This document shows, one piece after another, positions 1 to 64,000 of a stretch of 64,000 bases of DNA. The notes under the pieces were generated by a model. It was not told the DNA's origin. It saw only the letters and a list, made by a program, of their open reading frames with translations, and made no database searches. Both the position numbers and the translations under genes were made by a program. How positions within the stretch are numbered: position 1 is the stretch's first letter; each line of letters begins with the position of its first letter. Source of the stretch: a virus; IMG/VR virus record IMGVR_UViG_3300047160_005727, positions 1-64,000 of that record; one strand, 5' to 3'.

Positions 1-1
1 G

Positions 2-3000
2 GGGCCTGGCGGCGGGCCGCCGTTGATATCTGGCGGATCGGGGCAGCCCTGGTACGCGGGCATCCGGAACGCGGCCGGAAAAGCACGGAGCATGTTCGGG
101 GGCGGGCCAGCAGGAGGAGCGGGGCCTGGAGTAGCACCACCCGGTCCTGTGGGCGGGCCAGCAGCAACCGGAGCGCCGCTGATCAGTGGCCGGGGCTCGC
201 CGATGTCGGCGAGACAGCTGGGCAGAACCGCCCTCGACTTCGCCAAGAAGCATCCCGTACCACTCGCGGCTGCGGCTTCGAGTGTGCCGCTTTACATGGG
301 TGGCAAAGCGATCGCCGATGCCTCGGCTGCTGCTTCGGATCGAGCAGCCCAGGCCAATGCGGCTCCGATACCTACGGTACCCCAGCCGCCCCCGCCCAAG
401 TCGGACATGATCGAACAGGGTGGCGCCGCGGTCAAGAACTGGATGGGAAACAACTGGCAGTGGGCCTTGCCCCTCGGCCTCGGGGTCGGCGGGGTTGGCC
501 TGTACCTGAAGAACCAGGCTGATCGCCGCCGCGAAGAAGAGGAAGAAGAGCTACTCCAGGGCATGCGGCCCAAGATCGGCATGGTCAAGCTGGCCCAGGA
601 GTTTCCCGTGCAGGTCGGCTTCCTGGCCCGCTGCGGCGAGCGGAAGCTCACTGGGCGTGAAGTTCGAGCGGCCGTCGAGAAGTGTGCAGCTCTTTCTGAT
701 GGCCTGGCCGAAGACTGGATACGTTTTTTCGACGTTGCGGCGAAGTATGAGGCCGAGACTTCGTCGGGGATGGAGAAGACCGCGTTTCCCCTCTTCCCGA
801 TGACAGCCGGTTTCAATGCGACAGCGAACCAGGCAGCCGGACAAGCGCCCAAGCCACCACTACCGACAGCGACCCCGCCGCCGCAGAAGTTCGAGCCAGC
901 CACGGGCGGATCTCATGCCCAGATGAAAGCCAACGCGCAGCCACTGCCGAGCTACGCCGAATACAGGCAGCCAAGGCCACCTGCTGGGACACCACCGGTA
1001 CAGCCCGCACCGCAGAAGTTCACACCGACCACCGGCGGCGCCCAGGCTCAGATGCAAGCCAACGCGCAGCCCATACCAGGTAATGAGCAGTACCGTCAGC
1101 CTAGAGTACCAGCACCGGCCGCACCGGGATCGAAAGCCGTTGCCGCAGGCGGGGCTCCGCAGCCGCAAACGCAACCGCCACCTCCGCCGCCGCCAGGACA
1201 ACCAACACCACCGGCAGCGCCTCAGGCGCCCAAGCCCTACATGACGAACACGCAGCAGCTCATGGCCAATGCTGCCTCGGACAAGGTGATCGCAGCCCGC
1301 GCGCAGTGGATGAACGAACTCAACCAGGCAAGTCGTCGAGGGGACATGGCCGAGGTCAAGCGCCTGACTGCGCAAGGCGCTCCCAAAGGCGAAGCAATGG
1401 GTGCTGCCGGCGCCAACCGGGCCGTGCTCTCAGGGCCGGCGGCACTCCAGCGCCGGAACCTGGTCGAGTCTCGAGATGAAGAAGCTGCCGACCAGGCTCG
1501 TGGGGCCTTCTGGAACTCGATGGCCCGCAACAAGTGGATGCCCACTCGAGAAGATGTCGAACAGGGCATGGCCAAGCAGACCCGGCTGATCAACCGGGGT
1601 ATGGATCCCACGACGGCGGCCAAGGGCGACTGGACTTCGAGTGCTACCGATCCGACGCTGGGATCATACTTTGGTGGCTTCTCTCAGGGTCTCGCTAGTG
1701 CACCGGCTTCGCTGATCAGTACGGCAGGTAATGCGCTGTGGGATACAGGGCGTGGCCTGGCTGGCCAGGGCTTCGACTACTCGAACACCGCAGGTGCCGC
1801 GCGCGACTTCTTCGCCCCGGTAGCTCGTGGGTTTGGTGCCCAGACCGAGAGCGGTGCACCTCTGGGGCCGCAGGTCAACAAGACCTTCTTCCAGGACACC
1901 ACGCCGGGCTGGGCCGATCAGCTGCATGAGTACGCCGGCCAGGAAGGGGGCAACCCGATCTTGAAGGGCATGGCCGGGTTTGCCGAGACACCGACACGCT
2001 GGGCCGGGCCGATCATCAGTGCCGCGATGCTATCCCGTATGCCACTGAGCGCTCCGGGTCATTTGGGAGTGCCAGCTAGTGTTGCCAGTGGGCTAACGAA
2101 CTGGCTTGGCCCAACAACCTTTCTTGGCAGGGCAGCGACCAATATGGGGATACCCCTGAGCGCTGGCGCAGGCGGTAGCCTGATCGGCATGCATTCGTTT
2201 GGTAACGCCTTGGGCCAGTTCGGTGGCGGAGCACAGCAGGCGTACCAGCAGGAGATGGCGGCCAAGGCCATGAAGGACCCGGCGTCATACGAGAAGGCGT
2301 TCCCGCAGCCCCAGAGCATCGATGACTACAAGACCTGGTCTGCCAACATGTGGGAGAGCCAGCGGAACAACATCAATGCCCAGCGCGAGGCCGAAGGCTA
2401 CGGCCCGATGAACGCGGCCGAGGAGGCGCTGCACAAACAGGAGGTCATGGGCAAGTACGACGCCAAGAACGAACAGCTGCACAACGAGCGGATCGCCAAG
2501 ACAGTTCCGGGCTTCACCAACCCCGATGGCAGCTTCAACCCCAATGGCAGGCTTGATCCCAGTAAAGACCCGACCTTCAACCCGGACAAGGTCGCTGACT
2601 GGATGAATGCCGTACCAGGACGGGCTCAGGCGATCAACCATATCGGCGAACAGGCATCGACTGCCTTCACCAAGGACATCAACAAGATGCCCCAGGAGAT
2701 GCAGGCCCGGCTCAGTCAGCCTAACGCCAAGCCAACCGAGGCGGACCTGGCGTTCATGAAGCAGAACGGGATCGATCCCCAAGCGCTTGCCCAAAACGGC
2801 GAGCGCGCCGGCAGAGCCAATGCGTTACTGCAAGCCCAGGAGCTGGGCGGCAGCGTCAAGGATGTGATCAACAACAACCAGACGCCGCAGAAGATGGTCG
2901 AGACCGCTGAGAACAACCCGTCGGTGCGTGAAGGCGCCGAACAGCGTTCCCAGCAGACCGGCGAGGGCTTCATGGCCTCGCTCTCGAAGATGTGGACGGA

Positions 3001-3595
3001 CATGGGGCCGATGGGACAGATCCTGGCCGTGGGCGGGTTGGCTCTCGGCGCCATCGGACTCATGGGTGCCTTCTCGGGCGAAGGCGGTCTAGGCTCGATG
3101 CTGATGGGCTTGATCGGTGGCGGCGGTTTGCTGCTGGGGCTCAACAAGGGGAACATTCTGCCGCAGGGCATGAGCGACGTCATCAACCCGATCTTGCAGT
3201 CGATCGGGCTGGGCGATCTGGCCGGCGGACAAGCATCTGCCGCAGCACCGCAAACAGGACCTGGCGGCGAGCCGCTCGTGACAGCACCTGGCGGCGGGCC
3301 GAACACTCCAGGGCCGGCTTCCGGTGCACTGGGTATCATCAACGATCCAGCAGCACGGGCCAAGCTCATGCAGTCACCGCAGGCAGAACAGGATAAAGCG
3401 CTCGCAGAAGCCTACAAGGCTGATCCTACCCTGCGTGCCCAGCTGGATCAGGCGGCCGGCATGTGGGGAGACACCGAAGGCATGGGCATCCAGCGCAACA
3501 TCGTCAGAAACAAGATGCGGCAGCGGCTGGGGCCACAGACAAGCGAGCAGGAGATACAGGGCTTGATCAACGCCGCTCGACGAGCACCGAGGTAA
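2..3595 (+). CDS. Large Gly/Pro/Ala-rich virion-internal (possible ejection) protein, 5'-truncated by the window edge
   Basis: Frame is open to the left edge. Hydrophobic Gly-rich segments (WALPLGLGVGGVGLYL; ILAVGGLALGAIGLMG), K-x-A motifs (VKLAQ, EKCAA, EKTAF), GFLARCGERKLT motif and an internal ~36-aa duplication. Confidence 0.75.
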   Translation, partial: GPGGGPPLISGGSGQPWYAGIRNAAGKARSMFGGGPAGGAGPGVAPPGPVGGPAATGAPLISGRGSPMSARQLGRTALDFAKKHPVPLAAAASSVPLYMGGKAIADASAAASDRAAQANAAPIPTVPQPPPPKSDMIEQGGAAVKNWMGNNWQWALPLGLGVGGVGLYLKNQADRRREEEEEELLQGMRPKIGMVKLAQEFPVQVGFLARCGERKLTGREVRAAVEKCAALSDGLAEDWIRFFDVAAKYEAETSSGMEKTAFPLFPMTAGFNATANQAAGQAPKPPLPTATPPPQKFEPATGGSHAQMKANAQPLPSYAEYRQPRPPAGTPPVQPAPQKFTPTTGGAQAQMQANAQPIPGNEQYRQPRVPAPAAPGSKAVAAGGAPQPQTQPPPPPPPGQPTPPAAPQAPKPYMTNTQQLMANAASDKVIAARAQWMNELNQASRRGDMAEVKRLTAQGAPKGEAMGAAGANRAVLSGPAALQRRNLVESRDEEAADQARGAFWNSMARNKWMPTREDVEQGMAKQTRLINRGMDPTTAAKGDWTSSATDPTLGSYFGGFSQGLASAPASLISTAGNALWDTGRGLAGQGFDYSNTAGAARDFFAPVARGFGAQTESGAPLGPQVNKTFFQDTTPGWADQLHEYAGQEGGNPILKGMAGFAETPTRWAGPIISAAMLSRMPLSAPGHLGVPASVASGLTNWLGPTTFLGRAATNMGIPLSAGAGGSLIGMHSFGNALGQFGGGAQQAYQQEMAAKAMKDPASYEKAFPQPQSIDDYKTWSANMWESQRNNINAQREAEGYGPMNAAEEALHKQEVMGKYDAKNEQLHNERIAKTVPGFTNPDGSFNPNGRLDPSKDPTFNPDKVADWMNAVPGRAQAINHIGEQASTAFTKDINKMPQEMQARLSQPNAKPTEADLAFMKQNGIDPQALAQNGERAGRANALLQAQELGGSVKDVINNNQTPQKMVETAENNPSVREGAEQRSQQTGEGFMASLSKMWTDMGPMGQILAVGGLALGAIGLMGAFSGEGGLGSMLMGLIGGGGLLLGLNKGNILPQGMSDVINPILQSIGLGDLAGGQASAAAPQTGPGGEPLVTAPGGGPNTPGPASGALGIINDPAARAKLMQSPQAEQDKALAEAYKADPTLRAQLDQAAGMWGDTEGMGIQRNIVRNKMRQRLGPQTSEQEIQGLINAARRAPR

Positions 3596-3598
3596 GTC

Positions 3599-3919
3599 AT
3601 GGATATCTGGGACAAGTTTCTTGGAGCAACGGCGCCCAGTATAGTGGGCGTGACCAGGCCGCTGATCACGGGCACCATCCTGGACGACCCCATCGAGCGA
3701 GCCCGGCTCATGAAGCTGCCGCCTGATGAGCAGACTCTGATGCTCAAGCAGGCTCTCGATGCGGCGCCCGAGTACCGCGAGCAGCTGGCTCAAGCATCGG
3801 CTGCCTGGGGCACCTGGAAGCAGATGTGGGTCGTGAAGAGCGTGCGGCAGGCGCTGGGACAACAGACAACCAAGGAAGAGATGCAGGCCCTGATCGAAGC
3901 CTTCAGACGCCTGCCATAA
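3599..3919 (+). CDS. Hypothetical protein, stand-alone paralog of the C-terminal domain of the upstream protein
   Basis: ILDDPIERARLM...REQLAQASAAWG...QALIEAFRRLP aligns with IINDPAARAKLM...RAQLDQAAGMWG...QGLINAARRAP. Confidence 0.8.
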   Translation: MDIWDKFLGATAPSIVGVTRPLITGTILDDPIERARLMKLPPDEQTLMLKQALDAAPEYREQLAQASAAWGTWKQMWVVKSVRQALGQQTTKEEMQALIEAFRRLP

Positions 3920-3931
3920 GGATAGACTCAC

Positions 3932-4177
3932 ATGGATCCGATCCCGTATGATCCCGTCACCTGCGTGACGGCCGCCGAGTTGCGCAGCAAGGGTGTTGCT
4001 GTCACTTCAGACATTCCGGACCACGCATGGATACCCAAGAAGGCGGTCGAGCCTGTCGAGAAGCGTATTCCCAGCGACGATGGCGAGCCGCTCTACAGCT
4101 TCGACGTCATCTTTCACGCCCCGTTCACATGGCAGGAGGATCCAACCCATGATCAAGTTTGCCGTCATGACCCCTAG
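3932..4177 (+). CDS. Small hypothetical protein
   Basis: 81-aa ORF with AAGGA upstream, packed between neighbours. Confidence 0.65.
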   Translation: MDPIPYDPVTCVTAAELRSKGVAVTSDIPDHAWIPKKAVEPVEKRIPSDDGEPLYSFDVIFHAPFTWQEDPTHDQVCRHDP

Positions 4178-5357
4178 CCTGTGCCAGCCCGGTGGCGCCG
4201 AGCGGGTGATCTTGATCCAGGCCCGCTACGGCGACCCGACCCGGATGCAGTGCACAGGCATCGCACTCTCGGGTTACGGCGGACTTGATGAAGCACTGGG
4301 CCGCGATCTGTGCCGCTACACCACGATCCACGGGGACATGCCGCGGGGACGATGGCAGCGGCCCAAGGCGCCCATGGTGCAGACGACGTACAAGAACCTC
4401 AACGAAGCTGTTCTGTATGTCTGCAAAGAAGCCGACGTGTTGCTCACCTGGGGCGGGCTGTCGATGTCCAAGTTCACCGCCGGGCTCAAGCTGCCAGTAG
4501 TCTGCTGCTCGCACACGGATCGTGAAGTCGACAGCAACGAGATCTCGGGGATCACTCACCTGGTGTCGGTGTCGGAGACAGGCCGGCGCTACTTCGACAT
4601 GGCACTGAAGAAAGCCTACGGCGCCAACTTCCCGCCCGTGGCCGTGATCCCCAACGGCATCGAAGTCGATCGGGTCATGCCCCGGCGTGGCCGCGAGTGG
4701 CAGCGCCGGGAGTGGGGTGTCGGCCCGGATGACAAGGTCTTGCTCTACCTGGGCCGGCAGGCCATGTCCAAGAACCCCTGGGCGGCTGTCGAGGTTCTCT
4801 CGAAGCTCCCCGAGAACTACAAGCTCATGATGATCGGCAACCAGTCGTTTGCGCCCAGCGTGCCGATGCCCCGAGTGGTCGAGCTGGTGAATAAGCTGGG
4901 GCTCCAGGATCGCGTGAAGTTCTCGCCGCCCGTGGCGTTCGTCGGCGACGTGCTGGCTGGGGCTGACTGTCTGCTGCACCTGACTCTGAGCGAAGCCGAC
5001 AGCCTGGCGATCAAGGAAGCGTTCATGGCCAGGCTTCCCGTGGTGTGCACTCCGATCGGGGCGATCCCCGAGCTGGAGAAAGAGTTCGGCCAGGTCACCT
5101 GGAACGTCGCTCTCCGTCCGGCCGACGGCGAAGTCAAGGAGCTTGGCCCAGGTACTTACGGAGCTGTGCCGGCTGACCCGCTGTCGCTGAAGATCGATCC
5201 TGATGAAGCTGTGGCACAGATCGGCCGGGCTTTATCCGATGAGGCCAAGCCGATCTGCGATCGGATCCACATGATAGCCATGGAGCGCTGGACGGGCACT
5301 GCGATGTGCGACCGCTGGGCTTCCTACCTGGAGGAGGTCGTCGCGTCATGGAAGTGA
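4149..5357 (+). CDS. Glycosyltransferase, GT4 (GT-B) family
   Basis: GGAER, VSVSE, VIPNGIE, LYLGR...KNP and EADSLAIKEAFMARLPVV motifs. GGAGGA RBS precedes the ATG at 4149. Confidence 0.88.
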   Translation: MIKFAVMTPSLCQPGGAERVILIQARYGDPTRMQCTGIALSGYGGLDEALGRDLCRYTTIHGDMPRGRWQRPKAPMVQTTYKNLNEAVLYVCKEADVLLTWGGLSMSKFTAGLKLPVVCCSHTDREVDSNEISGITHLVSVSETGRRYFDMALKKAYGANFPPVAVIPNGIEVDRVMPRRGREWQRREWGVGPDDKVLLYLGRQAMSKNPWAAVEVLSKLPENYKLMMIGNQSFAPSVPMPRVVELVNKLGLQDRVKFSPPVAFVGDVLAGADCLLHLTLSEADSLAIKEAFMARLPVVCTPIGAIPELEKEFGQVTWNVALRPADGEVKELGPGTYGAVPADPLSLKIDPDEAVAQIGRALSDEAKPICDRIHMIAMERWTGTAMCDRWASYLEEVVASWK

Positions 5358-6439
5358 CAACTTATGCTCCCGCTGACTGGCGGATCAGCGGCCACAAGGG
5401 CGGCGACTTTGAAACACCCCCGCAGCTCAAGCCACTCACATTGCCCCGCGAGATCGTCTTCCCGATGGGGCCGGAACTCAAGGAGTACTACGAGTGGTAC
5501 AAGTTCGACCATCACATCAGCTCGATCATCAACCTGGCCAGAGGGCTCGCCGATGATGTCTGGCGGCTGAAGGATCAAAAGCCGGGGGGAAACTACAAGC
5601 GGTCTTGCCCCGAGATCGTGGTGGATGGCTCGACGCCGACTGTCATCAAGGAGTCCGAAGACCTGAAGCCTGTCGACTGGTCGAGCTTCTCCTGCCTGGT
5701 AGATGGCACCGAGGTGATCTTCGACACCAGCGACTGGCACGTCGTCAACGGCGACTCGGTGAACCACAAGCACTGGCTCCGCATGCGCTACATCTCGAGT
5801 CACCGGGTGACACCTTCCCTGGGGCCGTTCGTGATCGAGACATTCCAGGACTGGGCTCACTACGAGGTCGCCCAGCGCGAGATCCGCGAGAAGCGTGATC
5901 CCATGACGGTCACGAAGATCCTGAACAACCAGCCGCTGGGCTGCGACTTCGACAGCCGTTACCGGCGCCGGCTCATGGTTCGAGGGATGCTGCATAGCTC
6001 GTTCGGCGATCGGGCCGACTTCGACTGGACGCCGCCCGACCAGTTCTATGCCAAGGCCGAGAAAGCCCTGTGTTATGTCTCGGTGCCGGGCTCGTACCAG
6101 AACAGTCTGGATCGGGGCCAGCTCCAGATGATGGGCCTGGGCATCCCCACGATCTCGCCGATCGTCTACGAGCAGTGCTGCTACGGCATGCTCCAGCCCG
6201 GTATTCACTATCTGGCCTGCCGGCACGACTACAAAGATATCCCTGATCTGGTCGCGTGGTGCGAGAAGAACCGTGCCGAGGCTGCTGCCATGGGGCACAA
6301 CGCCTGGCTGTTCTTCCAGGAGTTCTGCACCCCGCTGGCATGCTGGTCTTACGTCAAGGACAGGATCGATAACGGATCGTGGTACACCCGTGATACACTG
6401 GATAACGATCTGTCGCCGCCCGGACTGTACAAGCCATGA
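5348..6439 (+). CDS. Glycosyltransferase-like protein (CgeB/Glyco_trans_1_2 or GT90-like C-terminal domain)
   Basis: C-terminal MGLGIPTISP...LQPGIHYLAC..DY.D....V.W......A..MGHNA pattern. GGAGG RBS precedes ATG 5348. Confidence 0.7.
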   Translation: MEVTTYAPADWRISGHKGGDFETPPQLKPLTLPREIVFPMGPELKEYYEWYKFDHHISSIINLARGLADDVWRLKDQKPGGNYKRSCPEIVVDGSTPTVIKESEDLKPVDWSSFSCLVDGTEVIFDTSDWHVVNGDSVNHKHWLRMRYISSHRVTPSLGPFVIETFQDWAHYEVAQREIREKRDPMTVTKILNNQPLGCDFDSRYRRRLMVRGMLHSSFGDRADFDWTPPDQFYAKAEKALCYVSVPGSYQNSLDRGQLQMMGLGIPTISPIVYEQCCYGMLQPGIHYLACRHDYKDIPDLVAWCEKNRAEAAAMGHNAWLFFQEFCTPLACWSYVKDRIDNGSWYTRDTLDNDLSPPGLYKP

Positions 6440-6478
6440 GGGCACCTGACATGTTGCATGGGAAAGCGGGGCTTATGA

Positions 6479-6820
6479 ATGCTCAGCCTGGAAGTGAAGT
6501 TACAGCAAAAGTTGGACGAAGCTAACAAGGAGATCGTTCGGCTCAAGGCACTGGTTACTGACCTCCAGCACGAACTGGTCAACATCGAGAAAGATCGGGC
6601 TCGCGATATCGCGGCGTGGTATCGGTCTTACGTATTCGCGGATCGCCAGGCGCGCCTGGAACCGCTCACCGAGTTCAGCAAGGCTGACCTGCAAGGTGTC
6701 AGTGTCAGGCGGGCCACGGGGATCATTTTGGCAAATGATGACCCACGGCACATCCGCGCGCAAATTCTGGGACGGGGTAAATGGCGGATCAATGGCCGAC
6801 CTAGACACATCAACAGTTAG
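6479..6820 (+). CDS. Hypothetical coiled-coil protein
   Basis: 113-aa ORF with a heptad-like N-terminus (LQQKLDEANKEIVRLKALVTDLQHEL). Confidence 0.6.
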   Translation: MLSLEVKLQQKLDEANKEIVRLKALVTDLQHELVNIEKDRARDIAAWYRSYVFADRQARLEPLTEFSKADLQGVSVRRATGIILANDDPRHIRAQILGRGKWRINGRPRHINS

Positions 6821-6849
6821 GTGACGGCTGCCGCCTTCGACGCTACAAT
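6821..6849 (+). promoter_or_regulatory. Sigma70-like promoter GTGACG-N17-TACAAT
   Basis: Exact 17-bp spacing at the start of a 330-bp intergenic region. Confidence 0.5.
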
Positions 6850-6855
6850 GCGGAG

Positions 6856-7134
6856 CGGTTGAGCCACTTACGGCTTTGCTACCAGATATGTCGTGGGGAA
6901 CGAAGTTGGCCGCGACACCGGCCGGTTAGGGGGCCCTGGGTGGAACCACGGAATGGACTACCTGGGCTTTGGCAACCATGCTCTGACGTAGGTCGATGCG
7001 TGGGAGGAGAGCGACGGCTGTGTCCATAGATGCCGCGCCAGGCTTTCTCTTTTACAATGAGATAGCTCCGCTGAAAGGCGGACGGACCTGGGGGTAGGGG
7101 ATCCCAGGGGCTTCGATCCCCTGACATATCGGTA
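6856..7134 (+). ncRNA. Candidate structured non-coding RNA or long structured leader
   Basis: No credible ORF. Closing stem TACCAGATATGTC (6880-6892) pairs with GACATATCGGTA (7123-7134). Internal hairpins include TCCGC-TGAAAG-GCGGA, CCTGGG...CCCAGG and CCATGC...GCGTGG. Confidence 0.5.
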
Positions 7135-7150
7135 ATGACACGGAGGTCAG

Positions 7151-7582
7151 ATGGACAGTCTTCCCAGTCTCGCGAACATCTACCAGCTCATCGGCTTCAT
7201 CGTGGTGGCCGGGCTTCAGATCTACACGCGGGTGATGGTGGGCCGGCTGGCCAAGAACCAGGAGGTTCTTATCGCCCGGCACGATGCTAGCCGTGCTGAA
7301 GTGCTGCGGCTTTCCGAGCACGCCTATGATCTGATGGCGCATCAGGAGCATATCCGGATCGAAGATGCCAAGGCGACGATCATCGCTGCGCTCCGGGTCG
7401 CTTACTTCCAGGGTCAGGCCGATGCCGGGACCGATCACGTGTTTCCCGAGGAGCGAGCCAAGAACGCCGCCGAGACGCTGGTCAACATTGCTGCCCAGGC
7501 CGTCCGCAACGGGCACGGCAAAGCCAAGGTGAACCCGCCTGACGAAGGCAGCTCCCCGACGATCCGGTCTACGCCGCAATGA
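7151..7582 (+). CDS. Hypothetical membrane protein with a single N-terminal TM segment (holin-like possible)
   Basis: Hydrophobic segment IYQLIGFIVVAGLQIY; GGAGG RBS. Confidence 0.7.
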   Translation: MDSLPSLANIYQLIGFIVVAGLQIYTRVMVGRLAKNQEVLIARHDASRAEVLRLSEHAYDLMAHQEHIRIEDAKATIIAALRVAYFQGQADAGTDHVFPEERAKNAAETLVNIAAQAVRNGHGKAKVNPPDEGSSPTIRSTPQ

Positions 7583-7594
7583 CACGGAGGTCGC

Positions 7595-10500
7595 ATGTCT
7601 CTTACACTCAACCCGGCGAACCTGGCCCGGCGCGAAGCGGCCGAGGCCGGTGACTACTATCAGGTAGGCCAGGCATACGGCTTCCTGGTCAAGTCGGCTG
7701 CCAGACCGGTTGCAGCGCCGGTGTTGCACGGAAGACTGATCGTGACCCCACACAAGTGGGGCATGATCCTGGTGCCGAACTCCTTGATACGCGGCGTATT
7801 CGATGCCATCGACGAGCCCGGCGTCGAGCTACCGCTGCGCGACGGTGTCCTGAAGGGGCACATCTCCGTCTTCAGGCCCGAAGAGATCGACAAGATCGGC
7901 GGCGAGAACAAGATCAGTGAGCGAGGCCATCCGTTCTCGTACCAGCTTGGCCCCTTGATGGAAGTCGATCCCAAGGGCTGGGAGGAGATGTCCAAAGCCT
8001 GGTTCATCAAGGTCATGTCCCCTGAGCTGAAGGCGCTGCGCAGGAGCTACGGCCTCTCCCCGCTCCCTAACAACGATCACGAGTTTCACATTACGGTGGC
8101 TGTCAGGCGCAAGAACGTGCTGGGGGCCGGGGCGACCTCGAAGGCAGCGGCAGCCGACGAAGATGACGATGAAGATGTACATAGTGGCCTTAGCGACGAT
8201 GTACATCAAAGCGAGGAAGAAGAGGACAGCGGCGCGGACAATGACGACGGTAAAGTCAGGGTCAAGATCCCCCTGTCGATCCAGCGCATCTGCATAACCC
8301 GCATCTCTTTAGCGAAGCCAAACGGAAAGGAAAAAGGAGAGGACAGCGCGGACAGCGGACTTGACGACTTCATGGACATGCTCAGGAGCAAGTCCGGCTC
8401 CGTGAAGGAGGCCGCCGGCCTGGCTGATGCTTTTAAGGGAATGGGCAAAGGACTGGGTCAGGCAGTGCTCGGTGCCGGGCGAAGCGCCTTGCAGCGAGTC
8501 GGCTCGTCGCCGGTGGCGGGTAGCCTGGCATCGCTGGGCAAGCAGTTCGCAGCCGCCCCAGCAGCAATGACAAGACAGGCTCTCGGCAATACGGCCCGGT
8601 TCGTGGCCAGCGTACCTGCGGGTCAGAACTTCACCGGGCAGGCCGGCGCCGGGGCGCTCTCCCGTGCCGGTACCACACTCAAGAACCTGGGCCGGATCGC
8701 CGTCGCGCCCCGTTATCCCGGACTTGACCGGCCCGTCGGCGTGACTTCGATGAACCGGCCGTTTGATGCCACTCGGGCCATGCTCGGCAATATTGGCCGC
8801 AAGGGAAGCATCGGTGCCATGGGGCTCTCTGGCGTGGCGATCGGCAACGCCGCTCTCAGGACTTATCCGAACTGGGTCGGCCAGCATATTGCCGACGCAA
8901 CCGGCCAGGGTGAGAACGCCGAGAACATCAAGGCAACGATGCGATCAGAAGCTCCTGGGTTCTACGGCCACATGATCAAGGACACCTTGACCAACTCCCA
9001 GGAGCCTGCCTCGAAGTTCGTGCGCGGGGTCATCGGCGACATCGCTGTGCCGACCATTCGCAACGACATCTATAACGCCCGCCAGACCAAGCCTTGGCTG
9101 ATGGGCGCGATCGATACGCTGCGATCGACAACTCCTGCCGGCTGGCTGGCAACCCAGGGGCTCAAGGCGTTCGGCTCCGAGACGCCGCCGGATATCGCCG
9201 GCGCAGTCCAGCAACATGCTCCCGGACTGCTCGCAGGGACAGCTGAGAACCCTGAAGCGGTGGCGGCCAGCCCGTATGCGGGCCTGATCAAGAGCATGAC
9301 TCCGGCTGTGGCCCCGCAGACGGCCGGACAACCTTCGGCTGCTGAAGGGGTAGCTCACTACATCCGGACGACGAACCCGGAGAACGCGCGCGAGCGCTAC
9401 AACCAGATGCGGCGGCTGCTGCCACAGATGCCGCTGGCCTCGATCGCAGGGAACATCAAGGCCGGATCTGCCCTCGAAGGGCTCACGCCGGTCTTGGCGG
9501 GCGCTGGCCTTGGCGGCCTGGCCGGAAACCTGTATGGCCGGTTCCGCGGATCGGAAGACCTGTGGAGCGACACGCTGGGTGGAGCTGCCGTCGGCGGGGC
9601 CGGTGGTGCCGCCTACAGTCTCGTCAACAAGGCACAAGGCGCACCGACGATACCGAAGCCGGTACCAAGACCTTACACGCCACCACCGGGATCGCAGCCC
9701 AAGAACCTGGTCGAGGCCGTCAAGCCCTATTACGCGAATGTTCCGGGCGGTGTCGAAGGAGCGATCGCGCGAGCGCAGGCGAACCAGGCGCCGGTCGAAA
9801 AGTCGCTGGCCATGGCTCCCTGGAAGGCCGAGGATATCCGGGCCAACATCCCGGTCTCGGAGATCACCAAGGATCAGGCTGCGGTCGATCCCCGTAGGCC
9901 ACCCGAGACCAGCGGTGCCACGCTCAAGGGTTGGTCCGAGTCCAACTTCGATGAGGCCGTGAGAAACCCCAACGCTCCCACGGCCAAGATCAAGATGATC
10001 ACGCCGCCCGACAGCCCCGAGGACAGCAGGCAGCTTCTGGAGCACGAGCTGACCCATGCGGGGATCCAGCTCACGCCGATGGCCCGGACGATACGTGAGA
10101 CAGGCAGGGCGCCCGAGGTCGATGAAAAGGCTCAGCACTCAGGCGCCGAGCTGGTACGACGGCTCGGTGGAACACCCAGCAGCAAAATGCTTGATCCGAA
10201 GTCGTTCGAGAACTACGCGACCTCGGCCCGCGAGCTTGATCCCCGGCTGGCTCAGATCAAGCGGTTCTACGCTGAGCACAGCGGCCAGGATGTGACGACG
10301 CCCGAAGAAGCCAAGAACGCCATGAACTGGTTCCGCGCCTGGATCAAGTCCCCGGAAGGTCAAGCCAGGGCCGGTGCGACAGGCCGGGACTGGGAGTCGC
10401 TCTTCCAGCTGCCCGAATGGCAACAGACTCTCGAGGGTGCGGCAGCCCGGCGCATGCCAGGACTGGTCGACATCAGCCGGCTCGATCCCAACCTGAAGGC

Positions 10501-12325
10501 GGCGGCCGATGCTGGTGTCCAGGATCTCCTCAAGGACTGGAAGCCTCCCGAGAAGAACCCGTTCGCCGGCTTTGAAGGCTTCGCCCAGACCTTCCACGCC
10601 AAGACCCCGCGGGAGCAGGCGATCGAGTCGCTGGGGCGGATCGCCTTGATGGCAGCGCCGCCCCTGGCGATGGCAGGCGGGCTAGCTCTGTGGCGCCCCT
10701 GGGAGCAGTCAGCACCTCCCAAGCCGGTGCGGCGCAGAATGCCGGTCGAGATGGCGAAGGTCGCAGGCGCGGCTGAAGAACACGGCATCGAGTTCGAGGG
10801 GAAGTATCCGTGGTCCTCGCCGGGAAAGCTGCATCGATGGTCGGTCGAACATCAGCTTTTCAACCAGGCATACGATCGGCACCATCAAGGCGGCAAAGTA
10901 CCCAAAAAGGAAGCGCTACGCCGCGCGGTGGAAGAGTACGACCAGACCGCAGACAAGATCAATGCGATAGGGCTGGGCGCATTCACTGGTGGCCTGGGTG
11001 GCTGGGGGCTGAACCGCGCGCTGGGCGGAGAGCACAACCTCGCTGCCCAGCTTGGTGGCGCTGCCCTGGGTGGCCTGGGTGGCTGGGGGCTGCACCACCT
11101 GGCGACGAAGTACGGCGAGACCAAGACCGCCGCCGTCTCGGACGTGATGAACTCGATCTACGCGCAGCTACCCCGGATCAGAGTGCCCGATACGGCCGTT
11201 GGAGCTGGTGTGGGAGCCCTCGGCGGCCTGGGGTACGACCTGATCCGGGGTGGAGATCCCAAGGCTCGCTGGCGGCAGCGCATCGGCCGGATCTTGACCG
11301 GGGCCGGTGCCGGCGCGCTGGCAGGCAATGTGATCGGCGATCGAACCCGCCGCTACATCTCGAACAGCTTCGTGCCCTTCAGCTATGAGAACAACCCGGC
11401 CCAGGCCCTCAAGCCGCGCAGCCTGTCGCACATCTGGAACGCGGCGATCCTGGACAAGCCGCAGTACCAGCAGGCCAACGAAGAAGGACTGAAGCGGCTC
11501 CAGGCGCAGGGCAAGCCGGTGGTTTCCGCCCTGACGAGCAAGGACTATGACTATCGCAAGGACACGCTGGAGAACTACATGCTGCCGGCACGGCGGGAGA
11601 TCTTCCGCCGCCAGCTGGGCGTACACACCGAGAACCCGCTCACCGACATCTGGAAGGAAGGCCCGAACGATCAGCTCTTCTTGAACCCCAAGAACCCCAA
11701 GTCGCTGGCCACGGCCCAGCGGTTCATGGGCTCGATGGCCGGCGGCATTCCCAAGGACATCTTCAGCGACGTGGGCGACGCGCGCCGTTACCTAAACGCC
11801 ATGAGCAGCGATAACGAAGATGCTGCCCTGTTCTCGTCGGCCGTGACCGGCGGGCAGCAGGTGCCGTTCAAGATGCTGCCGGGCGGCAAGGGCATCGAAG
11901 GCTCGGTCCTCGATCGCTGGGACTATACCCTCGATCCCAAGGAGCAAGCGTTCTTCAAAGACAATATCAAGAACATGCTCACGAACCCGAAATGGCGTCA
12001 GGCGAAATTCGCTCCCAAGGAGCCGCTCTCCGGTTACATGGACCCCGCCAAGATCAACGGTCCCAACTCGGATGCGTGGAAGGCGCTGGCCGCGCGCTGG
12101 GGCCTGGACAACCTGGTGTCGTACAAGCATCCCTGGATCACCCAGCGGTTTCGCATCGAGCCCAACCCTGAGCCGGTAAAGCGAAACGCGCAGGGCTTTA
12201 TGCCGTTTGGAACACCGCAACAGATCCAGCTGTTGTCGCCGACCGGCGAGAACTGGGGTGATCCGATCACTCAAGCGGGGCATGCCGAGTTCAAGAAGCA
12301 CCCGTCGGTGATACCAGCACTATGA
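7595..12325 (+). CDS. Polyvalent polyprotein: 2H phosphoesterase, acidic tract, glycine-zipper modules and zincin metallopeptidase
   Basis: Two HxS/T motifs (GHISV at 7859, FHITV at 8087). HExxH (EHELTHAG, ~10040) with a downstream Glu (SARELDPR). GGLGGWGL glycine zippers. Modules are separated by K-x-A motifs. Confidence 0.8.
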   Translation: MSLTLNPANLARREAAEAGDYYQVGQAYGFLVKSAARPVAAPVLHGRLIVTPHKWGMILVPNSLIRGVFDAIDEPGVELPLRDGVLKGHISVFRPEEIDKIGGENKISERGHPFSYQLGPLMEVDPKGWEEMSKAWFIKVMSPELKALRRSYGLSPLPNNDHEFHITVAVRRKNVLGAGATSKAAAADEDDDEDVHSGLSDDVHQSEEEEDSGADNDDGKVRVKIPLSIQRICITRISLAKPNGKEKGEDSADSGLDDFMDMLRSKSGSVKEAAGLADAFKGMGKGLGQAVLGAGRSALQRVGSSPVAGSLASLGKQFAAAPAAMTRQALGNTARFVASVPAGQNFTGQAGAGALSRAGTTLKNLGRIAVAPRYPGLDRPVGVTSMNRPFDATRAMLGNIGRKGSIGAMGLSGVAIGNAALRTYPNWVGQHIADATGQGENAENIKATMRSEAPGFYGHMIKDTLTNSQEPASKFVRGVIGDIAVPTIRNDIYNARQTKPWLMGAIDTLRSTTPAGWLATQGLKAFGSETPPDIAGAVQQHAPGLLAGTAENPEAVAASPYAGLIKSMTPAVAPQTAGQPSAAEGVAHYIRTTNPENARERYNQMRRLLPQMPLASIAGNIKAGSALEGLTPVLAGAGLGGLAGNLYGRFRGSEDLWSDTLGGAAVGGAGGAAYSLVNKAQGAPTIPKPVPRPYTPPPGSQPKNLVEAVKPYYANVPGGVEGAIARAQANQAPVEKSLAMAPWKAEDIRANIPVSEITKDQAAVDPRRPPETSGATLKGWSESNFDEAVRNPNAPTAKIKMITPPDSPEDSRQLLEHELTHAGIQLTPMARTIRETGRAPEVDEKAQHSGAELVRRLGGTPSSKMLDPKSFENYATSARELDPRLAQIKRFYAEHSGQDVTTPEEAKNAMNWFRAWIKSPEGQARAGATGRDWESLFQLPEWQQTLEGAAARRMPGLVDISRLDPNLKAAADAGVQDLLKDWKPPEKNPFAGFEGFAQTFHAKTPREQAIESLGRIALMAAPPLAMAGGLALWRPWEQSAPPKPVRRRMPVEMAKVAGAAEEHGIEFEGKYPWSSPGKLHRWSVEHQLFNQAYDRHHQGGKVPKKEALRRAVEEYDQTADKINAIGLGAFTGGLGGWGLNRALGGEHNLAAQLGGAALGGLGGWGLHHLATKYGETKTAAVSDVMNSIYAQLPRIRVPDTAVGAGVGALGGLGYDLIRGGDPKARWRQRIGRILTGAGAGALAGNVIGDRTRRYISNSFVPFSYENNPAQALKPRSLSHIWNAAILDKPQYQQANEEGLKRLQAQGKPVVSALTSKDYDYRKDTLENYMLPARREIFRRQLGVHTENPLTDIWKEGPNDQLFLNPKNPKSLATAQRFMGSMAGGIPKDIFSDVGDARRYLNAMSSDNEDAALFSSAVTGGQQVPFKMLPGGKGIEGSVLDRWDYTLDPKEQAFFKDNIKNMLTNPKWRQAKFAPKEPLSGYMDPAKINGPNSDAWKALAARWGLDNLVSYKHPWITQRFRIEPNPEPVKRNAQGFMPFGTPQQIQLLSPTGENWGDPITQAGHAEFKKHPSVIPAL

Positions 12326-15300
12326 GCGACCCGTTCAGCCTACCGACCTGGCAGGAGATATTTCAGGAAGCAGCCATCGAGCTGATGCCTGAGCTGGTCA
12401 AGACCGCCAAGAAGAAAAAGAAGCCAAAGCCGCCAGCCCTGCTTGCCGAAGACGAGAAGATCCGGGCCAACAAGAAGAAGCCCGAGAACCAACAGCCGCA
12501 CAAGTTCGAGGCTGCCGAGTGGACCCACGGTAATGGCCATCCCCGCTGTATCCGCTGTGGGGGTGAAGAGCCGGCGGGCGGCATGTGTGGTGACGGCCGG
12601 CCGATCCCGGAGGTCTTGAAGGTCGCAGCCGACTATGCGCCCGGGCTGCCCTCGAAGTCCGATATGGGTCACGCCAATAAGCTCCGCGTCGGCCAGATGC
12701 TCGACTACATAGTCCAGCAGCATGATGCCGAGCGCGCAGGCCGGCACTTCGATGTCCGGTTCGGTAACCCCGAGATGGGCTTGCTCTCCTGGGCCGCGCG
12801 CAAGGGGCTGCCCGAGCCCGGAGCCAAGCACCTTGCAGTCCAGCAACCCGTGCACAGACACGGCTACAAGGACTTCGAGGGTACGATCCCCGAGGGCTAT
12901 GGCGCCGGGACGGTCAAGAAGCACGACGAAGGTCAGGTGCTGATAACCAAGGTAACGCCCGAGTCTATTCACTTCACGACGGCTCACCCGAGGCACCCCG
13001 AGCGGTTCGTGCTGGCGAGGCCCAAGGGCTGGGGCAACAAGAACTGGCTGATGATGAACACGACCCCCAGAGACGAAGTCCCTTACGAGAAGATCCGCTA
13101 CAAGAAGATCGCCCCCGAAGACGTCGAACCTCATCTCCAGAAGATGCAGGCCGGTGATACCGCCGAGGCCAAAGTCGATGGCGCCAGCCAGCTCGTGCAG
13201 CTGGCCAAGAACCACGCCGAGATGTTGAGCTTCCGGACCTCGAAGACCACGGGCCGGCCGATCTTCCACACCGAGCGCTTCTTCGGCGGCAGGCCCGAGA
13301 TCCCGGTGCCCAAGCACCTGGAGGGGTCGATCCTGAAAGGGGAGATGTACGCCGCCAAGGACAAGGGTGTTGGTACGCCCCAGGATGTTGGTATGTTACT
13401 GAACTCAGGCATCGCCCGGAGCCTTCAGCTCCAGAAGGAGAAGGGACTTGCCTTACGCAACATGCTCTATGATGTTCAACAATACGGTAAGAGGCCGATC
13501 GATCCGACCGTTACGCCGCGTATTGAACGGCGCAAGATGCTTGAGGAGATCGCCGGTCATCTGCCAAAGGACAAGTTTCATGTCTCAGAAGAAGCCCACG
13601 GCCCCGAAGAAGCAACCAAGCTCTGGAACAAGATCAGGTCGGGTAAACATCCCCTTACACAAGAGGGCGCTGTCCTCCACCCAGCAGTTGGTATCCCAAG
13701 CAAAGCAAAGTTGGTCGAGGACTATGACGTTCATTTGCGGGGTACTTTCCCGGGTGAAGGCAAGCGTCAGCAAACTGTGGGCGGGTTTGTGTACTCGCAC
13801 AAGCCGACTGGGCCGATCGCTGGCAAGGTCGGTACGGGCTTTAGCGATGAGTTCTTGAAGGACGTAGCCGGGGATCCAGAGGCTTACATTGGCCGTGTGG
13901 CACGGTTACGATCGCAACAGAAGTTACCGTCAGGTGCGCTTCGAGCCCCTAGCTTTATAGCTTTACATGAAGACTACCCAGATAAGCCCAGGGGATCATT
14001 TCGGAAGACTGGAAGTTCTAGCGCGCGCACCGGACAGGGAAGGGAACCGAAACAGTTGGTGGACTTGCCGCTGTGCCTGCGGAACGGTGAAGGACATCAG
14101 AAGCTGTCGACTGACCGGCGGGCACCCAACGCGCTCATGTGGTTGCTTGAAAAGCGAGCAGAAGCGAGCACAGCTCCAGACCCACGGCATGTCCGACACA
14201 CCGGTATACGCGGTCTGGCGCAACATGATCCAGCGATGTACCGACAAGGGGAGCAAGGACTATCCCCGATGGGGAGGCCGGGGCATAACGGTATGTCCCC
14301 AGTGGCGGGACTTCACAGTCTTCTTCAGGGACATGGGGCTGCCGCCGCCGGGCATGACCATCGAACGGAAAGAGAACAATGGCCCCTACTCCCCGGAGAA
14401 TTGCCACTGGGCAACCAAGTCGGCGCAGGCACGGAACAGGCGGAACAACCGGCGCCTGACCGTGAACGGTCTGACGCTGCCAGTGTCAGCGTGGGCAGAA
14501 CGGAACGGCGTACCCTTCCGCACGATCCTGAAAAGGCTGTTTCGGGGATATTCGGACTCGGAGGCGGTGGCAACGAAGTCGTTCAGGGGACGCAACGGGG
14601 CGTCTCCACCAAGGTTGGTGCAGCCAAACTAGCCAGCTTCTTCGGCTATGGTCAGCCGGCTCCGGGCGGTGCCTTGACCGTGCCGGACTACGAGCTTCCC
14701 GGCGAGCGTATCAAGCGAAAGCGGCCGGCGGCTGTGATAGCTGCCCCGCCGCCGACGTGGATGGAGACGCTACGCAACTCGCTCTGGGGCAACCCCAACG
14801 CCCTGGTGCCCGACGTCATCAAGCAGATCGAAGAGGAGGAAGAGGGCGGGGGCATGATCCCCAAGGTCGGTGCGGCCAAGTGTCCGCCCGGCGAATGCTG
14901 CCCGAAGTGCGGAGCCCGGCTTGAATGCGATCCTGACAGCGGCAAGTGCAACCGGTGTGGCCATCTCTGGGGCGAGAAAGCCGCTGCCTACACGACGGAG
15001 AACACGAGTACCCTCCCCGATGGCCGCACACTCAATATCGACGCGCTGAATGACCGGGCCAAGAACCGGTCTGTCGAACGGATCCCCCTGGCCGATCTGG
15101 CGAAGCCCAACCGTTCTTCCAGTACCGGCTTCTCGAAGAAGCGATATGCCAAGCTCGATATGAACAAGCCAATTCTCGTCGGCACCGACGGTACGCTCTA
15201 TGACGGCCGCCACCGGCTAGCCCGGCATCTCGATGAAAGCAAGTCGCATATCCGTGCGCGCCGTGTCACCGACAAGGATATCGATGCCGTGACGGTAACT

Positions 15301-17946
15301 CATGCGCCGAAAGGTGACCGGATCGATGAAAGCCGGATCGAGATGCTCCCGGAGAAAGCTGCTGCGATCATTGATGACCTCAAACGAGCCAAGGCCCAAA
15401 GCGATCGAGGCAATTATTCCGAGAAGCATCGTATCCTCGCGAAGCTGCTCAGCGAACGCCCTAATGAGTTCATCCAGGACTCATCCGGGCGGGGCATGAT
15501 CGGGCTGACACACACAACAGGCTTCCGTTTACATGCACCAGCTACGCTGGTGCGCAGTAAGCTCATCAAGGCGGCCGACTTGCTCCCGTGGGTAAACCTC
15601 CAGGAACAGCAGAAGCGGGTCGCTAAGCGTGTAGGCGAAGGTCAGAATTTGTTGGTCTATCACGGGCTCGGAAGCGGTAAGAGCCTCGCGAGCCTGGCGG
15701 CTGCTGAAGGTGTCGGCGGACCATATACCGCGATCGTTCCAGCATCGCTCAAACCAAACTACCTTAAAGAAATACATAAATTTACTACTGAGACATCACC
15801 ATCAGAAGTAATGTCTTATACTGGGGTTGGGTTAGGCAAACAGCCCAAGATCACGCCCAATACGATCATCATGGACGAATGCCTTCCTACTGGGACACCG
15901 GTTGATGGAAGACCGATCGAAACCTACGGTATCGGCGATCTTGTCTGGAGCATCGATCATGTGACGAGTCGGATCGAACGGCGATCAGTGATACGCACAG
16001 CAGTACGGTATACCGATGAGATCGCAGTTATTGAATTCGCAAGCGGACGTCAGCTGGTTTGTACACCCAACCATTCGATCTACACGCAGCGAGGCTACAT
16101 AGCCACCGAAGACTTGATCGAAGGTGATAACGGTTATACACTCTACGGAAACGCTGTCCCCTTCGATCAAGGAGAAGACGATGCCGCAGTGGATCGAGGC
16201 CGTATGCGGGATGTGCGGAAAGACATTCTTGGCATTCAAGTCGCCGTCCAAGATGGTGAAGCATTGCTCCAAAACATGCCGGGAAAAAGTTCGAGTTATC
16301 GCCATGAAGGCCATGAGCGACGCGACCCGCGATCAGCGTATACAGCGAATGACCAGCAACAACCCCATGGCGGATGCGGCGTGTCGTCAGCGTGTATCGA
16401 CGACAATGCGAGAGCGGGGATACAAGCCTCGCGTGCGTGGCGGCAATGGCGCCGGACCAACGGAGCAGGAAGTGGCCGTGGCCACGGCACTCAGCTGGCC
16501 GACGAATGTCGTGGTCGTAACTGGGCTGAGTTATCGTCCTTGGCATTACAAGGTCGATGTCGGGAACCCGGATCTGAAGATAGCCATCGAGATCGATGGT
16601 CGGTGCCACAATTCGTCAAAGCGGCGAGAGGCAGACAGAAGGAAGGATACCTTCTTGCGATCGATCGGGTGGTCAGTGTTGCGGTTTACAAACAAGGATG
16701 TGGACCAGAATTTGACTGGCTGTGTCCAGATGGTCTTGTCCACGATCTCACTGTCGACGGCAACCACAATTTCTTCGCCGATGGCTACCTAGTTCATAAC
16801 TCCCAGCGCATCCGTAACCCGGGCTCGGCCGGCACGCGCGCGGCGATGGATCTGGCCATGAAGGCCAAGCACCGGATCTTGCTCTCGGGTACGCCGATCG
16901 TGAACCAGCCCAGCGACCTGGCCGTGCCGCTGTCGATCCTGACCGGCAACGAGATGAGCCCGGCTGCCTTCAACCAGAAGTTCGTCGGCAGCAAGACGGT
17001 CAGTCCCGGCTGGATGGGATGGTTCCAGGGCGTCAAGCCGGTCAAGACCCCGACACTCCAGAACGAAGACGATCTCGAGCGACTGCTCGAAGGGCATGTC
17101 GACTACCAGGCGTCGCGTGCGCCTGAAGGTGTCAAAACTAAAGACGAACGAGTCGAGGTGGATCTTAGTCCCGAACAGCAGAATTTCTACAAACTCATGT
17201 GGGGTAAGCTACCGTGGATGCTTCGCTGGAAGCTGTCCAATGACTATCCACTGGACAAGAATGAGCTGGCTCACCTGTCAGCGTTCATGACCGGTCCGCG
17301 GCAGGCTGCCCTGTCGCTGTATCCCTATCACTCGTCCAAAGATCCGATGCATGCGTTTGGCACGTCGTCCAAGCTCCAAGCGGCCATGGGCAGTCTGAAG
17401 GAGACCCTGGCGAAAGATCCGCGAGCCAAGGCCATCGTCTACTCGAACTTCATCGATGCCGGCCTGACGCCCTACGCTGCCGCCCTCGAACATGAAGGCA
17501 TCCCGTATGGGCAGTTCCACGGTCAGATGAACGACGAAGACCGCAAGCGAACCCTGGACGAATATAACGCCGGTAAGCGTCGCGTGCTCCTGATCGGTCC
17601 CGCTGGCGCCGAGGGGATCTCGGCCAAGGGTACACAGCTCATTCAGCTTCTTGATCCGCACTGGAACGAAGCCCGACTGGGTCAAGCGCGCGGCCGCGGG
17701 CTGCGGTTCGATAGTCATGAGGGTTTGCCCGAAGAGCTACGCGATGTGAGAATACAGCGGTTCGTGGCCAAGATGCCGCCGCCCGGCTGGCTGGGCAGCA
17801 TGTTCGGCCAGAAGCCCCGGCCATCGGCGGATGAGGTGCTCGAACGGCAGTCGCAGCGCAAGGAAGAACTCAACGAGCAGTTCCGGGATGTCCTGCGCCG
17901 GGTGGGCTCGCCTGACTACCGCCGGCCGTGGCATCTCTTCGGCTGA
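12322..17946 (+). CDS. Polyvalent polyprotein: LigD-type 3'-phosphoesterase, ATP-dependent DNA ligase, Zn ribbon, ParB-like domain and intein-containing SF2 (SNF2/D6-D11-like) helicase
   Basis: PE domain: QQHDAERAGRHFDVRF...LLSWA.RKG...HLAVQ...H.Y.DFEGTIPEGYGAGTV. Ligase motifs: AKVDG, KGEMY, LYDV, QEGAV, KAK, GKVGTGFSD, LRAPSF. ParB-like: PILV...LYDGRHR. Helicase: YHGLGSGKS, IVPASL, DE|SQ, LSGTP, HWN..R.GQARGRGLR.DSH. Confidence 0.9.
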   Translation: MSDPFSLPTWQEIFQEAAIELMPELVKTAKKKKKPKPPALLAEDEKIRANKKKPENQQPHKFEAAEWTHGNGHPRCIRCGGEEPAGGMCGDGRPIPEVLKVAADYAPGLPSKSDMGHANKLRVGQMLDYIVQQHDAERAGRHFDVRFGNPEMGLLSWAARKGLPEPGAKHLAVQQPVHRHGYKDFEGTIPEGYGAGTVKKHDEGQVLITKVTPESIHFTTAHPRHPERFVLARPKGWGNKNWLMMNTTPRDEVPYEKIRYKKIAPEDVEPHLQKMQAGDTAEAKVDGASQLVQLAKNHAEMLSFRTSKTTGRPIFHTERFFGGRPEIPVPKHLEGSILKGEMYAAKDKGVGTPQDVGMLLNSGIARSLQLQKEKGLALRNMLYDVQQYGKRPIDPTVTPRIERRKMLEEIAGHLPKDKFHVSEEAHGPEEATKLWNKIRSGKHPLTQEGAVLHPAVGIPSKAKLVEDYDVHLRGTFPGEGKRQQTVGGFVYSHKPTGPIAGKVGTGFSDEFLKDVAGDPEAYIGRVARLRSQQKLPSGALRAPSFIALHEDYPDKPRGSFRKTGSSSARTGQGREPKQLVDLPLCLRNGEGHQKLSTDRRAPNALMWLLEKRAEASTAPDPRHVRHTGIRGLAQHDPAMYRQGEQGLSPMGRPGHNGMSPVAGLHSLLQGHGAAAAGHDHRTEREQWPLLPGELPLGNQVGAGTEQAEQPAPDRERSDAASVSVGRTERRTLPHDPEKAVSGIFGLGGGGNEVVQGTQRGVSTKVGAAKLASFFGYGQPAPGGALTVPDYELPGERIKRKRPAAVIAAPPPTWMETLRNSLWGNPNALVPDVIKQIEEEEEGGGMIPKVGAAKCPPGECCPKCGARLECDPDSGKCNRCGHLWGEKAAAYTTENTSTLPDGRTLNIDALNDRAKNRSVERIPLADLAKPNRSSSTGFSKKRYAKLDMNKPILVGTDGTLYDGRHRLARHLDESKSHIRARRVTDKDIDAVTVTHAPKGDRIDESRIEMLPEKAAAIIDDLKRAKAQSDRGNYSEKHRILAKLLSERPNEFIQDSSGRGMIGLTHTTGFRLHAPATLVRSKLIKAADLLPWVNLQEQQKRVAKRVGEGQNLLVYHGLGSGKSLASLAAAEGVGGPYTAIVPASLKPNYLKEIHKFTTETSPSEVMSYTGVGLGKQPKITPNTIIMDECLPTGTPVDGRPIETYGIGDLVWSIDHVTSRIERRSVIRTAVRYTDEIAVIEFASGRQLVCTPNHSIYTQRGYIATEDLIEGDNGYTLYGNAVPFDQGEDDAAVDRGRMRDVRKDILGIQVAVQDGEALLQNMPGKSSSYRHEGHERRDPRSAYTANDQQQPHGGCGVSSACIDDNARAGIQASRAWRQWRRTNGAGSGRGHGTQLADECRGRNWAELSSLALQGRCREPGSEDSHRDRWSVPQFVKAARGRQKEGYLLAIDRVVSVAVYKQGCGPEFDWLCPDGLVHDLTVDGNHNFFADGYLVHNSQRIRNPGSAGTRAAMDLAMKAKHRILLSGTPIVNQPSDLAVPLSILTGNEMSPAAFNQKFVGSKTVSPGWMGWFQGVKPVKTPTLQNEDDLERLLEGHVDYQASRAPEGVKTKDERVEVDLSPEQQNFYKLMWGKLPWMLRWKLSNDYPLDKNELAHLSAFMTGPRQAALSLYPYHSSKDPMHAFGTSSKLQAAMGSLKETLAKDPRAKAIVYSNFIDAGLTPYAAALEHEGIPYGQFHGQMNDEDRKRTLDEYNAGKRRVLLIGPAGAEGISAKGTQLIQLLDPHWNEARLGQARGRGLRFDSHEGLPEELRDVRIQRFVAKMPPPGWLGSMFGQKPRPSADEVLERQSQRKEELNEQFRDVLRRVGSPDYRRPWHLFG
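13967..14632 (+). CDS. HNH homing endonuclease overprinted in the +1 frame inside the 12322-17946 ORF
   Basis: FGRLEV...W.CRCACG...RSCGC...W.NM.QRC...YPRWGGRGITVC..W..F..F..DMG......TIER..NNG.YSPENC.WAT...Q.RN, a typical phage HNH family pattern. Confidence 0.88.
   Translation: MKTTQISPGDHFGRLEVLARAPDREGNRNSWWTCRCACGTVKDIRSCRLTGGHPTRSCGCLKSEQKRAQLQTHGMSDTPVYAVWRNMIQRCTDKGSKDYPRWGGRGITVCPQWRDFTVFFRDMGLPPPGMTIERKENNGPYSPENCHWATKSAQARNRRNNRRLTVNGLTLPVSAWAERNGVPFRTILKRLFRGYSDSEAVATKSFRGRNGASPPRLVQPN
15880..16800 (+). mobile_element. Intein (307 aa) inserted in the Walker B motif of the helicase
   Basis: IMDE|CLPTGTPV start, block B CTPNHSIYT, block F/G VHDLTVDGNHNFFADGYLVHN|SQ with a +1 Ser. 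Confidence 0.93.
16181..16792 (+). CDS. DUF559/Vsr-like endonuclease with an N-terminal Zn finger, nested in the +1 frame inside the intein
   Basis: AAGGAG RBS at 16169-16174 and ATG at 16181. CGMCGK...HCSKTC; PTEQE; YKVDVG...KIAIEIDGRCH...DRRKDTFLRSIGWSVLRF. Confidence 0.88.
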   Translation: MPQWIEAVCGMCGKTFLAFKSPSKMVKHCSKTCREKVRVIAMKAMSDATRDQRIQRMTSNNPMADAACRQRVSTTMRERGYKPRVRGGNGAGPTEQEVAVATALSWPTNVVVVTGLSYRPWHYKVDVGNPDLKIAIEIDGRCHNSSKRREADRRKDTFLRSIGWSVLRFTNKDVDQNLTGCVQMVLSTISLSTATTISSPMAT

Positions 17947-17957
17947 TCGGAGGACAC

Positions 17958-19424
17958 ATGGATCCGCTGTTCACACCTGTCACCAACAAGCCGTTCACGA
18001 GCGTGCTGGCCGAGGACGTGACCTACGATCCCAACCAGAGCGCGCTCATGAACGTGGGGCACAACCTGGCGCGGGCCGGTGACAAGGTCATCATGCGCAA
18101 CCGCTGGCAGGATCGTGCCATCCAGATGGAACAGGCGATGGAGAAGCTCCGCCAGGAGCAGGCGATCGCCCGGCGGCGCGCAGCCATGCTGAAGATCGGC
18201 CGGCTCCAGGAGCAGCTGGGTGCGATCGTCGACGAGCATGACTACGATGCCTGGCGGAAGGTGCCGGAGATGGTCGTTGCCCTCTTCAAGAAGGCAGCCC
18301 CGATCGCGTGCCGGCTGGCTGCCTGGGCCGACCGGGCGGCAGGCCCGGAAGATCGGCTGTGGTGGCACGGTGACTCCAACACAGCCTGGGCCGAGATCGC
18401 CGACACGGAGAAGCGGGCTGACTGGGAGGCCCTGCCTGATGTTCCCGGTGTTCCTGGTCTGGCTCTGTTCATCGAGCCCTTCCCTCCACCACCAGTCGAA
18501 GGCTGGCTCATGGTCAAGGCTGCCGACGGCTACCTCGAACCACTCGCCAAACCGCACCATCAGATCCAGCAGATGATGGCGGCTCCGTTCGGCGCCAAGC
18601 CAAACGGCCTGACCTCGGCGATCCTCAACGGCGTGCTCGGCGGCGGCCTGGGTTACGGTGCCGGTTGGCTGGCCGACCAGTTCTTGCCGGAAGAGCACTT
18701 CCAGAAAGGCCGGCTGGCCAAGACCCTGGGGCTCGCCGGTGCCGGTCTAGGTGCCATTCCGGGCCTGTGGCGCTACTCGGCCGAGGTTCGAGGCCAGAAC
18801 TACCCGCCTTACAACGGCGGGCCTGGCCCGCTGCCGAGGATACCCCACAAAGACATCCCCAACCCGTGGGGTTATCCGGGTTCGCTGCACCCGGATACCG
18901 ATCTCAGCCCGCAGCTGCCGCCTCCGCCGCCCAAGAACCCGCTCCAGCCGTTCGGGACGACCTCGCCGTTCGATGCCAACGGAACCAAGCTGGCCTCGGT
19001 GCACCCGTGGCTCCACAAGGCGGCTGAAGACTACGGCACGGGCGCCATGTTCCTCCAGACCATCCCGGTGGATGCATTCAACCAGGCTATCTGGAACGAC
19101 GTGGAACACCCGCCCAACCGGTTTGGCACCAAGAGCCCCTGGGGCAACAACGAGCAGCCCATGGGTACGCCGCCTTACGCGGCAGCAGCCATCTCGGGCT
19201 TGCTGGCGGGCACGGCGCAAGCGGTCGGCTCAGGAGCCGTCAGTCCGCTTCAGGTCGCAGCAGCGGCGGCTATGGGGGCTGGAAAGGGCTGGGTTACCGG
19301 CATGGCAGCCGGTAAGATCCTGGGTGCTATGGCCGGGTTGAAACCCGAGTCGCAGCAGAAGCTCCAGAGCCTGGGGCTCTGGGGCGGGCTGATCACCGGC
19401 GTGGCCAACTCGCTCTATCGCTGA
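17958..19424 (+). CDS. Virion-associated protein with glycine-zipper membrane segments
   Basis: GGAGGA RBS; GVLGGGLGYGAGW and GLWGGLITG segments; several K-x-A motifs. Confidence 0.75.
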   Translation: MDPLFTPVTNKPFTSVLAEDVTYDPNQSALMNVGHNLARAGDKVIMRNRWQDRAIQMEQAMEKLRQEQAIARRRAAMLKIGRLQEQLGAIVDEHDYDAWRKVPEMVVALFKKAAPIACRLAAWADRAAGPEDRLWWHGDSNTAWAEIADTEKRADWEALPDVPGVPGLALFIEPFPPPPVEGWLMVKAADGYLEPLAKPHHQIQQMMAAPFGAKPNGLTSAILNGVLGGGLGYGAGWLADQFLPEEHFQKGRLAKTLGLAGAGLGAIPGLWRYSAEVRGQNYPPYNGGPGPLPRIPHKDIPNPWGYPGSLHPDTDLSPQLPPPPPKNPLQPFGTTSPFDANGTKLASVHPWLHKAAEDYGTGAMFLQTIPVDAFNQAIWNDVEHPPNRFGTKSPWGNNEQPMGTPPYAAAAISGLLAGTAQAVGSGAVSPLQVAAAAAMGAGKGWVTGMAAGKILGAMAGLKPESQQKLQSLGLWGGLITGVANSLYR

Positions 19425-19425
19425 G

Positions 19426-19454
19426 TTGCGTGCCGTCATGTAACGCAGTATCCT
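19426..19454 (+). promoter_or_regulatory. Sigma70-like promoter TTGCGT-N17-TATCCT
   Basis: 17-bp spacing in the intergenic gap ahead of the 19477 cassette. Confidence 0.45.
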
Positions 19455-19476
19455 GCAACGGGAAGGAGTCCCCGCT

Positions 19477-20067
19477 ATGGGTAGACCAAAGTCCGGTTCG
19501 GCAGCGAAGAAACCGGTCATGCCGAGGCGCCGTCAGGGCGGGCCACCGTCACGGGCGTCGGTCACCAAGATCATTCTCGATGACCTGACCAGTCCGATGA
19601 CGCCGGCCGATGCTGCCGAGCTGTTTGCCGTCGCGGTCATGGATAACCTCAAGGCAATGGCGCCCGAGATCATTGCCAAGTTCGATCGCTCCTGGTTCGA
19701 CGTGTTCGTCGATCTGGCGATCGCAGTCGTCAACCGCTGCGATGAAGACGATCTCAGGAAGACACTCGACCAGATGGCCGAGGAGGACAGTGAAGGCACC
19801 GACGGACTGACCACCCGGATCATCCGTCGCCGGTTCGCGCGCAGTCTGCCCAAGGAAGCTGTCGCCCAGCTCGACGATACCGGACGGTACTGGCTGTCCC
19901 TGGCCGCCATTGCAGCGTTCCGGGGAGTCGGTGCGGATGATGAGCTGTGGGAGGCACTGTGGGGTCGCAAGACCGGCTGGTTTCCCGTGCGTATGCTCGC
20001 CAGAGAAGCGCCGGGAACTAAACCGATCGGTCCGGATGGCGTGGTTGAACCAGACGAGGAAGAGTAG
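19477..20067 (+). CDS. Hypothetical protein
   Basis: AAGGAG RBS; 196 aa. Confidence 0.7.
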   Translation: MGRPKSGSAAKKPVMPRRRQGGPPSRASVTKIILDDLTSPMTPADAAELFAVAVMDNLKAMAPEIIAKFDRSWFDVFVDLAIAVVNRCDEDDLRKTLDQMAEEDSEGTDGLTTRIIRRRFARSLPKEAVAQLDDTGRYWLSLAAIAAFRGVGADDELWEALWGRKTGWFPVRMLAREAPGTKPIGPDGVVEPDEEE

Positions 20068-20137
20068 AGAGCCGGTCGCGGTACCGGCTGATCAACCGAC
20101 AAGTCAACTTGTAGGGCGGATGCCCACCGAGGGCCGT

Positions 20138-21145
20138 ATGAACAGGATGTTCCAAAAGGCCATCGGCGTACTCATTGTCACGCTGACCGGCCTCTTCGTT
20201 GGTCCCCAAGAGAAGCAGAAAACGGACCCATTGGGTCCGAATTCTGCCCAGGCCACTCCTGCGCAAACCAAGAAGGAGCGCGAACATGAGCCATTGGCTG
20301 AACCAGCAGAGGCGATCCCGCAAGCGAAAACGCCGCAGCCAGCACCAGCGAAAAAGGTGGTCGCATCCGAGCCCCAAGAACTCCGAGCGCTGGCCCGCGC
20401 TGTCATTACCACCTGGAACGGAGACGAAGTCCCCAAGCTCTGGCCAGCAGGCGTCCCCCTCGACCTGACATCGATCAGATCGGTAGCCGGCGATCACCCG
20501 CAGTCGATCCGGTGGGACATCTTTCCTGAGTGGGTCGACAAGTACAGCCGCCGGCTCCTGAACGGCAAGCAGGTCTCGATCGCGACCGGCACCAAGCCCA
20601 AGACGGTCAAGGTCACGCTCTACGTGGCCAAGGACGACACGTTCGACATGACGTCGATCGTGGTGTCGATCAAGCCCGATCCGCTGGAGCCTGGCAATGA
20701 TGATCGCCCGACGCCGCCAACACCCCCGGAGCCGAAGCCGCCCGAGCCCGACGAGCCCAAGCCGCCCAAGCCGCCGCCACCGATGTCGGACCTGGCCAAG
20801 CAGGTTCACGCGGTCGCGCTTCGTGACATCCCCGAGATCAATGCCCATCGCAGCACTGTTCATGCCCTGGCTGAGTCTCATGAACGTATCGCTAATGACA
20901 TCTCGCAGGCTGTGGCCGGCGTTCCCAACTATGCGAACCTGAAGACGCCACAGGGGATCATCGACGCCACCGTGAAGTCCAACCGGGAGGCCGTGGGCGA
21001 TGAACGTGAAACATACGTCCCGTTCTTCACGGCGCTCAACAATGAAGTCCTGAAGCCCCTGGTGGATACCAAACTTTCCACAGCTGGCGGGCACATCGAG
21101 GTCTGGAAGGATATCGCTACCGGACTACGCGCGGCTGCGCCGTGA
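20138..21145 (+). CDS. Membrane-anchored or secreted protein with a beta-rich domain and Pro-rich linker
   Basis: N-terminal hydrophobic AIGVLIVTLTGLFV; PTPPTPPEPKPPEP linker; helical C-terminal domain. Confidence 0.72.
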   Translation: MNRMFQKAIGVLIVTLTGLFVGPQEKQKTDPLGPNSAQATPAQTKKEREHEPLAEPAEAIPQAKTPQPAPAKKVVASEPQELRALARAVITTWNGDEVPKLWPAGVPLDLTSIRSVAGDHPQSIRWDIFPEWVDKYSRRLLNGKQVSIATGTKPKTVKVTLYVAKDDTFDMTSIVVSIKPDPLEPGNDDRPTPPTPPEPKPPEPDEPKPPKPPPPMSDLAKQVHAVALRDIPEINAHRSTVHALAESHERIANDISQAVAGVPNYANLKTPQGIIDATVKSNREAVGDERETYVPFFTALNNEVLKPLVDTKLSTAGGHIEVWKDIATGLRAAAP

Positions 21146-21159
21146 CATGGAGGTCTGTG

Positions 21160-22080
21160 ATGCCAAACTTCGAGAAGCATTTCGGCCGCGTCGAAGACCT
21201 GGCGATGGTCGCGCGCGAAGTCGACGTGGCCATGAAGGCGCTGGCACAGCCGCTCTTCTACGCGGCGGCATATCCGATCAAAGACAGTGGCAGTGGTAAG
21301 GTTGTGCTGCTCTACGCGTTCTTGAGACAGCACTTCGGCGGCAAGTTCCCCATTCACACTCAGACCATCGGCGACTGCGTGAGCCATGGCTGGAGTCTGG
21401 GTGTCGATATTCTCAAGGCGGCTCAGATCCAGGCCGGAGCCAAGGAAGAGTTCCCTGGCGAAACAGCCACTGAGATCACCTATGCTGGCAGCCGCGTCGA
21501 GATCGGCAAGGGCGCCTGCGGTCATCAGGACGGCTCGGTCGGTGCCTGGGCAGCCCAGTTCGTTGTCCAGTACGGTACGCTGATCCGCGGCAAGTACGGA
21601 TCGCTCGATCTGACAACCTACAACGGACAGACAGCCAAGAAGCTGGGTGCTCCCAACGCCGGTGTCCCTGATCCGCTGGAGCCCCAGGTTAAAGAACACC
21701 CGGTCAAGACCACTTCGTTGGTCCGCAACTACCCGGAGGCTCGAGACGCGATCGCCAACGGCTATCCAGTGCCGGTCTGCTCGACAGTCGGTTTCGATGT
21801 CCCCAAGCGGGATGAGAAGGGCTTCGCCAAGCGCAAGGGGAGCTGGCCGCATTGCATGCTCTTCGCCGGCGTGGATGACGCCGATCCGCGTCCTGGTCTG
21901 CTGTGCATCAACAGCTGGGGGCCAAGCTGGATCGGCGGGCCCAAGCGGCATGAGCAGCCCGACGGCAGCTTCTGGGTCGATGCCGATACGGTCGACCAGA
22001 TGCTCCGCGAAGGCGACAGCTTTGCCATCTCGGGCTATCTCGGTTATCCAGCCCAGGAGCTGGAGTACATGCTGATCTGA
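21160..22080 (+). CDS. Papain-like (C1) cysteine peptidase
   Basis: QTIGDCVSHGW (catalytic Gln/Cys), WPHCM (His), INSWG (Asn); GGAGG RBS. Confidence 0.88.
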   Translation: MPNFEKHFGRVEDLAMVAREVDVAMKALAQPLFYAAAYPIKDSGSGKVVLLYAFLRQHFGGKFPIHTQTIGDCVSHGWSLGVDILKAAQIQAGAKEEFPGETATEITYAGSRVEIGKGACGHQDGSVGAWAAQFVVQYGTLIRGKYGSLDLTTYNGQTAKKLGAPNAGVPDPLEPQVKEHPVKTTSLVRNYPEARDAIANGYPVPVCSTVGFDVPKRDEKGFAKRKGSWPHCMLFAGVDDADPRPGLLCINSWGPSWIGGPKRHEQPDGSFWVDADTVDQMLREGDSFAISGYLGYPAQELEYMLI

Positions 22081-22091
22081 AGGAGTTCGTC

Positions 22092-22385
22092 ATGCCTGAG
22101 CCCCGCGTAGTGATGAACCATCTCATCGGCCGCCCCAGGGCGCGCCAGGTGCACGGGCCTCGCCATGTACCACCGCAAATGCCGATGTGGCCGCAGCCAG
22201 AGCCAGTCGGCGCGCCTCCCAGTCCGGACGACGTCGGTTGCGGCAGTGTTGACGTCAGTGCGTCCGGCGCCGGGATAGTCTCCACCATCACGACCGGGTA
22301 CAGTGTGCTTAACCCCGAATTCGCTGGCATCGTGCTGGCGACTCCAGGGGAGGACGGATCCCAACCGGAGGAGCCGCCATGCTGA
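22092..22385 (+). CDS. Small Pro-rich hypothetical protein
   Basis: AAGGAG RBS; coupled to neighbouring genes. Confidence 0.55.
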   Translation: MPEPRVVMNHLIGRPRARQVHGPRHVPPQMPMWPQPEPVGAPPSPDDVGCGSVDVSASGAGIVSTITTGYSVLNPEFAGIVLATPGEDGSQPEEPPC

Positions 22386-23128
22386 ACGCGCTTGTTCTTG
22401 CCATGGCCCTGACAGGTCAGACACAGCCGCCCAACTACGATCTGATCACAGAGACCGCGCCGACACTTCACACATCCAAGGGTTCATTCAGTGACCCGAA
22501 GATCAGCGAACTGGCCAACGCCCGCGCCAAGGTTCGGGAAGCGACCCGCGTCCTGAACTCAGCCCGCAAAGAAGTCAGCGAGCTATCACAAGAAGTCGCC
22601 GAGGAGTCCAGGCCAAGGGCACGAGTCGAGTACTCGGACGGCACCATGTCGCCCTGGGTCAGTTACGCGCCAGAGGTCAATACCACCACCGATCCACTGG
22701 CGATCCGGAGTTACCGGTTGCCATCGACTGCGATCACTTACCAGTCAGGAGCGCCGGTCACTTACCGGATGGCGTCGTCACCTGTTACCTATTCGACGAC
22801 AGCTCCGATGGCCAGCACCAGCTGCTACTCATCGGCCTACTCGTCGTCTCAGAGCGTTTACTCATCGCCTCCGGTTACCACCGTCATGATGTCTCCGGTT
22901 ACCACGTACATGTCAGCGGCCCCGGTCACTTACTCGGCAGCTCCGATGATGTACTCGTCGATGCCGGCAAGCTACGGGTCGGGCATGACCACGATGCGCG
23001 CCAAGAGCCGGATGGGCCTCTTCGGCAACATGCGAAGCTCGATGAAGGCGACGTCGTACGGGAGCGGCGGCGGAATGTTCTCAAGTTTCTTCGGGGCTGG
23101 TGGCCACATGTGTGTGGGCGGCACCTGA
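22379..23128 (+). CDS. Secreted Ser/Thr/Tyr/Met-rich low-complexity protein
   Basis: Signal-like MLNALVLAMALTGQ; repeated PVTY units; GGAGGAG RBS. Confidence 0.7.
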   Translation: MLNALVLAMALTGQTQPPNYDLITETAPTLHTSKGSFSDPKISELANARAKVREATRVLNSARKEVSELSQEVAEESRPRARVEYSDGTMSPWVSYAPEVNTTTDPLAIRSYRLPSTAITYQSGAPVTYRMASSPVTYSTTAPMASTSCYSSAYSSSQSVYSSPPVTTVMMSPVTTYMSAAPVTYSAAPMMYSSMPASYGSGMTTMRAKSRMGLFGNMRSSMKATSYGSGGGMFSSFFGAGGHMCVGGT

Positions 23129-23197
23129 TCATAGAAGTATGCCGGCGGTCGCCGGCCTTGTCAGGGCGTTACGCGGCGTATCGTCAGGGAGGATGAG

Positions 23198-23680
23198 ATG
23201 AACAGGCATGGAAGGCGAGCGATGGCGGCGATGGGGAAGATCAGTTTGGCGCCCGCCGTGCGCACCTCGTCCAACAAGAAGGTCTTCGACTACAGACAGA
23301 CTAAGTTCTGGGCTGAACGCGGTCTGATCCATACGGTTCTCGAGACCAATGGCGAGTACACCACCTGTTCGGTCAGGGAATGGCTGGAACGAGCCAGGGC
23401 ACTGTCCAAGCAGGCGTGGCGAGAGAAGTACCACGACGAGCGCGAGAAGCTCGTCACGCTGGTCGAGACCATGGTCAAGGTGGCCAAGCAAGCCAAGGCC
23501 CAGGGCGATCCGCACACCCGCGAGGGTGTGAACGAAGCCGTACGCCGGCTGCCGACCCAGGTTCTGCTCCCCGAGGTCGTGTACAGCTACCAGGGCACGC
23601 ACCGGCGAGCTGATACGGCAGCTCCCAAGACTTCGCTCGTGCTGCCCGGCGACGCCAACTTCAAGAAACCAGGAGAGTAA
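23198..23680 (+). CDS. Hypothetical protein
   Basis: GGAGG RBS; 160 aa. Confidence 0.7.
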   Translation: MNRHGRRAMAAMGKISLAPAVRTSSNKKVFDYRQTKFWAERGLIHTVLETNGEYTTCSVREWLERARALSKQAWREKYHDEREKLVTLVETMVKVAKQAKAQGDPHTREGVNEAVRRLPTQVLLPEVVYSYQGTHRRADTAAPKTSLVLPGDANFKKPGE

Positions 23681-23683
23681 CCG

Positions 23684-24106
23684 ATGACGCCCAGGGAAGG
23701 GTTCAAGTATGGCTTCCTTCTTCGCTGTGCCGAGGAAGGGCTGACTGTCAAGCAAGCGGAAGCCCGCGCAGTCCGCGCGCTGGAGAAGCGCGGCGGCGAG
23801 GTCTGGGACACGATCAAGGGTGTCGGCGGCGCGGCCAAGGACCTCATCATGGGGCCGGGGCTCGGCTCGATGAAGACCATACTTGGCTACGGTATTCCTA
23901 TTGGCCTTGGCGCCGCAGCGATCGGTGGCGGCGGTCTTGGGTACGGTCTAGCCAAGATGCAGGAAGGGGACATCGACCCGGCGGATGTCCAGCGTGAAGA
24001 GCTGATCAACGCTTACCGCACGCAGGCTGAGCTGGCTCGTCGCAAGTCGATCATGGATGCCGCGCAGCTGGCACGGCCTCGACCCAGATCACACGTCGGT
24101 ATCTAG
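23684..24106 (+). CDS. Virion-associated glycine-zipper protein
   Basis: GFLLRCAEEGLT motif shared with the first ORF; Gly-rich TM segment IGLGAAAIGGGGLGYGL. Confidence 0.75.
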   Translation: MTPREGFKYGFLLRCAEEGLTVKQAEARAVRALEKRGGEVWDTIKGVGGAAKDLIMGPGLGSMKTILGYGIPIGLGAAAIGGGGLGYGLAKMQEGDIDPADVQREELINAYRTQAELARRKSIMDAAQLARPRPRSHVGI

Positions 24107-24114
24107 GGGGCATC

Positions 24115-24528
24115 ATGGGTCTGGTAGAAAAGTTCAGCAACGAGCAGTCAAAGGCTCGCCACGGCGACATCCTGACGTGGCCTGGTACTGATGCTGGCTT
24201 TCCCATTCTGGGCCGCGTCCCCACCGGGATGATGAAGCAGCAAGAGTATGAAGAGCTAGACCACAAGTTCACGTTTCATGCTCGCTGGTTCACGATGTGG
24301 GAGCAGGACGACGCCAACGAGTATCACTACGTGCAGGAGCGGGCAGCCAACGGCTGGTTCAAGGTTCTCGACCGTGAGAAGATCTATGACCCCATCAAAC
24401 GCAACTACCGGATCTATCTCGAATGGCTCCAGGTCTACGGGGTCGCTCCTTCGACGCCTACAGATGGTATCCACAACCTGACCGCACGAGGGCAGGGCAT
24501 GCTCTTCGACATGCTGCAAGGAGGCTGA
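24115..24528 (+). CDS. Hypothetical protein
   Basis: 137-aa aromatic-rich globular ORF within the operon. Confidence 0.72.
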   Translation: MGLVEKFSNEQSKARHGDILTWPGTDAGFPILGRVPTGMMKQQEYEELDHKFTFHARWFTMWEQDDANEYHYVQERAANGWFKVLDREKIYDPIKRNYRIYLEWLQVYGVAPSTPTDGIHNLTARGQGMLFDMLQGG

Positions 24529-24529
24529 G

Positions 24530-26506
24530 ATGCCCGATGATCTTTTTACCAACCCCCTGGTAGGTGTCCCCAACCAGAACCAGGTCGATACCGTCAACAA
24601 GATCCTGGGATGGGGTGGTCTGGCGCTGGCCGGCGGTGCCGCAGCGCGTGGTCTGACCGGGCTCGGTCAGTTCTTCGGCCGCGAGACGGGTGGTGAGCCC
24701 AAGACGCCGATGCGGCAGTCGTTTGTGCGGATCCCGGTGCCGGTCAAGGTGAAGACCCGCGCCGAGCGCGATGCCATGCTTGCGCAGGCCCAGGAAGAGA
24801 TCGACAAGGAAGCGGCATTCGCCAAGCTGGCCGAGGACTCCTTCGGGGCGACTATCGCCCATTTGGGCGGTCTACTTCGCGAACCCCACGAGCAGGTAGG
24901 CTTGCTACGCAAGACACTCAGCGGCTGGGGTGAGCCTGGTATGGCGCAGAAGCCATGGACCTACATAGCTGCGCCGCTTGCTATCGGTGGTGGGCTTTAC
25001 GGTGGCTGGAAGCTGACCGACTATCTGCTCAACAAGACCCGCTCGGCCGAACAGGAAAGCGAGCTGGAGTCTGCGCGCAAGGAATACGAGTCGGCTCTGG
25101 CCGGTCGGCGAAAGCTGGCGTCGGCCGAGCCAGATCCGCTCGATGATCTGGCTGCTGAGTACGAGAAGCGGGCGCTTGTCAACGAACTTGCGGGTATTGG
25201 CCTGGGCGCTGCCGGACTCACAGCCTTGCTTTCTGGGCTGGGCACCTACCGCTGGACGAGATCACTGGCCGAGGACAAGGCTGTCGAAGAAGCGGTACGT
25301 CGCCGGCAGGCCCAGCTTGCCGAGCAGTCACCCAGTCCGATCATGGCGGTCCCGACGCCGGTGCCGATCTACGAGCCTCGCAAGCCAGCCTGGCATCGCC
25401 TGCTTGGTCACGGTGACGACACGGACAAAGGTCTGGCCGGCGAGGGCGATCGTCCCATGCGGTTCGGCGAGCACAAAGCGGCCATGGCCAAGGAAGCTGC
25501 CGAGGTTGTCCACGGTGGTCCGATCTCGAGCTGGACTGGTGCCACGCTGGGGCGTGCTGGTGCCACGCTTGCCGGGCTCCCGGTATTAACTATGGACACG
25601 CTGCGCAGCCCCGAGTACCCCGAGCGGTTCAAGGAGCACGAGAAGCTCGTCAAGCAGTTCGAGAAGGTCCGGCCGCAGCAGCTTTCCGATGTCAAGGTTC
25701 GGCTGGGCGGCACCGACACGATCGATGACATCATCAGGACCTGGCAAAACCGGCGGACCGGTCCCATCGGTAAGGTTCTGGGTACGCTCGGGGCGCCGAT
25801 GGGCAACCTGCGGTCAACACTGATGCGAAGTCCGCACTACAACCCATACTCGAACGCCGTGGTTCAGTTCGCGCATAGCAAGCCGATCACGCAGCACGAG
25901 CTGGGTCATGCTATCGACTTCAACCAGGTGGAGCCCTCCAAGAACTTCTGGCAGCGCCAGCTTCAGGGTACGGGCCGTGATCTTTATGGGCTGGCTTACA
26001 GCGCGATCCCGTTCGCCAACCTGTGGCATGAAGCCCAGGCCAACAACCAGAGCCGGCTGGCGCTGGAAGACATCTACAAGAAGAACCCGGCCAAGCTGCG
26101 AGCTGAAGAAGTCGAACGGTTGAAAGTCCTGCCGGCCGGTTACGGATCGTACGTCGGCGGCAACCTGCTGGGTGCCCCTGGTGCTACCATAGGCTCGCTC
26201 GCCGGCAAGGGCCTTGGTATGGGCTTGAGCGCCATTCATGCCGCTGGCAAGGACGAGCCGGTCAAGAAGCCGAAGAAGTCGGAGCCCGATCACAAGAAGG
26301 CTGCCAGCATCAACCAAGCTGCCGATGACTTCCTGGGCCGGATGCGATCCAACCAGATGGCCGTCTGGAACCGGCTGATGACGCCGACTGATGGCAAGCC
26401 GGCCAAGCCCGCGAAACCGGCCGAACCACTTCCACCCCGCCTTCCCACCCTGGCTGGACTGGGCGGCGGTACAGCGCAGCATTTACCGGTAACTGACGCG
26501 AGGTGA
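24530..26506 (+). CDS. Multi-module virion protein: TM/glycine-zipper modules plus a zincin metallopeptidase
   Basis: QHELGHAID (HExxH) with HEAQAN as likely third ligand; K-x-A motifs between modules. Confidence 0.78.
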   Translation: MPDDLFTNPLVGVPNQNQVDTVNKILGWGGLALAGGAAARGLTGLGQFFGRETGGEPKTPMRQSFVRIPVPVKVKTRAERDAMLAQAQEEIDKEAAFAKLAEDSFGATIAHLGGLLREPHEQVGLLRKTLSGWGEPGMAQKPWTYIAAPLAIGGGLYGGWKLTDYLLNKTRSAEQESELESARKEYESALAGRRKLASAEPDPLDDLAAEYEKRALVNELAGIGLGAAGLTALLSGLGTYRWTRSLAEDKAVEEAVRRRQAQLAEQSPSPIMAVPTPVPIYEPRKPAWHRLLGHGDDTDKGLAGEGDRPMRFGEHKAAMAKEAAEVVHGGPISSWTGATLGRAGATLAGLPVLTMDTLRSPEYPERFKEHEKLVKQFEKVRPQQLSDVKVRLGGTDTIDDIIRTWQNRRTGPIGKVLGTLGAPMGNLRSTLMRSPHYNPYSNAVVQFAHSKPITQHELGHAIDFNQVEPSKNFWQRQLQGTGRDLYGLAYSAIPFANLWHEAQANNQSRLALEDIYKKNPAKLRAEEVERLKVLPAGYGSYVGGNLLGAPGATIGSLAGKGLGMGLSAIHAAGKDEPVKKPKKSEPDHKKAASINQAADDFLGRMRSNQMAVWNRLMTPTDGKPAKPAKPAEPLPPRLPTLAGLGGGTAQHLPVTDAR

Positions 26507-26513
26507 TCATGCC

Positions 26514-29500
26514 ATGCCGAGCGTCCTCGGGGAGTCAGCACTTGGGCCAATACATCACGTCCCGCGCGATGGCGATGGCGACGGCCATGTCCATGATGGA
26601 ACGACGAAGGAGCACACAGTCTCGCGTTCGCCAGCGCTTCCGAAGCACGAAGCTAACGGGCTGCGGTCTTTCGGCGACTCTGACTCTATCCGAGCCCGGA
26701 TCCATGACCGAGTCCGTGAAGCTGCCAGTAACATCCCACCCATCACCAACCAGCGACACACCCTGACTCTCGAGGACGTCGGCTACGAAGGTGCCACCCA
26801 GCACGGTATCAACGACTGGAAGAAAGCTATCCTGGGCGGGCGTAGCTTGGGCTCGCGGCTCCGCGGCACCTGGGTGCTGACCGATAACGACACTGGCAAG
26901 GTCATCGAGAAGAAGCGATCGACCGTGGCCACGGTCCCCTACATGACCAGCCACGGCACGTTCGTCCAGAACGGCACCGAGTACACCCTGTCGCACCAGC
27001 TCAGGCTCCGGCCCGGTGTGTTTACCCGCGTGCAGCAGAATGGCGAGCTGGAAGCCCATGTCAACGTGATGCCGGGCAAGGGTGTCGCTCACCGCATCTT
27101 TATGGAGCCGGACACAGGCGTCTTCCGGCTCAAGGTCGGCCAGTCCAAGATGCCCCTGACGTCGGTCCTGCGCGCGATGGGCGCCAGCGACCGGCAGTTG
27201 CACGACGCCTGGGGTGACAACTACCAGGCCAACATGCTCAAGGACGACCCGTCCGTCATCGGCAAGCTGCACTCCCGGCTGGTTCGCAAGCCTGACTCGA
27301 CTAAGACCCCCGAGCAGGAAGTCCGTGAGTCGTTCGAGGGAATGGGGCTCGATCCCGAGGTCACCAAGCGCACTCTGGGCAAGCCCTACGATCGTGTCTC
27401 GCTCGACCAGATGCTGGATACCACCAAGAAGCTCATGGCCATCAACAAGGGTGAGGCCGAAACCGACGATCGCGACCACCTGGCCTACATGACTGCTCTG
27501 GGACCGGAAGACCTGATGGCCGAGCGGGTCGGCAAAGACCGCATGCTCTTGGGGAAGGTTCTTTGGAAAGCATCGATGACTGGCGGGCTCAAGCATGTCC
27601 AGCCGGACTTGCTCACTCGCGGCATCAACGCGGCCATCATGAGCAGCGGGCTCGGCCAGCCTACCGAGGGCATCAACCCGGCCATGATCTTCGACCAGCA
27701 GGCCCGGATCAGCCGGCTGGGCGTGGGCGGTATCCCATCGGTCGACTCGGTCCCGGCTGAAGCTCGTAACGTCCAGCCTTCGCACTTCGGTCTGATCGAT
27801 CCGCTGGTCACTCCCGAGAGCTTGCACGTCGGCATCGATAGCCGGGTGGCCCAGGGAACCATGAAGGGTGACGACGGTCGGCTCTACACGCCGTTCCGGA
27901 ACGTGAAGACTGGCCGTATGGAGCACCGGAGCGCCCAGGACCTGGCTGATGCTGTCATTGCTTTTCCAGGTGAACTGAACACCCTCAAGCCTCATGTCTC
28001 GGCGCTGGTGGGCGGCAAGATCCGGGACGTGCCCCGGAACCAGGTGCAGTACGAGCTGCCCAACATGGACGACGCCTTCAGCTCGATCTCGAACCTGGTG
28101 CCCCTCAAGTCCACTGTGAAAGGCCAGCGCGAGGTCATGGCCGGCCGCATGATCACCCAGGCGCTGCCGGTGTCGAACCCGCAGGCCCCGATGCTGCAAG
28201 CCGGCATCCAGGGCAGTAACGACAGCTACGAGTCCCGCTACGGCAAGCACATGGGTGCCTTGCACAGTGATGTCGGCGGCACCGTGGAGCATGTGGACAA
28301 GGACAAGGGCACGATCACGGTTCGCGGCGATGACGGGCAGCTGCGCAAGCACGAGCTTTATGTCAACTATCCCTATAACAGGAAGACTTATATCCATCAG
28401 ACACCAACCGTCGGGGTTGGGGACCGGGTCAACAAGGGTAGTCTGCTGGCCCGGTCTAACTACACCGACGAGCATGGCGTGGCTGCCCTGGGCCAGAACG
28501 CCCGCGTGGCCTACATTCCGTTCCGCGGACAGAACTTCGAGGACGCGATCGTTATCAGTGAGTCGATGGCCAAGCGGATGTCCTCGGAGCACATGTACCA
28601 GCACTCGCTCGACGCGGAAGAGGGGCTCAAGCCCAGCAAGAAGGCCCATGTCTCGATCTTCCCCGGGCGCTACGACAAGAAGATGCTGGAGACCATCGAC
28701 AACGAGGGCGTGGTCAAGCCCGGCACGATCGTCAACCACGGCGATCCGCTGATCCTGGCGGTCAAGGAACGTGAACGTACCCACGGAGCTATCAGCCGGG
28801 GCCGGTCGGCCTCCTGGGCCGATCACTCGAAGACCTGGGACCATCATGCTCCCGGTGAAGTGACTGACGTCGAGAAGACGCCCAACGGCATCGTGGTCTC
28901 GGTCAAGAGTACCAACCCGATGGAAGTCGGCGACAAGATGTCCGGCAGGTACGGGGACAAGGGAGTGGTTTCGTCGATCGTGCCCGACCACGAGATGCCC
29001 CACGACAGCCAGGGACGACCGTTCGAGGTGTTGTTGAACCCGCTGGGTATCATCTCCCGGACGAACCCGGCACAGAACATCGAGACGGCGTTGGGCAAGA
29101 TCTCCGAGAAGACGGGCCGGCCTTACCGGGTCGTCGACTTCGACAACAACCGTGACTATACCGAGTGGGCCATCGAAGAGCTGGCCAAGCATGGCATGAA
29201 GTCGACCGACACGATCCACGATCCGAGTTCGGGCCGGGATATCCCCAAGGTGCTTACTGGCAGCCGCTGGTTCATGAAGCTGCACCATACCAGCGAGTCC
29301 AAGGCCCAGGGCCGTGGCACCGGTGGCTACACGGCCGAGGGTACACCAGCGCGCGGCGGCGAAGCCGGCTCCAAGCGGATCTCTCTGATGGACATCAACG
29401 CGCTCTTGTCGCACGGAGCGACCGAAGTCCTGCGTGATGCTGGCGCAGTCCGGGGTCAGGCCCATCCGGAATTCTGGCAGCAGTTCATGGCCGGCCAGCC

Positions 29501-30983
29501 GATGCCTACCCCCAAGAGGCCGATGGTCTACGACAAGTTTATTAACTTGCTCAAGGCTGGCGGCATTAACGTGGTACGCCAGGGCACCAGGCTCAATGTC
29601 ATGGCCCTGTCTAACAAAGACGTCAACGAGCTGGCCGGCGATCGGGAGATCAAGCACGCCGACACGGTGGACTGGAAAGGGGGCATGAAGCCCCTGAAGG
29701 GTGGCCTGTTCGACGAAGCCCTGACCGGCGGCCACGGCGGTAACCGGTGGTCCTACATCAAGCTGGCCGAGCCCTTGCCCAACCCAGCCATGGAAGAGCC
29801 GATCCGCCGGATGCTGGGGCTCACCCAGGACAAGTTCATGAGCGTGCTGTCGGGCAAGGAGCAGCTCAACGGGCGTACGGGCTCGGAAGCCATATCCCGG
29901 GCGCTGGACGACATCGACATCGACAAGTCGATCGACCAGGCCAGGGCGGACATCCGGTCGGGCCGCAAGGGAGCGCGCGACGCGGCTGTGCGCAAGCTCG
30001 GCTATCTGAAGTCGGCCAAGCAGTATGGGCTGCACCCTCGCGACTGGATGCTGGACAAGGCCCCCGTGCTGCCGCCGGCTTTCAGGCCCGTCTCGACCAT
30101 GGCCGGCAGCAAGCTGCCGCTGGTGGCCGACGCCAACTATCTCTACAAGGAGCTGATCGAGGCCAGGGATAACCTGCGCGAGATGAAGGGTAAGGTTGGC
30201 GACGTATCCGAAGAACGGCAGGCTGCCTACGATGCCCTGAAAGCTGTAACCGGCCTGGGCGATCCGCTCCACCCCAAGAACAAGGAAAAGGGTGTCCGGG
30301 GCATGCTCAAGCAGGTCTTCGGCAACAGCCCCAAGTCGGGCATCGTCCAGCGCAAGCTGCTGGCTAGTGCGACCGACCTGGTGGGCCGAGCTACCATCGT
30401 GCCCAACCCCGATCTCGACATGGACCAGGTTGGGCTCCCGGAGAACCGGGCCTGGGATGTCTACCAGCCCTTCATCGTTCGCCGGCTGGTGCGCAGAGGT
30501 ATGAACCGGATCGACGCTGTTCGAGCTGTTCGGGACCGCCGGCCCGAAGCTCGTGAAGCAATGGTCACCGAGATGGATGCCCGGCCGGTCATCATCAACC
30601 GGGCTCCGGTACTTCACCGGTACGGCATCATGGCCTTCAGGCCCAGGCTCGAGAAGGGCGATACGTTGCACGTATCCCCACTGATCGTTTCGGGGTTCAA
30701 TGCTGACTTCGACGGCGATGCCATGCAGTATCACGTGCCGGTCACCGATGAGGCAGTCCGGGACGCCTACGAGAAGATGTTACCCTCCAGGAATTTATTA
30801 GCTGCTGCCTCATTTAAGGTTCACATTTTGCCTTCCAGAGAATATGCTGGCGGTCTCTATGCAGCATCATCGGCGAAGTCTGATAAACGGCCAAGAGTCT
30901 TTGCCACCAAAGCAGATGCGATGGCTGCCTATCGACGTGGCGACATCAATGTTGATCAGCCCATCGAGATCGTCCAGCACTAA
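26514..30983 (+). CDS. rpoB-rpoC(N): Phage multisubunit RNA polymerase: beta subunit fused to the N-terminal (catalytic) half of beta'
   Basis: Beta motifs: VQPSHFGLIDPLVTPES, NFEDAIVISE, GDKMSGRYGDKG, LNPLGIISR, MKLHH. Beta' motifs: GGLFD, VLPPAFRP, NRAPVLHR, NADFDGD (30699-30719). Confidence 0.95.
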   Translation: MPSVLGESALGPIHHVPRDGDGDGHVHDGTTKEHTVSRSPALPKHEANGLRSFGDSDSIRARIHDRVREAASNIPPITNQRHTLTLEDVGYEGATQHGINDWKKAILGGRSLGSRLRGTWVLTDNDTGKVIEKKRSTVATVPYMTSHGTFVQNGTEYTLSHQLRLRPGVFTRVQQNGELEAHVNVMPGKGVAHRIFMEPDTGVFRLKVGQSKMPLTSVLRAMGASDRQLHDAWGDNYQANMLKDDPSVIGKLHSRLVRKPDSTKTPEQEVRESFEGMGLDPEVTKRTLGKPYDRVSLDQMLDTTKKLMAINKGEAETDDRDHLAYMTALGPEDLMAERVGKDRMLLGKVLWKASMTGGLKHVQPDLLTRGINAAIMSSGLGQPTEGINPAMIFDQQARISRLGVGGIPSVDSVPAEARNVQPSHFGLIDPLVTPESLHVGIDSRVAQGTMKGDDGRLYTPFRNVKTGRMEHRSAQDLADAVIAFPGELNTLKPHVSALVGGKIRDVPRNQVQYELPNMDDAFSSISNLVPLKSTVKGQREVMAGRMITQALPVSNPQAPMLQAGIQGSNDSYESRYGKHMGALHSDVGGTVEHVDKDKGTITVRGDDGQLRKHELYVNYPYNRKTYIHQTPTVGVGDRVNKGSLLARSNYTDEHGVAALGQNARVAYIPFRGQNFEDAIVISESMAKRMSSEHMYQHSLDAEEGLKPSKKAHVSIFPGRYDKKMLETIDNEGVVKPGTIVNHGDPLILAVKERERTHGAISRGRSASWADHSKTWDHHAPGEVTDVEKTPNGIVVSVKSTNPMEVGDKMSGRYGDKGVVSSIVPDHEMPHDSQGRPFEVLLNPLGIISRTNPAQNIETALGKISEKTGRPYRVVDFDNNRDYTEWAIEELAKHGMKSTDTIHDPSSGRDIPKVLTGSRWFMKLHHTSESKAQGRGTGGYTAEGTPARGGEAGSKRISLMDINALLSHGATEVLRDAGAVRGQAHPEFWQQFMAGQPMPTPKRPMVYDKFINLLKAGGINVVRQGTRLNVMALSNKDVNELAGDREIKHADTVDWKGGMKPLKGGLFDEALTGGHGGNRWSYIKLAEPLPNPAMEEPIRRMLGLTQDKFMSVLSGKEQLNGRTGSEAISRALDDIDIDKSIDQARADIRSGRKGARDAAVRKLGYLKSAKQYGLHPRDWMLDKAPVLPPAFRPVSTMAGSKLPLVADANYLYKELIEARDNLREMKGKVGDVSEERQAAYDALKAVTGLGDPLHPKNKEKGVRGMLKQVFGNSPKSGIVQRKLLASATDLVGRATIVPNPDLDMDQVGLPENRAWDVYQPFIVRRLVRRGMNRIDAVRAVRDRRPEAREAMVTEMDARPVIINRAPVLHRYGIMAFRPRLEKGDTLHVSPLIVSGFNADFDGDAMQYHVPVTDEAVRDAYEKMLPSRNLLAAASFKVHILPSREYAGGLYAASSAKSDKRPRVFATKADAMAAYRRGDINVDQPIEIVQH

Positions 30984-30995
30984 TGGAAGGGTCAA

Positions 30996-31604
30996 GTGGC
31001 AACCTCAACGGAACGAGCCAGGGCTCGTCGAGCCGCTGGTCTTTGCATCACCTGCCTGAAGAAGCACAAGTCCGGTCGAGCCCGCTGCCAGAAGTGTCAT
31101 GACAGATGTCTGGCTGCACAACGTAAGTCTCGTCGTGAACGGACTGCTCGTAATATCTGTCCCTGCGGCAAACCGCCAGTGGCGGGTAAGCGACTTTGCA
31201 AGAAATGTCAGAAGGTACAGGTCACTATCACCAGAGCACGAATGAAGCGCTATCGTGCCGCCGGCCTATGTTGTTGCGGTAAGCCTCCGGTTACTGGTAA
31301 GAAGTCGTGTGGTGCCTGTCTGGAAACCTTCAGGCGAGCGCATCAGAAACTTCGAGATGAAGTCTTCGCCGCCTATGGTGGTTACATCTGCAAGTGCTGT
31401 GACGAGACCATACCCGAGTTCCTTGAACTTGATCATATCGACAATAACGGCGGGAGCCATCGCCGCAAGATCGGATCCGGTATGATGTATCGTTGGTTGA
31501 AGACGCACGGCTTCCCGCCCGGCTATCAGGTACTCTGCTCGAACTGTCACTTCGCGCGGCATCGTCATGGCCGTTGTCCGCATGAAGCCCTTAAGCTAAG
31601 ATAA
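30996..31604 (+). CDS. Free-standing HNH endonuclease with Cys-rich repeats
   Basis: Repeated CxxC units, then CKCC.E...LELDHIDNNG...YRWL...GFP.GYQVLCSNCH. Lower GC than flanking genes. Confidence 0.85.
   Translation: MATSTERARARRAAGLCITCLKKHKSGRARCQKCHDRCLAAQRKSRRERTARNICPCGKPPVAGKRLCKKCQKVQVTITRARMKRYRAAGLCCCGKPPVTGKKSCGACLETFRRAHQKLRDEVFAAYGGYICKCCDETIPEFLELDHIDNNGGSHRRKIGSGMMYRWLKTHGFPPGYQVLCSNCHFARHRHGRCPHEALKLR
31574..31602 (+). promoter_or_regulatory. Sigma70-like promoter TTGTCC-N17-TAAGAT
   Basis: 17-bp spacing at the 3' end of the HNH gene, ahead of 31654. Confidence 0.4.
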
Positions 31605-31653
31605 CGGCGAGCACGGTTCGAGGACCGATCAACCTACAACAAGGACGTGAGCC

Positions 31654-32403
31654 ATGGCCGTGACCCCGCTTATCAACCCGCATCTGCGAGCCGTAGCACG
31701 GTGGCGAGTCGGCAGTGATGTCCTGGACGACAGCGAGTTCGAGAAGACCGCACAGCCCCCCGGCGACCCGACTGCCGGTGGTGGAGCGCCGCCTGCGCCG
31801 ATGCCAGATCCTGCGGCTATGGCTGCTGGTGGCGGTGGTGCGCCTCCGCCGCCCGGCGGCCCGCTTGATCCGGCGACACTGGCTCAGATCACCCAGGCGG
31901 TCCACGGCTCTGGCGGCGGCCCTGGCGGACCCCATGGTAAGGGCGGCGGCAAGAAGGCTGAGCAACAGCTCCTGGATACCAAGCTGTGGACGATCCAGTT
32001 CCTACTGGTGAAGATCTGTGAGAACCTCCAGATCCAGGTACCGCCTTCGATCGTGGTCGGCCCGCCGCCCGATCAGATGATGATGCAACAGGCACAGCAA
32101 GAGCAGGCAGCCCCTGGCGGTGGCGGCGCCAACATCGAAGGAGCCGGCGGGGGTGGAGGTGGCCCGGCCGGACCTGGCCCGATCCCGCCATTGACAGCTG
32201 ACCAAGGCCCGATCGGCGGCGCGCCTGGCGGTGGCGGCATGAAGGCAGGTTCCGCCATCAGTAACCTGTCCAACCTGATCGATACTGGCCGCAGGTCGTT
32301 TGACGTCGGCTCCGAGTATGCGCTCGACTCGCTGCGTGAAGTCCGTAGCAAGGCAGCGGCCATGGCTGCTCTTTCGAGATCACTCAAGAACGGTGCTGCA
32401 TGA
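31654..32403 (+). CDS. Pro/Gly-rich virion-associated protein
   Basis: FEKTAQ and RSKAAA motifs; low-complexity Pro/Gly tracts around a short helical core. Confidence 0.7.
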   Translation: MAVTPLINPHLRAVARWRVGSDVLDDSEFEKTAQPPGDPTAGGGAPPAPMPDPAAMAAGGGGAPPPPGGPLDPATLAQITQAVHGSGGGPGGPHGKGGGKKAEQQLLDTKLWTIQFLLVKICENLQIQVPPSIVVGPPPDQMMMQQAQQEQAAPGGGGANIEGAGGGGGGPAGPGPIPPLTADQGPIGGAPGGGGMKAGSAISNLSNLIDTGRRSFDVGSEYALDSLREVRSKAAAMAALSRSLKNGAA

Positions 32404-32654
32404 TCCTGGAGATACTCGACGGTCTGGGGCATCCCATTGTGATCCCGGCCACCCGCGTGGTGATCAAGAGCTACAACGGGACACCTCTGGCTGCGGCTGT
32501 GGAATGGGAAGGCAGCGAGGACGGGACGCACATCACGGTAGCTCACGCCAACGATAAGAACTTCAACCAGGTCCTGGCCAACCTCGGCCTCGACCGGGTC
32601 AAGGTCGATACGGTTACGCCCAAAGCTCTCAGCGACTACGCCTGGCGGGTTTGA
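32400..32654 (+). CDS. Small hypothetical protein
   Basis: ATGA overlap with the upstream stop; 84 aa. Confidence 0.72.
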   Translation: MILEILDGLGHPIVIPATRVVIKSYNGTPLAAAVEWEGSEDGTHITVAHANDKNFNQVLANLGLDRVKVDTVTPKALSDYAWRV

Positions 32655-32682
32655 GCTAAAGATCGGGCGTTTTCTTGTCATA
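32655..32682 (+). promoter_or_regulatory. Bipartite motif GCTAAA-N15-TGTCATA, copy 1
   Basis: Identical boxes recur at 33337 and 34051, each at the start of a unit. Confidence 0.65.
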
Positions 32683-32689
32683 TAGAAGT

Positions 32690-33066
32690 GTGGGACGCCT
32701 ATGTCGTTTCCACCTGCCAGCTCCTGTTCCCTTTTCATGGGAGTCTGTGGCAGTAGCCGATCCTTGGTACGTCACGCTCGTTGCGTACGTATCGCCAAGG
32801 TCACGGCAACGGGAAAAGGGCCGGAAAGCTACCGGAGCTGGTTCGGGTTTAGCGACTCTCGGACAGGAGAGGAAGTACCCGAGGCAATATGACTGTGTCG
32901 CCTGGTTGACTTTGTGCTGGGGATCGCCGCGTCTAGTCAACGCGGAACACTCCTACAAGGTCAAGACCCGGCCATCCGTAGCAAGACTGCGGAGCGGACC
33001 AGGATGGTTCATGCAACACGGTGGGTACCCGTGCGCTGCGGAAGGGGCTGTCTCCCCTTCTTTTTT
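32690..33066 (+). ncRNA. Candidate structured RNA A
   Basis: Lies between the promoter motif and an intrinsic terminator. Stems: CCTTGG/CCAAGG, GTTGACT/AGTCAAC, CCATCC/GGATGG, TCCGTAG/CTGCGGA, CACGG/CCGTG. Confidence 0.5.
33041..33066 (+). terminator. Intrinsic terminator
   Basis: GAAGGGG-CTGTCT-CCCCTTC followed by T6. Confidence 0.8.
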
Positions 33067-33084
33067 CACTTGCCCATGAAGTGA

Positions 33085-33322
33085 TGTAGCTGGTTGACTT
33101 TCTTGTGTGACATCTTTGAGCTGCCCGGCACCCCCGCACGTCCGCGTGGGGCCCATTACGCCGACGTGGTGGACGCACCACGACGAAGACGGATGGATCA
33201 GTCCAAGGCCAGGCTACCTGCGACAAGACCGCAGGATGGTCGGAGGGGAGGTTCCCTGACCCGACAAGCGACATGGTGATATTCCATGCAACGCGGAAAA
33301 AGGCTAACAACCTTTTTTTTTT
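33085..33322 (+). ncRNA. Candidate structured RNA B, related to RNA A
   Basis: Stems: CGTGGTG/CACCACG, CCTGCG/CGCAGG, GTCGG/CCGAC, CATGG/CCATG. Shares four colinear motifs with RNA A and ends in T10. Confidence 0.5.
33297..33322 (+). terminator. Terminator-like hairpin with T-run
   Basis: AAAAAGG-CTAACAA-CCTTTTT with a T10 run; the stem is weak. Confidence 0.5.
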
Positions 33323-33336
33323 ACCTATCAGCGGAT

Positions 33337-33364
33337 GCTAAAACTTGGCGCCGGTTCTGTCATA
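33337..33364 (+). promoter_or_regulatory. Bipartite motif GCTAAA-N15-TGTCATA, copy 2
   Basis: Upstream of the 33494 ORF. Confidence 0.65.
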
Positions 33365-33493
33365 TACCAATGCAGTGCAGCTATGATCTGGGCTGATCAC
33401 CTGGATCGTCAAGTAGCTGTGTTGTACGGCGTGGGGTAGCACCTTGCCCCACGTCGTTTCGTTTACCATCAACAGGAGTAATGGAGGAGCGTA

Positions 33494-33925
33494 ATGACTA
33501 CAGAGGGAAACGGTATCGCGCGAATGGAGCAGGAGACAGTGGTGCATAAGCTATCGGACTGGTTGTTGCGGCAGCCAGGGCCATCGAAGCCGTACGTCGA
33601 AGCCGTGACCGGGCCGACGGAAGGCTTCAACATCGAGGGGACGTTTGCAGGGAAACCGATCTACGTGTTATGCAGCGGTGGCCCGCTGAACGAGCGCGAG
33701 GGAACGGAAGAATGGGCGACCCTGGACGGGATCATGGCCAAGGCCCTGTCCATGATGGAAGCCTACCGTGAAGATATCTGGCTCGCGGTCCCCAACTCTC
33801 CGGCGTTCGAGGCAGCAGCACGTAGTGCTGCTGCTAACCTGGAACTGGCCAAGCCCTGGCAGGCCATCGCGCTTGTCGGGCCAGGTGGGCAAGTGCGGTT
33901 CATCCAACGGCCGAAGACGGCGTAA
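33494..33925 (+). CDS. Hypothetical protein, possibly a degenerate PD-(D/E)XK nuclease fold
   Basis: GGAGGAG RBS; E..V...L..WL...G...FNIEG.....IYVLCSGG...IWLAVP...IALV pattern. Confidence 0.7.
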   Translation: MTTEGNGIARMEQETVVHKLSDWLLRQPGPSKPYVEAVTGPTEGFNIEGTFAGKPIYVLCSGGPLNEREGTEEWATLDGIMAKALSMMEAYREDIWLAVPNSPAFEAAARSAAANLELAKPWQAIALVGPGGQVRFIQRPKTA

Positions 33926-34024
33926 CGGATGTGACGGATGTAACGGTTGCAAGCGACAGCAAGCGACTGCAAGCGACTGCAAACGACAGCAAGTGACAGC
34001 AAATGTCGCAACCGTTACATCCGT
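33922..34024. repeat. Five 10-bp tandem repeats enclosed by a perfect 17-bp inverted repeat
   Basis: ACGGATGTAACGGTTGC (33934-33950) / GCAACCGTTACATCCGT (34008-34024). AARYGACWGC x5 (33951-34000). 9-bp GTRACGGWT x3 (33922-33948). Confidence 0.9.
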
Positions 34025-34050
34025 ACTTTTTTCCTGTTTTTTGGCTGTTT

Positions 34051-34079
34051 GCTAAAGCCACGGGCCATTCCGTGTCATA
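34051..34079 (+). promoter_or_regulatory. Bipartite motif GCTAAA-N16-TGTCATA, copy 3
   Basis: Upstream of the 34155 ORF. Confidence 0.65.
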
Positions 34080-34154
34080 AACTGTGAGGGGTATCATATC
34101 GCTTGATACCGATGGGAACCGTAGCAAGGGCCTGGCCCTTGAAAGGAGTTTTGA

Positions 34155-35087
34155 ATGGCTTCGGTTCAGAGAGTCACTGTCATGGTCGAACGCGATGGTA
34201 TAGGTGTCGAGACCATCACGTTCGAGCGAGGCGGCGACACGAGGATCACTTTGGACCTGTTCGAGAAGCGGTCTGTTTGCTTCTCGGTAAGCAGTCTGGA
34301 TGCCGGTTCTAATGCTCGACCACCGTTGCAAGAGGAACGGATAGCAGAGCCGGCACCCGTGTCGGAAGCAGTGAAAAGCCCGCCGTCATCATCCACACCA
34401 TCCCCGGTCGTTGAACCGGTGGAACCGCCCATGAATGGTGAAGTTCTACATGCGACACCAACAACGCATCTTGAAGGTGCGACTGCGGCCTCGCAAAAGG
34501 CAGCAGAGGGCGAGCGCTGGAAACACTACGATGATGACGATGAGCTATCGGATGATGATCTATCGCGGAAGGCTTCACCGAACTCGAAGGCTACCATGGC
34601 CACGGCGCTGAAGAGCAGGGGCAAGCCCAAGGATCAGCGACGTAGCAATGAGCACCCCGAGTACTACAGGAACCACCACGACTATCGTGGGCCAGACGGT
34701 AGATCGTGGCAGAAGCGCCCCGAGACGCTGACTGCCGAGCCGTTGGCTGTCGAACTGTCGACTCCTGAGTCACCTCCTATGGAGGACTCTGGATCGGCAA
34801 CGGTGGGTGCGGCGCTCTTGGATCCGGTGAAGCCTGGGGTATCCGCGTTCGCTTCGCTGGCTGCCGCGCCGGCTCCTGCTCCGAAGGCGTTCTTGCCGGG
34901 CACGCCCGAGTTCGTGCCCAGGCGGAAGCATCGGGACAGGAAACGAAAGAAGAAGACCAGCCGCAGAAACCAGGGCTGGTACAAGAACAAGTTGCGGGAT
35001 ATCGGGGGCAAGCTCCGATCGTCTCTTGATCTCTTGGGGGACCGTAAGGTTCTGCTTCCGATCGACATTCCTACGCCTTCGTCGTAA
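34155..35087 (+). CDS. Largely disordered hypothetical protein with acidic and basic tracts
   Basis: AAAGGAG RBS; DDDDELSDDD and RRKHRDRKRKKK tracts. Confidence 0.7.
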   Translation: MASVQRVTVMVERDGIGVETITFERGGDTRITLDLFEKRSVCFSVSSLDAGSNARPPLQEERIAEPAPVSEAVKSPPSSSTPSPVVEPVEPPMNGEVLHATPTTHLEGATAASQKAAEGERWKHYDDDDELSDDDLSRKASPNSKATMATALKSRGKPKDQRRSNEHPEYYRNHHDYRGPDGRSWQKRPETLTAEPLAVELSTPESPPMEDSGSATVGAALLDPVKPGVSAFASLAAAPAPAPKAFLPGTPEFVPRRKHRDRKRKKKTSRRNQGWYKNKLRDIGGKLRSSLDLLGDRKVLLPIDIPTPSS

Positions 35088-35090
35088 GTT

Positions 35091-35138
35091 ATGGGGGGAT
35101 GGGACGGCCTGCGGGCTGCCCTCCCCCATCCTTTTTTT
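35091..35138 (+). terminator. Intrinsic terminator
   Basis: GGATGGG...CCCATCC stem followed by T7. Confidence 0.7.
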
Positions 35139-35156
35139 AACTATCAGGCGGCAGGG

Positions 35157-37133
35157 ATGCTCAAGACGACCCTCGGTCAGATGATGCTGAACGATCAGCT
35201 CCCCGAGGACATGCGGGACTACACCCGCACCCTGGATAAGAAGGGTATCCAGAAGCTGTTCCAGGAAGTTGCCGAGCGGTATCCCGACAGATACCGAGAA
35301 GTGGCCAAGCGGCTCTCCGACATGGGCCGTGATGTTGCCTACTCTACCGGCGGCTTCTCTCCTAGCCTGGAAGACATGCGGCCCAGCAAAGCGGCTGAGC
35401 GCATCAAGGAACAGATCCGCCGGCACGTTCAGCTGATCCAGGCTGACAACCGGATGGATGACGAGCGCAAGTCACAGGCGATCGTTGCTGCCGTGGAAGA
35501 GCGGCAGAAGGAGATGGAGGATGCCGTCTTCGAGGAAGCCAAGGCATCTGGCAACCCCTATGCGCACCAGGTGGTTTCCGGTGCGCGGGGCAGCAAGCTC
35601 AACCTGAAGTCATTGCTGGGCTCGGACATGCTCTACGTCGATCACCACGATCGGCCGATCCCGGTGCCAGTGCTTAACGCATATCCGCGTGGGCTCTCGC
35701 CAGTCGAGTACTGGGCCGGTGCCTTCGGGGCTCGCAAGGGCGTCGCGGCCACCAAGTTCGCCACTCGAGATGCCGGCTCGCTGGCCAAGCAGCTCAACCA
35801 GGTTGCTCACCGGCTGATCATCACGGGCCATGACGACCCGAACGAAGACACATCCACGATCCGCGGGCTGCCGACGGCGACTGATGATCCCGACAATGAG
35901 GGGGCCTTGCTGGCTCATCCGGCCGGGCCGTATGGCCGGAACACGATCTTGACTCCCAAGATCCTCAAGGACCTCCAGACCAAAGGGCATGGCAAGATCC
36001 TGGTTCGATCACCCCTGGTAGGCGGACCGGCTCACGGTGGGGTTTTCGCCCGCGATGTCGGTGTCCGGGAGCGGGGCGGTCTGGCGCCCATGGGTGACTA
36101 TGTCGGTCTGGCTGCTGCGCAAGCTCTCTCCGAGAAGCTATCCCAGGGGCAGCTGTCAGCCAAGCATACCGGCGGTGTCGCCGGTGCCGACAAAGCTGTC
36201 TCCGGCTTTGCTCTTATCAACCAATTGATCCAGGTACCGAAAACTTTTACGGGCGGCGCTACCCATGCCCAGCTCGACGGCAAGATCACGTCGATCGAAG
36301 ATGCCCCCCAGGGTGGCAAGTATGTCAACGTCGGCAGCGAGCAGCACTACATACCGCACGGGCTCGACCCGACCGTCAAGATCGGTGACTCGGTCGAGGC
36401 CGGCGATACCATTTCAGGGGGCCTGCCCAACCCCGCAGAGATGGTCAAGCACAAGGGCATCGGCGAGGGTCGCCGCCATTTTGTCAAGGCGTTCGGGGAT
36501 GCCTACCGGGGCTCGGACATGGGTGCACACCGGCGAAACATCGAGCTTCTGGCCAGGGGCTTGATCGATCATGTTCGGGTAACGGACGAGTTTGGTGATC
36601 ATGTAGAGGACGACATCGTGCCGTACTCGACCATCGAGAAGAGCTGGAACCCGCGCGCGGGTTCCAAAGTGGTCGGACTGTCGTCGGCTGTGGGTAAGTA
36701 CCTCGAACGTCCTGTCCTGCATCACAGCATTGGCACCAGGGTCAAGCCCGGGATGCTTCCCGAACTCAAAGAGTTCGGGGTCAATAACCTGGAGGTTCAT
36801 GATGAACCTCCGCCGTTTGAGCCGACGATGATCCGGGGCCAGTACAACCTCCAGCACGACCCCGACTGGATGACCCGGCATATCGGTTCCGGACTGGAGA
36901 AAGCCACCCTCCAGGCAGCTCACCGGGGCTCCAGTAGCGATATCGCTGGTACGAGCTATGTCCCTGCACTGGCAGAACGTACGCACTTCGGCAGGCAGGG
37001 TCCGACCCAGGGTTGGCACCCGGAGGCGCAGCATTGGGACGACGATGACGATAATATAGGCCACGACGATACGCCAAAAGTGCGGCCCCATACGCCAGCC
37101 GGCGCCAGGACCGCTACCTGGCGGTCTGACTGA
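35157..37133 (+). CDS. rpoC(C): Phage RNA polymerase beta' C-terminal half
   Basis: TTLGQ, SGARGS, bridge helix GLSPVEYW..AFGARKG...T.DAG.L...L, trigger loop GLAAAQALSE..SQ....KHTGG, HRRNIELLAR. Confidence 0.92.
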   Translation: MLKTTLGQMMLNDQLPEDMRDYTRTLDKKGIQKLFQEVAERYPDRYREVAKRLSDMGRDVAYSTGGFSPSLEDMRPSKAAERIKEQIRRHVQLIQADNRMDDERKSQAIVAAVEERQKEMEDAVFEEAKASGNPYAHQVVSGARGSKLNLKSLLGSDMLYVDHHDRPIPVPVLNAYPRGLSPVEYWAGAFGARKGVAATKFATRDAGSLAKQLNQVAHRLIITGHDDPNEDTSTIRGLPTATDDPDNEGALLAHPAGPYGRNTILTPKILKDLQTKGHGKILVRSPLVGGPAHGGVFARDVGVRERGGLAPMGDYVGLAAAQALSEKLSQGQLSAKHTGGVAGADKAVSGFALINQLIQVPKTFTGGATHAQLDGKITSIEDAPQGGKYVNVGSEQHYIPHGLDPTVKIGDSVEAGDTISGGLPNPAEMVKHKGIGEGRRHFVKAFGDAYRGSDMGAHRRNIELLARGLIDHVRVTDEFGDHVEDDIVPYSTIEKSWNPRAGSKVVGLSSAVGKYLERPVLHHSIGTRVKPGMLPELKEFGVNNLEVHDEPPPFEPTMIRGQYNLQHDPDWMTRHIGSGLEKATLQAAHRGSSSDIAGTSYVPALAERTHFGRQGPTQGWHPEAQHWDDDDDNIGHDDTPKVRPHTPAGARTATWRSD

Positions 37134-37229
37134 CGGTATGATGTGAGCGAGACCTTTTGCCTTGTACGGAGACACCGACCTATGGCAGCATCCAAGAGAC
37201 CGCGACCGAAGAACAAAGACGGCTCAGAC

Positions 37230-37493
37230 ATGAGCACCAAGGACCTGATCCAGGCCGCAGAGGACGCGCAGGCAGCTTTCGACGATGCTTCTGCCCAGTT
37301 CGGAGCGGCGGCACAGCAGGTGCAGCAAGCTCAGACCATCCTCACAGCCGCTAACCAGGCCGTTCACGATGATCTTGCCGAAAACGGTGCGTGCGTCATC
37401 GTCGATGACACGACTTCTCCAGTCACGGTCACGATGTACACCGCCAATGATCCTGACAGCTTCACGGCCACGCCGATCCGCGTTGCGGAATGA
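37230..37493 (+). CDS. Small hypothetical protein, paralog 1
   Basis: AVHDDL.ENG.C..VD..T.P.TVT.Y...DPDSF.AT.IRVA shared with the next ORF. Confidence 0.75.
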   Translation: MSTKDLIQAAEDAQAAFDDASAQFGAAAQQVQQAQTILTAANQAVHDDLAENGACVIVDDTTSPVTVTMYTANDPDSFTATPIRVAE

Positions 37494-37505
37494 TCGGAGG
37501 GTGTC

Positions 37506-37781
37506 GTGCGTGGTAACGGACTGACCACCAAACAGCTGATCGACGCCGCACTGCGAGCCCAGTCGGCGTACAGCTGGTCTGTCATCGTGCTTGGACGGGT
37601 GGCACAGGCTGTCAGGGCAGCCTTTGTCACCGTCCAGGCAACGAGCAAGGCCGTTCACGATGATCTTGAGGAAAACGGGCCGTGCTGCGTCGTGGACAAC
37701 TCGACCAACCCACCCACAGTGACAGCCTATATTCCTGCTGACCCCGACTCATTCATGGCTACTCAGATCCGGGTAGCCTGA
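37506..37781 (+). CDS. Small hypothetical protein, paralog 2
   Basis: GGAGG RBS and GTG start; paralog of the preceding ORF. Confidence 0.75.
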   Translation: MRGNGLTTKQLIDAALRAQSAYSWSVIVLGRVAQAVRAAFVTVQATSKAVHDDLEENGPCCVVDNSTNPPTVTAYIPADPDSFMATQIRVA

Positions 37782-37804
37782 GACTATTTCGGAAGGAGTC
37801 GGTC

Positions 37805-38356
37805 GTGACCCCGCGAGAGCTAGGACGGCAAGCCGCTCTCTTGCACCTGAAAATGGCCGCAGCCTCGGCGACAACATCATCATCGAGCAGCAGTCCCAGT
37901 CTCAGCACCTCCGGTACTGGAACTCCGACTAGCACTGGAGGTGCAGCTTCGGCAACGACGCTCGGCGCCAAGCCGGGGAACATTGCTCCGGCACCGGCGG
38001 TCCCAAATGTCACGCCGCAGCCTGGCGCAGCGCCGGGTGGCAGTGTGACCCAACCATCGCTCGCAACAACACGACCTGCGCCACCGGCTCCAGCCCCGGC
38101 AGCCCCGGCCGGCGGACTCGGCGCCGGAGCCGGCGCCAGCGCTGGAGGCGGACTCGGCGGTATGCTTGGCGGACTGATGAACCCACAGATGCTCGGACAG
38201 CTGATGGCAGGCCCGCTCAAGGGGCCTGCTGAACAGTTTCTGGGAATGGGTGGCTTTCCGCTTCTGGCTGGTGGAAGCAATGCGCTGCTTCGCGGAGGTC
38301 AAGATATCGGTAATATCATGAAGGGGTCGATCGGTAACGTGAAAGCCGGAGCGTAG
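37805..38356 (+). CDS. Low-complexity virion-associated protein
   Basis: MTPRELGRQAALLHLKMAA leader followed by Ser/Thr/Pro/Gly tracts; AAGGAG RBS. Confidence 0.72.
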   Translation: MTPRELGRQAALLHLKMAAASATTSSSSSSPSLSTSGTGTPTSTGGAASATTLGAKPGNIAPAPAVPNVTPQPGAAPGGSVTQPSLATTRPAPPAPAPAAPAGGLGAGAGASAGGGLGGMLGGLMNPQMLGQLMAGPLKGPAEQFLGMGGFPLLAGGSNALLRGGQDIGNIMKGSIGNVKAGA

Positions 38357-38427
38357 ATGGAGTAGGCCCAGCGAACGCGGGGGCGAACGCTGGGCCCTGA
38401 CGACAACCTGTGCAAGAGGTCATCGTC

Positions 38428-39180
38428 ATGCCTGAGTCTATTGCGAGTGTGAGACGGCGTCGACAAAAGCGGTTGCTGGCTGGACTGTGCGTACGTTGCG
38501 GCGATCGGCCGCCAATACTAGGGATGACCAAGTGTGATAAGTGTCGGGAGAGTAGTCTGGCATGCTATGCAAGGCAAGTCGCTCGGGGTAAATGTACGGG
38601 GTGTGGCGGTAAGACTTCCGGGCGGGTCCATTGCGAAGACTGTAGACGCAGAGAACGGGATAAAGAAATACAACGGATCAAAGCCGGACTCTGTGCTGAC
38701 TGTCGGAACCACCATGATGGAAAGACAAGACGATGTGAAACTTGTCGCACTAGAAAGCGAGTCGCTGATCAACAGCAACGCGATAGGGTCTTCGCGGCTT
38801 ATGGCGGCTATCACTGCAACTGCCCTGGTTGCAACGAGACTGAGCCGGTCTTTCTCGAGATCGATCATATCGAAGGTGGTGGCAACAAGCACCGTAGAGC
38901 GGTCGGGCGAAGCAACCTTTATCGGTGGCTCTGCAAGAACAAATTTCCTCCCGGTTTTCAAGTCCTATGTGCTAACTGCAACCGTGGCAAATACCGCCTC
39001 GGAGTCTGCCCTCATCAGCTGAGCAAGGAGGCTCGTCCATGCCTGCCGCAACCATCAGTCGCAGCCGCTCCGAGATCGTCCAGCGGCGCGAGCTACTCGT
39101 CAAGGTCGCTGACGGGGCCGGGGACGGCCAAGACCAGGCGTTCGAGCAGGCATTCGCCAACTTGGCTCACGCCTACCTGA
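38428..39180 (+). CDS. Free-standing HNH endonuclease with Cys-rich repeats, paralog of 30996; the tail overlaps the next gene
   Basis: VFAAYGGY.C.CPGC.E...FLEIDHIEGGG..HRR...LYRWL....FPPGFQVLCANCN. Confidence 0.85.
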   Translation: MPESIASVRRRRQKRLLAGLCVRCGDRPPILGMTKCDKCRESSLACYARQVARGKCTGCGGKTSGRVHCEDCRRRERDKEIQRIKAGLCADCRNHHDGKTRRCETCRTRKRVADQQQRDRVFAAYGGYHCNCPGCNETEPVFLEIDHIEGGGNKHRRAVGRSNLYRWLCKNKFPPGFQVLCANCNRGKYRLGVCPHQLSKEARPCLPQPSVAAAPRSSSGASYSSRSLTGPGTAKTRRSSRHSPTWLTPT

Positions 39181-41633
39181 AAGACCGGGCTCCCGGTCTG
39201 CTCGACTACGAGGTCGGGTTCCAGCTCCTCGATCGCAACGAGGACAACTCGAAGGCCATTGGCGTTCGAGGCTTCAAGGTCGGCTCCCAGATCCTGTTCG
39301 CCCCGGTATTCTTCATCGATGGCGACCTGAAGGGTCATGAGCTGCTGTACATCAAGAACGATGATCAATTCGTGCCGCTGAAAGAGAACTGGATCAACTA
39401 TCTCCTCCAGAAGAAGCCCATGACTTTGGGCGACGGGATACACAGAGACACTCGCCGAGTCGGCGTACGACGGCCTACTCTGGGCCGGCTGGTGCACTCG
39501 CCCAGCAAGTACGCTTCTACCATGCCGGGCTGGCTCCAGGATGGCCTGCCCGGACTGGCTTACGCGGCAACGACCAACCCGTTTACTGATCTCCGCTACA
39601 AGGGCATGCGCGAGGTACCCGATCTGCTCAAGGAAGGCGGGATCAAGACCGTGCGAGCCCTGCTGAAGTATGCCCAGGCGTACCCGGCGATCGCACGTGG
39701 CCTCGATGAGTTCTACGATATGAAGGTGATCGGTGGCTTGCTGGCCGATCTCAAGCGCGAGAAGGCCGCAGCGGCGATCACCAGTGTCCTGTCCGGACTG
39801 GATGTAGCTCCGCGTCGCGCGCTGCCAGGCTGGGCACGCGGTCCGTCAGTGCTGGGTGACCTTGAGCCGTACAACCCGATCAAGACCGGGGCACTCCAGG
39901 TCTACAACTATGACCGTGCCGGTGGCAGCAAGGCACGGGCTACCGAGGGCCTGGACGAGATCGACAGCGAGAAGCTGCTCCGAGATGCGATCCTGATCAA
40001 GGACGAGCGGAAGCAGGACGAAGGGATCTCGGTCCCGTACAAGGTTCTGACCAAGCGGAACCTGGTCAACCCCGACCAGACCGGGCTCTACGACGTCATG
40101 GTCAAGCCGGACGTCTTCGAGAAGATGCTGGTGGTCATTGGCCCGTATGGTGCCGACGGCCGCAAGGGTTTCTGCACGGTCGCCCGCGTCGAAGGCGATC
40201 CCAAGGGCTGGATCAACATCCACCCGTCCTATGTCGTGGTCTCGAAGCAGTACTCCGATGATGACTGGAAGAAGTGGACTGACGGTCTGCCCGATGCCGA
40301 CAGTCTGACCGAGGATAGCGATGGCCAATACATGGTCATCGGAGCCGACAAGGCCGATGCTACCCTGCCGTTCATCGTCCAGGGCACCATCGGCGATCCC
40401 GAGGGCTACAAGCTCTTCAACGTCCGCTTCGATATGTTCTCGGGGCGGCCTCGCCCGTCAGCCATGCGCGGCATGACACTATGGGGCTACTACGAGAGCC
40501 GGATCACGGACAACTCGGAAGTCTACGATCGCTGGGCCGACGGCGAGCGGTTGCACGTTGGCCCCCGGCTGGGTGCCGAGATGCGGAGCCGGCGCGGCGA
40601 CGTGTTCGTGCCCCAGGGCTCCAAGCTGTTCAAGGTCGAGATGGCCGACTACGACGACGATCAGTGGGATCCGCCAGAAGAGAACCTGATGAAGCCCATC
40701 AGGCCGATCAAGAGCCTTACCGGCGGCAAGGGCGAGAGCAAGACGCCGCCGATCGCGCCCTCCCACTTCATCGACATCGAGATGGGCATGTGGCACGAGA
40801 AGGTGGGTGAAGAGGTCCGGGTGCGGACCGATCGGCTGGGTATGACTATCCCGCATGACCGGCTCGTGATCCGGTTCGACGGCAGCAGTGCCAACATCGA
40901 CGGCGGTGGCTACCTGACCGAGAAGCAGGCGATCGTGCATCTGGTGCGTGACAAGGGGTTCACCGAGAAGGTTGCCCGTGCCTTGCTTGCCGAGGCTCAG
41001 GGCAACTTCGCCAAGAAGACTGGCCCGATGGCCGAGTTCCGCGTCGAGTATGCTCCCTGGGTCAAGTGGGCCATGAACAAGCGGGCTGCCAACCCCTATC
41101 TGCTGGACGACAGTCCGATCGCACCGGCCATTCCGGATCCCCGGTATGACCAGGACTCGTACATGGGCTCGTACGTGCCGTCGCAGAAGCCGCAGGAAGA
41201 CTTCCTGCCGGTTGACGGCATGCGCGCTGACCCGGCCAACCGCGAGCTGTACCGTCCCACCGTCGAGCCCGACCCCTATGCAGCTCACGCCGCGACGGAA
41301 GCCGCCGCCAAGGGGCAGCGGGAGATCTTCGACACATCGATCCTGGGTGGGCTGCTGAAGACCACTCGAGACGATCAGCTCACCGATCGCTACCTGGGCG
41401 ATCTGATGAAGGGCATGGACCGCATCGGCCGGATCCTGTTTCAGCTTTACTGGCACCGTGACTCGTTCGAGGAGCGGTACGGCAAGCAGCACGTTCCCGA
41501 GCTGGAAGACATGCTCCGGAACTCGTTCGAGGATATCGGCGATCTGGTGCTCGATCTGAAGCAGAAGACGATCGAGCCCGATCCTGAGTCGGCCGGCCAG
41601 CGGATCGACTTCAAGAGCGACACGAACGACTAG
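39039..41633 (+). CDS. Large virion or head-assembly protein of unknown function
   Basis: 864 aa; GGAGG RBS; K-x-A motifs (VKVAD, SKYAS, EKAAA, NKRAA); first gene of the head operon. Confidence 0.8.
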   Translation: MPAATISRSRSEIVQRRELLVKVADGAGDGQDQAFEQAFANLAHAYLKDRAPGLLDYEVGFQLLDRNEDNSKAIGVRGFKVGSQILFAPVFFIDGDLKGHELLYIKNDDQFVPLKENWINYLLQKKPMTLGDGIHRDTRRVGVRRPTLGRLVHSPSKYASTMPGWLQDGLPGLAYAATTNPFTDLRYKGMREVPDLLKEGGIKTVRALLKYAQAYPAIARGLDEFYDMKVIGGLLADLKREKAAAAITSVLSGLDVAPRRALPGWARGPSVLGDLEPYNPIKTGALQVYNYDRAGGSKARATEGLDEIDSEKLLRDAILIKDERKQDEGISVPYKVLTKRNLVNPDQTGLYDVMVKPDVFEKMLVVIGPYGADGRKGFCTVARVEGDPKGWINIHPSYVVVSKQYSDDDWKKWTDGLPDADSLTEDSDGQYMVIGADKADATLPFIVQGTIGDPEGYKLFNVRFDMFSGRPRPSAMRGMTLWGYYESRITDNSEVYDRWADGERLHVGPRLGAEMRSRRGDVFVPQGSKLFKVEMADYDDDQWDPPEENLMKPIRPIKSLTGGKGESKTPPIAPSHFIDIEMGMWHEKVGEEVRVRTDRLGMTIPHDRLVIRFDGSSANIDGGGYLTEKQAIVHLVRDKGFTEKVARALLAEAQGNFAKKTGPMAEFRVEYAPWVKWAMNKRAANPYLLDDSPIAPAIPDPRYDQDSYMGSYVPSQKPQEDFLPVDGMRADPANRELYRPTVEPDPYAAHAATEAAAKGQREIFDTSILGGLLKTTRDDQLTDRYLGDLMKGMDRIGRILFQLYWHRDSFEERYGKQHVPELEDMLRNSFEDIGDLVLDLKQKTIEPDPESAGQRIDFKSDTND

Positions 41634-41644
41634 GAGCTGCACCG

Positions 41645-42142
41645 ATGGCCGATACCAGTTCGCAAGGGACTAACCAGTTTCCTGTCGCCGTTACCGGCGG
41701 CCAGATCGTCCGTCTTGCGCTTGGTGCACCGGCGATGGGCTTGATCATGAAGGCCACGATCGTGCAGCTCAACGCAGATGGGAGCGCGATCGCTGATGGC
41801 AACGCCGCGCTGGGTGGCTTCTCATATACGTTCTTTGATGCGGGTATTGCCTGTCCTCCTGGGGTAACGAACATATCCGATGAGGCCACTACGCCTCTCG
41901 TTACCGCCGCCGCAGAGGCCCAACACCAGATCTCACCAACCAAGACAGTACCGTCTGGTAAAAGCCGCTTTCTACTTGCAGACGGTACCGACGGGACTTT
42001 CTCACAGATCGGCATTCCCTACATCAACCGGGATGGCAGCTTATCGAGTGCTCAGCCCGTGATCTACCTGAAGCTGGTAGCACCGGGCAGCGGACCCAAG
42101 ACCTTCGGTGTTTTCATGGGGATCCAGCACTACCGCGGCTGA
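41645..42142 (+). CDS. Hypothetical beta-rich structural protein
   Basis: AGGAG RBS; 165 aa. Confidence 0.7.
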   Translation: MADTSSQGTNQFPVAVTGGQIVRLALGAPAMGLIMKATIVQLNADGSAIADGNAALGGFSYTFFDAGIACPPGVTNISDEATTPLVTAAAEAQHQISPTKTVPSGKSRFLLADGTDGTFSQIGIPYINRDGSLSSAQPVIYLKLVAPGSGPKTFGVFMGIQHYRG

Positions 42143-42161
42143 TACGCGGCGTAACAAAGTC

Positions 42162-43124
42162 ATGATCCACAACTACTCAGCACGAAACCCTCGCAGACCA
42201 GTCGACTGGAGATGGAAGCGCGCCGGACTGGCCGCTGGTGGCGGGTATCCGCTGTCGCGACGGCGGGACAATGACGCGTGGATCGCCCGCGCGGCACGGT
42301 TCATCAAGGAACATGAAGAATGCAAGACTGAGCAGGATCTTGCCGTGCTGGAGGATAAGTACCCGGTCCTCTATTGGGCTTATGATATCTGGTTTACCCA
42401 GAACGAGGGCGGCAACCCGGTCAAGAGCGAGGTCGAGGCCAGGTTGCTGGCTGATGACGACCCGCACAACATCGCCCGTCGCGTGCGGACTGAAGTCGAT
42501 GTTATTGATGCTTACGAGCACATTTTTTTCAACGTCAGCGAAAGTTTGGGCAACCGCGGCTATCTCATGCATTGCGTCCTCGGGCCGGCGGTTCATCTGG
42601 GTTTCCAGACCAGCGAATACGATATGATCTGGAAGCTGTTCGCACTTCTGGGTGGACCACTGGCTGTTGACCTTATGGTCGATCAGTCGGTAGGTCATGC
42701 CCGGCCCGACCGTGCCAGCGATCTGAAGTACTTCGTCGCCGACGTCGCCCAGAACGATCTGCGCCGCGTGGCGATGCTCGCTTTGAAGACCTTGCGCATT
42801 AACAACTTCAACGCCGTCGAGATCATTGACCGGTTCTTGAAGCTAGTCGAGCTGGAACGGACTGGCGGCGGTGCCGGCGGTGGTGCCAACGAGGCATTCA
42901 AGCAGAATGTTCATACCATGCTTGTCGGGCTGCCGTTCACGGTCGGCCGGCGGCTGGGGCGTGTGGACGTGACTCCGATCGGCCGTTACGATGATCTGGC
43001 GGCCGAACTTCGCTACGAAGAGGTTATGGCGATCGCGGCCGGCCAGATCATCCCCGCACAAAGTATGCTGGAGATGCTGGCATTTCCATCGGCTAATGGG
43101 TCCATCACGGAGGCTACGGACTAA
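42162..43124 (+). CDS. Hypothetical protein (head module)
   Basis: Helical ~320-aa ORF coupled to the next gene by a TAATG overlap. Confidence 0.75.
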   Translation: MIHNYSARNPRRPVDWRWKRAGLAAGGGYPLSRRRDNDAWIARAARFIKEHEECKTEQDLAVLEDKYPVLYWAYDIWFTQNEGGNPVKSEVEARLLADDDPHNIARRVRTEVDVIDAYEHIFFNVSESLGNRGYLMHCVLGPAVHLGFQTSEYDMIWKLFALLGGPLAVDLMVDQSVGHARPDRASDLKYFVADVAQNDLRRVAMLALKTLRINNFNAVEIIDRFLKLVELERTGGGAGGGANEAFKQNVHTMLVGLPFTVGRRLGRVDVTPIGRYDDLAAELRYEEVMAIAAGQIIPAQSMLEMLAFPSANGSITEATD

Positions 43125-44497
43125 TGCCAAGGACTATGCCCCGAATGACCAAAGAGGGCGAGGCGCGACTGCGAGCTGCCCTCGACGCCGTTGTTGACAT
43201 GGTCAACAGCGGCGAAGCCCCTGACGATGCCATCGTCAAGGTGGCGTCCGAACAGGCGATCCAACCTGGCCACGTCGGTCTGATGGTGCACGCCTACAAT
43301 ACTGGTCGCACCACCAGGCATCGCGAGTCACACTCTTCACTGCTCGACAAGGCAGCCGACTTTCCCATCGCTGATGCACCAGCGATCCTTGAACGGCTGT
43401 ATCCGTCCAGGGTCAAGTCAGCTGCTGCGATCGAGCGCGAGTCCGGAGTGCACATCGACTACACCATGTCGCCGGCCTGGTACACCCGTGCCTCCCATGC
43501 CACCGGAATGGAGAAGGCAGCCGAGGCGGTTGACTGGAAGATGTCTGACCGGCAGGTTACGGCCTATCCGACTGTCCGTGATCTGGAGGCCGGCGATCGG
43601 ATCAAGGTCGCCCGGCAGAAGGCTGCCAGGGCCGAGGAGGAGGACAGGCTGCAAGCCTCGCGCATCCAGAACGACATCATGGCCGGCTTCGCCAAGCTGG
43701 CCGAGTACTTCGCCGGCTACACCAACCTGACGCTGCACGACGTCCGCGACAACGTCGAGACCCTGTACGGCAACGAGGGTATGGCGGTCCTGCGGCAGCT
43801 GGACCGCACCCGGCCCAACCTGGTGAAGCGGGCCTCGACCGGTAGGTTCCATTCGGCGGCGGCCGAGCCCTACCAGACCATCGGTCATCTGGTCAAGCTG
43901 GCCGGCCAGCTCCGGCAGATGATCGCCTGCAACGAGAAGCGTGCCGCCGAGCGTGCCGCAGCACTGGAGGAACTTGAGCGCCCTTTCGTACCCGCCCCTC
44001 GCCAGTCACTTCTCGATCCGCTGTCCTTACCTATGACTAAGCGGGCCATCGGCGAGGGGCTTCTTGGTGGTATCAATGACATAGTCGGCAGCGAGTTCAT
44101 CCAGCCGACGATCGAGCAGTTGCGTCCGACCGACAAGGACAAGCTCGTCCAGAAGAAGCTCGAACAGATCGCTACCCCGCAGCACGAGCAACAGCTTCGA
44201 GACATCAGGACACGGGCGATGCTCGAAGACATGCTGTCCAATGATCCGGTCATTCAGGGACATGATCGCGACGACGTACTCAGTGCCTTCAATGAAGTCA
44301 GTCAGCTGGCTCCGCGGGCTAGCCAGCAGCCTCTGTTGATGAACGCCATGTTGCGGACGCGGCTCCAGCAAGGTAGCCTCGATCCGTTCCAGACGGGCGA
44401 ACTGGTCAAGACCGAGCAAGGGTTGAAAAACATCGGTAGCGTTCCCGCACCACCAGGAGCCAAGAGTGGACCGCCATCAGCCAGCGTTCTGGCTTAG
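43124..44497 (+). CDS. Head-associated protein with many K-x-A motifs
   Basis: KVA, KAA, KSA, KLA and KRA occur repeatedly; GGAGG RBS. Confidence 0.8.
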   Translation: MPRTMPRMTKEGEARLRAALDAVVDMVNSGEAPDDAIVKVASEQAIQPGHVGLMVHAYNTGRTTRHRESHSSLLDKAADFPIADAPAILERLYPSRVKSAAAIERESGVHIDYTMSPAWYTRASHATGMEKAAEAVDWKMSDRQVTAYPTVRDLEAGDRIKVARQKAARAEEEDRLQASRIQNDIMAGFAKLAEYFAGYTNLTLHDVRDNVETLYGNEGMAVLRQLDRTRPNLVKRASTGRFHSAAAEPYQTIGHLVKLAGQLRQMIACNEKRAAERAAALEELERPFVPAPRQSLLDPLSLPMTKRAIGEGLLGGINDIVGSEFIQPTIEQLRPTDKDKLVQKKLEQIATPQHEQQLRDIRTRAMLEDMLSNDPVIQGHDRDDVLSAFNEVSQLAPRASQQPLLMNAMLRTRLQQGSLDPFQTGELVKTEQGLKNIGSVPAPPGAKSGPPSASVLA

Positions 44498-45671
44498 TCA
44501 GGATCCGGCAGGCGCTGCCGACTTCCTGGCACGCACGGCTGTGGCCAGCCGTGTCGTGGGTGGGTTCGTCAAGACAGCGCAGGGGCCGGCGCCACCGCCA
44601 CCACCGGCAGCAGGCGGATCATCTCCTTGGACGAACGCGCTGACCAACGCTGCCATCGGTGCCGGCGTCGGTGGACTGGGCGGGCTCGGGATGGGCCTGT
44701 TCTCGAAGCGTCGGAAGAACCCGATGACATCGGCACTTACTGGGGCTCTTCTGGGTGGTACTCTTGGCGCTGCTGTTCCTGCGGCGTATGAAGGGCTCAA
44801 GGGTCTGAGCGCGCCGGCCTACAACAGCGGTAATGCAGCCCTGGATGCCCGGCGAGCTGCGGCCTTCGATGCGGCACCAGGCTACATGAAGGCTATCTAC
44901 AAGATCACTGGTGGTGCCCCGGAGATCGACTCCGGAGCGCCACTTCCAGAGCAGCAAACGCAGCTTCAGCGGACTCAGGCTAACACTGGCTGGAGCGATA
45001 TTGCGAAGCAAACTGCCAAAGAAACCCTCGGCGGGGCAACCGGTGCTGCCAAGGGTTATGCTGCGGACAACCCGGCCACGGCCGCGTATCATGGTGCCGT
45101 CGGGACGGCCCAGGGCTTGTATGCTGCCAGGACGGCTGCGGCAAAGAGGTGGCAGCAGGTGCAAGCTGGTGTTCAGGGTACCAAGATCGATATGGGCACA
45201 CCTCCTGGTCCGAGAGGGAGTAAAGGCGCGGGCGGAAAAGCGCCGGCTGATCCGGGGCTTGCACGGCTCAAAGCGTACGTGGATACAGCCTCGCCTGATG
45301 TTGGTCGCGTACCTGGGACTAACCTGCGCATGTCAGGATGGAACCCATTCCGCAGATGGAACGAAGCCAACCTCGGCCGTGAACTGGGAAGAGTTCAGGC
45401 TGGTGCCACCATGACAGGCCCACGTTTCGGACCTATTGCCGGTAACGCCGCCACAGGCCAGGTCAAACTTCCTGGAATGGGAGCGTCAGCCGTCAACGCG
45501 ATGCAGCAGGCCGGCAGGGACGCGATAGCTGCGAGGGCTGGAAAGGGAATGATCGGTAAGGGTATGCGTGGCGGTGGCAAGGTGATAGGTACGACACTAA
45601 TGTATGCTGCACCACATGCCCTGCCTTGGGCGTACAACACGGTAAAAGACTGGTGGAACGGGGCCCAGTAA
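44466..45671 (+). CDS. Glycine-zipper virion-internal protein
   Basis: AIGAGVGGLGGLGMGL...ALTGALLGGTLG follows FVKTAQ. Confidence 0.72.
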   Translation: MDRHQPAFWLSQDPAGAADFLARTAVASRVVGGFVKTAQGPAPPPPPAAGGSSPWTNALTNAAIGAGVGGLGGLGMGLFSKRRKNPMTSALTGALLGGTLGAAVPAAYEGLKGLSAPAYNSGNAALDARRAAAFDAAPGYMKAIYKITGGAPEIDSGAPLPEQQTQLQRTQANTGWSDIAKQTAKETLGGATGAAKGYAADNPATAAYHGAVGTAQGLYAARTAAAKRWQQVQAGVQGTKIDMGTPPGPRGSKGAGGKAPADPGLARLKAYVDTASPDVGRVPGTNLRMSGWNPFRRWNEANLGRELGRVQAGATMTGPRFGPIAGNAATGQVKLPGMGASAVNAMQQAGRDAIAARAGKGMIGKGMRGGGKVIGTTLMYAAPHALPWAYNTVKDWWNGAQ

Positions 45672-45672
45672 C

Positions 45673-47172
45673 ATGATGCTCAAGTGCTCCGGCATCAATG
45701 CCTACAACTTCGGTGAGCCGACCATGACCCTGGTCAGGCTGCGCCGCGACGGACGGCTGGGGCCAAATGATCGTTCAGTGCTCGTGAAGCGTGCCGGTGT
45801 TGAGTTCGTCGATCGGCTGCGGCATATCAAGCTAGCCGAGGATGAAGTGCCGGTGCACATCATCGGTCTGGGTGCCACCGAGGACTACGGTCCGAACCGC
45901 AACGGCGACGGCTTTGATCGCGATGAGTGCCGCAAGCATCACGGGACGTTCCAGAAGTTCGGTCGGTTTTACCGCAACCACATCAACAAAGATCCCGACA
46001 AGAGCTACGGCCGTTTTCTGGACACGGCTTTTAACGAGCCCATGAAGCGGATCGAGCTGCTGGCCGGTCTGAATGGCAGCGAGAAAGCTGCCAAGGCCAA
46101 CGGCGGTCTGGTGGCCGACAAGGAGATGGAGCTGTTGGAAGCCGGTAAAGATATCCCGACTTCCATGGCCTGCAAGGTAGCTCACGACATTTGCTCGGGC
46201 TGCGGCAACAAGGCCCGCACCCGCCAGGAATACTGCGACGGCGCTCTGTGCAAGTACGGCGGGCTCAAGGACAACATCGGTCGGACGTTCGATGACGGTC
46301 ATGTGCTTCATGCCAGGAACCCGAACCCGGTTTGGTTCGACGACTCACACGTCCACAAACCGGCTGACCGGATCGCCTGGAGCCTGGGTCGCCTGGAGAA
46401 GTCCGCTTCGACAGGTGGCCGGGTTATCGGCTTGGGCGGCGCTGCCCTCGCCGATGAGATCGGTCTGACGATGCCCCTCGAACTGATGGTCGACCCGTTC
46501 ATGCCGAGCTGGGTCGCGCAGCACGTCAAGACAGCCCAGCTGCTGGCTGATGCCGAGAAGCGGGTTGAAGGCGAAGGCCCGACCAATAGCGATCGTGCCT
46601 TCGACTATGAAGTGCAGGGGCCGGTCCGGGACTTTCCGGATGACCTGCATACCAGGAACCGGCTCGAACACATGCTTGGTGCCCTGGCAAACGAGAAAGT
46701 TGCATTGCCGCTGCGAGACTTTCTGGTATTAGTAGCTGGTGATGAGAAGCAGGCCAGTGATGCTTACGCAGATGTTGCCGCACAACTGCCGGGCATCTAT
46801 GGTAGACTAACCCGGAGCCCGACCCTGGATACCCAGGTGCGGGACAGCATCTATGTTTTCAACGGCCATGCGGCCCATCCGCCGCTGGCCATGCAGACCT
46901 GGGCGTCCAAGCTAGCCATGACCCACGGGCTACAACAGAAGCATGTTCAGGACCGTGTGCACACGCACGCGATCCGCAGTTTGCCCGTTCCGCGGCATCG
47001 CGGCCAGGGCGAGGAAATGCTCAAGCAGGCGTCCGATATGGGCGGTGCTGAGCGGCTTGCGAGGCAGTATGCTCTCTACAAACTTGCACTGGCGTCGGCG
47101 CTCCGGGCGACCGACGAACGTACTTTCCCCTTGACATCCACTTTACTGGTGCGCCAGAACTACGTAAGCTGA
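45673..47172 (+). CDS. Probable prohead (maturation) protease with Zn-binding insert and C-terminal extension
   Basis: NRNGDGF, FYRNH (candidate His), PTSMAC (candidate Ser), then CSGC...C..C. Lies upstream of the scaffold-like and capsid genes. Confidence 0.65.
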   Translation: MMLKCSGINAYNFGEPTMTLVRLRRDGRLGPNDRSVLVKRAGVEFVDRLRHIKLAEDEVPVHIIGLGATEDYGPNRNGDGFDRDECRKHHGTFQKFGRFYRNHINKDPDKSYGRFLDTAFNEPMKRIELLAGLNGSEKAAKANGGLVADKEMELLEAGKDIPTSMACKVAHDICSGCGNKARTRQEYCDGALCKYGGLKDNIGRTFDDGHVLHARNPNPVWFDDSHVHKPADRIAWSLGRLEKSASTGGRVIGLGGAALADEIGLTMPLELMVDPFMPSWVAQHVKTAQLLADAEKRVEGEGPTNSDRAFDYEVQGPVRDFPDDLHTRNRLEHMLGALANEKVALPLRDFLVLVAGDEKQASDAYADVAAQLPGIYGRLTRSPTLDTQVRDSIYVFNGHAAHPPLAMQTWASKLAMTHGLQQKHVQDRVHTHAIRSLPVPRHRGQGEEMLKQASDMGGAERLARQYALYKLALASALRATDERTFPLTSTLLVRQNYVS

Positions 47173-47224
47173 GTCTTTGCACTCGGGCACGGCTGCTGCA
47201 TCGGTCAAAGGAGTGACCCCACTC

Positions 47225-48520
47225 ATGTCAACTCTGAAAACTTCGCGAAACGCGGTCTTCTCCAGCCTTCGCTCGTTCTTCGACGAGATCGATGGCGAGA
47301 AACAGGCTGCTGAGAAGCAGGGTGCCCCACTGAGCGAGCCAGGCTCGCGTGGCGGCGAAACGACCCATCCGTCCAAGAACGTCGACGACGGGCTCATCCC
47401 TCTTCAAGAGGGCGCCCGGTTCAAGGAGAACACGTCGGACGTCAAGGAAGAGATCGGCGCGGCGTCGGTCGAGAACGCCAAGGACCCCGGCGGTCAGATG
47501 CAACACGAGTTGCAAGTCGGCGTCCGGCACGCTCCGACCGGCGAAGACCCATCCGTTGAGGATGACTTCAAGGGGAACAAGGAAGATCCCGGCACGTCGT
47601 CGGTCATGAAAGCCGATGACGGCGAGAAGTATGGTGAGTGGGACTTCAAGAAACTTGCCGCCGCGATCGGCAACCTCGGCAACGAGATCATGGCCGACCT
47701 GGGGCACGGCAAGCTCGTCGAGAAGCAGGCGACCCCGGCTGGCAATGGCACGGTTCACAGCCGTGGTCAGACGTTCAAGGTCAACAACCCGCCGCCGGCT
47801 CAACCCACTGAGCCGCCCGCCGAGGTTGACGAAGAGACCAAGCAGGCCGCTGCCGCCGGCTACAAGCTGGCTGCCGCGATGGGACTGGACGGCGACGGCG
47901 CTGACGCCCAGGTCTCCCTGATGGTCGAGACCATCATCAAGGAAGCCCAGGCTCAGGCAGACGGGCTGGCGCAGTTCATCGACGCCTATGCGCGTACCGT
48001 CAAGCAGGCTGCCGATCCAGCAGCTACCGAAGCCGAAGATCACATGGCACCGGGCGGACCTCCTCCACCCGGTGCCGACCCGTCCGCTGGCGGCGATGGC
48101 GCTGGCGGTCCGCCGCCTGATGGCGGCGGCCAGGATCCGATGGAGATCCTGTCGCAACTGCCGCCGGAAGTGCTCCAGCAGCTCGTTGCTGCCGTTCAGC
48201 AAGGTGGGCTTGTTCCGGGTGGTGGCGGCGGTCCAGGCGGCCCTCCGGGCGGTCCTGGAGGCGGTCCGCCCGATACAGGCGGTGATCCAACCGAGAACCT
48301 GAGCGGTGCCATGCACGAGATGGGCGTCTCGCCCGACGAGCTGGCAGCAGCCGCTCCCAAGGTTGCCGCCGATCAGCGTGAGACCTTGTTGAAGATCGCT
48401 AACACGGTCAAGACCAAGCGGCGTTCGGGCCAGCTGGGCTACAAGGTAGCCTCGACCCCTTACGACCAACAGGTCAGGGCTGAAATGCGGCAGTACCTCG
48501 CCGAGGTCATCGGCGCCTGA
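47225..48520 (+). CDS. Probable scaffolding protein
   Basis: Acidic and low complexity, with about 10 K-x-A motifs; between protease and capsid genes; AAAGGAG RBS. Confidence 0.65.
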   Translation: MSTLKTSRNAVFSSLRSFFDEIDGEKQAAEKQGAPLSEPGSRGGETTHPSKNVDDGLIPLQEGARFKENTSDVKEEIGAASVENAKDPGGQMQHELQVGVRHAPTGEDPSVEDDFKGNKEDPGTSSVMKADDGEKYGEWDFKKLAAAIGNLGNEIMADLGHGKLVEKQATPAGNGTVHSRGQTFKVNNPPPAQPTEPPAEVDEETKQAAAAGYKLAAAMGLDGDGADAQVSLMVETIIKEAQAQADGLAQFIDAYARTVKQAADPAATEAEDHMAPGGPPPPGADPSAGGDGAGGPPPDGGGQDPMEILSQLPPEVLQQLVAAVQQGGLVPGGGGGPGGPPGGPGGGPPDTGGDPTENLSGAMHEMGVSPDELAAAAPKVAADQRETLLKIANTVKTKRRSGQLGYKVASTPYDQQVRAEMRQYLAEVIGA

Positions 48521-48536
48521 TCACGGAGGAGAATTT

Positions 48537-48962
48537 ATGGCTGCGGCCCGTACCCGACCCAGGACTGTTCCCGAGAAGGTTCTCGAGTTCGTCGACATGT
48601 CCGCCGCAATGGCGGAGAAGGCGGCCGGGGTTCTCTCGAAGCAGGAACAAATGGAAAAGCAGGCTGCCGATCTGATCCCCACGGCCGTCGACGAGCTACT
48701 CAAAGCCAAGCTCATCGAGCCCGAGGAGAAGCAGGCGGCACTCGACGCACTCAAGGATCCGGTGCGAACGCTCCAGATCCTGATCAAGACCGCGCGTGCC
48801 AAGCACGACGACAACTCATTCACGCTCGGTCGACCGGACACCAACGGTCATGCCGAGAAGCGAGCCAACGCCGGGCCAGGCCCCTATGCCGGGCGTCGTT
48901 ACGGTGAGGCCGAGGAGCCCGAGAGCTTTCGCGTGTTCCGCAACAGGCTCATGGGTAACTAA
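48537..48962 (+). CDS. Small helical head-assembly protein
   Basis: EKQAA x2, IKTA, EKRA. Confidence 0.72.
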   Translation: MAAARTRPRTVPEKVLEFVDMSAAMAEKAAGVLSKQEQMEKQAADLIPTAVDELLKAKLIEPEEKQAALDALKDPVRTLQILIKTARAKHDDNSFTLGRPDTNGHAEKRANAGPGPYAGRRYGEAEEPESFRVFRNRLMGN

Positions 48963-49007
48963 GGGGACGGATACCGAAGAACCTTCAAGGAGGTAAAAGG
49001 AACTCAC

Positions 49008-49646
49008 ATGTCGACCTACACTGGCCCAACCCTGATGTTCCAGCACTGCCTTGATGAACTCAAGGGGTGGCCCGATGAGTCTGCGCTCGACTTCGACGCG
49101 TACCTGTCGACCAACGTGACAGTCGACCCGGTTTACGGCGGTAGCTGCGTCCACGTCAACCAGTCCGGTCAGTTCGAGCTAGGTGTCGGCGCTGGTCCTG
49201 GCGACATGGGGATCTTCCTGCTTCAGGGATCCCATGAGCTTGACGTGGCCAACCCTGGCGGCAACAACTGGACGCCCATCGCACCGGCCGGACCCAACGG
49301 CAACCCGATCGGCAAGATGTCAGGACTGGTCGCCACCGGCGCCTACGAGCTGGAGACGACCGAGTTCGACCCGACGACCACCATCTTCGGTGGCGCCAAT
49401 GTCCATCCCAACATCGTCCCTGGTCAGATGCTGACTGCACCGACCGAGGCCGCGATCACCACCGGCACTGACAAGAGCATGGCCGGCAAGCTCTTCGCTT
49501 TCGCCAACTGGCCGGGCGGTGCCGGAGATGCGGTGATCGCCAAGAACTATCCGGTTTGTGCAGTGTGCAGCCGGGTAACTCACTGGAACCATCACCGCGT
49601 GCCGGTCACGTCGTTCTGGCCGGTTTATCTGCCCAAGCAGTCCTGA
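49008..49646 (+). CDS. Probable capsid decoration/cement protein
   Basis: Beta-rich, Gly-rich 212-aa ORF immediately upstream of the major capsid gene. Confidence 0.6.
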   Translation: MSTYTGPTLMFQHCLDELKGWPDESALDFDAYLSTNVTVDPVYGGSCVHVNQSGQFELGVGAGPGDMGIFLLQGSHELDVANPGGNNWTPIAPAGPNGNPIGKMSGLVATGAYELETTEFDPTTTIFGGANVHPNIVPGQMLTAPTEAAITTGTDKSMAGKLFAFANWPGGAGDAVIAKNYPVCAVCSRVTHWNHHRVPVTSFWPVYLPKQS

Positions 49647-49700
49647 GTCCATCGTTACTGTTCGCTATGGAAACCATCCCCTTCACGGAGGAGACCTAAA

Positions 49701-50645
49701 GTGGCAGCCGGCAACGCCGTCATGACCAGGTCAGAAGTGCAGCTCATGAACGAGACGCTCTTCTCGCACCTGACGAACCCCGGGATGATCAAGACCGCCA
49801 TCGACGCAGTGAACGACTTCACTCGCATAAAGATGCGTGAAGATGGGTTCGCTCGTCGTGTCATGCCCCCACTCCAGATCGCCAACGACGAGCTGGATCG
49901 CCAGGTCGACACCGACAAGCCCGTCAAGGTGGTCGACAAAGAGCCCGACAGCCCGGCCGCGATCTCGATCCCGTTCGCGACGCTGCCGACCAACGTCTAC
50001 ATCCGAGGCCCGCGTTACCGCGTTGCGTTCGACCGCATCGTGACCCCGCGGTTCACCAAGGACGTCGACGAACTCCGTACCTGGATCATGGATATCCGGC
50101 AGGTTTTGTCGGACAATGCCATCAAGGACATGCTAGCGGAGGAGGACTCTAAACTCATAGGAGCAACCAACTTAGCGTTGGTCGCCCATGACACGCCGGT
50201 GCCTTGGTCGCAGATGCCACAGTGGGTCACGATCCATGGCGGCATCACTCGTGACTCCGTCCTCGACTCGCTGAAGATCATGCCGAGCACGGACGCGAGA
50301 CTTGAAGTCGCCACGGTGTTGATCAACAACGTGACGATCAAGGAAGTCATGAAGTGGGGCCGTGACGAGATGGGCGGTGACTTCAGCCAGGACGTTCTCC
50401 GGAACGGCTGGTCGGAAACCGACTTCCTCGACAAGCGCTGGATCATCACGATCAAGCACGACTTGGTTCCAAATGACAGCATATTCATGTATGCTGATCC
50501 GAAGTTCATAGGCAAAATGTATATTCTCGAAGATACTACAATGTATATCAAGAGAGAAGCATATTTGCTTGAGTTCTTCGCCTACGAAACACTGGGCGGA
50601 ACCATCGGCCACACCGGCGGGTTGGCTCGGGCAGACTTCGCCTGA
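49701..50645 (+). CDS. Major capsid protein (HK97 fold, compact)
   Basis: 314 aa; REDGFARRVMPP...FDRIVTPRF...DIRQV.....KDM..EED...; IKTA near the N-terminus; strong RBS; head-module synteny. Confidence 0.8.
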   Translation: MAAGNAVMTRSEVQLMNETLFSHLTNPGMIKTAIDAVNDFTRIKMREDGFARRVMPPLQIANDELDRQVDTDKPVKVVDKEPDSPAAISIPFATLPTNVYIRGPRYRVAFDRIVTPRFTKDVDELRTWIMDIRQVLSDNAIKDMLAEEDSKLIGATNLALVAHDTPVPWSQMPQWVTIHGGITRDSVLDSLKIMPSTDARLEVATVLINNVTIKEVMKWGRDEMGGDFSQDVLRNGWSETDFLDKRWIITIKHDLVPNDSIFMYADPKFIGKMYILEDTTMYIKREAYLLEFFAYETLGGTIGHTGGLARADFA

Positions 50646-50705
50646 GCATCTTTTGATCTGTTTACGGTTACTTCACGCGGAACTTGATCTACCAGGGAGG
50701 GCAAC

Positions 50706-51125
50706 ATGGCCGAGGGGCAGAACCAGGACCAAGCACAGGTTCCGGTGCCGAGGCCCGACGCGGCGTACGACTTCTTGTACAGCCAGATCCACGCCCCGGT
50801 ATTCTTCAACAAGCTCGCCCAGGACTACGGCATCGTTCCGCAGAACGATACCGAGGCCATTCAGCTCCTGGATATGGCCGCTGATCTGTTTGCAGCCGGC
50901 CAGCAAGAGCAGCAGAAACAGGCCAGTGCTCAGGGCACCTTCATCAACCAGGCCCACCAGAGCCTCCAGATGCTTCTGGGCAAGACGGGTGGTGCCCGAG
51001 ACGTCAATGCTCCGGCCAACGACCGTCTGGTCAAGCAAGCGGCGGCTGAGCTGACCAGGAACCCTTACGTCCGGGCCGCCGCCCTGTCGTATCAGTTGCA
51101 CCTGGCTCAACAACAGCAAGGATGA
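50706..51125 (+). CDS. Head-associated hypothetical protein
   Basis: FFNKLAQ, QKQAS, VKQAA; GGAGG RBS. Confidence 0.75.
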   Translation: MAEGQNQDQAQVPVPRPDAAYDFLYSQIHAPVFFNKLAQDYGIVPQNDTEAIQLLDMAADLFAAGQQEQQKQASAQGTFINQAHQSLQMLLGKTGGARDVNAPANDRLVKQAAAELTRNPYVRAAALSYQLHLAQQQQG

Positions 51126-51154
51126 GCCGGGCTCAAGGATAAGGAGATATCGCC

Positions 51155-51580
51155 ATGCCTACCGCTGAACCACGAGCTGGTATTAGCCCGACGCCTGTGG
51201 CGTACAGCCTCTACTCGACCGTCTTGAACTCGAGTGGGGTTGAAGCGGTCTTCAGCTTCATTCCACCCCACGGCAGGCGGATGGCTGCCAGTGAGCAACT
51301 GACGGTGGCTGGTAACATCATCGACCGGCTTGCCGTCAAGACCTCGAACCGTCAGTTCAAGGCGTTTGAGGCTGCTATCAGCAGCGGTGTGCTGACTCTT
51401 GTCTCGACACCTGGTGTGTTCGTGTATAACGGCACCAAGCCCCAGGTCATCTCTGGCGGCACCGGCTCGCTCGGCATGGTCGATCCGATCTTCTTCGTGC
51501 CAGGCAGCAACCCGCCTGTGACGCCTATGGTTGATGAAGAGGAAGAAGCTAAGGCCGAGAAGTCAACTGCGCGCAAGTAG
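51155..51580 (+). CDS. Hypothetical structural protein
   Basis: AAGGAG RBS; 141 aa. Confidence 0.72.
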   Translation: MPTAEPRAGISPTPVAYSLYSTVLNSSGVEAVFSFIPPHGRRMAASEQLTVAGNIIDRLAVKTSNRQFKAFEAAISSGVLTLVSTPGVFVYNGTKPQVISGGTGSLGMVDPIFFVPGSNPPVTPMVDEEEEAKAEKSTARK

Positions 51581-51626
51581 CACACCGGGATGAGGGACTG
51601 CCGCGGTTCGCCGCGGAGCACGCAGG

Positions 51627-52895
51627 ATGCATATCACCGTCATCACGCCCACGCACGAAGTGACCTGGTTGGGCGATGCGTGGGCGAGTCTGCGATCGCA
51701 GACCTATGATGACTGGGACTGGCTGATCCTGCCCAACGGTGGCGCCAGGGTTACCTCGGACATCAGTTCAGACCGCCGCGTTGGCGTACTGCCCGAGGAC
51801 TGGACTACGACCGGAAACGTCGGGGCCTTGAAGCGGCAGCTCTGCAACCACGCTGCCGGCCCTGTGATCGTCGAGCTGGATCATGACGACATCCTGACGC
51901 CTGACTGCCTGGCCGAGGTTGCAGCGGTCATTGGCGACCCCGAGGAGCCATCGTTCGTCTACTCGGACTTCGTCCAGTTCTGGCCTGATCACAACAGCCA
52001 TGTCTTCAGCGCTGACTGGGGCTGGGAAACCTACCCGTTCGAGTTCGGTGGTCGGAGCTACACGGCAACGCGGGCATTCGATGCAACAGCCGCCAGCCTG
52101 CGCCAGATCTATTTTGCACCCAACCATGTGCGTGCCTGGACCAAGGCGGCTTACGGGCTCGTCGGCGGCCATGACCCGGAGCTGCCTGTCTGCGACGACC
52201 ACGACCTAGTTTGCCGGCTCTATCTGGCTCAGGTGCCGTTCCATCACATTCCCAAGGTACTTTACCTGTACCGGGAGCGAGCCCACGCCGTGCCCTCGCA
52301 GAACAGCTACCGCAGCTTCCAAGGCGATGGCACACTCGAGAAGGTGCACCATCGCAACCAGAACCGGTATACCTGGCGGCTGGCTCACGAATGGTGCCGC
52401 CGGGCCGGCCTGTCGATGTACGATCTGGGCGGCCGCATCGACTGCCCCGAAGGCTACAAGTCAGTCGACCGCTTCGATGCCGATGTCTGCTGCGACGTGA
52501 CCGAGGGGTTGCCGTTCGAGGACAACTCGGTGGGCATCTTCCGGGCGGCTGACTTCCTGGAGCACATTCCCAGGGAGCACGTCATTCCGTTCATGAACGA
52601 CATGTGGCGATGCCTGGCGCCTGGTGGCTGGGTCATCAGCCGTACACCCTCTACGGGCGGCAAGGGAGCCTTCTGCGACCCGACTCACGCTTCGTTCTGG
52701 AACGATCTGTCCTTCCGTTATTACTGCGATCGTCGATACGCTGCGTATGTGCCGGAGATCAAGTGCCGCTTCCAGGCGGTGCGGGTCTGGGAGTGCTATC
52801 CTAACAACTGGCACAAGAAGCAAGAGCTGAAGTACGTGTATGCCGACTTGATGGCCTTGAAAGGTCAGCGACACCCAGGCTTGCAGCTGATCTAG
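51627..52895 (+). CDS. GT2 glycosyltransferase fused to a class I SAM methyltransferase-like domain
   Basis: ITVITPT...SLRSQTY, ELDHDDIL (DxD), CDDHDL; then DLGG, GLPFEDNSV, DFLEHI, WRCLAPGG, DPTH. Confidence 0.88.
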   Translation: MHITVITPTHEVTWLGDAWASLRSQTYDDWDWLILPNGGARVTSDISSDRRVGVLPEDWTTTGNVGALKRQLCNHAAGPVIVELDHDDILTPDCLAEVAAVIGDPEEPSFVYSDFVQFWPDHNSHVFSADWGWETYPFEFGGRSYTATRAFDATAASLRQIYFAPNHVRAWTKAAYGLVGGHDPELPVCDDHDLVCRLYLAQVPFHHIPKVLYLYRERAHAVPSQNSYRSFQGDGTLEKVHHRNQNRYTWRLAHEWCRRAGLSMYDLGGRIDCPEGYKSVDRFDADVCCDVTEGLPFEDNSVGIFRAADFLEHIPREHVIPFMNDMWRCLAPGGWVISRTPSTGGKGAFCDPTHASFWNDLSFRYYCDRRYAAYVPEIKCRFQAVRVWECYPNNWHKKQELKYVYADLMALKGQRHPGLQLI

Positions 52896-52909
52896 TCAAG
52901 CCGTAGAAT
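52881..52909 (+). promoter_or_regulatory. Sigma70-like promoter TTGCAG-N17-TAGAAT
   Basis: 17-bp spacing ahead of the 52970 gene. Confidence 0.5.
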
Positions 52910-52969
52910 TTGCGCCTGGGGCCCTGTCGTAGGCTCACACGGACGTCGTCCGAGGAAAGGGAGTTCCCA

Positions 52970-53524
52970 ATGGCAGCAACTGTCACGATCATGCGATGGA
53001 CCGGAGCCGCCGGTTCGCCGACCAAGACCGACATCATCAACACGCTCGCCGGGAATACCCGGGCCAACGCCATCGACCAGGCCACATCGGCCGATACAAC
53101 CTATCCCGTCCAGATCCCGACCTCGGGCACCAACTGTAGCTTCTGGGTATCCACCCGGTTGAGTTGCAGCGTCACGCCGGCCAACTTGATCAACAACCTG
53201 CGCTGGTTCTCGGATGGCGGCAACAACTTCGGCGGCGGCATCACTGCCATCGTCGGCAAGGCTGCGGCCTATACGCAGGCCACTGGCTCAAACGGTGTGT
53301 CCGGAAACCCGCTTACCACGGCTGCCTACGCCGGGCTCACATCGCCGGTAGATCCATTCACTACCTACCCGCCCGGAAGCCCATTTGCGCTGACCGGTTC
53401 GCTGAATAACCCGACTACCGGTGACTTCGGTGACTTCGTGGTATATCAGATAGTCGTCGCGACCAGCGCGTTGCCTGGAGCCACGACACAGGAAACGTGG
53501 ACGTGGAAATATGATGAGCAATAG
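52970..53524 (+). CDS. Virion structural protein (Thr-rich, ending in W.YDE)
   Basis: AAAGGGAG RBS; beta-rich. Confidence 0.7.
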   Translation: MAATVTIMRWTGAAGSPTKTDIINTLAGNTRANAIDQATSADTTYPVQIPTSGTNCSFWVSTRLSCSVTPANLINNLRWFSDGGNNFGGGITAIVGKAAAYTQATGSNGVSGNPLTTAAYAGLTSPVDPFTTYPPGSPFALTGSLNNPTTGDFGDFVVYQIVVATSALPGATTQETWTWKYDEQ

Positions 53525-53538
53525 GTAGGTAGTATTTT

Positions 53539-54021
53539 ATGGGTCGGATCGAATACATTGCGGGGCTGTTCGACGGCGAGGGGACATTTTCGATCCAGTT
53601 ACAGCTCGACGTCAGTAAGAAGGGGGTTCAGACTGTTCATTTCACCCCTCGGATGACGATGACTCTGCACTATGGGACTGAAGTTCTTGATGAGCTAGTT
53701 GGTGTTCTTGGTGGTACGATCTATCCTTACAAGAACGGAGCCCGTCGGTGGTCCCTGGGTAGACGAGATGAGGTGACCGCAGCTGCCAAGTTGCTTCTTC
53801 CGCATTTGAGGATCAAGCAGCGGATCGCCGAACAGTTTCTCGAAGCCCTTGCGATCTTCCCGACTGAGCGGGCCGACTTTCGTCGAGGCAAGCGGGCGTG
53901 GACGCTGGAAATGACGTTACGGGTAGCTAGGATAGCGCTGACACTCAACCCATACAAGAAGAGTCCAAAAGGCATTGAGTACTTGAAGGTGCTTGAGGCC
54001 GCATACAAAGGAGTAGCATGA
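53539..54021 (+). CDS. Free-standing single-motif LAGLIDADG homing endonuclease
   Basis: YIAGLFDGEGTF...LGGTIY...LLPHLRIK. Confidence 0.88.
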   Translation: MGRIEYIAGLFDGEGTFSIQLQLDVSKKGVQTVHFTPRMTMTLHYGTEVLDELVGVLGGTIYPYKNGARRWSLGRRDEVTAAAKLLLPHLRIKQRIAEQFLEALAIFPTERADFRRGKRAWTLEMTLRVARIALTLNPYKKSPKGIEYLKVLEAAYKGVA

Positions 54022-54674
54022 TGCCTGACCCACGACACCCGCAGCAGCCTCGCCCGCCGAGACATCCGGCGCCGCAGCCGCAGCGAGGTCAGCCCGCGCA
54101 GCCAGCGCCAGTTCCTACCAAGCCCTCAGCGATGCGGCCGGTTCGGCAGCTTGCTCCGTCCGAAGAGGCCCCGCCCCTCGAGAAGCAGCGGAAGCTCAAG
54201 AAGGGCGAAAGCTACTGGGTCGTAGGTCAACGGCATCTGGAGAGGCCACTCAAGGGCAAGATCGTCCGGCTGTCCAACGAACCAGGCAAGGCGATCGGTA
54301 TCGAGTTCGATCAGCCGATCGGCGGGCTCGACAAGGAAGGGCAGCTCTGGGGCGTCAACCATACCTGCGATGGTCATGGCAAGCAGGGGCACTGCCTTTA
54401 TGTTCGCCCCGACCAGGTTCTCGATGAAAAAGAGATGGCGAGCTTCAACGCGCGTCAAGCCGAGGCGAGAGCCGCCGAGACGAAGTGGGAAGAATTTGAT
54501 GAGCTAACTGTTGGCCCGACAGCTCCACCGTCGGTTCCGGCGGAACCGGCCCCGAACGGGCACAGCGAGAAGATGACGATCGGTCCTGGCGACGTCGGCA
54601 AGCTCGAACTCAAGAAGGAAGAAGACAAAGACGAGGACGAAGACGAAGAGGACGAAGAGGACGACGACAAGTAA
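54018..54674 (+). CDS. Hypothetical protein with an SH3/CAP-Gly-like core and acidic tail
   Basis: GKIV...IGIEFD.PIG...HTCDG.GK.GHC.YV. Confidence 0.65.
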   Translation: MMPDPRHPQQPRPPRHPAPQPQRGQPAQPAPVPTKPSAMRPVRQLAPSEEAPPLEKQRKLKKGESYWVVGQRHLERPLKGKIVRLSNEPGKAIGIEFDQPIGGLDKEGQLWGVNHTCDGHGKQGHCLYVRPDQVLDEKEMASFNARQAEARAAETKWEEFDELTVGPTAPPSVPAEPAPNGHSEKMTIGPGDVGKLELKKEEDKDEDEDEEDEEDDDK

Positions 54675-54753
54675 CCACCGCACATAGGACCGGCTGGTAC
54701 CGAATACCATTGCTGCCAGCCATCCGCAGGTCCCACCCGGGAGAGGCAATACA

Positions 54754-55557
54754 ATGTCTTTCACCTGGGCCGCCTTTTACCGCGACGGCGGCCATGCGCT
54801 TCAGCGCAAGAACGACAAGCTCCACCTCGATACCGCTGTGCTCAAGAGCATTCAGCTCTTCGACCACAGCGGTCGTCCTTTCATCGAGCAGCTCTTCGAG
54901 CCCCAGCAGCGGGCGATCTATCACGTCCTGCCGCACACGCCGCTGACCGGCGCTCCCTGCCACATGCTGGGCTGGCAAGAGACCCTCAAGCGCGATGGTC
55001 GTGACATCAGTATGCAGCACATTGCCTACATCTCGGAAGATGGTCGGATCATCATGGCCGGCCGCTACGATGAAGGTCTGCCCTGGTTTGCCGTGGTTCG
55101 TGACGTCAACCCTGGCATGCCCGACCTGAGCTGGGTTGCCTACTACGAAGACGGGCAAGTTGACCCGATGTACGAGCCTCGCACCCACCATGAGATCAGT
55201 GCCGCGCAGATCGATCGAGGGCGGCTGCTCTCGATGGTCTTCTACGGCAACCAGGGCCTACCCTGGTTCGAGCAGTACTTCGATCGCGGTCAGCGGATGA
55301 TCTTCCGGCGGCGGAACTTCATGTCCACTGGCGAGCTGATAGCTGGACAACCACCGGTCATCAACATGCTGGGCTGGCAGTTCTCGGCCCAGACTCCTGA
55401 CGGTCGTGATAGCAACGTCCAGCACATCGCTTACGTCATCGGCGATGAGTCGATCATCATGGCTGGCGCCTTCCAGGAGAAACATCCCTGGTTCTACAGT
55501 CCGCAGCTCGTTGCTACCGATACCTGGGAGATCGGTTCGCCGATGCCCGGTGCCTAG
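54754..55557 (+). CDS. Hypothetical protein made of two internal repeats
   Basis: W.A.Y.DG...EQ.F...QR.I...MLGWQ...DGRD...QHIAY....IIMAG...PWF occurs twice. Confidence 0.78.
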   Translation: MSFTWAAFYRDGGHALQRKNDKLHLDTAVLKSIQLFDHSGRPFIEQLFEPQQRAIYHVLPHTPLTGAPCHMLGWQETLKRDGRDISMQHIAYISEDGRIIMAGRYDEGLPWFAVVRDVNPGMPDLSWVAYYEDGQVDPMYEPRTHHEISAAQIDRGRLLSMVFYGNQGLPWFEQYFDRGQRMIFRRRNFMSTGELIAGQPPVINMLGWQFSAQTPDGRDSNVQHIAYVIGDESIIMAGAFQEKHPWFYSPQLVATDTWEIGSPMPGA

Positions 55558-55586
55558 CCGGCCGGTGATCCAAGGAGGGATCGCGC

Positions 55587-56780
55587 ATGGCCTACCTGAC
55601 CAAGACGGACCGGATCATGGAGCAGGCCGCCGCGCCAGGGACCGGCAACGTGACCCTGGGCGGTGCCGTGACCGGGTTCCGCACCTTCGCGTCGGTTTTG
55701 AACTCGGCCAACCCTGACACCTGCGCCTACCTGATCGAGGCCGTGGATGCCAACGGGATCCCGACGGGACCGTGGGAGCGCGGTTTCGGCACCCTGACGG
55801 CTGCAACCACTTTCGTCCGCACGGTCGTGCTCGAGTCGATGCAGGGTCCTGGCAGTGCCGTCAACTTTACGACCGGCATCCGGATCAGCAGTGTTCCGAT
55901 GACCGAGACGACCCAGTTCTATCCGCAGCCAGGTGGCCGGCTGACCCTGTCAGCTACCCTTCCGGTGGCTGAAGTCGGCGGCGGTAGTACCATGCTGTAC
56001 TACTTGCCGTATCTGCACGACAGGGTTCCCCTCTGGAACGGCTACGCCATCCAGGTCGTCAGCGTTACCAACGGTGTATCTCTCAACCTCACTTCCGTCG
56101 GGCTCGCGATCAATTCGGTCTATGACGTCTTCGGCTTCATCTCGGCGACGGGGGCCATGAACCTGGAGGTACTGGTCTGGACAGATCTGCACAACCGGGC
56201 AACGAACATCACCGTACAGAACGGTCTTCCCTGCAAGCAGACCGACGCCACCCGGCTCTATCTGGGTACCTTCTACACGCCGTCCGGAAACCAGATCTAC
56301 GACGTTGGTACAGGCGTCGGGTCAGGCGGTCAGCCCAAGCGCTATCTGTGGAACTATTACAACCGGGTGCAGCGCCACATCGTCATGTATGACAACACCG
56401 CCAGCTGGAGCTGGGCCACCAACGCGTGGCGAGTCATGCGGGGCCTGACACCACCCAACGGTACCGTCGAGATGGTGCGTGGGAACAACGACGACGAAGT
56501 CATACTGTACGCTACGCTCGCGTGTAACCCTCCCGTCAACTGTACCGGATATGTCTGTTTCAGTCTGGACTCCGCTACCGCGACTACCGGCCCATGCTCC
56601 TACGGGATGATAACCAACAACGCGACCTACAACCTGGCCAAGCAGATCACTGCGGTATACACGGGGTACCCCGGTATTGGCTACCACTACATGGGCTGCA
56701 TGGAAAATAGCTATGGAGGCACGGTGAGCTTCGGTGGGAACTGGGGCGGGAATGGTATTGCCGGGATCGTGTGGGCATAA
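55587..56780 (+). CDS. Tail fibre/receptor-binding-like protein, paralog 1
   Basis: Conserved N-terminus DRIME.A..PGTG.VTLGGAV.GFRTFAS shared by three tandem genes. Confidence 0.72.
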   Translation: MAYLTKTDRIMEQAAAPGTGNVTLGGAVTGFRTFASVLNSANPDTCAYLIEAVDANGIPTGPWERGFGTLTAATTFVRTVVLESMQGPGSAVNFTTGIRISSVPMTETTQFYPQPGGRLTLSATLPVAEVGGGSTMLYYLPYLHDRVPLWNGYAIQVVSVTNGVSLNLTSVGLAINSVYDVFGFISATGAMNLEVLVWTDLHNRATNITVQNGLPCKQTDATRLYLGTFYTPSGNQIYDVGTGVGSGGQPKRYLWNYYNRVQRHIVMYDNTASWSWATNAWRVMRGLTPPNGTVEMVRGNNDDEVILYATLACNPPVNCTGYVCFSLDSATATTGPCSYGMITNNATYNLAKQITAVYTGYPGIGYHYMGCMENSYGGTVSFGGNWGGNGIAGIVWA

Positions 56781-56792
56781 AGGGCTCTGTCG

Positions 56793-57983
56793 ATGGCGTA
56801 CAGAACGCTAGGCACAGATCGGATCATGGAGGTCGCTTCTGCGCCCGGCACCGGCAGCGTGACCCTGGGCGGTGCTGTATGCGGCTTCCGCACTTTTGCC
56901 AGTGTTCTGGCCTCGGCCGACACTGTCGGCTACTTCATCGAGGGCGTAGACGCCACCGGGACTACCGCAGCGCCGTGGGAGCGAGGCTTCGCCACGTTTA
57001 CCAGCGCCTCGAACACCTTGGCCCGGTCGATCGTGATCGAGTCATCTGCTGGTAGCGGCGTCACTGCCAATTTCACGGGCAACGTCCGGGTTGGCGTCGC
57101 TCCGATGACCGAGACGACCCAGTTCTATCCGCAGCCGGGCGGCCGGCTGAGCGTCATCTCGGGGAACCCATACGGCGACGGTTCAACGACAGGGAACCTG
57201 ATCTGGTATTTGCCCTTCATGCACGACAAGTGCCCTGTCTGGAACAACGGCGGCATCCAGGTCCTGACGATCCCCGCGGCCGGAGTATCCCTCAACATCG
57301 CCGGGTGTGGGGCCGGAACATGCTGGGATGTTTTCGCCTACAACAATGCCGGGGCGCTCGGGCTAACGATGCTTGCCTGGGCCAGCCTTACGGGTAGGTC
57401 CACTAACGTGACCTACCAGAACGGCTTCCTGTGTCTTCAGACCCAGGCAGCCAACCGTTATCTGGGCAGCTTCTACACAACTGCCGGCGGTACGGTCTAT
57501 GACACCCTGAATGTTGCCGGTGGCACTGGCCAGCCAGCCAAGCGGCTGCTCTGGAACATGTATAACCGGATATCGAGGCCGGCCTACATGTACGACACGA
57601 CTGCTAGCTGGAACCCTGTCGGCTCCTGGCGACCCATCCGGGGCGCGGTAGTTCCCAACGCCTGTGTCGAGGTGATGCGGGGGTTAGACGAAGATGCGGT
57701 CATAGCGCTCGGCCTGGTATCCGGTCAGGCTCCGAACGGTCCAGGCTTCTTCGGCTCCGTCGCCCTTGATAGTGCCACCGCCACTACACCGGTGGGTTGG
57801 GGTCAGGTCAATAATGGCAACCCCGGGACCGTCCAGAGTCAGATCGCTATTCCATATGCGGGGTTGCCCGGTCTCGGCTACCACTACCTGATCCTGTGTG
57901 ACAACGGTGGTACCTCTGCCACCATCTCAGTCATTGGCTGGCAGAGCGGATCATGCTCCCTTATTGGAACTGTACGCTCCTAG
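56793..57983 (+). CDS. Tail fibre/receptor-binding-like protein, paralog 2
   Basis: Same N-terminus; also FYPQPGGRL, HD..P.WN, KRLLWN.YNR, PGLGYH. Confidence 0.72.
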   Translation: MAYRTLGTDRIMEVASAPGTGSVTLGGAVCGFRTFASVLASADTVGYFIEGVDATGTTAAPWERGFATFTSASNTLARSIVIESSAGSGVTANFTGNVRVGVAPMTETTQFYPQPGGRLSVISGNPYGDGSTTGNLIWYLPFMHDKCPVWNNGGIQVLTIPAAGVSLNIAGCGAGTCWDVFAYNNAGALGLTMLAWASLTGRSTNVTYQNGFLCLQTQAANRYLGSFYTTAGGTVYDTLNVAGGTGQPAKRLLWNMYNRISRPAYMYDTTASWNPVGSWRPIRGAVVPNACVEVMRGLDEDAVIALGLVSGQAPNGPGFFGSVALDSATATTPVGWGQVNNGNPGTVQSQIAIPYAGLPGLGYHYLILCDNGGTSATISVIGWQSGSCSLIGTVRS

Positions 57984-57996
57984 AGCGGGGTCGCTG

Positions 57997-59202
57997 ATGG
58001 CATCCTACAGGTTTAACAAGGTAGACCGGGTGCTGGAAACCGCGACGTCGCCGGGCACAGGCAACGTGTCATTGGGTGGTGCTGTGCCTGGGTTTCGTAC
58101 TTTCGCGTCCCTTCTGGGCGCAGGCGACACCTGTGCTTATACCATCGAGAACGTGGATGCCAACGGCAACCCGAACGGGGGTTGGGAACGCGGCTTCGGT
58201 ACGTTTCAAAGCGGTCCGGTCCTGGCCCGAACGACCATCATCGAGTCGTCTGCCGGCGGTACTACTGCCGTCAATTTCGCCGGGAATGTTCGGGTCGGTA
58301 TCACGATGATGTCGGACACGGTTGTGTGCTACCCGACGCCGGGTGGCCGGCTAACTGGGGTGTCAGGCGGCCCGGTCGGCGATACCCCTACCACCGGTAA
58401 CAATGCGATCTATTACGTGCCTTACATGCACGACAGGATCCCCGTCTGGAACGGTGCCGGCATGCAGATCATGCAGATCCCCGCAGCCGGACTGACCATC
58501 AACGTCGCCAGCATGGCGGCCGGTACGGCCTGGGATGTCTTCGCCTATCCTTCCGGCATGAACCTCGCGCTGGAGACGGCTCAGTGGACCAGTCCTACGT
58601 CTCGGGGCAGCTTCAGCATAGTTTGGTCCAGCAACGGCGGCTACATAGCCAAAAGTACTGATGCAACCCGCCGATGGATAGGCAGCTTCTACATAGATAC
58701 TGCGGGCACGATCTATGATGTCGCGGCTACCGGCAGTAGCAATTCCCAGCCTGCCAAGCGGCTTCTCTTTAACGCGTATAACCGGGTGGCGAAAGCGGCC
58801 TACATGCAGGACTCCGGCGCCAACTGGAGCGGCGGCGCTACCGGCAACTGGCGGGTCATTCGAGGCCAGACGATCCCGGCGGCCTCGATCCAGTTATTCC
58901 AGGGGTTGGGGGACGAGTCGGTCTATGTGGCCGGCTCGCTTGGCGTACAGTGCGCGTCCGGCGTGTGGGCTAACGGCGGCATCGGCCTGGATGGGACCTC
59001 TGTTCCTGGCAACTCGGGCTGGGGTGACTTCTATACCAGCTTTGAAGCCACTCAGGGGGTTATCACCTTCTCTTATTCGGGGCAGCCCGGTCTGGGCTAC
59101 CACACCCTGACTCTGCTCGAAGGTGCAGCTGCTGCCTCTCCTTATCCGACCTTCGGCTGGGCCTTCGGGGGAGTCGGCATGTGGGGAGTCGTGCGTTGTT
59201 AG
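57997..59202 (+). CDS. Tail fibre/receptor-binding-like protein, paralog 3
   Basis: Same conserved blocks as paralogs 1 and 2. Confidence 0.72.
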   Translation: MASYRFNKVDRVLETATSPGTGNVSLGGAVPGFRTFASLLGAGDTCAYTIENVDANGNPNGGWERGFGTFQSGPVLARTTIIESSAGGTTAVNFAGNVRVGITMMSDTVVCYPTPGGRLTGVSGGPVGDTPTTGNNAIYYVPYMHDRIPVWNGAGMQIMQIPAAGLTINVASMAAGTAWDVFAYPSGMNLALETAQWTSPTSRGSFSIVWSSNGGYIAKSTDATRRWIGSFYIDTAGTIYDVAATGSSNSQPAKRLLFNAYNRVAKAAYMQDSGANWSGGATGNWRVIRGQTIPAASIQLFQGLGDESVYVAGSLGVQCASGVWANGGIGLDGTSVPGNSGWGDFYTSFEATQGVITFSYSGQPGLGYHTLTLLEGAAAASPYPTFGWAFGGVGMWGVVRC

Positions 59203-59220
59203 TCAGGGAATAACAAGACG

Positions 59221-62200
59221 ATGTTTTCCGCTTCACCCTTCTCACGACAGCCATCGTCTTCGTTGCCCAACGACGGCCCGTATGGTGCGCCGACTGATCC
59301 CAACCTGATCTCCTACTGGAAGCTGGACGAGTCCGCGACCGGCGCGATCGCGCACGACTACGGCAAGGCGATGGCCCACGCCACCGATACTTCGGCCGCC
59401 ACGACGGTATCCACGACATCGCCGGTTGCGGCACCGGTCAATAACTTCGTCGATCCGTCGGGCCGTTACTTCCCGAGCAACACCAACAATGGCTTGAATG
59501 CCGGAACGCCAGCAGCACACCTGATCGCCGACAACTTCACCGTCGGGTTTTGGTGCCGTGTTACCAGTCTTGCCGGCAACAACACCATGTGTCCCATCTC
59601 GAAGTGGGACTATACCGCGCCTTTTGCTGGCTGGTCGTTCGTCGTAAATACCTCCGTCTCCAACATCGGCTATCCCGACTTCATCGTCGGTAGTAGCTCG
59701 ACCCTCTATCACTGTCTCGCCAATGGCCCACTCACGGTCAACGTCTGGACTCACGTTTGCGGCGTGCAGCGGAACGGTACTCGGTACATCTACATCAACG
59801 GGATCAAGCAGGCTGCGAGCAACAGCCAGGCGTTGGTGGTCGTAGGCTCGACTCTGCCGACGTACATCGCCCAGATGAGTACCAGGAACTATGGCTGGTA
59901 CGGCGACCTCGATGACATTCGCTGGTACGGCATCGCGCTCACTGATGACCAGATCTACAGCCTTGGTCATGGCAATGATCCGTACCTGACCACGATCACG
60001 ACCAGGACGCACACGACCGATGCTGTCAAGTACCTGACAACAGCCGAGACGCATACCACCGACACTGCGAACCTCCTGACGTCGACGAAGGCGCATACTA
60101 CCGACTTTTCGGTGCAAGCTCTCGGGGTGCCCCGGTCGCATTCCACTGACTGCCGGGTCGTCGATAGCAGGCTGGTCTCCTACTGGCCGCTGGACGAGGC
60201 TGCGGCTGGCAACACCGCGATGGACTACGGCTGGGCCGGCGCCAATGCTACCGATGGCTCAAGTACCGTAGGCCCCTCGACAACTGCGCCGATCGCGGCA
60301 CCAACTAACTTCACCAACCCTCGCGGCCGACTCTTCCCGGGCACTACTGCTGGCATCCTGAATGCTGGGGCTCCTGCGGCCCACAAGATCACTGATAACT
60401 TCACCGTGGCGTTCTGGTGCCGGACCACCAACAGCGCCACATCGAAGGCTGCCATCACGCGGCTGGATAACACAGCGGGCGCTACCGGCGGCTGGGTTGT
60501 GTACCTCGGTACCTCGTTTCCAGCCGCGGCTATCTGCCAAGTTGGCACTGGTTCGACTTATACCAGCATCACATCTGCCAACCTCATTCAGTCTGGTGTC
60601 TGGACTCATGTCGCTTTCAAGCAGACGTCTGGCACCCGCCAGATGTATGTCAACGGCGTCAAGTCGGGCGCATCTGCCGTTACTGCGTACAACCAGCCTG
60701 GCGCGACCGTAGCGACCCAGATCGGTGCGTACTGGACTGGCGGCTCATCAACCTTCAACGGCGACCTCGATGATGTTCGCTACTACAACGTAGCCCTCAC
60801 TGACGATCAGATCACCAGCTTGGGCGCTGGTAATGATCCGTTTCTGGTCACGACCACAACTAGGACCCACACCACTGATATCAGGCGGTACCAGACGACC
60901 AGCAAGACCCACACCACTGATATCAGGCGGTACCAGACGACCAGCAAGACCCACAGCACTGATATACGGGTCTACCAGACAGTCAGCAAGGCCCACGGTA
61001 CTGATATCAAACTCTGGCGGTCAGTCAGTCCGGCTCACAGCACTGATATCAAACTCTGGCGGTCAGTCAGTCCGGCTCACGGTACTGATATCAGACTCTG
61101 GTGGTCGGTCAGTCCGGCTCACAGCACTGATATCAAACTCTGGCGGTCAGTCAGTCCGGCTCACAGCACTGACACTCAGCTTCGATCCATACTGACCGTC
61201 ACGATAACCCACAGCACCGACACGCGGGTCTACCAGACAGTATCCAAAGCTCACAACACTGACACACGTGTTTATCAGACAGTATCAAAAGCTCACAGCA
61301 CCAACACACTGGTCTACCAGTCGGTGCAGAAGGCTCACAGCACTGACACATGGCTGTCGCAGCTAGTAACGAGGTCAATAACACATGCCACTGACACTCG
61401 GCTGTGCTGGGCACAGCTCGTCTCCTGGTGGAAGCTCGATGAAGCGACAAACGGCGCGGTTGCGATCGACTACGGGTGGGCTGCCGCCAACGCTACTGAC
61501 ACCGGCGGCACGACCATCTCGACACCGGCGCCGACCACCTTCGCCAACCCCAATGCTCGCCACCTCCCGGGTGCCCCCACCTATCTGAATGCCGGTACTC
61601 CAGCGGCGCACATCATCAACGACAATTTCACTGTGGCGCTCTGGGTACGACCTTCCGCTTCGCTCACAACTAGCTACGGCCTAATAGGGCGGTGGAACAA
61701 CACGTCCGGTAGCTTTGGCGGTTGGGTCGTCCAGAACAGCAGTACTGCGGTCCAGTTGATGGTTGGCACAGGCGGGAGTGCCAGCCCCGTAAACTCGAAT
61801 GCCGCGCTGACGATCGGCACCTGGACCCACGTTGCCTTCAAGCAGACATCCGGTACCCGTCAGATCTACATCAACGGCATCAAGTCAGGCTTACCCACCT
61901 CCGTTGCATGGCAGCAGCCCGGTCCGACCTATCCAACGCTCCTCGGCAATACGTTTACCGCTGGAACACCATGGAAGGGCGACCTCGATGATGTCCGCTA
62001 CTACAACGTAGCCCTCACTGACGATCAGATCAGCAGCTTGGGTGCCGGCAACGAGCCATACCTGGTTACAACTTCAACCAAGACGCATACCACCGACAGC
62101 TACCTGCTCCTGTCGCCGATCAAGACCCACACCACCGATATCGACCTGGCCACGGTGGTGTTCAAGACCCATACCACCGACACGCGGGTCTACCAGTCGG

Positions 62201-62649
62201 TGCAGAAGACCCACACCACTGACACGCGGGTCTACCAGTCGGTGCAGAAGACCCACACCACCGACACGCGGGTCTACCAGACTGTCAGCAAAGCCCACAA
62301 CACCGACACGCGGGTCTACCAGACTGTCAGCAAAGCCCACAGCACCAACACCTGGCTCTCGCAGCTTGGCACTGTTGTCATCTACCACACCACCGATACC
62401 GACTTCAAAGGATCGGTGACCTGGACCCACACAACCGACACGAGAGTCTACAAGTCAGTCAGCAAGGCCCACAACACTGACACGCGGGTCTACCAGACCT
62501 ACAGTAGGGCTCACAGCACCGATACTGCCATCCCGCACACATTTACCGTGACCCATTCCACCAACTCCTTCCTCAAGATCGGGATCGTGGGGTCACGATC
62601 CCGTACCCAACGCATCGGTACGCGAACCCTAGCCTTCAACGAGAGGTGA
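59221..62649 (+). CDS. Adhesin/fibre with three LamG (ConA-like) domains separated by 14-aa HxTD repeat stalks
   Basis: 3x L.SYW.LDE...NFTV..W...WTHV...YINGxK...GDLDD.RYY..ALTDDQI, interspersed with (T/A)HxTD repeats. Confidence 0.88.
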   Translation: MFSASPFSRQPSSSLPNDGPYGAPTDPNLISYWKLDESATGAIAHDYGKAMAHATDTSAATTVSTTSPVAAPVNNFVDPSGRYFPSNTNNGLNAGTPAAHLIADNFTVGFWCRVTSLAGNNTMCPISKWDYTAPFAGWSFVVNTSVSNIGYPDFIVGSSSTLYHCLANGPLTVNVWTHVCGVQRNGTRYIYINGIKQAASNSQALVVVGSTLPTYIAQMSTRNYGWYGDLDDIRWYGIALTDDQIYSLGHGNDPYLTTITTRTHTTDAVKYLTTAETHTTDTANLLTSTKAHTTDFSVQALGVPRSHSTDCRVVDSRLVSYWPLDEAAAGNTAMDYGWAGANATDGSSTVGPSTTAPIAAPTNFTNPRGRLFPGTTAGILNAGAPAAHKITDNFTVAFWCRTTNSATSKAAITRLDNTAGATGGWVVYLGTSFPAAAICQVGTGSTYTSITSANLIQSGVWTHVAFKQTSGTRQMYVNGVKSGASAVTAYNQPGATVATQIGAYWTGGSSTFNGDLDDVRYYNVALTDDQITSLGAGNDPFLVTTTTRTHTTDIRRYQTTSKTHTTDIRRYQTTSKTHSTDIRVYQTVSKAHGTDIKLWRSVSPAHSTDIKLWRSVSPAHGTDIRLWWSVSPAHSTDIKLWRSVSPAHSTDTQLRSILTVTITHSTDTRVYQTVSKAHNTDTRVYQTVSKAHSTNTLVYQSVQKAHSTDTWLSQLVTRSITHATDTRLCWAQLVSWWKLDEATNGAVAIDYGWAAANATDTGGTTISTPAPTTFANPNARHLPGAPTYLNAGTPAAHIINDNFTVALWVRPSASLTTSYGLIGRWNNTSGSFGGWVVQNSSTAVQLMVGTGGSASPVNSNAALTIGTWTHVAFKQTSGTRQIYINGIKSGLPTSVAWQQPGPTYPTLLGNTFTAGTPWKGDLDDVRYYNVALTDDQISSLGAGNEPYLVTTSTKTHTTDSYLLLSPIKTHTTDIDLATVVFKTHTTDTRVYQSVQKTHTTDTRVYQSVQKTHTTDTRVYQTVSKAHNTDTRVYQTVSKAHSTNTWLSQLGTVVIYHTTDTDFKGSVTWTHTTDTRVYKSVSKAHNTDTRVYQTYSRAHSTDTAIPHTFTVTHSTNSFLKIGIVGSRSRTQRIGTRTLAFNER
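60865..61400 (+). repeat. Coding 42-bp tandem repeat block (about 13 units)
   Basis: THTTDIRRYQTTSK, AHSTDIKLWRSVSP and AHNTDTRVYQTVSK units; neighbours are near-identical in DNA. Confidence 0.88.
62083..62565 (+). repeat. Coding 42-bp tandem repeat block (about 12 units)
   Basis: THTTDTRVYQSVQK-type units. Confidence 0.88.
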
Positions 62650-62652
62650 TCT

Positions 62653-63216
62653 ATGAAAGAGCGCCAGCAACTGAGCACCAACTACCCGATCGGGTTCATG
62701 CTGGTGCTGAAGTCCGACCACATCACCGGGGCCGTTGGCAAGGCCAGCACGATAACCCTGACGATCTCCAAGAACGCCGCCCTGGGGTTCTCACCCCCGG
62801 CCGGCGCTCCTGGGACCATCATCACCGAAGTGGGCAACGGCTGGTACTACTGGAACCCGGTAGGAGCTGACCGGAGCGATCTTGGTGAGCTGCGGATCCA
62901 CGTCGATGAGCCCAGCTGTGATCCCTACGACGAGAAGTACGACATCGTCCAGTACGATCCGTACGCCTACGTCAGCCTGCCGGCCAGCGAGCGAACCTCG
63001 ATCGCCGATGCGATCTTGACCCGGGACTGGAGCCAGGTCACCGGCTGGGCAGCCCGCTCCTTGATCCAGGCCATGCGGCTGCTCCGCAACAAGTGGGGCG
63101 TCGACACGACTGGCAAGCTCACCGTCTGCATCGAGGACGACGCAACTACGGCATGGACCGGACAGCTCCAGAGTCAGCAGGGTGCCGATCCGATCGTTGG
63201 TCAGACCCCGCAGTAA
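62653..63216 (+). CDS. Virion structural protein
   Basis: GAGG RBS; ISKN...ITEVGNGWY pattern resembles baseplate/fibre N-terminal domains. Confidence 0.7.
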   Translation: MKERQQLSTNYPIGFMLVLKSDHITGAVGKASTITLTISKNAALGFSPPAGAPGTIITEVGNGWYYWNPVGADRSDLGELRIHVDEPSCDPYDEKYDIVQYDPYAYVSLPASERTSIADAILTRDWSQVTGWAARSLIQAMRLLRNKWGVDTTGKLTVCIEDDATTAWTGQLQSQQGADPIVGQTPQ

Positions 63217-63244
63217 CTTCAACCAGCTTGAAAGGAGGCAGCTC

Positions 63245-64000
63245 ATGTTCCGTTTCGGTGATCCGGGCGGCCGGATGTATCAGGTCGCTGGTACATCCGG
63301 TGCCAACATCCTGGCTCTCTGGACGCTCTCCGCCCAGATCGGCCAGTGGTCGGTTGTCGCAGGCGGCGGTCGCCTTCCTGGCAATACCTGCCTGCGCATG
63401 GCGGTCGCCGGCAACCCGGCACTCGTCAAGACGATGGACAGCCAGCCGACTTGGGGCATCGCGTTTGGGCTGAAGCAGTCGATCATCCAACCCAACGTCG
63501 CGATCCAGGTGTGCGGCTTCCAGGACGCAAGCACCGTTCAGATGGACCTGCGCACTAACCTCGACGGTACGCTCTCTGCGACCCGCAACGGGACCGTGCT
63601 GGGTACGTCGACAGTTGCGCTGGGAGCGAATGCCTGGAACCACATCGAGTACAAGGTCACGTTCCATTCGAGTGCCGGTGTTATCCAGCTATGGATCAAC
63701 GGCGTCCAGCAGTTTAACCTCACCGGCCAGAATACCCGCGCGACCGCGAACAACTCGGCGAACCAGGTCTTCATCGGCAACTTCAACGGCGGTAACGCGG
63801 CCAACTACGACTTCGATGATGTTATCGCTTATGACGCACAGCCCAACGACGCCAACGGCTTTGCCGACATCACCGGGCCGATCGGTGACTGCTCACTCAA
63901 CTGGCTGCTGCCCACGGGTGCCGGCTCGACAACACAGTGGACCCCTGACTCGGGCTCGAACTACGCACGGGTGAACGAGGCTACGCCCGATGGCGATACG
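63245..64000 (+). CDS. LamG/ConA-like virion protein, 3'-truncated and absent from the ORF track
   Basis: AAAGGAGG RBS and ATG 63245, open to the window end: MFRFGDPGG...AWNHIEYKVT...IQLWING...FDDV. Confidence 0.8.
   Translation, partial: MFRFGDPGGRMYQVAGTSGANILALWTLSAQIGQWSVVAGGGRLPGNTCLRMAVAGNPALVKTMDSQPTWGIAFGLKQSIIQPNVAIQVCGFQDASTVQMDLRTNLDGTLSATRNGTVLGTSTVALGANAWNHIEYKVTFHSSAGVIQLWINGVQQFNLTGQNTRATANNSANQVFIGNFNGGNAANYDFDDVIAYDAQPNDANGFADITGPIGDCSLNWLLPTGAGSTTQWTPDSGSNYARVNEATPDGDT

Follow-up and report, generated by a model that had tools for sequence, protein, structure and literature searches.

Out-of-frame 'hidden HNH' insertions have been described in the DNA methylases of mycobacteriophages, namely the ShiLan domain and Pacc40 gp60 (Arsenault, Gosselin & Gogarten, Genes 2025, PMC11855218), and the protein of Tiff81 gene 70 is related to the hidden ORF of Pacc40 (PMC11855218). 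Fractured or split genes arise from free-standing homing endonucleases (Dassa et al. 2009, PMC2677866), with Aeh1 nrdA/mobE and T4 gene 39/60 cited both there and in PMC5009743. Non-canonical inteins are known in which the endonuclease ORF uses another frame or the opposite strand (Gosselin, Arsenault & Gogarten, bioRxiv 10.1101/2025.01.02.630785). The polyvalent proteins of phages and conjugative elements are large, multi-enzyme polypeptides for which autoprocessing has been proposed (Iyer et al. 2017, PMC5512222).

The window, a stretch of 64,000 nucleotides from a virus (IMG/VR record IMGVR_UViG_3300047160_005727), contains the giant polyvalent-polyprotein gene of an uncultured, jumbo-type soil phage. 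In the linker after its ligase module lies what is very probably a hidden out-of-frame homing-endonuclease cassette of the PHROG 374 family, which is annotated as HNH. The features of the locus are as follows.

12322-17946, plus strand: host ORF, polyvalent polyprotein, 1874 codons; relatives have the same unbroken frame
12322-13977, plus strand: phosphoesterase and ligase module (Pfam LigD_N)
13967-14632, plus strand: nested gene of 221 aa, HNH-family and homing-endonuclease-like, +1 relative to the host ORF (PHROG 374, E 8e-65)
13978-14610, plus strand: host-frame filler, about 211 codons, without counterpart in HNH-less alleles
14611-14634, plus strand: linker K-V-G-A-A-K-L-A in the host frame, with the HNH TAG (14630-14632) inside the K-L-A codons
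14863-14880, plus strand: second KVGAAK, the next module boundary, directly 5' of the Zn ribbon CPPGECCPKCG
15880-16800, plus strand: Hint-type intein in the SNF2 helicase (CLPTG...LVHN; Pfam PT-HINT, Intein_splicing)
16181-16792, plus strand: nested +1-frame gene of a DUF559/Vsr-like nuclease, contained in the intein (Pfam DUF559 44 bits, cut-off 20.6)

The nested gene and its host ORF

From its start, the host ORF encodes a LigD-type phosphoesterase with an ATP ligase, then the filler, a Zn ribbon, a ParB-like module, another small one, and last the SNF2 helicase, which the intein interrupts. The KVDG motif of the ligase is at 13171-13188, and the module ends with LHEDY (13963-13977). Most of 56 ligase-bearing polyproteins contain LHEDYPxxK[AVT][AGS], and several terminate exactly at LHEDY. 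A tblastn search with the whole polyprotein against isolated phages found no cultured relative, returning only distant helicase and intein pieces, and a metagenome scan with the ligase C-terminus gave 105 pattern matches, none of them confirmed. The polyprotein upstream of the host ORF contains an HExxH motif. Neither Pfam nor PHROG identified a protease, and a PHROG scan of 20 neighbouring genes was almost blank. Long spurious ORFs are frequent in the window, whose GC content is 63%.

The sequence-only reading had placed a complete HNH gene in the +1 frame of the polyprotein linker, starting within the last ligase codons and stopping within host codons for K-L-A, and this placement is correct in each respect. 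The ORF of 221 codons, recognized by PHROG 374, begins with the ATG at 13967 in TTA-CAT-GAA (L-H-E of LHEDY) and ends with the TAG in AAA-CTA-GCC. PHROG 374, 3377, 2081 and 953, all four annotated as HNH endonuclease, match the 221-aa protein strongly, and full-length homologues occur in 1168 phage records. Neither Pfam nor NCBIfam gave an HNH match for this protein, the family profile found nothing meaningful when searched against PDB sequences, and Foldseek returned no match at E <= 0.001 when the model of the protein was compared with the PDB. The AF2 model (pLDDT 91.6) contains two strands (131-134 and 146-149) and a helix (151-156). For the model core (residues 70-162), the best chain is that of PacI, an HNH restriction enzyme (3m7k; Z 6.0, rmsd 2.7, 79 residues), at a score where a chance arrangement is possible. 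Core residues R134, Y141, N145 and W148 are invariant across the family, with Q154 and N157 nearly so; no His in the beta-beta-alpha core is invariant, an invariant Arg (ER/DR) being present instead. The 221-aa protein is a putative nuclease.

Two codons 5' of the ATG, the HNH frame contains a TAG. This stop, shared by the window, L003 and L102, and the lack of a common slippery site led us to reject a programmed +1 frameshift that would fuse the ligase to the HNH protein. The HNH start has no Shine-Dalgarno sequence, although the genome uses GGAGG-type sites. The stretch immediately 5' of the ATG is AT-rich.

The host frame remains stop-free over the entire HNH gene, as the same reading had noted, and its other host-frame observations also hold, namely a further LEKRAE (LLEKRAE at 14143-14163) and a KVGAAK that occurs twice (14611-14628 and 14863-14880). 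The filler has a high content of G, A, R, L and P, host residues 549-771 contain no Pfam domain, and the AF2 model of the filler has a pLDDT of 43.6 and no secondary structure. As modelled, the filler is probably disordered. Its ends, ...LHED-YPDKP at the start and ...STKVGAAKLA-S at the finish, are not intein-like.

The assertion that the gene comes with neither intron nor intein is borne out: there is no Rfam intron and no Hint domain, and the HNH ORF spans the whole insert. A permissive cmscan (E <= 1) of positions 12000-18500 against Rfam found no intron family, only a chance sRNA match with an E-value of 0.89. A group I or group II intron was rejected on the grounds that cmscan detects no ribozyme core, that the ORF takes up the insert, and that selection keeps the frame open. 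An intein at the 13967 insert was likewise rejected, as residues 549-771 give no Hint match and the true intein at residues 1187-1493 is detected. Nor is the host gene fractured or split, its ORF being unbroken from 12322 to 17946. An insert-skipping form is absent from the contigs of the DNA runs; no RNA run is listed as containing the stretch.

Comparison with relatives distinguishes occupied from empty alleles. In L002, which lacks the HNH gene at this site (around 7540-7640 of L002), only IN separates the LHED of the ligase end from the following K-V-A module (LHED-IN-KVASHAD), so that ligase and module are directly joined, just as had been predicted from the window. The empty allele reads CAC-GAA where the window has CAT-GAA. 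The insert is found at the same site in the window, L003, L100, L101, L102 and L103, and the site is empty in L002, L105, L106, P0009 and P0010; the host frame is continuous across the empty allele in L002, L105 and L106. Copies in L103 and L104 are degenerate or truncated. Five other independently assembled contigs have the same layout, and contigs from four independent soil runs span the 3' junction at 100% identity. Misassembly is ruled out by these six independent assemblies and four independent runs. For the 5' junction of the window's own strain, the low-depth contigs contain no piece spanning at least 31 nt. One contig piece joins an L003-type upstream flank to the HNH start.

Selection for an open host frame

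How probable a stop-free alternate frame would be by chance, an estimate that the sequence-only reading had called for, was determined by synonymous shuffling of the HNH codons, with the host frame checked for stops. The openness goes well beyond chance. The probability of an open host frame is 0.023 for the window copy and from 0.0006 down to <5e-5 for four other nested copies; over 13 nested genes it ranges from 0.07 down to <2e-4 each. The third frame contains 9-13 stops, as expected. The equivalent frame is open in none of 80 free-standing homologues, including those with GC >= 0.55 (0 of 18, median 8 stops). All five full-length site orthologues are open in the host frame despite a synonymous divergence >1.

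Among site orthologues, dN/dS is 0.12-0.32 in the HNH frame versus 0.9-1.5 in the host frame, and amino acid identity is 54-79% versus 32-55%. The constraint on amino acid sequence sits in the HNH frame, and the host frame is kept merely stop-free by selection. Such openness is cheap because the host frame begins at the third codon position of the HNH gene, a position that is GC-rich and T-poor, which leaves few synonymous choices to fix; this codon-position argument offers a simple reason for cheap openness in GC-rich genomes. In L102, the polyprotein stops 13 codons past the insert and the frame is nonetheless open. On this evidence, the cassette may carry its openness by inheritance and not in response to a local need. 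As far as the literature we found shows, these data are the first quantitative evidence for selection on host-frame openness.

If the insert is a hidden cassette of this kind, ribosomes would read through it as a whole number of codons that is stop-free in the host frame, and would thereby add about 215 unconstrained, probably disordered residues of filler between LHEDY and the next K-[LV]-A. Since the insert length is divisible by 3 and no stop interrupts the host frame, the polyprotein would be made without RNA or protein splicing. The nuclease would be made in a translation event of its own, initiated at the +1-frame ATG and probably weak, since no Shine-Dalgarno sequence precedes that start, and it would cleave the empty allele. 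Selection acts on two properties together, the amino acids of the HNH frame and the lack of stops in the host frame.

Mobility, the K-x-A motif and rival readings

The window's nearest relatives, which are 84% identical, are without the insert, and occupancy mapped on the ligase tree requires at least four changes. The flanks of L100 and L101 are 97-100% identical, versus about 55-60% identity from 51 nt past the ATG to the TAG, and the length difference between the two inserts is 132 nt, or exactly 44 codons. The patchy occupancy, together with this cassette swap, amounts to mobility: the cassette moves or is exchanged among related phages and among linker sites.

Nested nuclease genes were found in nine of the ten contigs screened, comprising 12 HNH genes and one DUF559 gene, with up to three copies per gene (L100). 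All use the +1 frame; neither the +2 frame nor the minus strand of the ten contigs contains one. In ten of the 12 nested HNH genes, the stop and a host K[LVI]A motif are at most five codons apart (binomial P about 3e-16), and three nested copies (L002_C, L003_B and L100_3) have K-x-A on both flanks. The DUF559 gene inside the intein is preceded by an AAGGAG Shine-Dalgarno sequence, and the probability of its host frame being open is 1e-4.

A bolder reading, which we hold only tentatively and regard as rather doubtful, is that this HNH lineage is specialised in polyprotein genes. It would home to K-[LV]-A-encoding DNA with its TAG written inside (AAR-STA-GCC), keep its -1 frame heritably stop-free, and have its filler trimmed or released by K-x-A proteolysis; the position of the TAG inside the K-[LV]-A codons would then fix the +1 frame. 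Were this true, proteolysis would join introns and inteins as a third way in which a homing endonuclease becomes harmless, and the recurring motif would let one element occupy several sites per gene. Proteolytic excision had in fact been proposed from the window sequence, with the insert lying between two polyprotein protease sites so that the filler is released and discarded at processing, during head maturation in that proposal, and proteolysis stands in for splicing. We consider such excision possible, with the balance tilted against it. The frequent termination near K[LVI]A and the three fillers with K-x-A at both sides are consistent with it, as are the occurrence of K-x-A at the bounds of modules shuffled among relatives, the several proteins that end close to the motif, the upstream HExxH, and the autoprocessing thought to occur in polyvalent proteins (PMC5512222). 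However, K-x-A is a presumed cleavage site for which neither Pfam nor PHROG supplies a protease, and the scheme further presumes that the polyprotein is packaged in the virion. In the window, moreover, the proposed pair of sites holds up on one side only: K-x-A does occur 3' of the filler (KVGAAKLA), but the 5' side (LHEDYPDK-PRG) has no canonical K-x-A, and the only other candidates, KTG and KRA, are fortuitous and lie inside the filler. If K-x-A is cleaved, the filler would for this reason stay as a tail of roughly 215 residues on the ligase module.

Removal at the RNA level, whether by a degenerate group I or group II intron or by translational bypassing like that of T4 gene 60, would make the open frame irrelevant. 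Phage HNH genes are commonly housed in group I introns, very divergent introns are invisible to Rfam, and the AT-rich stretch does lie directly 5' of the ATG. Nevertheless, with no Rfam match at E <= 1, an HNH ORF that takes up the whole insert and leaves no space for a ribozyme core, and inserts that are all multiples of 3 and stop-free under selection, neither of which a spliced or bypassed segment needs, this explanation is highly improbable. Somewhat less remote, yet still unlikely, is a domesticated nuclease put to the phage's own use, for instance to degrade host or competitor DNA or to aid packaging, with nesting serving compact or timed expression. Purifying selection across a long divergence and the presence of as many as three copies in one gene would suit such a role, and HNH proteins help terminases in some phages (PMC11855218). 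Patchy presence and absence among close relatives, the allele swap, the broken copies in L103 and L104, and the scatter of the family over >1000 unrelated phages, often in multiple copies, speak against it and form a pattern typical of homing elements. The reading under which high GC merely keeps the frame open, the ligase and downstream modules are separate genes, or the region is misassembled, is refuted. It could draw on the GC content and spurious ORFs of the window and on some distant relatives whose ligase protein ends at LHEDY and whose helicase has a gene of its own, but it conflicts with the shuffle probabilities, the free-standing control (0/80), the continuity of the empty allele in L002, L105 and L106, and the concordance of the independent assemblies and runs.

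Comparison with described systems

A hidden out-of-frame homing-endonuclease cassette, the reading we prefer, has practical consequences. Gene callers give only the giant ORF, so nested nuclease genes are overlooked, and stretches of about 200 residues of apparent 'polyprotein' are meaningless filler, which is relevant to annotating and modelling the polyvalent proteins of jumbo phages. Should the association with K-[LV]-A stem from target choice and proteolytic trimming, the biology of selfish elements and the processing of polyproteins would be connected, and the linkers would be permissive insertion sites for phage engineering.

Like the polyvalent proteins (PMC5512222), the host gene encodes a very large polypeptide of variable module order, with 2H-SAK phosphoesterase, ligase, ParB-like, SNF2 and Zn ribbon modules; that paper differs in making no mention of homing endonucleases, inteins or nested frames. 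With fractured genes (PMC2677866) the locus shares the intron-less invasion of phage coding sequence by a free-standing endonuclease gene (HNH, GIY-YIG, Vsr-like) and short coding overlaps at the junctions. There, however, a stop and a new start produce two ORFs that are rejoined by split inteins or subunit assembly, whereas here a single host ORF is read through. In non-canonical inteins (10.1101/2025.01.02.630785) a nuclease ORF is likewise overprinted on a stop-free host segment, and the SNF2 intein of the window with its DUF559 gene is of the same kind. The HNH gene at 13967, in contrast, has no flanking Hint domain, so its filler is not removable by protein splicing.

The closest parallel is with ShiLan and Pacc40 (PMC11855218). 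That a homing endonuclease can be tolerated without splicing, as the sequence-only reading proposed, stands in that the host reads through; its novelty was overstated, the principle having been published in 2025 (PMC11855218). In both cases the insert is free of host-frame stops and bears no signature of an intron or intein, it is filled by an HNH-type ORF of a different frame that stops in the last bases of the insert, the host-frame product is disordered or unassignable, the distribution is disjunct, and there is no RBS. P0002 and Tiff81 gene 70 share 42% identity (E 4e-39); Pacc40 is absent among the best matches listed in a search with Tiff81 gene 70. The host here is a polyvalent polyprotein of soil phages and there a methylase, and the HNH gene here uses the +1 frame and an ATG, whereas that of ShiLan uses the 'third' frame and a GTG start. 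Further differences are that up to three inserts per gene occur here, that they lie in inter-module linkers and stop on K-[LV]-A, and that the present data put figures on selection for openness, on dN/dS in each frame and on a cassette swap. An empty allele, a stop-free insert that is a multiple of 3 and open beyond chance, an endonuclease-family ORF that fills it, and a disjunct distribution, the marks of insertions of the ShiLan and Pacc40 type, are all present, and the locus provides a well-controlled, multi-copy example of this form of homing-endonuclease residence, whose first description dates from 2025.

The nested gene and its host polyprotein

The window starts at the beginning of an IMG/VR viral contig of soil origin and covers 64 kb of its 141 kb; the contig is present in many soil metagenome runs. 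In it, an HNH-family ORF lies one base out of step with the polyprotein ORF that hosts it, exactly over a stretch of host-frame residues referred to here as the filler. Its ATG (13967) falls within the host codons TTA-CAT-GAA, and its TAG (14630) within AAA-CTA-GCC. The sequence-only reading, which had proposed such an endonuclease gene in a polyprotein linker, was correct in all its coordinates, including those of LLEKRAE and the second KVGAAK.

Features of the host polyprotein gene (window coordinates)
12322-17946, + strand: host polyprotein ORF, 1874 codons
N-terminal part of the host product: LigD-type 3'-phosphoesterase and ATP-dependent ligase (Pfam LigD_N; KVDG at 13171)
C-terminal of the ligase: Zn ribbon, ParB-like DGRHR module, and SNF2 helicase with a Hint intein inside
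13963-13977, host frame: LHEDY, end of the ligase
13967-14632, + strand: HNH-family ORF, 221 codons, +1 frame of the host
Between LHEDY and KVGAAKLA, host frame: filler, ~211 residues, no family match
14143, host frame: LLEKRAE
14611-14634, host frame: KVGAAKLA motif
14863, host frame: second KVGAAK
15880-16800: SNF2 intein, no in-frame endonuclease
16181-16792: DUF559/Vsr-like nuclease gene, +1 frame within the SNF2 intein, with an AAGGAG Shine-Dalgarno sequence

The +1 product matches PHROG 374, annotated as HNH endonuclease (E-value 8e-65), as well as four more PHROG families annotated as HNH or restriction endonucleases. A tblastn search finds relatives in 1168 isolated phages, in 241 of which the match spans 80% or more of the query; Pfam and NCBIfam searches return no match. 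The AlphaFold model (mean pLDDT 91.6, 39-sequence alignment) predicts an N-terminal small barrel with four conserved cysteines, a strand-strand-helix core and a helical C-terminal part. For the core (residues 70-162), the best structural match is the HNH restriction enzyme PacI (Z-score 6.0, 79 residues), a suggestive similarity that falls short of decisive. The family has an invariant Arg, and its core contains no conserved His. Annotation and weak fold evidence thus point to a putative nuclease of the HNH family.

Among 56 ligase-bearing polyproteins obtained by protein search, the ligase module has a C-terminus of the form ...LHEDYPxxK[AVT][AGS], and some proteins end right at LHEDY. Because the modules end at approximately LHEDY in these relatives, the insertion site lies past the functional end of the ligase.

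The upstream ORF (7595-12325, 1576 codons) has its stop and the ligase ORF its start within a shared ATGA (12322-12325). Its product has a 2H-SAK phosphoesterase at the N-terminus, an HExxH motif (LLEHELTHAG) and numerous hydrophobic stretches rich in Gly; in the related phage contig L002, both polyprotein ORFs are fused into a single ORF of 2977 codons. The Zn ribbon, ParB-like, DLKRAKA-SD and SNF2 modules occur in shuffled order in window 12322-17946, L002:5740-10011 and L003:1-5433, each bordered by K-x-A motifs, and relatives carry extra modules (Nudix in L003; GNAT, lysozyme/LysM or C39 peptidase in others). A response regulator is encoded directly 5' of the polyprotein gene in L102:1-987 and L104:1-984. 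L102 additionally encodes a PAS/HisKA/HATPase histidine kinase, making a phage-borne two-component system possible.

Empty and occupied alleles

An IMG/VR search with the ligase identified two close relatives, L002 and L003. As had been expected of a relative lacking the HNH gene at this site, L002 joins the ligase straight to a K-V-A linker (...PSFLGLHED-IN-KVASHADTAATLKLAG...). L003 is occupied, carrying the same +1 ORF in the same place (79% identical), again with an open host frame. In the DNA alignment, the codons bearing the ATG are CAT-GAA in occupied alleles versus CAC-GAA in empty L002, and those bearing the TAG are AAG-GTA-GCC in occupied L003 versus AAG-GTG-GCC in L002. The same filler occurs in four further proteins, encoded by contigs L100, L101, L102 and L103.

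The insert shows the behaviour of a mobile element. In a tree of the ligases from 28 polyproteins, no fewer than four changes are required to explain site occupancy, and well-supported branches force two or more of these; the nearest relatives of the window (84% identical) are empty. Between L100 and L101, both flanks are 97-100% identical; identity is ~55-60% from 51 nt past the ATG up to the TAG, and rises back to at least 90% at AAGCTGGC (K-L-A). The insert lengths are 132 nt apart, which is exactly 44 codons. This pattern implies that a resident HNH allele was replaced by a different one, with the host frame open in both. The truncated or degenerate copies in L103 and L104, where the host frame is still open, are as expected for late stages of a homing-element cycle within an ORF. 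In L102, the polyprotein terminates 13 codons past the insert (L102:6641-6685), with KLAELHEDKDVVS before the stop, and the helicase has a gene of its own. LHED from the end of the ligase recurs beyond the insert, a repeat that may be a recombination footprint.

Recurrence and openness of the host frame

When the large ORFs of ten contigs were screened on either strand for ORFs of 90 codons or more in alternate frames, 12 HNH-family genes and the DUF559/Vsr-like gene emerged. All 13 are in the +1 frame, with none in +2 or antisense. Eleven HNH-family genes besides the window copy are nested in polyprotein ORFs of related phages, three of them in one gene of L100. The source-database gene callers report the host ORF alone, except in L105, where a separate overlapping gene of 212 residues was called. 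A filler profile also matches residues 186-310 of P0042, a more distant ligase polyprotein from a Logan contig (E-value 1e-13), which suggests another nested HNH gene outside the close clade.

Nested HNH genes in related phage contigs (all in the +1 frame of a polyprotein ORF)
L002:1598-2344
L003:3224-4045
L100:2436-3203, 3981-4670 and 4977-5723, same polyprotein gene
L101:3465-4100
L102:5892-6641
L103:1969-2457, truncated or degenerate
L104:6726-7178, truncated or degenerate
L105:471-1130

In 10 of 12 cases, a host K-[LVI]-A motif stands no more than five codons from the HNH stop codon, at a motif density of 0.0017 per residue (binomial P ~3e-16). These motifs stand at borders of modules whose order varies among relatives. 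The TAG is often inside AAR-STA-GCC, a placement that would be enough to set the +1 relation.

Whether an open host frame is a matter of chance was addressed by permuting synonymous codons within each nested gene and counting host-frame stops. Shuffled genes are expected to have 2-7.5 such stops; the probability of an open frame is 0.023 for the window copy, 1e-4 for the DUF559 gene in the intein, and from 0.07 to <2e-4 across the 13 genes. The low chance is echoed by 80 free-standing IMG/VR homologues of the same family, none of which is open in the equivalent frame; the 18 with a GC content of at least 0.55 have 1-14 stops there (median 8). The third frame of the nested genes has 5-13 stops, as expected. 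The five full-length site orthologues have diverged by 1.1-2.2 synonymous changes per site in the HNH frame, yet the host frame is open in all of them. The dN/dS values are 0.12-0.32 in the HNH frame versus 0.9-1.5 in the host frame, amino-acid identities are 54-79% versus 32-55%, and the confident model of the HNH product compares with a mean pLDDT of 43.6 for the filler, without secondary structure (shallow 5-sequence alignment). The +1 product is therefore the protein that matters; the host frame is constrained solely to lack stops, and its openness is selected, not luck. A host-frame stop needs an HNH codon ending in T before a codon starting with AA, AG or GA. Openness is cheap, since the host frame begins at the HNH third codon position, where GC3 is 0.63-0.83 and T3 is ~0.1.

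Expression, processing and known counterparts

The claim that neither intron nor intein is involved held up: a permissive Rfam search found no intron, the HNH ORF occupies the entire insert with no space left for a ribozyme core, and the filler has no Hint blocks or intein termini, the true intein 1.2 kb downstream being detected by the same Pfam search. Removal at the mRNA level is disfavoured because selection for a stop-free insert of a multiple of three would then be pointless. The HNH starts have only AT-rich leaders and no Shine-Dalgarno sequence; ordinary genes of this genome have GGAGG-type sites. A +1 frameshift fusion is unlikely, with TAG two codons 5' of the ATG in three alleles and no shared slippery site. 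Comparative evidence strongly supports the core reading, that read-through preserving the host frame would render a homing-type endonuclease in a polyprotein linker harmless.

As for the proposed proteolytic loss of the filler during head maturation, with K-x-A as the putative protease site, the window site has this motif on the downstream side only, and a cut there would leave the ligase with the filler as its tail. Three inserts (L002_C, L003_B and L100_3) have K-x-A on both sides, and for these, judging from the motifs, removal at K-x-A would be reasonable. PHROG and Pfam searches in the window identified no protease; the upstream polyprotein has its HExxH motif, and polyvalent proteins have been suggested to process themselves (PMC5512222).

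Elements of this type have been known since 2025. The ShiLan domain in mycobacteriophage methylases is an insert without a host-frame stop and without intron or intein features, and in a second case, Pacc40 gp60, the hidden ORF is similar to a free-standing gene in phage Tiff81 (Arsenault, Gosselin and Gogarten, Genes 2025, PMC11855218). As the window HNH protein is 42% identical to the Tiff81 gene, it and the Pacc40 hidden ORF are probably members of one nuclease family. The DUF559 gene in the window's intein is of the same kind as the non-canonical inteins with out-of-frame or antisense endonucleases in a companion preprint from the Gogarten laboratory (bioRxiv 10.1101/2025.01.02.630785). 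In an alternative outcome, the invader splits the host gene (Dassa et al. 2009, PMC2677866). The window case is a further member of the known type; relative to ShiLan and Pacc40, both the host gene and the phage lineage are different, the nested gene lies in the +1 frame, one gene can carry several copies, and there is a link to a recurring linker motif, along with quantitative proof that selection acts on host-frame openness itself.

Follow-up and report, generated by a model that had tools for sequence, protein, structure and literature searches.

The insertion site and the intein

The window analysed here is the whole 64,000-nucleotide stretch formed by positions 1 to 64,000 of IMG/VR virus record IMGVR_UViG_3300047160_005727. 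One of its giant ORFs contains an intein with no recognisable endonuclease in its own frame, while a nuclease gene runs through the same nucleotides in the +1 frame. This raises the question of whether the overlap is an error, a relic or a functional element. The evidence below makes it highly probable that the locus is a composite mobile element, consisting of a class-1 intein in motif II of a SNF2 helicase and a Vsr-like/EDxHD (DUF559) homing-endonuclease gene in the +1 frame. The host ORF carries LigD phosphoesterase/ligase, ParB-like and SNF2 helicase modules. It is a jumbo-phage gene. The host-frame features are:

12322..17946, + strand: host gene, giant ORF of 1874 aa, open throughout
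15865..15879, + strand: N-extein flank of the insertion, helicase motif II / Walker B with IIMDE
15880..16800, + strand: intein of 307 host-frame codons, from Cys1 to His-Asn
15880..16152, + strand: N-terminal splicing half with block A CLPTGT and block B CTPNH, matching solved mini-inteins
16153..16650, + strand: host-frame filler of about 166 codons, with no stop and no homolog; the +1 frame is the nuclease
16651..16800, + strand: C-terminal splicing half with the RVxSV strand and blocks F and G
16801..16803, + strand: +1 extein nucleophile Ser, with Ala or Val at the same place in relatives

The intein starts with TGC at 15880 (Cys1 of CLPTGT), and its last codon is AAC at 16798-16800 (…YLVHN); Ser at 16801 is the next residue. 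The insertion splits SNF2 motif II as IIMDE/.../SQRIRN. The ORF and positions proposed in the initial annotation (15880-16800, 16169, 16181 and 16790) hold to the base. Two hallmarks of class 1 (HINT) inteins were found in the sequence itself, namely an N-terminal nucleophile with a block B TxxH (Cys1, CTPNH) and blocks F/G ending in His-Asn before Cys, Ser or Thr (…VHDLTVDGNHNFFADGYLVHN/S). Among 48 family inteins C1 and N307 are invariant, H306 is nearly so, and T62 and H65 reach a conservation of at least 90%.

The middle of the intein had been described as lacking a recognisable endonuclease, and only its two ends indeed match known mini-inteins. Pfam Intein_splicing is restricted to the N- and C-terminal parts, and a profile of 48 host-frame inteins aligned with solved mini-inteins at positions 1-91 and 284-306 (for example the Spl DnaX mini-intein 7cfv, E 4.7e-20), with no match between these two segments. 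The single-sequence AF2 model of the 307-aa host-frame precursor had a pLDDT of 32, too low to be informative. Judging from the conserved residues and from the purge of host-frame stops described below, the intein of the window is probably active in protein splicing.

All 16 relatives of the helicase module (51-87% amino acid identity) are devoid of the intein. In each of them DE is directly followed by A/V-Q/H/A-R, so the insertion site is uninterrupted and the presence of the intein is polymorphic. In the window, the catalytic residues of the nuclease and the splicing residues of the intein are intact. Since 16/16 relatives lack it, the arrival of the intein is recent relative to their divergence. 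The window site is DE/xQR with a +1 Ser, compared with DE/CHH as the usual family site and Cys as the +1 extein residue in most relatives. The possibility that the upstream extein was co-converted along with the intein was considered and rejected: identity of the window to L088 stays at 66-90% upstream of the site, and the low identity to L087 there reflects the divergence of L087 itself. A blastn search of phage genomes with the helicase and intein region gave no match.

The nuclease gene in the +1 frame

The features of the overprinted gene are:

16169..16174, + strand: Shine-Dalgarno sequence AAGGAG, 6 nt upstream of the nuclease ATG
16181..16792, + strand: nuclease gene, +1 frame, 203 codons plus TAG (stop at 16790-16792)
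16205..16279, + strand: zinc ribbon, C9, C12 … C29, C33
16463..16762, + strand: Vsr-like / EDxHD catalytic domain, D126, E137, D139, H143, D152

The initial annotation of this product as Vsr-like/DUF559, with its own AAGGAG and ATG, was borne out by a Pfam DUF559 match (E 1.8e-11). Profile comparison recovered 3hrl (E 4.3e-13) and 3r3p (E 0.0064), the nuclease catalytic residues aligning with the catalytic stretch of both. The AF2 model (pLDDT 90.7) showed a Vsr-like fold, with I-Bth0305I 3r3p (probability 1.00, TM-target 0.66), Vsr 1vsr and 3hrl as top Foldseek matches. The product carries the Asp/Glu/His set of EDxHD / Vsr-like homing endonucleases, a motif defined in PMC3239194. In an alignment of 52 nucleases D126, D139, H143 and D152 are invariant and E137 occurs in at least 90%. 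The four zinc-ribbon Cys are invariant or nearly so, and the profile bears a weak likeness to eL24/MYM zinc fingers.

I-Bth0305I is the prototype of EDxHD homing endonucleases (Taylor et al. 2011, PMC3239194; PDB 3r3p), and as the best structural match it shares the Vsr-like fold and the catalytic positions with the window nuclease. However, its gene lies in a group I intron and its N-terminal DNA-binding motifs are of the NUMOD type, whereas the window nuclease lies inside an intein and carries a CxxC…CSxxC zinc ribbon and long helices.

The nuclease could be a relic, carried by a splicing intein but unexpressed or inactive in the window phage, so that the element is fixed and immobile. The closest nuclease in the collections is 47% identical, the window sequence sits on a long terminal branch of the tree (1.28) and no donor of the element was seen in the collections. 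A promoter/terminator scan near the nuclease start gave no promoter-like site, and folding around the start (z-score +0.73) gave no hairpin sequestering the ribosome binding site. Such a history is nevertheless unlikely, as the ORF is unbroken and has a strong AAGGAG and an ATG, the model is confident, and all invariant family residues are kept (4 Cys, NPM, GGNG, the catalytic set and GW..RF.N); the recent arrival relative to 16 intein-less relatives also argues against it. Nuclease activity in the window phage could already have been lost.

Distribution of the family

A search of IMG/VR with the single nuclease protein gave no confirmed relative; relatives there were found by a search with the nuclease alignment. 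The nuclease is nested in 71 of 80 IMG/VR loci, always at +1, and none of the loci had nesting at +2 or a nuclease in frame with the helicase. Homologs were present in 41 phage records, nearly all under annotated helicase CDSs, a few having a CDS with another product name over the nuclease. In the five isolate phage records inspected, the nuclease lies at +1 of a stop-free CDS and is annotated as a separate CDS in none. In total, 77 loci carry it at +1 of an open host ORF, including complete Vibrio, Corynebacterium and Pseudomonas phage genomes. The overprinted family has more than 100 members, and +1 nesting is its normal state. In three pairs of related loci the inteins have diverged less than their exteins, by a factor of about 5-20.

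Longer in-frame nuclease fusions numbered two only. One (P0002) is a genuine in-frame DUF559 intein endonuclease in a UvrD-type helicase, and the other is a single record in which the nuclease frame runs into the C-extein. A free-standing nuclease relative (L065) was also found. Five relatives (L040, L041, L048, L054 and L055) are split "fractured-gene" forms, in which stops interrupt the host frame and the N-half and C-half are separate ORFs with the phases kept; they group as one clade in the nuclease tree (support 100/99).

The position of the start codons bears on how the nuclease is made. Just 5' of the zinc ribbon, 69 of the 71 nested IMG/VR loci have a start codon, 41 of these with a Shine-Dalgarno-like sequence by a simple pattern; in several relatives GAGG lies inside the DEVL codons of the intein. 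Programmed +1 ribosomal frameshifting could instead yield the nuclease as a fusion to the N-extein and N-intein, with no internal initiation, which would fit the uniform +1 phase and the crossing of the site by host-frame ribosomes. We regard this as very improbable given the start signals across the family and the independent initiation of the free-standing and split relatives. Independent translation of the overprinted gene is the reading that we retain.

Dual coding and selection on both frames

The nuclease covers the middle of the intein and extends through the first two thirds of the C-terminal splicing half, where about 45 codons (~140 nt) are overlapped by the nuclease C-terminus. As had been noticed initially, motifs of both proteins share one stretch, 16652-16792, where the +1 frame gives FLRSIGWSVLRFTN… and the host frame LLAIDRVVSV…VHDLTVDGNHNFFADGYLVHN; both motifs occur in their respective family consensus.

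The host frame across the window nuclease has 0 stops, against 7.1 expected from codon shuffles (n=5000, none with zero host-frame stops), and the third frame has 9. The off-frame stop rate in the genes of the window phage is 2.6% per codon. The same holds for 45 non-redundant loci (GC 29-67%), which have 0 host-frame stops against a mean of about 12.5 expected for each, with 838 stops against 772 expected in the third frame. Nuclease codons ending in T before AA, AG or GA amounted to 0/3075, compared with 25% elsewhere. A change of NNT to NNC always leaves the amino acid unaltered. Because the T of a host-frame stop falls on the wobble position of the nuclease, such stops can be removed at no cost to it. 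Their purge from 45 loci shows that read-through itself is selected.

Substitution phase was measured in 12 pairs. Host codon position 3 took 49-60% of the substitutions in the exteins and 52% in the intein N-half, whereas in the nuclease-only zone 54% fell on host position 1, which is nuclease position 3. Purifying selection therefore acts there on the nuclease frame and not on the filler. The dual-coded zone was the slowest of all, with 0.10 substitutions per site. The overlap is neither chance nor a sequencing error, and these patterns indicate that the overprinted layout is kept by selection.

Two further explanations can be weighed against these results. Two compensating indels in the assembly could have put an in-frame endonuclease out of frame, since the record is metagenome-derived and rare in-frame relatives such as P0002 exist. 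An identical +1 phase in 77 loci, including complete isolate genomes, speaks against this, as do the stop-free host frame and the conserved motifs of both frames in the same 140 nt, which a single frameshift pair cannot yield. The comparative data refute such an artefact in practice, leaving it a negligible probability. Alternatively, the intein could be functionally split, its halves being made separately and trans-spliced like those of fractured genes, in which case the openness of the host frame would be incidental. The five split relatives match this arrangement (Dassa et al. 2009, PMC2677866). However, the window has no host-frame stop, the purge in 45 loci points to selected read-through, and the split forms are confined to one clade, so that trans-splicing at this locus is very doubtful.

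The comparative data instead support a contiguous splicing domain with a separately initiated, overprinted nuclease gene and a filler that would be spliced out, as had been proposed. The +1 ORF is intact in close and distant homologs alike, contrary to the refuting case named at the outset, a broken ORF in close homologs. As for the suggestion that a nuclease colonised a mini-intein, the colonisation did not take place in the window phage. Intein and nuclease reached it together, already overlapping, as a unit that is old and widespread.

Other embedded genes

One further gene is embedded in the same giant ORF:

13967-14632, + strand: HNH gene in the +1 frame, without an intein

The relative L087 has two such intein-less +1 HNH genes. 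RNA splicing of both embedded genes of the window was rejected, the search of 12000-18200 having given no group I intron; the only RNA-family match in that region was a weak sRNA match (E 0.85) dismissed as chance. Seven further ORFs nested on the same strand, each 150 aa or longer, were tested in the window and had no PHROG match, so hidden genes are not general in the ORFs of this phage. The HNH gene corresponds to the ShiLan-type hidden HNH insertion (Arsenault et al. 2025, PMC11855218), an out-of-frame endonuclease in a stop-free host ORF. That type has no splicing element, whereas the window nuclease has an intact intein around it.

Comparison with known systems

The initial annotation regarded this architecture as not well described, which does not hold. 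Out-of-frame intein endonucleases have already been published by Gosselin, Arsenault and Gogarten (bioRxiv 10.1101/2025.01.02.630785), and a cyanobacterial dnaX intein with a separate overlapping endonuclease ORF by Phillips et al. (bioRxiv 10.64898/2026.09.14.751524); both preprints cite Gorbalenya 1998 for an out-of-frame intein endonuclease. The published types are antisense LAGLIDADG, antisense VSR-like, sense frame-3 endonuclease VII-like and +2 LAGLIDADG in dnaX, with polymerase, minor capsid, terminase, thymidylate synthase and dnaX genes as hosts, and they are termed rare. Like the window intein, they are contiguous, with an open host frame, a middle unrecognisable in that frame, an endonuclease in another reading under selection, and a gene missed by annotation pipelines. 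Unlike them, the window has a sense-strand +1 nuclease with a zinc ribbon and a Vsr-like domain, located in helicase motif II. Its overlap with about 45 codons of the C-terminal half also differs from the published cases, and a gene nested in this way is the norm in a family of more than 100 members.

Fractured genes have an intein in two separate halves, between which a Vsr-like endonuclease gene stands on its own (Dassa et al. 2009, PMC2677866). They share with the window the nuclease type, the strand and the order of N-intein, nuclease and C-intein. In both, the 3' end of the nuclease overlaps the start of the C-intein, and the hosts are mainly phages and DNA-metabolism genes. In contrast to fractured genes, the window has no host-frame stop or restart in 15880-16800, making its intein contiguous, and the overlap is ~140 nt compared with 6-69 bp (PMC2677866).

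Proposed mechanism and significance

In the element proposed here, host-frame ribosomes would read through the ~166 meaningless, stop-free filler codons, after which the intein ends would fold as one and remove the filler by splicing, which would restore DE-S-QRIRN. Other ribosomes would initiate at the AAGGAG/ATG (16169/16181) and produce the 203-aa nuclease. This would cut intein-less helicase alleles, which would then acquire the complete element through repair (homing). Separate translation of the nuclease, cis-splicing of the intein and homing of the window element are all probable. Cleavage of the element-free allele is suggested indirectly by the intein-less relatives and by the less diverged inteins in the three pairs of loci.

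What can be gained from the window alone is modest; the family gives it weight. Out-of-frame intein endonucleases, called rare in the preprints of 2025-26, are the rule in one large helicase-intein family. One nuclease lineage occurs side by side in contiguous, split and free-standing forms, so that the connection of inteins with fractured genes and split inteins that has been proposed (Dassa et al. 2009) can be tested directly. The data also provide a clear-cut natural case of long dual coding, in which selection can be measured in both frames. Inteins tolerating a filler of ~170 residues, and nucleases targeting helicase motif II, could serve as tools.

These results point to a homing-endonuclease gene family that is invisible to standard annotation, as in all five phage records inspected. 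Because about 45 codons serve both proteins, neither the nuclease nor the intein part could be lost or shifted alone. The overlapped +1 layout might then be a locked, successful design and not a rare accident or a transient step towards an in-frame intein, a reading to which we give slightly less than an even chance. Taken together with the intein-less +1 HNH genes here and in L087, it would suggest a general route of 'stop-free hitch-hiking', by which endonuclease genes would invade phage ORFs of great length whose contiguity must be preserved.

Anatomy of the intein and the nested nuclease gene

An intein with a separate nuclease gene overprinted in its +1 frame was identified with near certainty in a jumbo-size phage (IMG/VR virus record of 141 kb, of which the window is the first 64 kb), where it interrupts the SNF2 module of a giant ORF with several domains. 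The frame of this ORF is referred to as the host frame, and the middle of the intein in that frame (16153-16650) as the filler.

Features of the giant ORF
12322-17946, + strand: giant ORF, 1874 aa, with LigD-type phosphoesterase/ligase, ParB-like and SNF2/Helicase_C modules
13967-14632, + strand: complete HNH endonuclease gene, +1 of the giant ORF (phrog_374, E 8.3e-65)
15880-16800, + strand: intein in SNF2 motif II (IIMDE / CLPTGT … YLVHN / SQRIRN)
16169-16174, + strand: Shine-Dalgarno AAGGAG, 6 nt before the ATG at 16181
16181-16792, + strand: nuclease ORF in the +1 frame, 203 aa, ATG 16181 to TAG 16790-16792 (DUF559, E 1.8e-11)

The coordinates proposed in the initial annotation for the intein, AAGGAG, ATG and TAG were all correct. 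The Pfam intein splicing domain matches the two ends of the insert only. Positions 1-91 and 284-306 of a host-frame profile of 48 homologs aligned to solved mini-inteins, and the approximately 190 positions between them matched nothing. The top match was the Spl DnaX mini-intein 7cfv (E 4.7e-20); a bacterial intein-like domain, PI-MtuI/RecA, NrdJ-1 and gp41-1 came next. The splicing residues are intact, and C1, T62, H65, H306 and N307 are invariant or nearly so in the profile.

The nuclease TAG sits within the codons of the final intein residues. Common to 52 members of the nuclease family are the motifs CxxC…CSxxC (zinc ribbon), RMxxNNPM, RGGNG, YKxD (D126), ExDGxxH (E137, D139, H143), D152 and LxxxGWxVxRFxN. 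A confident AlphaFold model built from their alignment (pLDDT 90.7) has an alpha/beta domain accompanied by a zinc ribbon and two long helices. Among PDB structures it best matched the catalytic domain of I-Bth0305I (3r3p, probability 1.00), Vsr of E. coli (1vsr, 1cw0) and 3hrl, a DUF559 protein, and the sequence profile matched 3hrl (E 4.3e-13) and 3r3p (E 0.0064), in agreement with the DUF559/Vsr-like assignment made earlier. I-Bth0305I serves as the prototype for the EDxHD homing endonucleases (PMC3239194). This Vsr-like family was initially recognised in "fractured genes", where its members lie between the halves of split inteins (PMC2677866).

Conservation of the +1 arrangement

In 16 long genes of the same phage, off-frame stops amount to 2.6% per codon and open off-frame stretches of 203 codons are essentially absent. 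Shuffling of the nuclease codons (n=5000) gave a mean of 7.1 host-frame stops and never zero (0/5000); the third frame across the nuclease carries 9 stops.

By tblastn, 41 phage genome records contain nuclease homologs (35-41% identity), almost always under a helicase-annotated CDS and in a few cases under a hypothetical or "coil containing" protein. Five records were inspected (Corynebacterium phage phi673, Vibrio phages 104E43.1, CP-T1 and 1.194.O, and Pseudomonas phage MR14). The helicase CDS lacks internal stops and the nuclease lies at +1 in 5/5, and none of these GenBank/RefSeq records has an annotated nuclease CDS or intein. The stretch is annotated there as one CDS, named helicase, 'hypothetical' or 'coil containing'.

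Scanning IMG/VR with an alignment yielded 111 nuclease relatives, of which 80 loci were retained. One other frame is open across the entire nuclease in 74 of the 80, always placing it at +1 of an open stretch of 489-1322 aa; at none of these 74 does it lie at +2 or in the helicase's own frame. Three of them are cut by contig ends, and 71 were counted as fully nested. Across 45 non-redundant loci (GC 29% to 67%) there are 0 host-frame stops versus 12.5 per locus in shuffles, and 838 third-frame stops versus 772 expected. Compensating frameshift errors in the reads, an alternative raised by the initial annotation, are excluded by the +1 nesting in phage records and IMG/VR loci together with the stop-free host frames. 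Close and distant homologs alike retain an intact +1 ORF.

Of the 71 nested loci, 69 have a start codon, mostly ATG, immediately before the zinc ribbon, and in 41 of these 69 a crude pattern detected a Shine-Dalgarno-like sequence. The GAGG of the nuclease start falls within the conserved DEVL codons of the intein in several relatives. No promoter or regulatory hairpin for the nuclease was detected.

Selection by reading frame

For 12 pairs of related loci, largely independent of one another, substitutions were tallied by their position in the host codon.

Share of substitutions at host codon positions 1, 2 and 3, and substitutions per site
5' extein: 29%, 22%, 49%; 0.31
Intein N-half (N-terminal splicing half): 27%, 21%, 52%; 0.18
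Nuclease-only zone: 54%, 26%, 20%; 0.19
Last 150 nt of intein (dual-coded): 33%, 22%, 46%; 0.10
3' extein: 25%, 15%, 60%; 0.23

Host codon position 1 is the wobble position of the nuclease. Since substitutions in the nuclease-only zone peak there, the filler is free of amino-acid selection in the host frame and the nuclease is under such selection. The dual-coded intein end is the slowest-evolving zone, constrained by both proteins. The host frame is selected to stay open. Of the nuclease codons before AA, AG or GA, 0/3075 end in T, versus 25% of codons elsewhere, the T share among pyrimidine-ending codons being 61%. This purge of stops acts via the nuclease wobble base, and because NNT to NNC is always synonymous, in the +1 phase it costs the nuclease nothing. 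The original observation is confirmed, and its interpretation is supported.

Related forms of the element

In five loci (L040, L041, L048, L054 and L055) the three coding regions and their phases are those of the contiguous form, but the host frame contains stops. In each (~2300-4500) the N-extein/N-intein ORF stops, the nuclease gene follows, and a C-intein/C-extein ORF begins inside the nuclease 3' end. These loci are fractured genes, in which the intein is split, and they group as one clade in the unrooted nuclease tree (support 100/99). At a further locus, L065 (2944-5084), a nuclease homolog stands as a free gene immediately upstream of one for a helicase. The reading frame of that helicase is interrupted precisely at motif II (…IIIDE, with …GHHAAAP continuing in a different frame), either through an assembly indel, perhaps, or as a scar at the site that the family usually targets.

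Two longer in-frame fusions of the nuclease were found. P0002, a rare version in the intein of a UvrD-type helicase, encodes the DUF559 nuclease in frame and lacks the zinc ribbon; its C-terminal splicing strand follows the nuclease domain with no overlap. In P0001, a single record, the nuclease frame continues into …FLVHN|CHQ… and the C-extein.

A second hidden gene in the giant ORF

Particular to the window are the SNF2 module of the giant ORF as intein host, Ser as +1 extein residue at an insertion site of type DE|xQR, and a second hidden endonuclease gene in the same ORF. This HNH gene occupies the linker between the ligase and ParB-like modules, where the host frame has 0 stops versus 4.6 expected (p = 0.0044), and no intein or intron was detectable around 13967-14632. 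It resembles the "ShiLan" type of hidden HNH (PMC11855218); its host-frame filler presumably stays in the mature protein, within the inter-module linker. Among intein-less relatives of the helicase module, L088 lacks the HNH insert (…HED|INKVAS…), and L087, the closest relative, has a 78%-identical copy in the same place. A second HNH-like gene further on in L087 (3230-3664, + strand; 43% identical to that of the window) likewise lies at +1 of an open host frame.

The giant ORF abuts another (7595-12325, 1576 aa) via an ATGA stop/start overlap. In L088, the matching open frame extends for at least 2380 aa, reaching the end of the fetched stretch.

Proposed mechanism and mobility

Out-of-frame intein endonucleases are, as a general idea, already published and of a recently described kind. 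For the dnaX intein, alternate ORFs coding for endonuclease homologs are attributed by citation to Gorbalenya (1998). In actinophage inteins of polymerase, minor capsid, terminase and thymidylate synthase, Gosselin, Arsenault and Gogarten described LAGLIDADG and VSR-like genes in antisense as well as endonuclease VII-like genes in sense frame 3, and call such cases rare (bioRxiv 10.1101/2025.01.02.630785). Frame-specific selection was reported by Phillips et al. for a +2 LAGLIDADG in dnaX (bioRxiv 10.64898/2026.09.14.751524). For helicase inteins, the literature searched contained no account of a Vsr-like gene on the sense strand at +1.

In the proposed mechanism, ribosomes would read through the filler and the intein would be spliced in cis from the helicase precursor, while the nuclease would arise by internal initiation on the same mRNA and would cut intein-less alleles, leading to homing. 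As a whole, this mechanism is regarded as highly probable. SNF2-module relatives in IMG/VR (51-87% aa identity) are uninterrupted at …DE|A/V-Q/H/A-R in 16/16, with Ala or Val after the insertion site where the window has Ser. Divergence of the intein falls ~5-20-fold below that of the adjoining exteins in three pairs of related loci; L049 and L050, for example, have 3 differences in 888 intein sites versus 54 in 792 extein sites. The intein-less relatives and the low intein divergence lend indirect support to mobility of the element. Most family members are inserted at hhhhDE|CHH or DE|CHYIKN and a few in other Walker-B contexts (DEAH|C, DEGHK|C, DEAQ|C), which suggests that the element may occasionally switch between nucleotide-binding motifs.

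Follow-up and report, generated by a model that had tools for sequence, protein, structure and literature searches.

An intein-split SNF2-type helicase in a phage polyvalent protein belongs to a sister family of the D6/D11 ATPases of poxviruses and giant viruses

Gene organization and domain architecture of the helicase-containing polyvalent protein

The window that we analyzed comprises 64,000 nt (positions 1 to 64,000) of the IMG/VR record IMGVR_UViG_3300047160_005727. ORF calling and Pfam searches identified on its + strand a polyvalent protein of 1874 aa (12322..17946), the start of which overlaps the stop of a preceding polyvalent ORF of 1576 aa (7595..12325, +) in the sequence ATGA. The upstream protein carries a 2H-SAK phosphoesterase domain (PF22547, 9.8e-10) and, read by eye only and matched by no Pfam model, a zincin-like HELTH motif. 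The 1874-aa protein contains a LigD-type 3'-phosphoesterase domain (aa 132-231, 12715..13014, +; PF13298, 3.8e-15), followed by the adenylation domain of an ATP-dependent DNA ligase (aa 267-443, 13120..13650, +; PF01068, 27.8 bits, over the cut-off) with KVDG at aa 284-287. Next comes a module (aa 890-985, 14989..15276, +) that is matched by phrog_17560 (2.3e-7), remained without any match in the Pfam search and displays, by eye only, a ParB/Srx-like DGRHR motif. Residues 1082-1874 constitute a complete SF2/SNF2-type ATPase with an intein of 307 aa inside motif II. LigD_N, ligase and SNF2 helicase in a single ORF, located beside an ORF with a 2H-SAK domain, make up a polyvalent architecture. 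Further downstream lie the genes for the multisubunit RNA polymerase (RNAP) of the phage, with beta fused to the N-terminal half of beta' (26514..30983, +; Rpb2_6 7.5e-54, Rpb1_2 5.6e-23) and the C-terminal half of beta' encoded separately (35091..37133, +; Rpb1_5 2.3e-15); the latter matches Gp216 of the Salmonella phage Arash. The position of the gene for the major capsid protein (49701..50645, +; phrog_2522, 1.5e-6; tblastn match to Arash gp226) places the polyvalent and RNAP genes in one same-strand block with the head genes.

Both motif strings singled out in a first-pass annotation of this DNA are indeed present in the + frame of ORF 12322-17946: LLVYHGLGSGKS, the Walker A motif, at aa 1110-1121 (nt 15649-15684), and HWNEARLGQARGRGLRFDSHEGLP, which begins at aa 1780 (nt 17659). 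The N-extein of the helicase (15565..15879, +) opens with the border motif IKAADLLPWVNLQ and continues through the Q-motif region and Walker A to the first part of motif II (IIMDE). The C-extein (16801..17946, +) provides the rest of motif II (SQRIRNPGS), motif III (LSGTPIVN), lobe 2, motif V (GAEGIS) and, from 17659 onward on the + strand, HWNEARLGQARGRGLRFDSHEGLPEELRDVRIQRF, which covers motif VI plus an extension and precedes a C-terminal helix and the stop. In the window protein, Pfam recognizes Helicase_C (7.8e-14), and SNF2-rel_dom scores marginally below its cut-off (24.6 versus 24.9 bits) because the intein splits this domain; the cut-off is passed by 20/20 intein-free homologs. When spliced in silico, the resulting product of 486 aa behaves as a single domain that can be aligned over its whole length to a profile built from 20 intein-free homologs (profile positions 5-478, 686 bits). 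As many as 673 cluster representatives match the helicase at E<=1e-30, and its identity is consequently far beyond chance. This large family stems nearly entirely from metagenomic phage, and most of its members are embedded in polyvalent proteins.

The AF2 model of a 50%-identical homolog (P0064, pLDDT 88.5) predicts an SNF2-type fold with helical inserts in both lobes. Via this model, the closest structural likeness is to INO80 (Z 31.0, rmsd 2.7, 401 aligned), with SRCAP, SNF2h, ISWI, Mot1 and CSB at Z 26-29. Motif II follows the SNF2 pattern (DEAH/Q, then R-[IL]-[KR]-N), being DEAHRLRN in the family and DESQRIRN in the window once spliced; the latter is comparable to DEAQNIKN of SsoRad54. 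The classical SNF2 motifs I (D[DE]MGLGKT) and VI (WNP...Q..DR.HR.GQ) are not found in the window, which reads YHGLGSGKS in motif I and WNE..LGQARGRGLRFDSH in motif VI, with an additional SH..LP insert. We assign the C-terminal module with high confidence to the SNF2 superfamily, as a two-lobed DNA-dependent ATPase/translocase from a large helicase family of tailed phages that is sister to D6/D11.

The intein (15880..16800, +; PF14890 / PT-HINT) runs from C1187 to HN1493, is followed by Ser, and splits motif II as IIMDE/C...HN/SQRIRNPGS. It possesses the features of an intein, namely Cys1, a TPNH block B (by eye), a C-terminal HN and the +1 Ser (CLPTG...TPNH...LVHN/S), and the spliced product aligns with the family without interruption. 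As motif II is interrupted, the enzyme should be active only after protein splicing. The intein is mobile; the insertion site is occupied identically in eight homologs, and the closest kin of the window helicase are intein-free. Within the intein, in another frame, lies an ORF of 222 aa (16124..16792, +) with a DUF559/Vsr-like endonuclease domain (PF04480, 2.2e-11, over the cut-off).

Relationship to the D6/D11 helicases

The resemblance to the poxvirus and giant-virus D6/D11 transcription ATPases that the first-pass annotation had proposed is borne out by our data. Vaccinia NPH-I (D11L) is the best PDB sequence match of the window protein (1.2e-7; runner-up 1.9e-4), and the two share their fold, with Z 24.3 over 422 aligned residues at 21% identity. 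Giant-virus D6/D11-like helicases score 135-195 bits with the family HMM, in matches that extend past motif VI to profile position 476, but every other SNF2 protein tested reaches <=103 bits (PB1-like 62, bacterial SNF2 40-93, PDB SNF2 <=82). The giant-virus proteins used for this comparison have NPH-I and VETF-s as their only PDB matches, their nearest ESM Atlas clusters belong to the Nucleocytoviricota, and their contigs also encode a pox-type poly(A) polymerase, RNase III and a Ulp1-like protease. In the maximum likelihood tree, which holds neither named vaccinia or ASFV sequences nor eukaryotic or archaeal ones, the split between the phage family plus the giant-virus clade and the other SNF2 proteins is supported at 100/100, and the giant-virus clade itself at 100/99. 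The profile search and the tree, both of which had been suggested as a check, agree in joining the phage family to the giant-virus clade; RapA, the PB1-like helicase and the other SNF2 proteins sampled from bacteria and phages are kept apart from it by the split.

Orthology with RapA/HepA is rejected by its score of 35.6 bits with the family HMM and its place across the 100/100 split. As an RNAP-associated, RNAP-recycling translocase of the SNF2 superfamily, E. coli RapA (HepA) offers a functional analogy, but it is distant and carries ADEVGLGKT and R.GQ, motifs of the classical SNF2 type.

The phage family and its giant-virus homologs have in common the motifs YHGLGSGK[ST], LSGTPI[IV]N and [GS]AEGI[SN], together with WN..R..Q..GR..R..SH..LP...R.V.V and its 7-residue insert. 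The window displays the D6/D11 signature set (H-x-x-G-x-GK[ST], TPI[IV]N, [GS]EGI[SN], Q..GR..R..SH..LP), and the likeness to NPH-I, VETF-s (D6R) and the Nucleocytoviricota 'DEAD/SNF2-like (SFII)' helicases comprises the GR..R..SH..LP of motif VI, the insert and the conserved strand that follows. The two motifs highlighted in the first-pass annotation are diagnostic: they occur in vaccinia NPH-I and the giant-virus homologs and are missing from the sampled classical SNF2 proteins.

The phage family does not fall inside the D6/D11 clade but stands next to the giant-virus clade as its sister. This status as a sister group, and not a member, of D6/D11 follows from an SNF2-like motif II (DEAHRLRN, or DESQRIRN in the window) in place of the D11-type DE.HN[FV][IV]S (DE.HNFIS), and from the NPH-I C-terminal domain (NPHI_C, PF08469), for which no match at E<=1 was obtained in 20 family members. 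Further differences from D6/D11 are the missing long inter-lobe inserts, the compact size (about 480 aa), the predominant fusion into polyvalent proteins, and the occurrence in tailed phages, where the helicase is patchy rather than core. Both the D6/D11 viruses and the phage of the window encode a multisubunit RNAP of their own. A literature search of incomplete coverage, which may have bypassed an earlier description, found no paper linking the phage helicase to D6/D11.

Association with the phage RNA polymerase and possible functions

Co-occurrence of the helicase with this type of RNAP, which had been suggested as a test, holds in one direction only. Of the IMG/VR records that carry the helicase, 8/9 also have the RNAP, the lone exception being a 60% fragment; the RNAP is likewise encoded in Arash and in 7/7 MAG assemblies in which the helicase lies on large phage-like contigs. 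Given the RNAP, the helicase is found in just 10 of the 26 large records, or 7 of the 15 near-complete ones, and its distribution is patchy over the full range of RNAP identity. The Vibrio phage D69 has kept an Arash-like RNAP module with the helicase absent, and in the Pseudanabaena phage PA-SR01, which has no RNAP, the helicase gene adjoins the capsid gene. The frequent presence of the RNAP among helicase carriers may simply reflect a single phage lineage. In four lineages, stand-alone forms of the helicase are encoded between or beside RNAP subunit genes; the gene lies between those for beta-beta'N and beta'C in L034, divergently adjacent to that for beta-beta'N in L027 and L028, and directly downstream of that for beta' in Arash. 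A precedent is provided by the jumbo phages of the phiKZ group, in which a Rad25-related SF2 helicase co-varies with the RNAP and has been proposed to play a RapA-like role (Iyer et al., 2021, PMC7824862). There, too, phyletic pattern and gene neighborhood track the phage multisubunit RNAP, although this enzyme, going by its description as Rad25-related, apparently represents another helicase family, and the phage group is a different one.

Gp217 of Arash, annotated as 'DNA helicase' (OQ632216), is the sole family member that has been studied experimentally (virion MS). It belongs to the same helicase family as the window protein, with 31% identity and a score of 414 bits against the family HMM, and Arash resembles the window in its type of RNAP (its fused beta-beta'N, Gp206, is 31% identical to that of the window) and in its capsid and head genes; Gp217 differs in being a stand-alone protein of 472 aa, free of an intein and of the K-x-A leader. 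According to the published LC-MS analysis of the Arash virion (PMC10585845), Gp217 was detected with 1148 spectra at 100% coverage, next to 1210 spectra for beta', 3516 for beta and 1333 for the MCP, and ranks among the seven most-detected virion proteins named in its accessible text. The proposal of a packaged transcription apparatus made in the first-pass annotation is hence supported for this 31%-identical homolog. NPH-I and VETF are packaged in the virion with the RNAP (PMC6211774), and Gp217 appears to be likewise packaged. The Arash proteome (PMC10585845) lists 116 proteins, replication enzymes among them, and also includes primase, ligase and ribonucleotide reductases; carry-over is therefore possible.

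In our view, these data are best explained if the helicase partners the virion RNAP in an NPH-I/RapA-like manner, a partnership and biochemical role that we infer with a probability of roughly 50%. The polyvalent protein would be packed into the head together with the phage's own multisubunit RNAP. Cleavage may follow at sites of the K-x-A-A type, among them IKAAD, which had already been suggested as the release point; it would yield a free helicase of ~486 aa, and stand-alone homologs are of similar size. IKAAD (aa 1082, nt 15565) forms the exact N-terminal border of the helicase module, which in almost all homologs opens with K-x-[AS]-[DAE]-L-x-P. KxAA is enriched across the genome (45 observed versus 17.8 expected), most strongly in ORF 47177-48520 just upstream of the capsid region, in the two polyvalent ORFs and in ORF 24530-26506. 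The helicase would then be ejected with the phage DNA, and on the incoming genome the ATPase might work beside the virion RNAP in the manner of NPH-I or RapA, its DNA translocation serving the release or recycling of polymerase or transcripts, or the clearing of the template, in early transcription. What counts against a function as RNAP cofactor are, besides the patchy distribution among RNAP phages, its loss from the D69 module and its presence in the RNAP-less PA-SR01, the habitual fusion partners of the helicase (LigD phosphoesterase, ligase, GNAT, NUDIX, HAD/PNK-phosphatase); such repair and effector fusions are the mark of injected counter-defense proteins, not of a core transcription factor.

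A serious rival, which we consider possible but distinctly less probable, is a DarB-like counter-defense and repair hub. The ejected translocase would track the incoming DNA and, together with the fused LigD 3'-phosphoesterase, ATP ligase and ParB-like module and the 2H phosphoesterase/zincin of the neighboring ORF, would strip restriction or nucleoid proteins and heal nicks and ends; the link to the RNAP would merely result from shared internal virion cargo within one phage lineage. The polyvalent architecture with its LigD_N plus ligase fusion fits such a hub, as do the patchy presence among RNAP phages and the carriage of the helicase by PA-SR01 in the absence of an RNAP. It also fits that this helicase is fused or adjacent to LigD-PE and ligase in L031 and L032, which are distant relatives, while other relatives combine it with GNAT, NUDIX and HAD. 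Iyer et al. (2017, PMC5512222) describe two SWI2/SNF2 families that act as hubs in polyvalent proteins injected by phages, the paradigm being P1 DarB, which is packaged in the head. With these modules the window shares an SNF2-type module inside a very large multi-enzyme protein, a location in the head-gene block, the expected head packing and ejection, and a 2H-SAK domain in the neighboring ORF; the accessible part of that paper does not link SWI2/SNF2 modules to D6/D11 or to phage RNAP. The Arash data speak against a DarB-like hub, with a helicase spectral count near that of beta' (PMC10585845). The immediate proximity of stand-alone forms to RNAP subunit genes, between or beside which they lie, and the fact that the only characterized relatives, NPH-I and VETF-s, are RNAP cofactors, point in the same direction. 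Unlike DarB with its adenine methyltransferase dyad, neither the window ORF nor its homologs, as judged by their domain lists, revealed a methyltransferase partner; the partners in the window are the LigD phosphoesterase and the ligase.

Much less probable is a motor for genome internalization, in which the ejected translocase, by itself or jointly with the RNAP, would pull or ratchet the phage DNA into the cell. In T7 and N4, transcription drives genome internalization, and the predicted SNF2-type dsDNA translocase fold (Z 31 to INO80), the virion association of the Arash homolog and the linkage to a virion RNAP would suit such a motor. However, half of the related RNAP phages do without the helicase, no membrane- or portal-binding module was detected, and no SNF2 protein is known to internalize genomes. 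An ordinary intracellular replication/recombination helicase (UvsW- or Rad54-like), not functionally packaged and present in Arash virions by carry-over, is the least probable reading: jumbo-phage SNF2 helicases have been proposed as UvsW stand-ins (PMC7824862), and primase, ligase and ribonucleotide reductases accompany Gp217 in the virion proteome, but the gene is situated in the same-strand polyvalent-RNAP-head block and not among replication genes, is fused into polyvalent proteins, and encodes a relative of one of the seven most-detected Arash virion proteins named in the accessible text (PMC10585845). In the tree, moreover, the helicase is separated from the PB1-like one, which is encoded beside DNA polymerase.

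Implications for the evolution of D6/D11 helicases

It is a conceivable though improbable idea that the D6/D11 core helicases and the tailed-phage family derive from one ancestral virion ATPase that already served a packaged multisubunit RNAP. D6/D11-like helicases are core genes of the Nucleocytoviricota and of fungal cytoplasmic plasmids, and in poxviruses they are essential RNAP cofactors. If the idea is true, then an early-transcription module of 'packaged RNAP + SNF2-like ATPase' would have reached tailed phages and Nucleocytoviricota either by inheritance or by exchange between them, and the phage family would be the missing outgroup to root the D6/D11 tree. One recent D6/D11 phylogeny was rooted on paralogs, not on cellular homologs (bioRxiv 10.1101/2022.05.25.493380). 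The sister family from tailed phages is linked to the phage RNAP through genome and gene neighborhood and, for a single cultured phage, through the contents of the virion, and hence offers itself as an outgroup for this tree. At the same time, the picture of polyvalent proteins is refined, as phages that encode an RNAP are associated with one of the SNF2 families serving these proteins as hubs. Salmonella phage Arash provides a tractable bacterial system for studying the function of an SNF2-like ATPase alongside a packaged RNAP.

The polyvalent ORF and its intein-bearing helicase

The helicase belongs to a phage genome of 141,143 bp, present as a single contig whose first 64 kb constitute the window, and nearly all genes of this genome lie on the plus strand. 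It is the last module of a polyvalent ORF of 1874 aa (12322-17946, plus strand), in which it follows an N-terminal LigD-type 3'-phosphoesterase (PF13298, 3.8e-15), the adenylation domain of an ATP-dependent ligase with a KVDG motif (PF01068, above cut-off), an oddly composed stretch (aa ~549-771), and a module that matches only phrog_17560 and contains, by eye, a ParB-like DGRHR motif. The oddly composed stretch is overprinted in another frame by a 221-aa ORF (13967-14632, plus strand), for which a Pfam search returned no match at E<=0.1. The preceding ORF, also polyvalent (1576 aa, 7595-12325, plus strand), overlaps 12322-17946 at its stop codon and carries a 2H 'Swiss Army Knife' phosphoesterase (PF22547); a HELTH zincin-like motif, recognized by eye, and long Gly/Ala-rich stretches are present as well. 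Helicase-terminated ORFs of three relatives (P0004, P0005, L004) measure 2587-2984 aa, and both polyvalent ORFs may therefore be fused there. The architecture of the two neighbors is that of phage 'polyvalent proteins' (Iyer et al., 2017, PMC5512222). That study counts SWI2/SNF2 ATPases among the hub domains of such proteins, with the head-packaged DarB of phage P1 as the paradigm; SNF2 modules within polyvalent proteins are already known (PMC5512222).

Downstream on the same strand follow the genes for an RNAP beta subunit fused to beta'N (26514-30983), for beta'C (35091-37133), and for the capsid protein (49701-50645). The RNAP set and the helicase family are each represented once in the whole genome. 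Most neighboring ORFs lack a match in Pfam or PHROGs, and these searches assigned no portal, protease, or scaffold gene. Elsewhere, the window (3993-5357, 51627-52895, 59221-62649) encodes two glycosyltransferases, of which one is joined to a methyltransferase, and a probable fiber or receptor-binding protein of 1142 aa in which the Laminin_G_3 (ConA-like lectin) repeat occurs three times.

The strings on which the first-pass annotation had based its comparison with the poxvirus/giant-virus transcription ATPases D6 (VETF-s) and D11 (NPH-I) were recovered in ORF 12322-17946: LLVYHGLGSGKS at aa 1110 (nt 15649) and HWNEARLGQARGRGLRFDSHEGLP from aa 1780 (nt 17659), together with IKAAD at aa 1082 (nt 15565). 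Between them lies an intein of 307 aa (15880-16800; Cys1187 to His-Asn1493, with Ser1494 as the +1 residue), which splits helicase motif II, leaving IIMDE before and SQRIRNPGS after the insertion. Its removal in silico yields an intact set of ATPase motifs, with motif II reading DESQ where SsoRad54 has DEAQ. Against a family profile of 480 positions, derived from 20 intein-free homologs, the spliced helicase (486 aa) scores 686 bits in a single unbroken alignment spanning positions 5-478. The intein in turn contains an ORF of 222 aa in another reading frame (16124-16792, plus strand), which encodes a DUF559/Vsr-like endonuclease domain (PF04480, 2.2e-11, above cut-off), and the intein's own frame is of low complexity across this interval. 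By its sequence, the element looks like a mini-intein whose linker is overprinted by a free-standing homing endonuclease gene.

Relationship to D6/D11 and to other SNF2 ATPases

When the window protein was compared with PDB sequences, vaccinia NPH-I was the best match (1.2e-7, 33 bits), followed by an ISWI-type remodeler (1.9e-4). The family profile gave similar scores for SsoRad54 (82 bits), INO80 and ISWI (74), and NPH-I (73); coverage was longest for NPH-I, and VETF-s reached only 39 bits. The Pfam SNF2-rel_dom cut-off was passed by all 20 intein-free members. In structural comparison, a homolog with 50% identity, modeled with AF2 (pLDDT 88.5), matched INO80 with a Z of 31 (range for INO80, SRCAP, and ISWI, 26-31) and NPH-I with a Z of 24, but the latter alignment comprised the most residues (422) and the highest identity (21%). 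Since lobe orientation affects Z, this fold search speaks neither for nor against a sister relation with D6/D11.

Distant matches of the family, 740-1371 aa in length, carry ...SPYRGLLVYHGLGSGKS. Their PDB matches are restricted to NPH-I (1e-21; 7e-15) and VETF-s, their contigs also encode a pox-type poly(A) polymerase, RNase III, and a Ulp1-like protease, and in the ESM Atlas they lie closest to clusters of Nucleocytoviricota 'DEAD/SNF2-like helicases'. One contig of this giant-virus type encodes an additional helicase, which matches VETF-s and NPH-I only. Used as stand-ins for named D6/D11 proteins and collected through word-sharing with the query, these metagenomic giant-virus helicases score 135-195 bits against the phage-family HMM, and the match continues past motif VI to position 476. 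The same HMM gives 36 bits for RapA, 62 for a PB1-like helicase, 103 for a Streptococcus-phage SNF2 protein, and 40-93 for five bacterial SNF2 proteins; for RapA, the bacterial, and the Streptococcus-phage proteins, the match ends at or just past motif VI (~position 410).

A maximum-likelihood tree (IQ-TREE, LG+C20, 44 rows x 498 columns), which includes eight SNF2 proteins other than D6/D11 and leaves out named pox, ASFV, eukaryotic, and archaeal proteins and P1 DarB, separates the phage family plus the giant-virus clade from all other sampled SNF2 proteins with 100/100 support and a long branch. The giant-virus clade is supported at 100/99, monophyly of the phage family at 84/77, and a quick tree of 60 rows agrees. 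This grouping is explained by the motifs: phage and giant-virus proteins have in common YHGLGSGK[ST], LSGTPI[IV]N.P, [GS]AEGI[SN], and a motif VI region, EP[HY]WN..R..Q..GR..R..SH..LP...R.V.V, that includes a 7-residue insert, whereas the other sampled SNF2 proteins mostly read ADEMGLGKT, TGTP.EN, AGG.G[IL].L, and WNP...Q..[GD]R..R[IL]GQ. Motif II of the phage family, DEAHRLRN, is SNF2-like, and an NPHI_C domain was not found by Pfam in the 20 intein-free members.

Collectively, the shared motifs and the tree on one side, and the SNF2-like motif II and lack of NPHI_C on the other, lead us to view the family as a clade of the SNF2 superfamily that is sister to D6/D11 and lies outside D6/D11 itself. 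The resemblance to D6/D11 that had been proposed is thus borne out by profile scores, motifs, and the split from RapA and other sampled SNF2 proteins; the HMM scores and the tree rule out both a RapA ortholog and a PB1-type replication helicase. A published D6/D11 tree was rooted on paralogs, not on cellular homologs (2022 preprint, bioRxiv 10.1101/2022.05.25.493380). Our literature search found no paper linking a tailed-phage helicase family to D6/D11, and none tying one of this kind to a virion RNAP; a different, Rad25-related helicase tracks the RNAP in phiKZ-group phages (PMC7824862). As a lead only, a 'putative Nucleoside triphosphatase I' cluster neighbors one phage-family member in the ESM Atlas.

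Distribution and association with the phage RNAP

Of 1.84 billion cluster representatives searched, 9513 matched at E<=1e-3, 673 of them at E<=1e-30. Among the best 150 of the 9513, exteins are 32-81% identical to the window helicase, the intein is mostly absent, and the helicase occupies an N-terminal, central, or C-terminal position in host proteins of 261-2913 aa; LigD_N, ligase, GNAT, NUDIX, and HAD/PNK-phosphatase recur as fusion partners. Family members are nearly all metagenomic. Megablast of ORF 12322-17946 found nothing among 50,697 phage records, in which full-length relatives (31% identity) are limited to Salmonella phage Arash, a cultured phage, and Pseudanabaena phage PA-SR01, PB1-like helicases being much more distant. 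Among species-representative genomes, MAGs alone contain the family; most of the contigs concerned measure ~100-226 kb and resemble phage genomes binned by mistake.

The expectation that helicase and RNAP would co-occur held in one direction. RNAP beta, mostly as ORFs of ~1460-1495 aa, is present in eight of nine IMG/VR records with a helicase at least 51% identical; the ninth is a fragment, 60% complete, and its near-twin does encode the RNAP. All seven MAG assemblies with a 30-39%-identical helicase on large phage-like contigs possess a phage-type RNAP (E 3e-102 to 4e-250), located on the helicase's contig wherever contig numbering is informative (verified for the loci L027, L028, and L034), and Arash encodes both proteins. 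Conversely, the helicase occurs in only 10 of 26 large IMG/VR records with the RNAP (beta'C 30-58% identical) and in 7 of the 15 that are at least 90% complete, patchily across the entire range of beta'C identity. Vibrio phage D69 keeps an Arash-like RNAP and head module without it; PA-SR01 has the helicase beside the capsid gene and no RNAP. The helicase is consequently nearly confined to RNAP-encoding phages, whereas the RNAP does not require it, and an obligatory partnership is ruled out by D69 and the 26 RNAP records. The co-occurrence may reflect lineage inheritance.

Gene order varies. The helicase gene is flanked by beta-beta'N and beta'C at L034, adjoins beta-beta'N divergently at L027 and L028, directly follows beta' in Arash, and sits ~10-40 kb upstream of the RNAP on the same strand in the window's own subclade. 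As only 1 of 80 RNAP loci has it within 10 kb on either side of beta'C, tight adjacency is a trait of some lineages only.

Several RNAP-bearing relatives (L094, L106, G037-G043) encode a different SF2 helicase of ~630-730 aa (a weak 28-39 bits against the family profile); among these relatives are the four records of the group without the family studied here. At L094 and L106 this ORF is within 10 kb of beta'C, and it is possibly a non-orthologous substitute. On the contig of L034, another ORF with an SNF2-rel_dom, unrelated to the helicase (L041, G016:C8:98050-101772; 646 aa, 87 bits), precedes the RNAP by ~5 kb; the tree joins it with the PB1-like helicase, possibly a long-branch artefact. 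The RNAP layout itself differs among relatives (genome records G009, G010/G011, G013-G015): next to the beta-beta'N fusion of ~1460-1495 aa found in most records, there are forms with a single ORF (2060-2873 aa), a form split in three (233 + 249 + 999 aa), and a form split into 1202 + 683 aa. In Vibrio phages D181 and D148, a homing endonuclease is annotated inside the RNAP match.

Packaging, processing, and presumed function

In the Arash virion study (PMC10585845), LC-MS of purified particles detected the stand-alone helicase Gp217 with 1148 spectra, 100% coverage, and 38 unique peptides, which ranks it among the most detected virion proteins, next to 3516 spectra for Gp206 (beta), 1333 for the major capsid protein, and 1210 for Gp216 (beta'); as a caveat to its packaging, this proteome comprises 116 proteins, replication enzymes included. 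For the window phage, homology, gene position, and polyvalent architecture suggest that the helicase is packaged as well.

Release from the polyvalent protein had been suggested to occur at IKAAD. Nearly every homolog opens its helicase module with K-x-[AS]-[DAE]-L-x-P-x-[VI]-x-L-Q-x-[HQ]-Q, and stand-alone homologs begin 0-10 residues ahead of K-x-[AS]-[DAE]-L, which marks IKAAD as the true N-terminal border of the helicase. Six IKAAD-like sites (LKVAAD, KVGAAK twice, EKAAA twice, IKAAD) lie between recognizable modules of ORF 12322-17946. Genome-wide, KxAA occurs 45 times against 17.8 expected from per-protein shuffles; the excess is greatest, with 6 sites against 0.36 expected, in ORF 47177-48520 (447 aa), which lies immediately upstream of the capsid region; the two polyvalent ORFs and ORF 24530-26506 come next. 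This pattern fits a candidate maturation-protease site or a short capsid-targeting leader; it is equally possible that the motif belongs to the helicase fold itself. Among the neighboring ORFs, Pfam and PHROGs revealed no protease gene for these sites.

That the helicase acts like NPH-I or RapA beside the virion RNAP is our main reading, to which we assign a probability of about 0.5. It is favored by three observations: the only characterized relatives are RNAP cofactors, the gene lies amid RNAP subunit genes in several lineages, and the spectral count in Arash virions is near that of beta'. NPH-I itself depends on ssDNA. A DarB-like hub for counter-defense or repair, which would employ the fused phosphoesterase, ligase, and ParB-like modules, accords with the patchy distribution of the helicase and its fusions to other enzymes, and we regard it as the main rival, at a lower probability. 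A genome-internalization motor and an ordinary replication or recombination helicase are minor alternatives. Under an NPH-I/RapA-like role, the helicase would be freed from its intein by protein splicing, packaged, possibly cleaved, and then ejected to work on the incoming DNA, where it might serve polymerase release or recycling, or clear the template, beside the virion RNAP.
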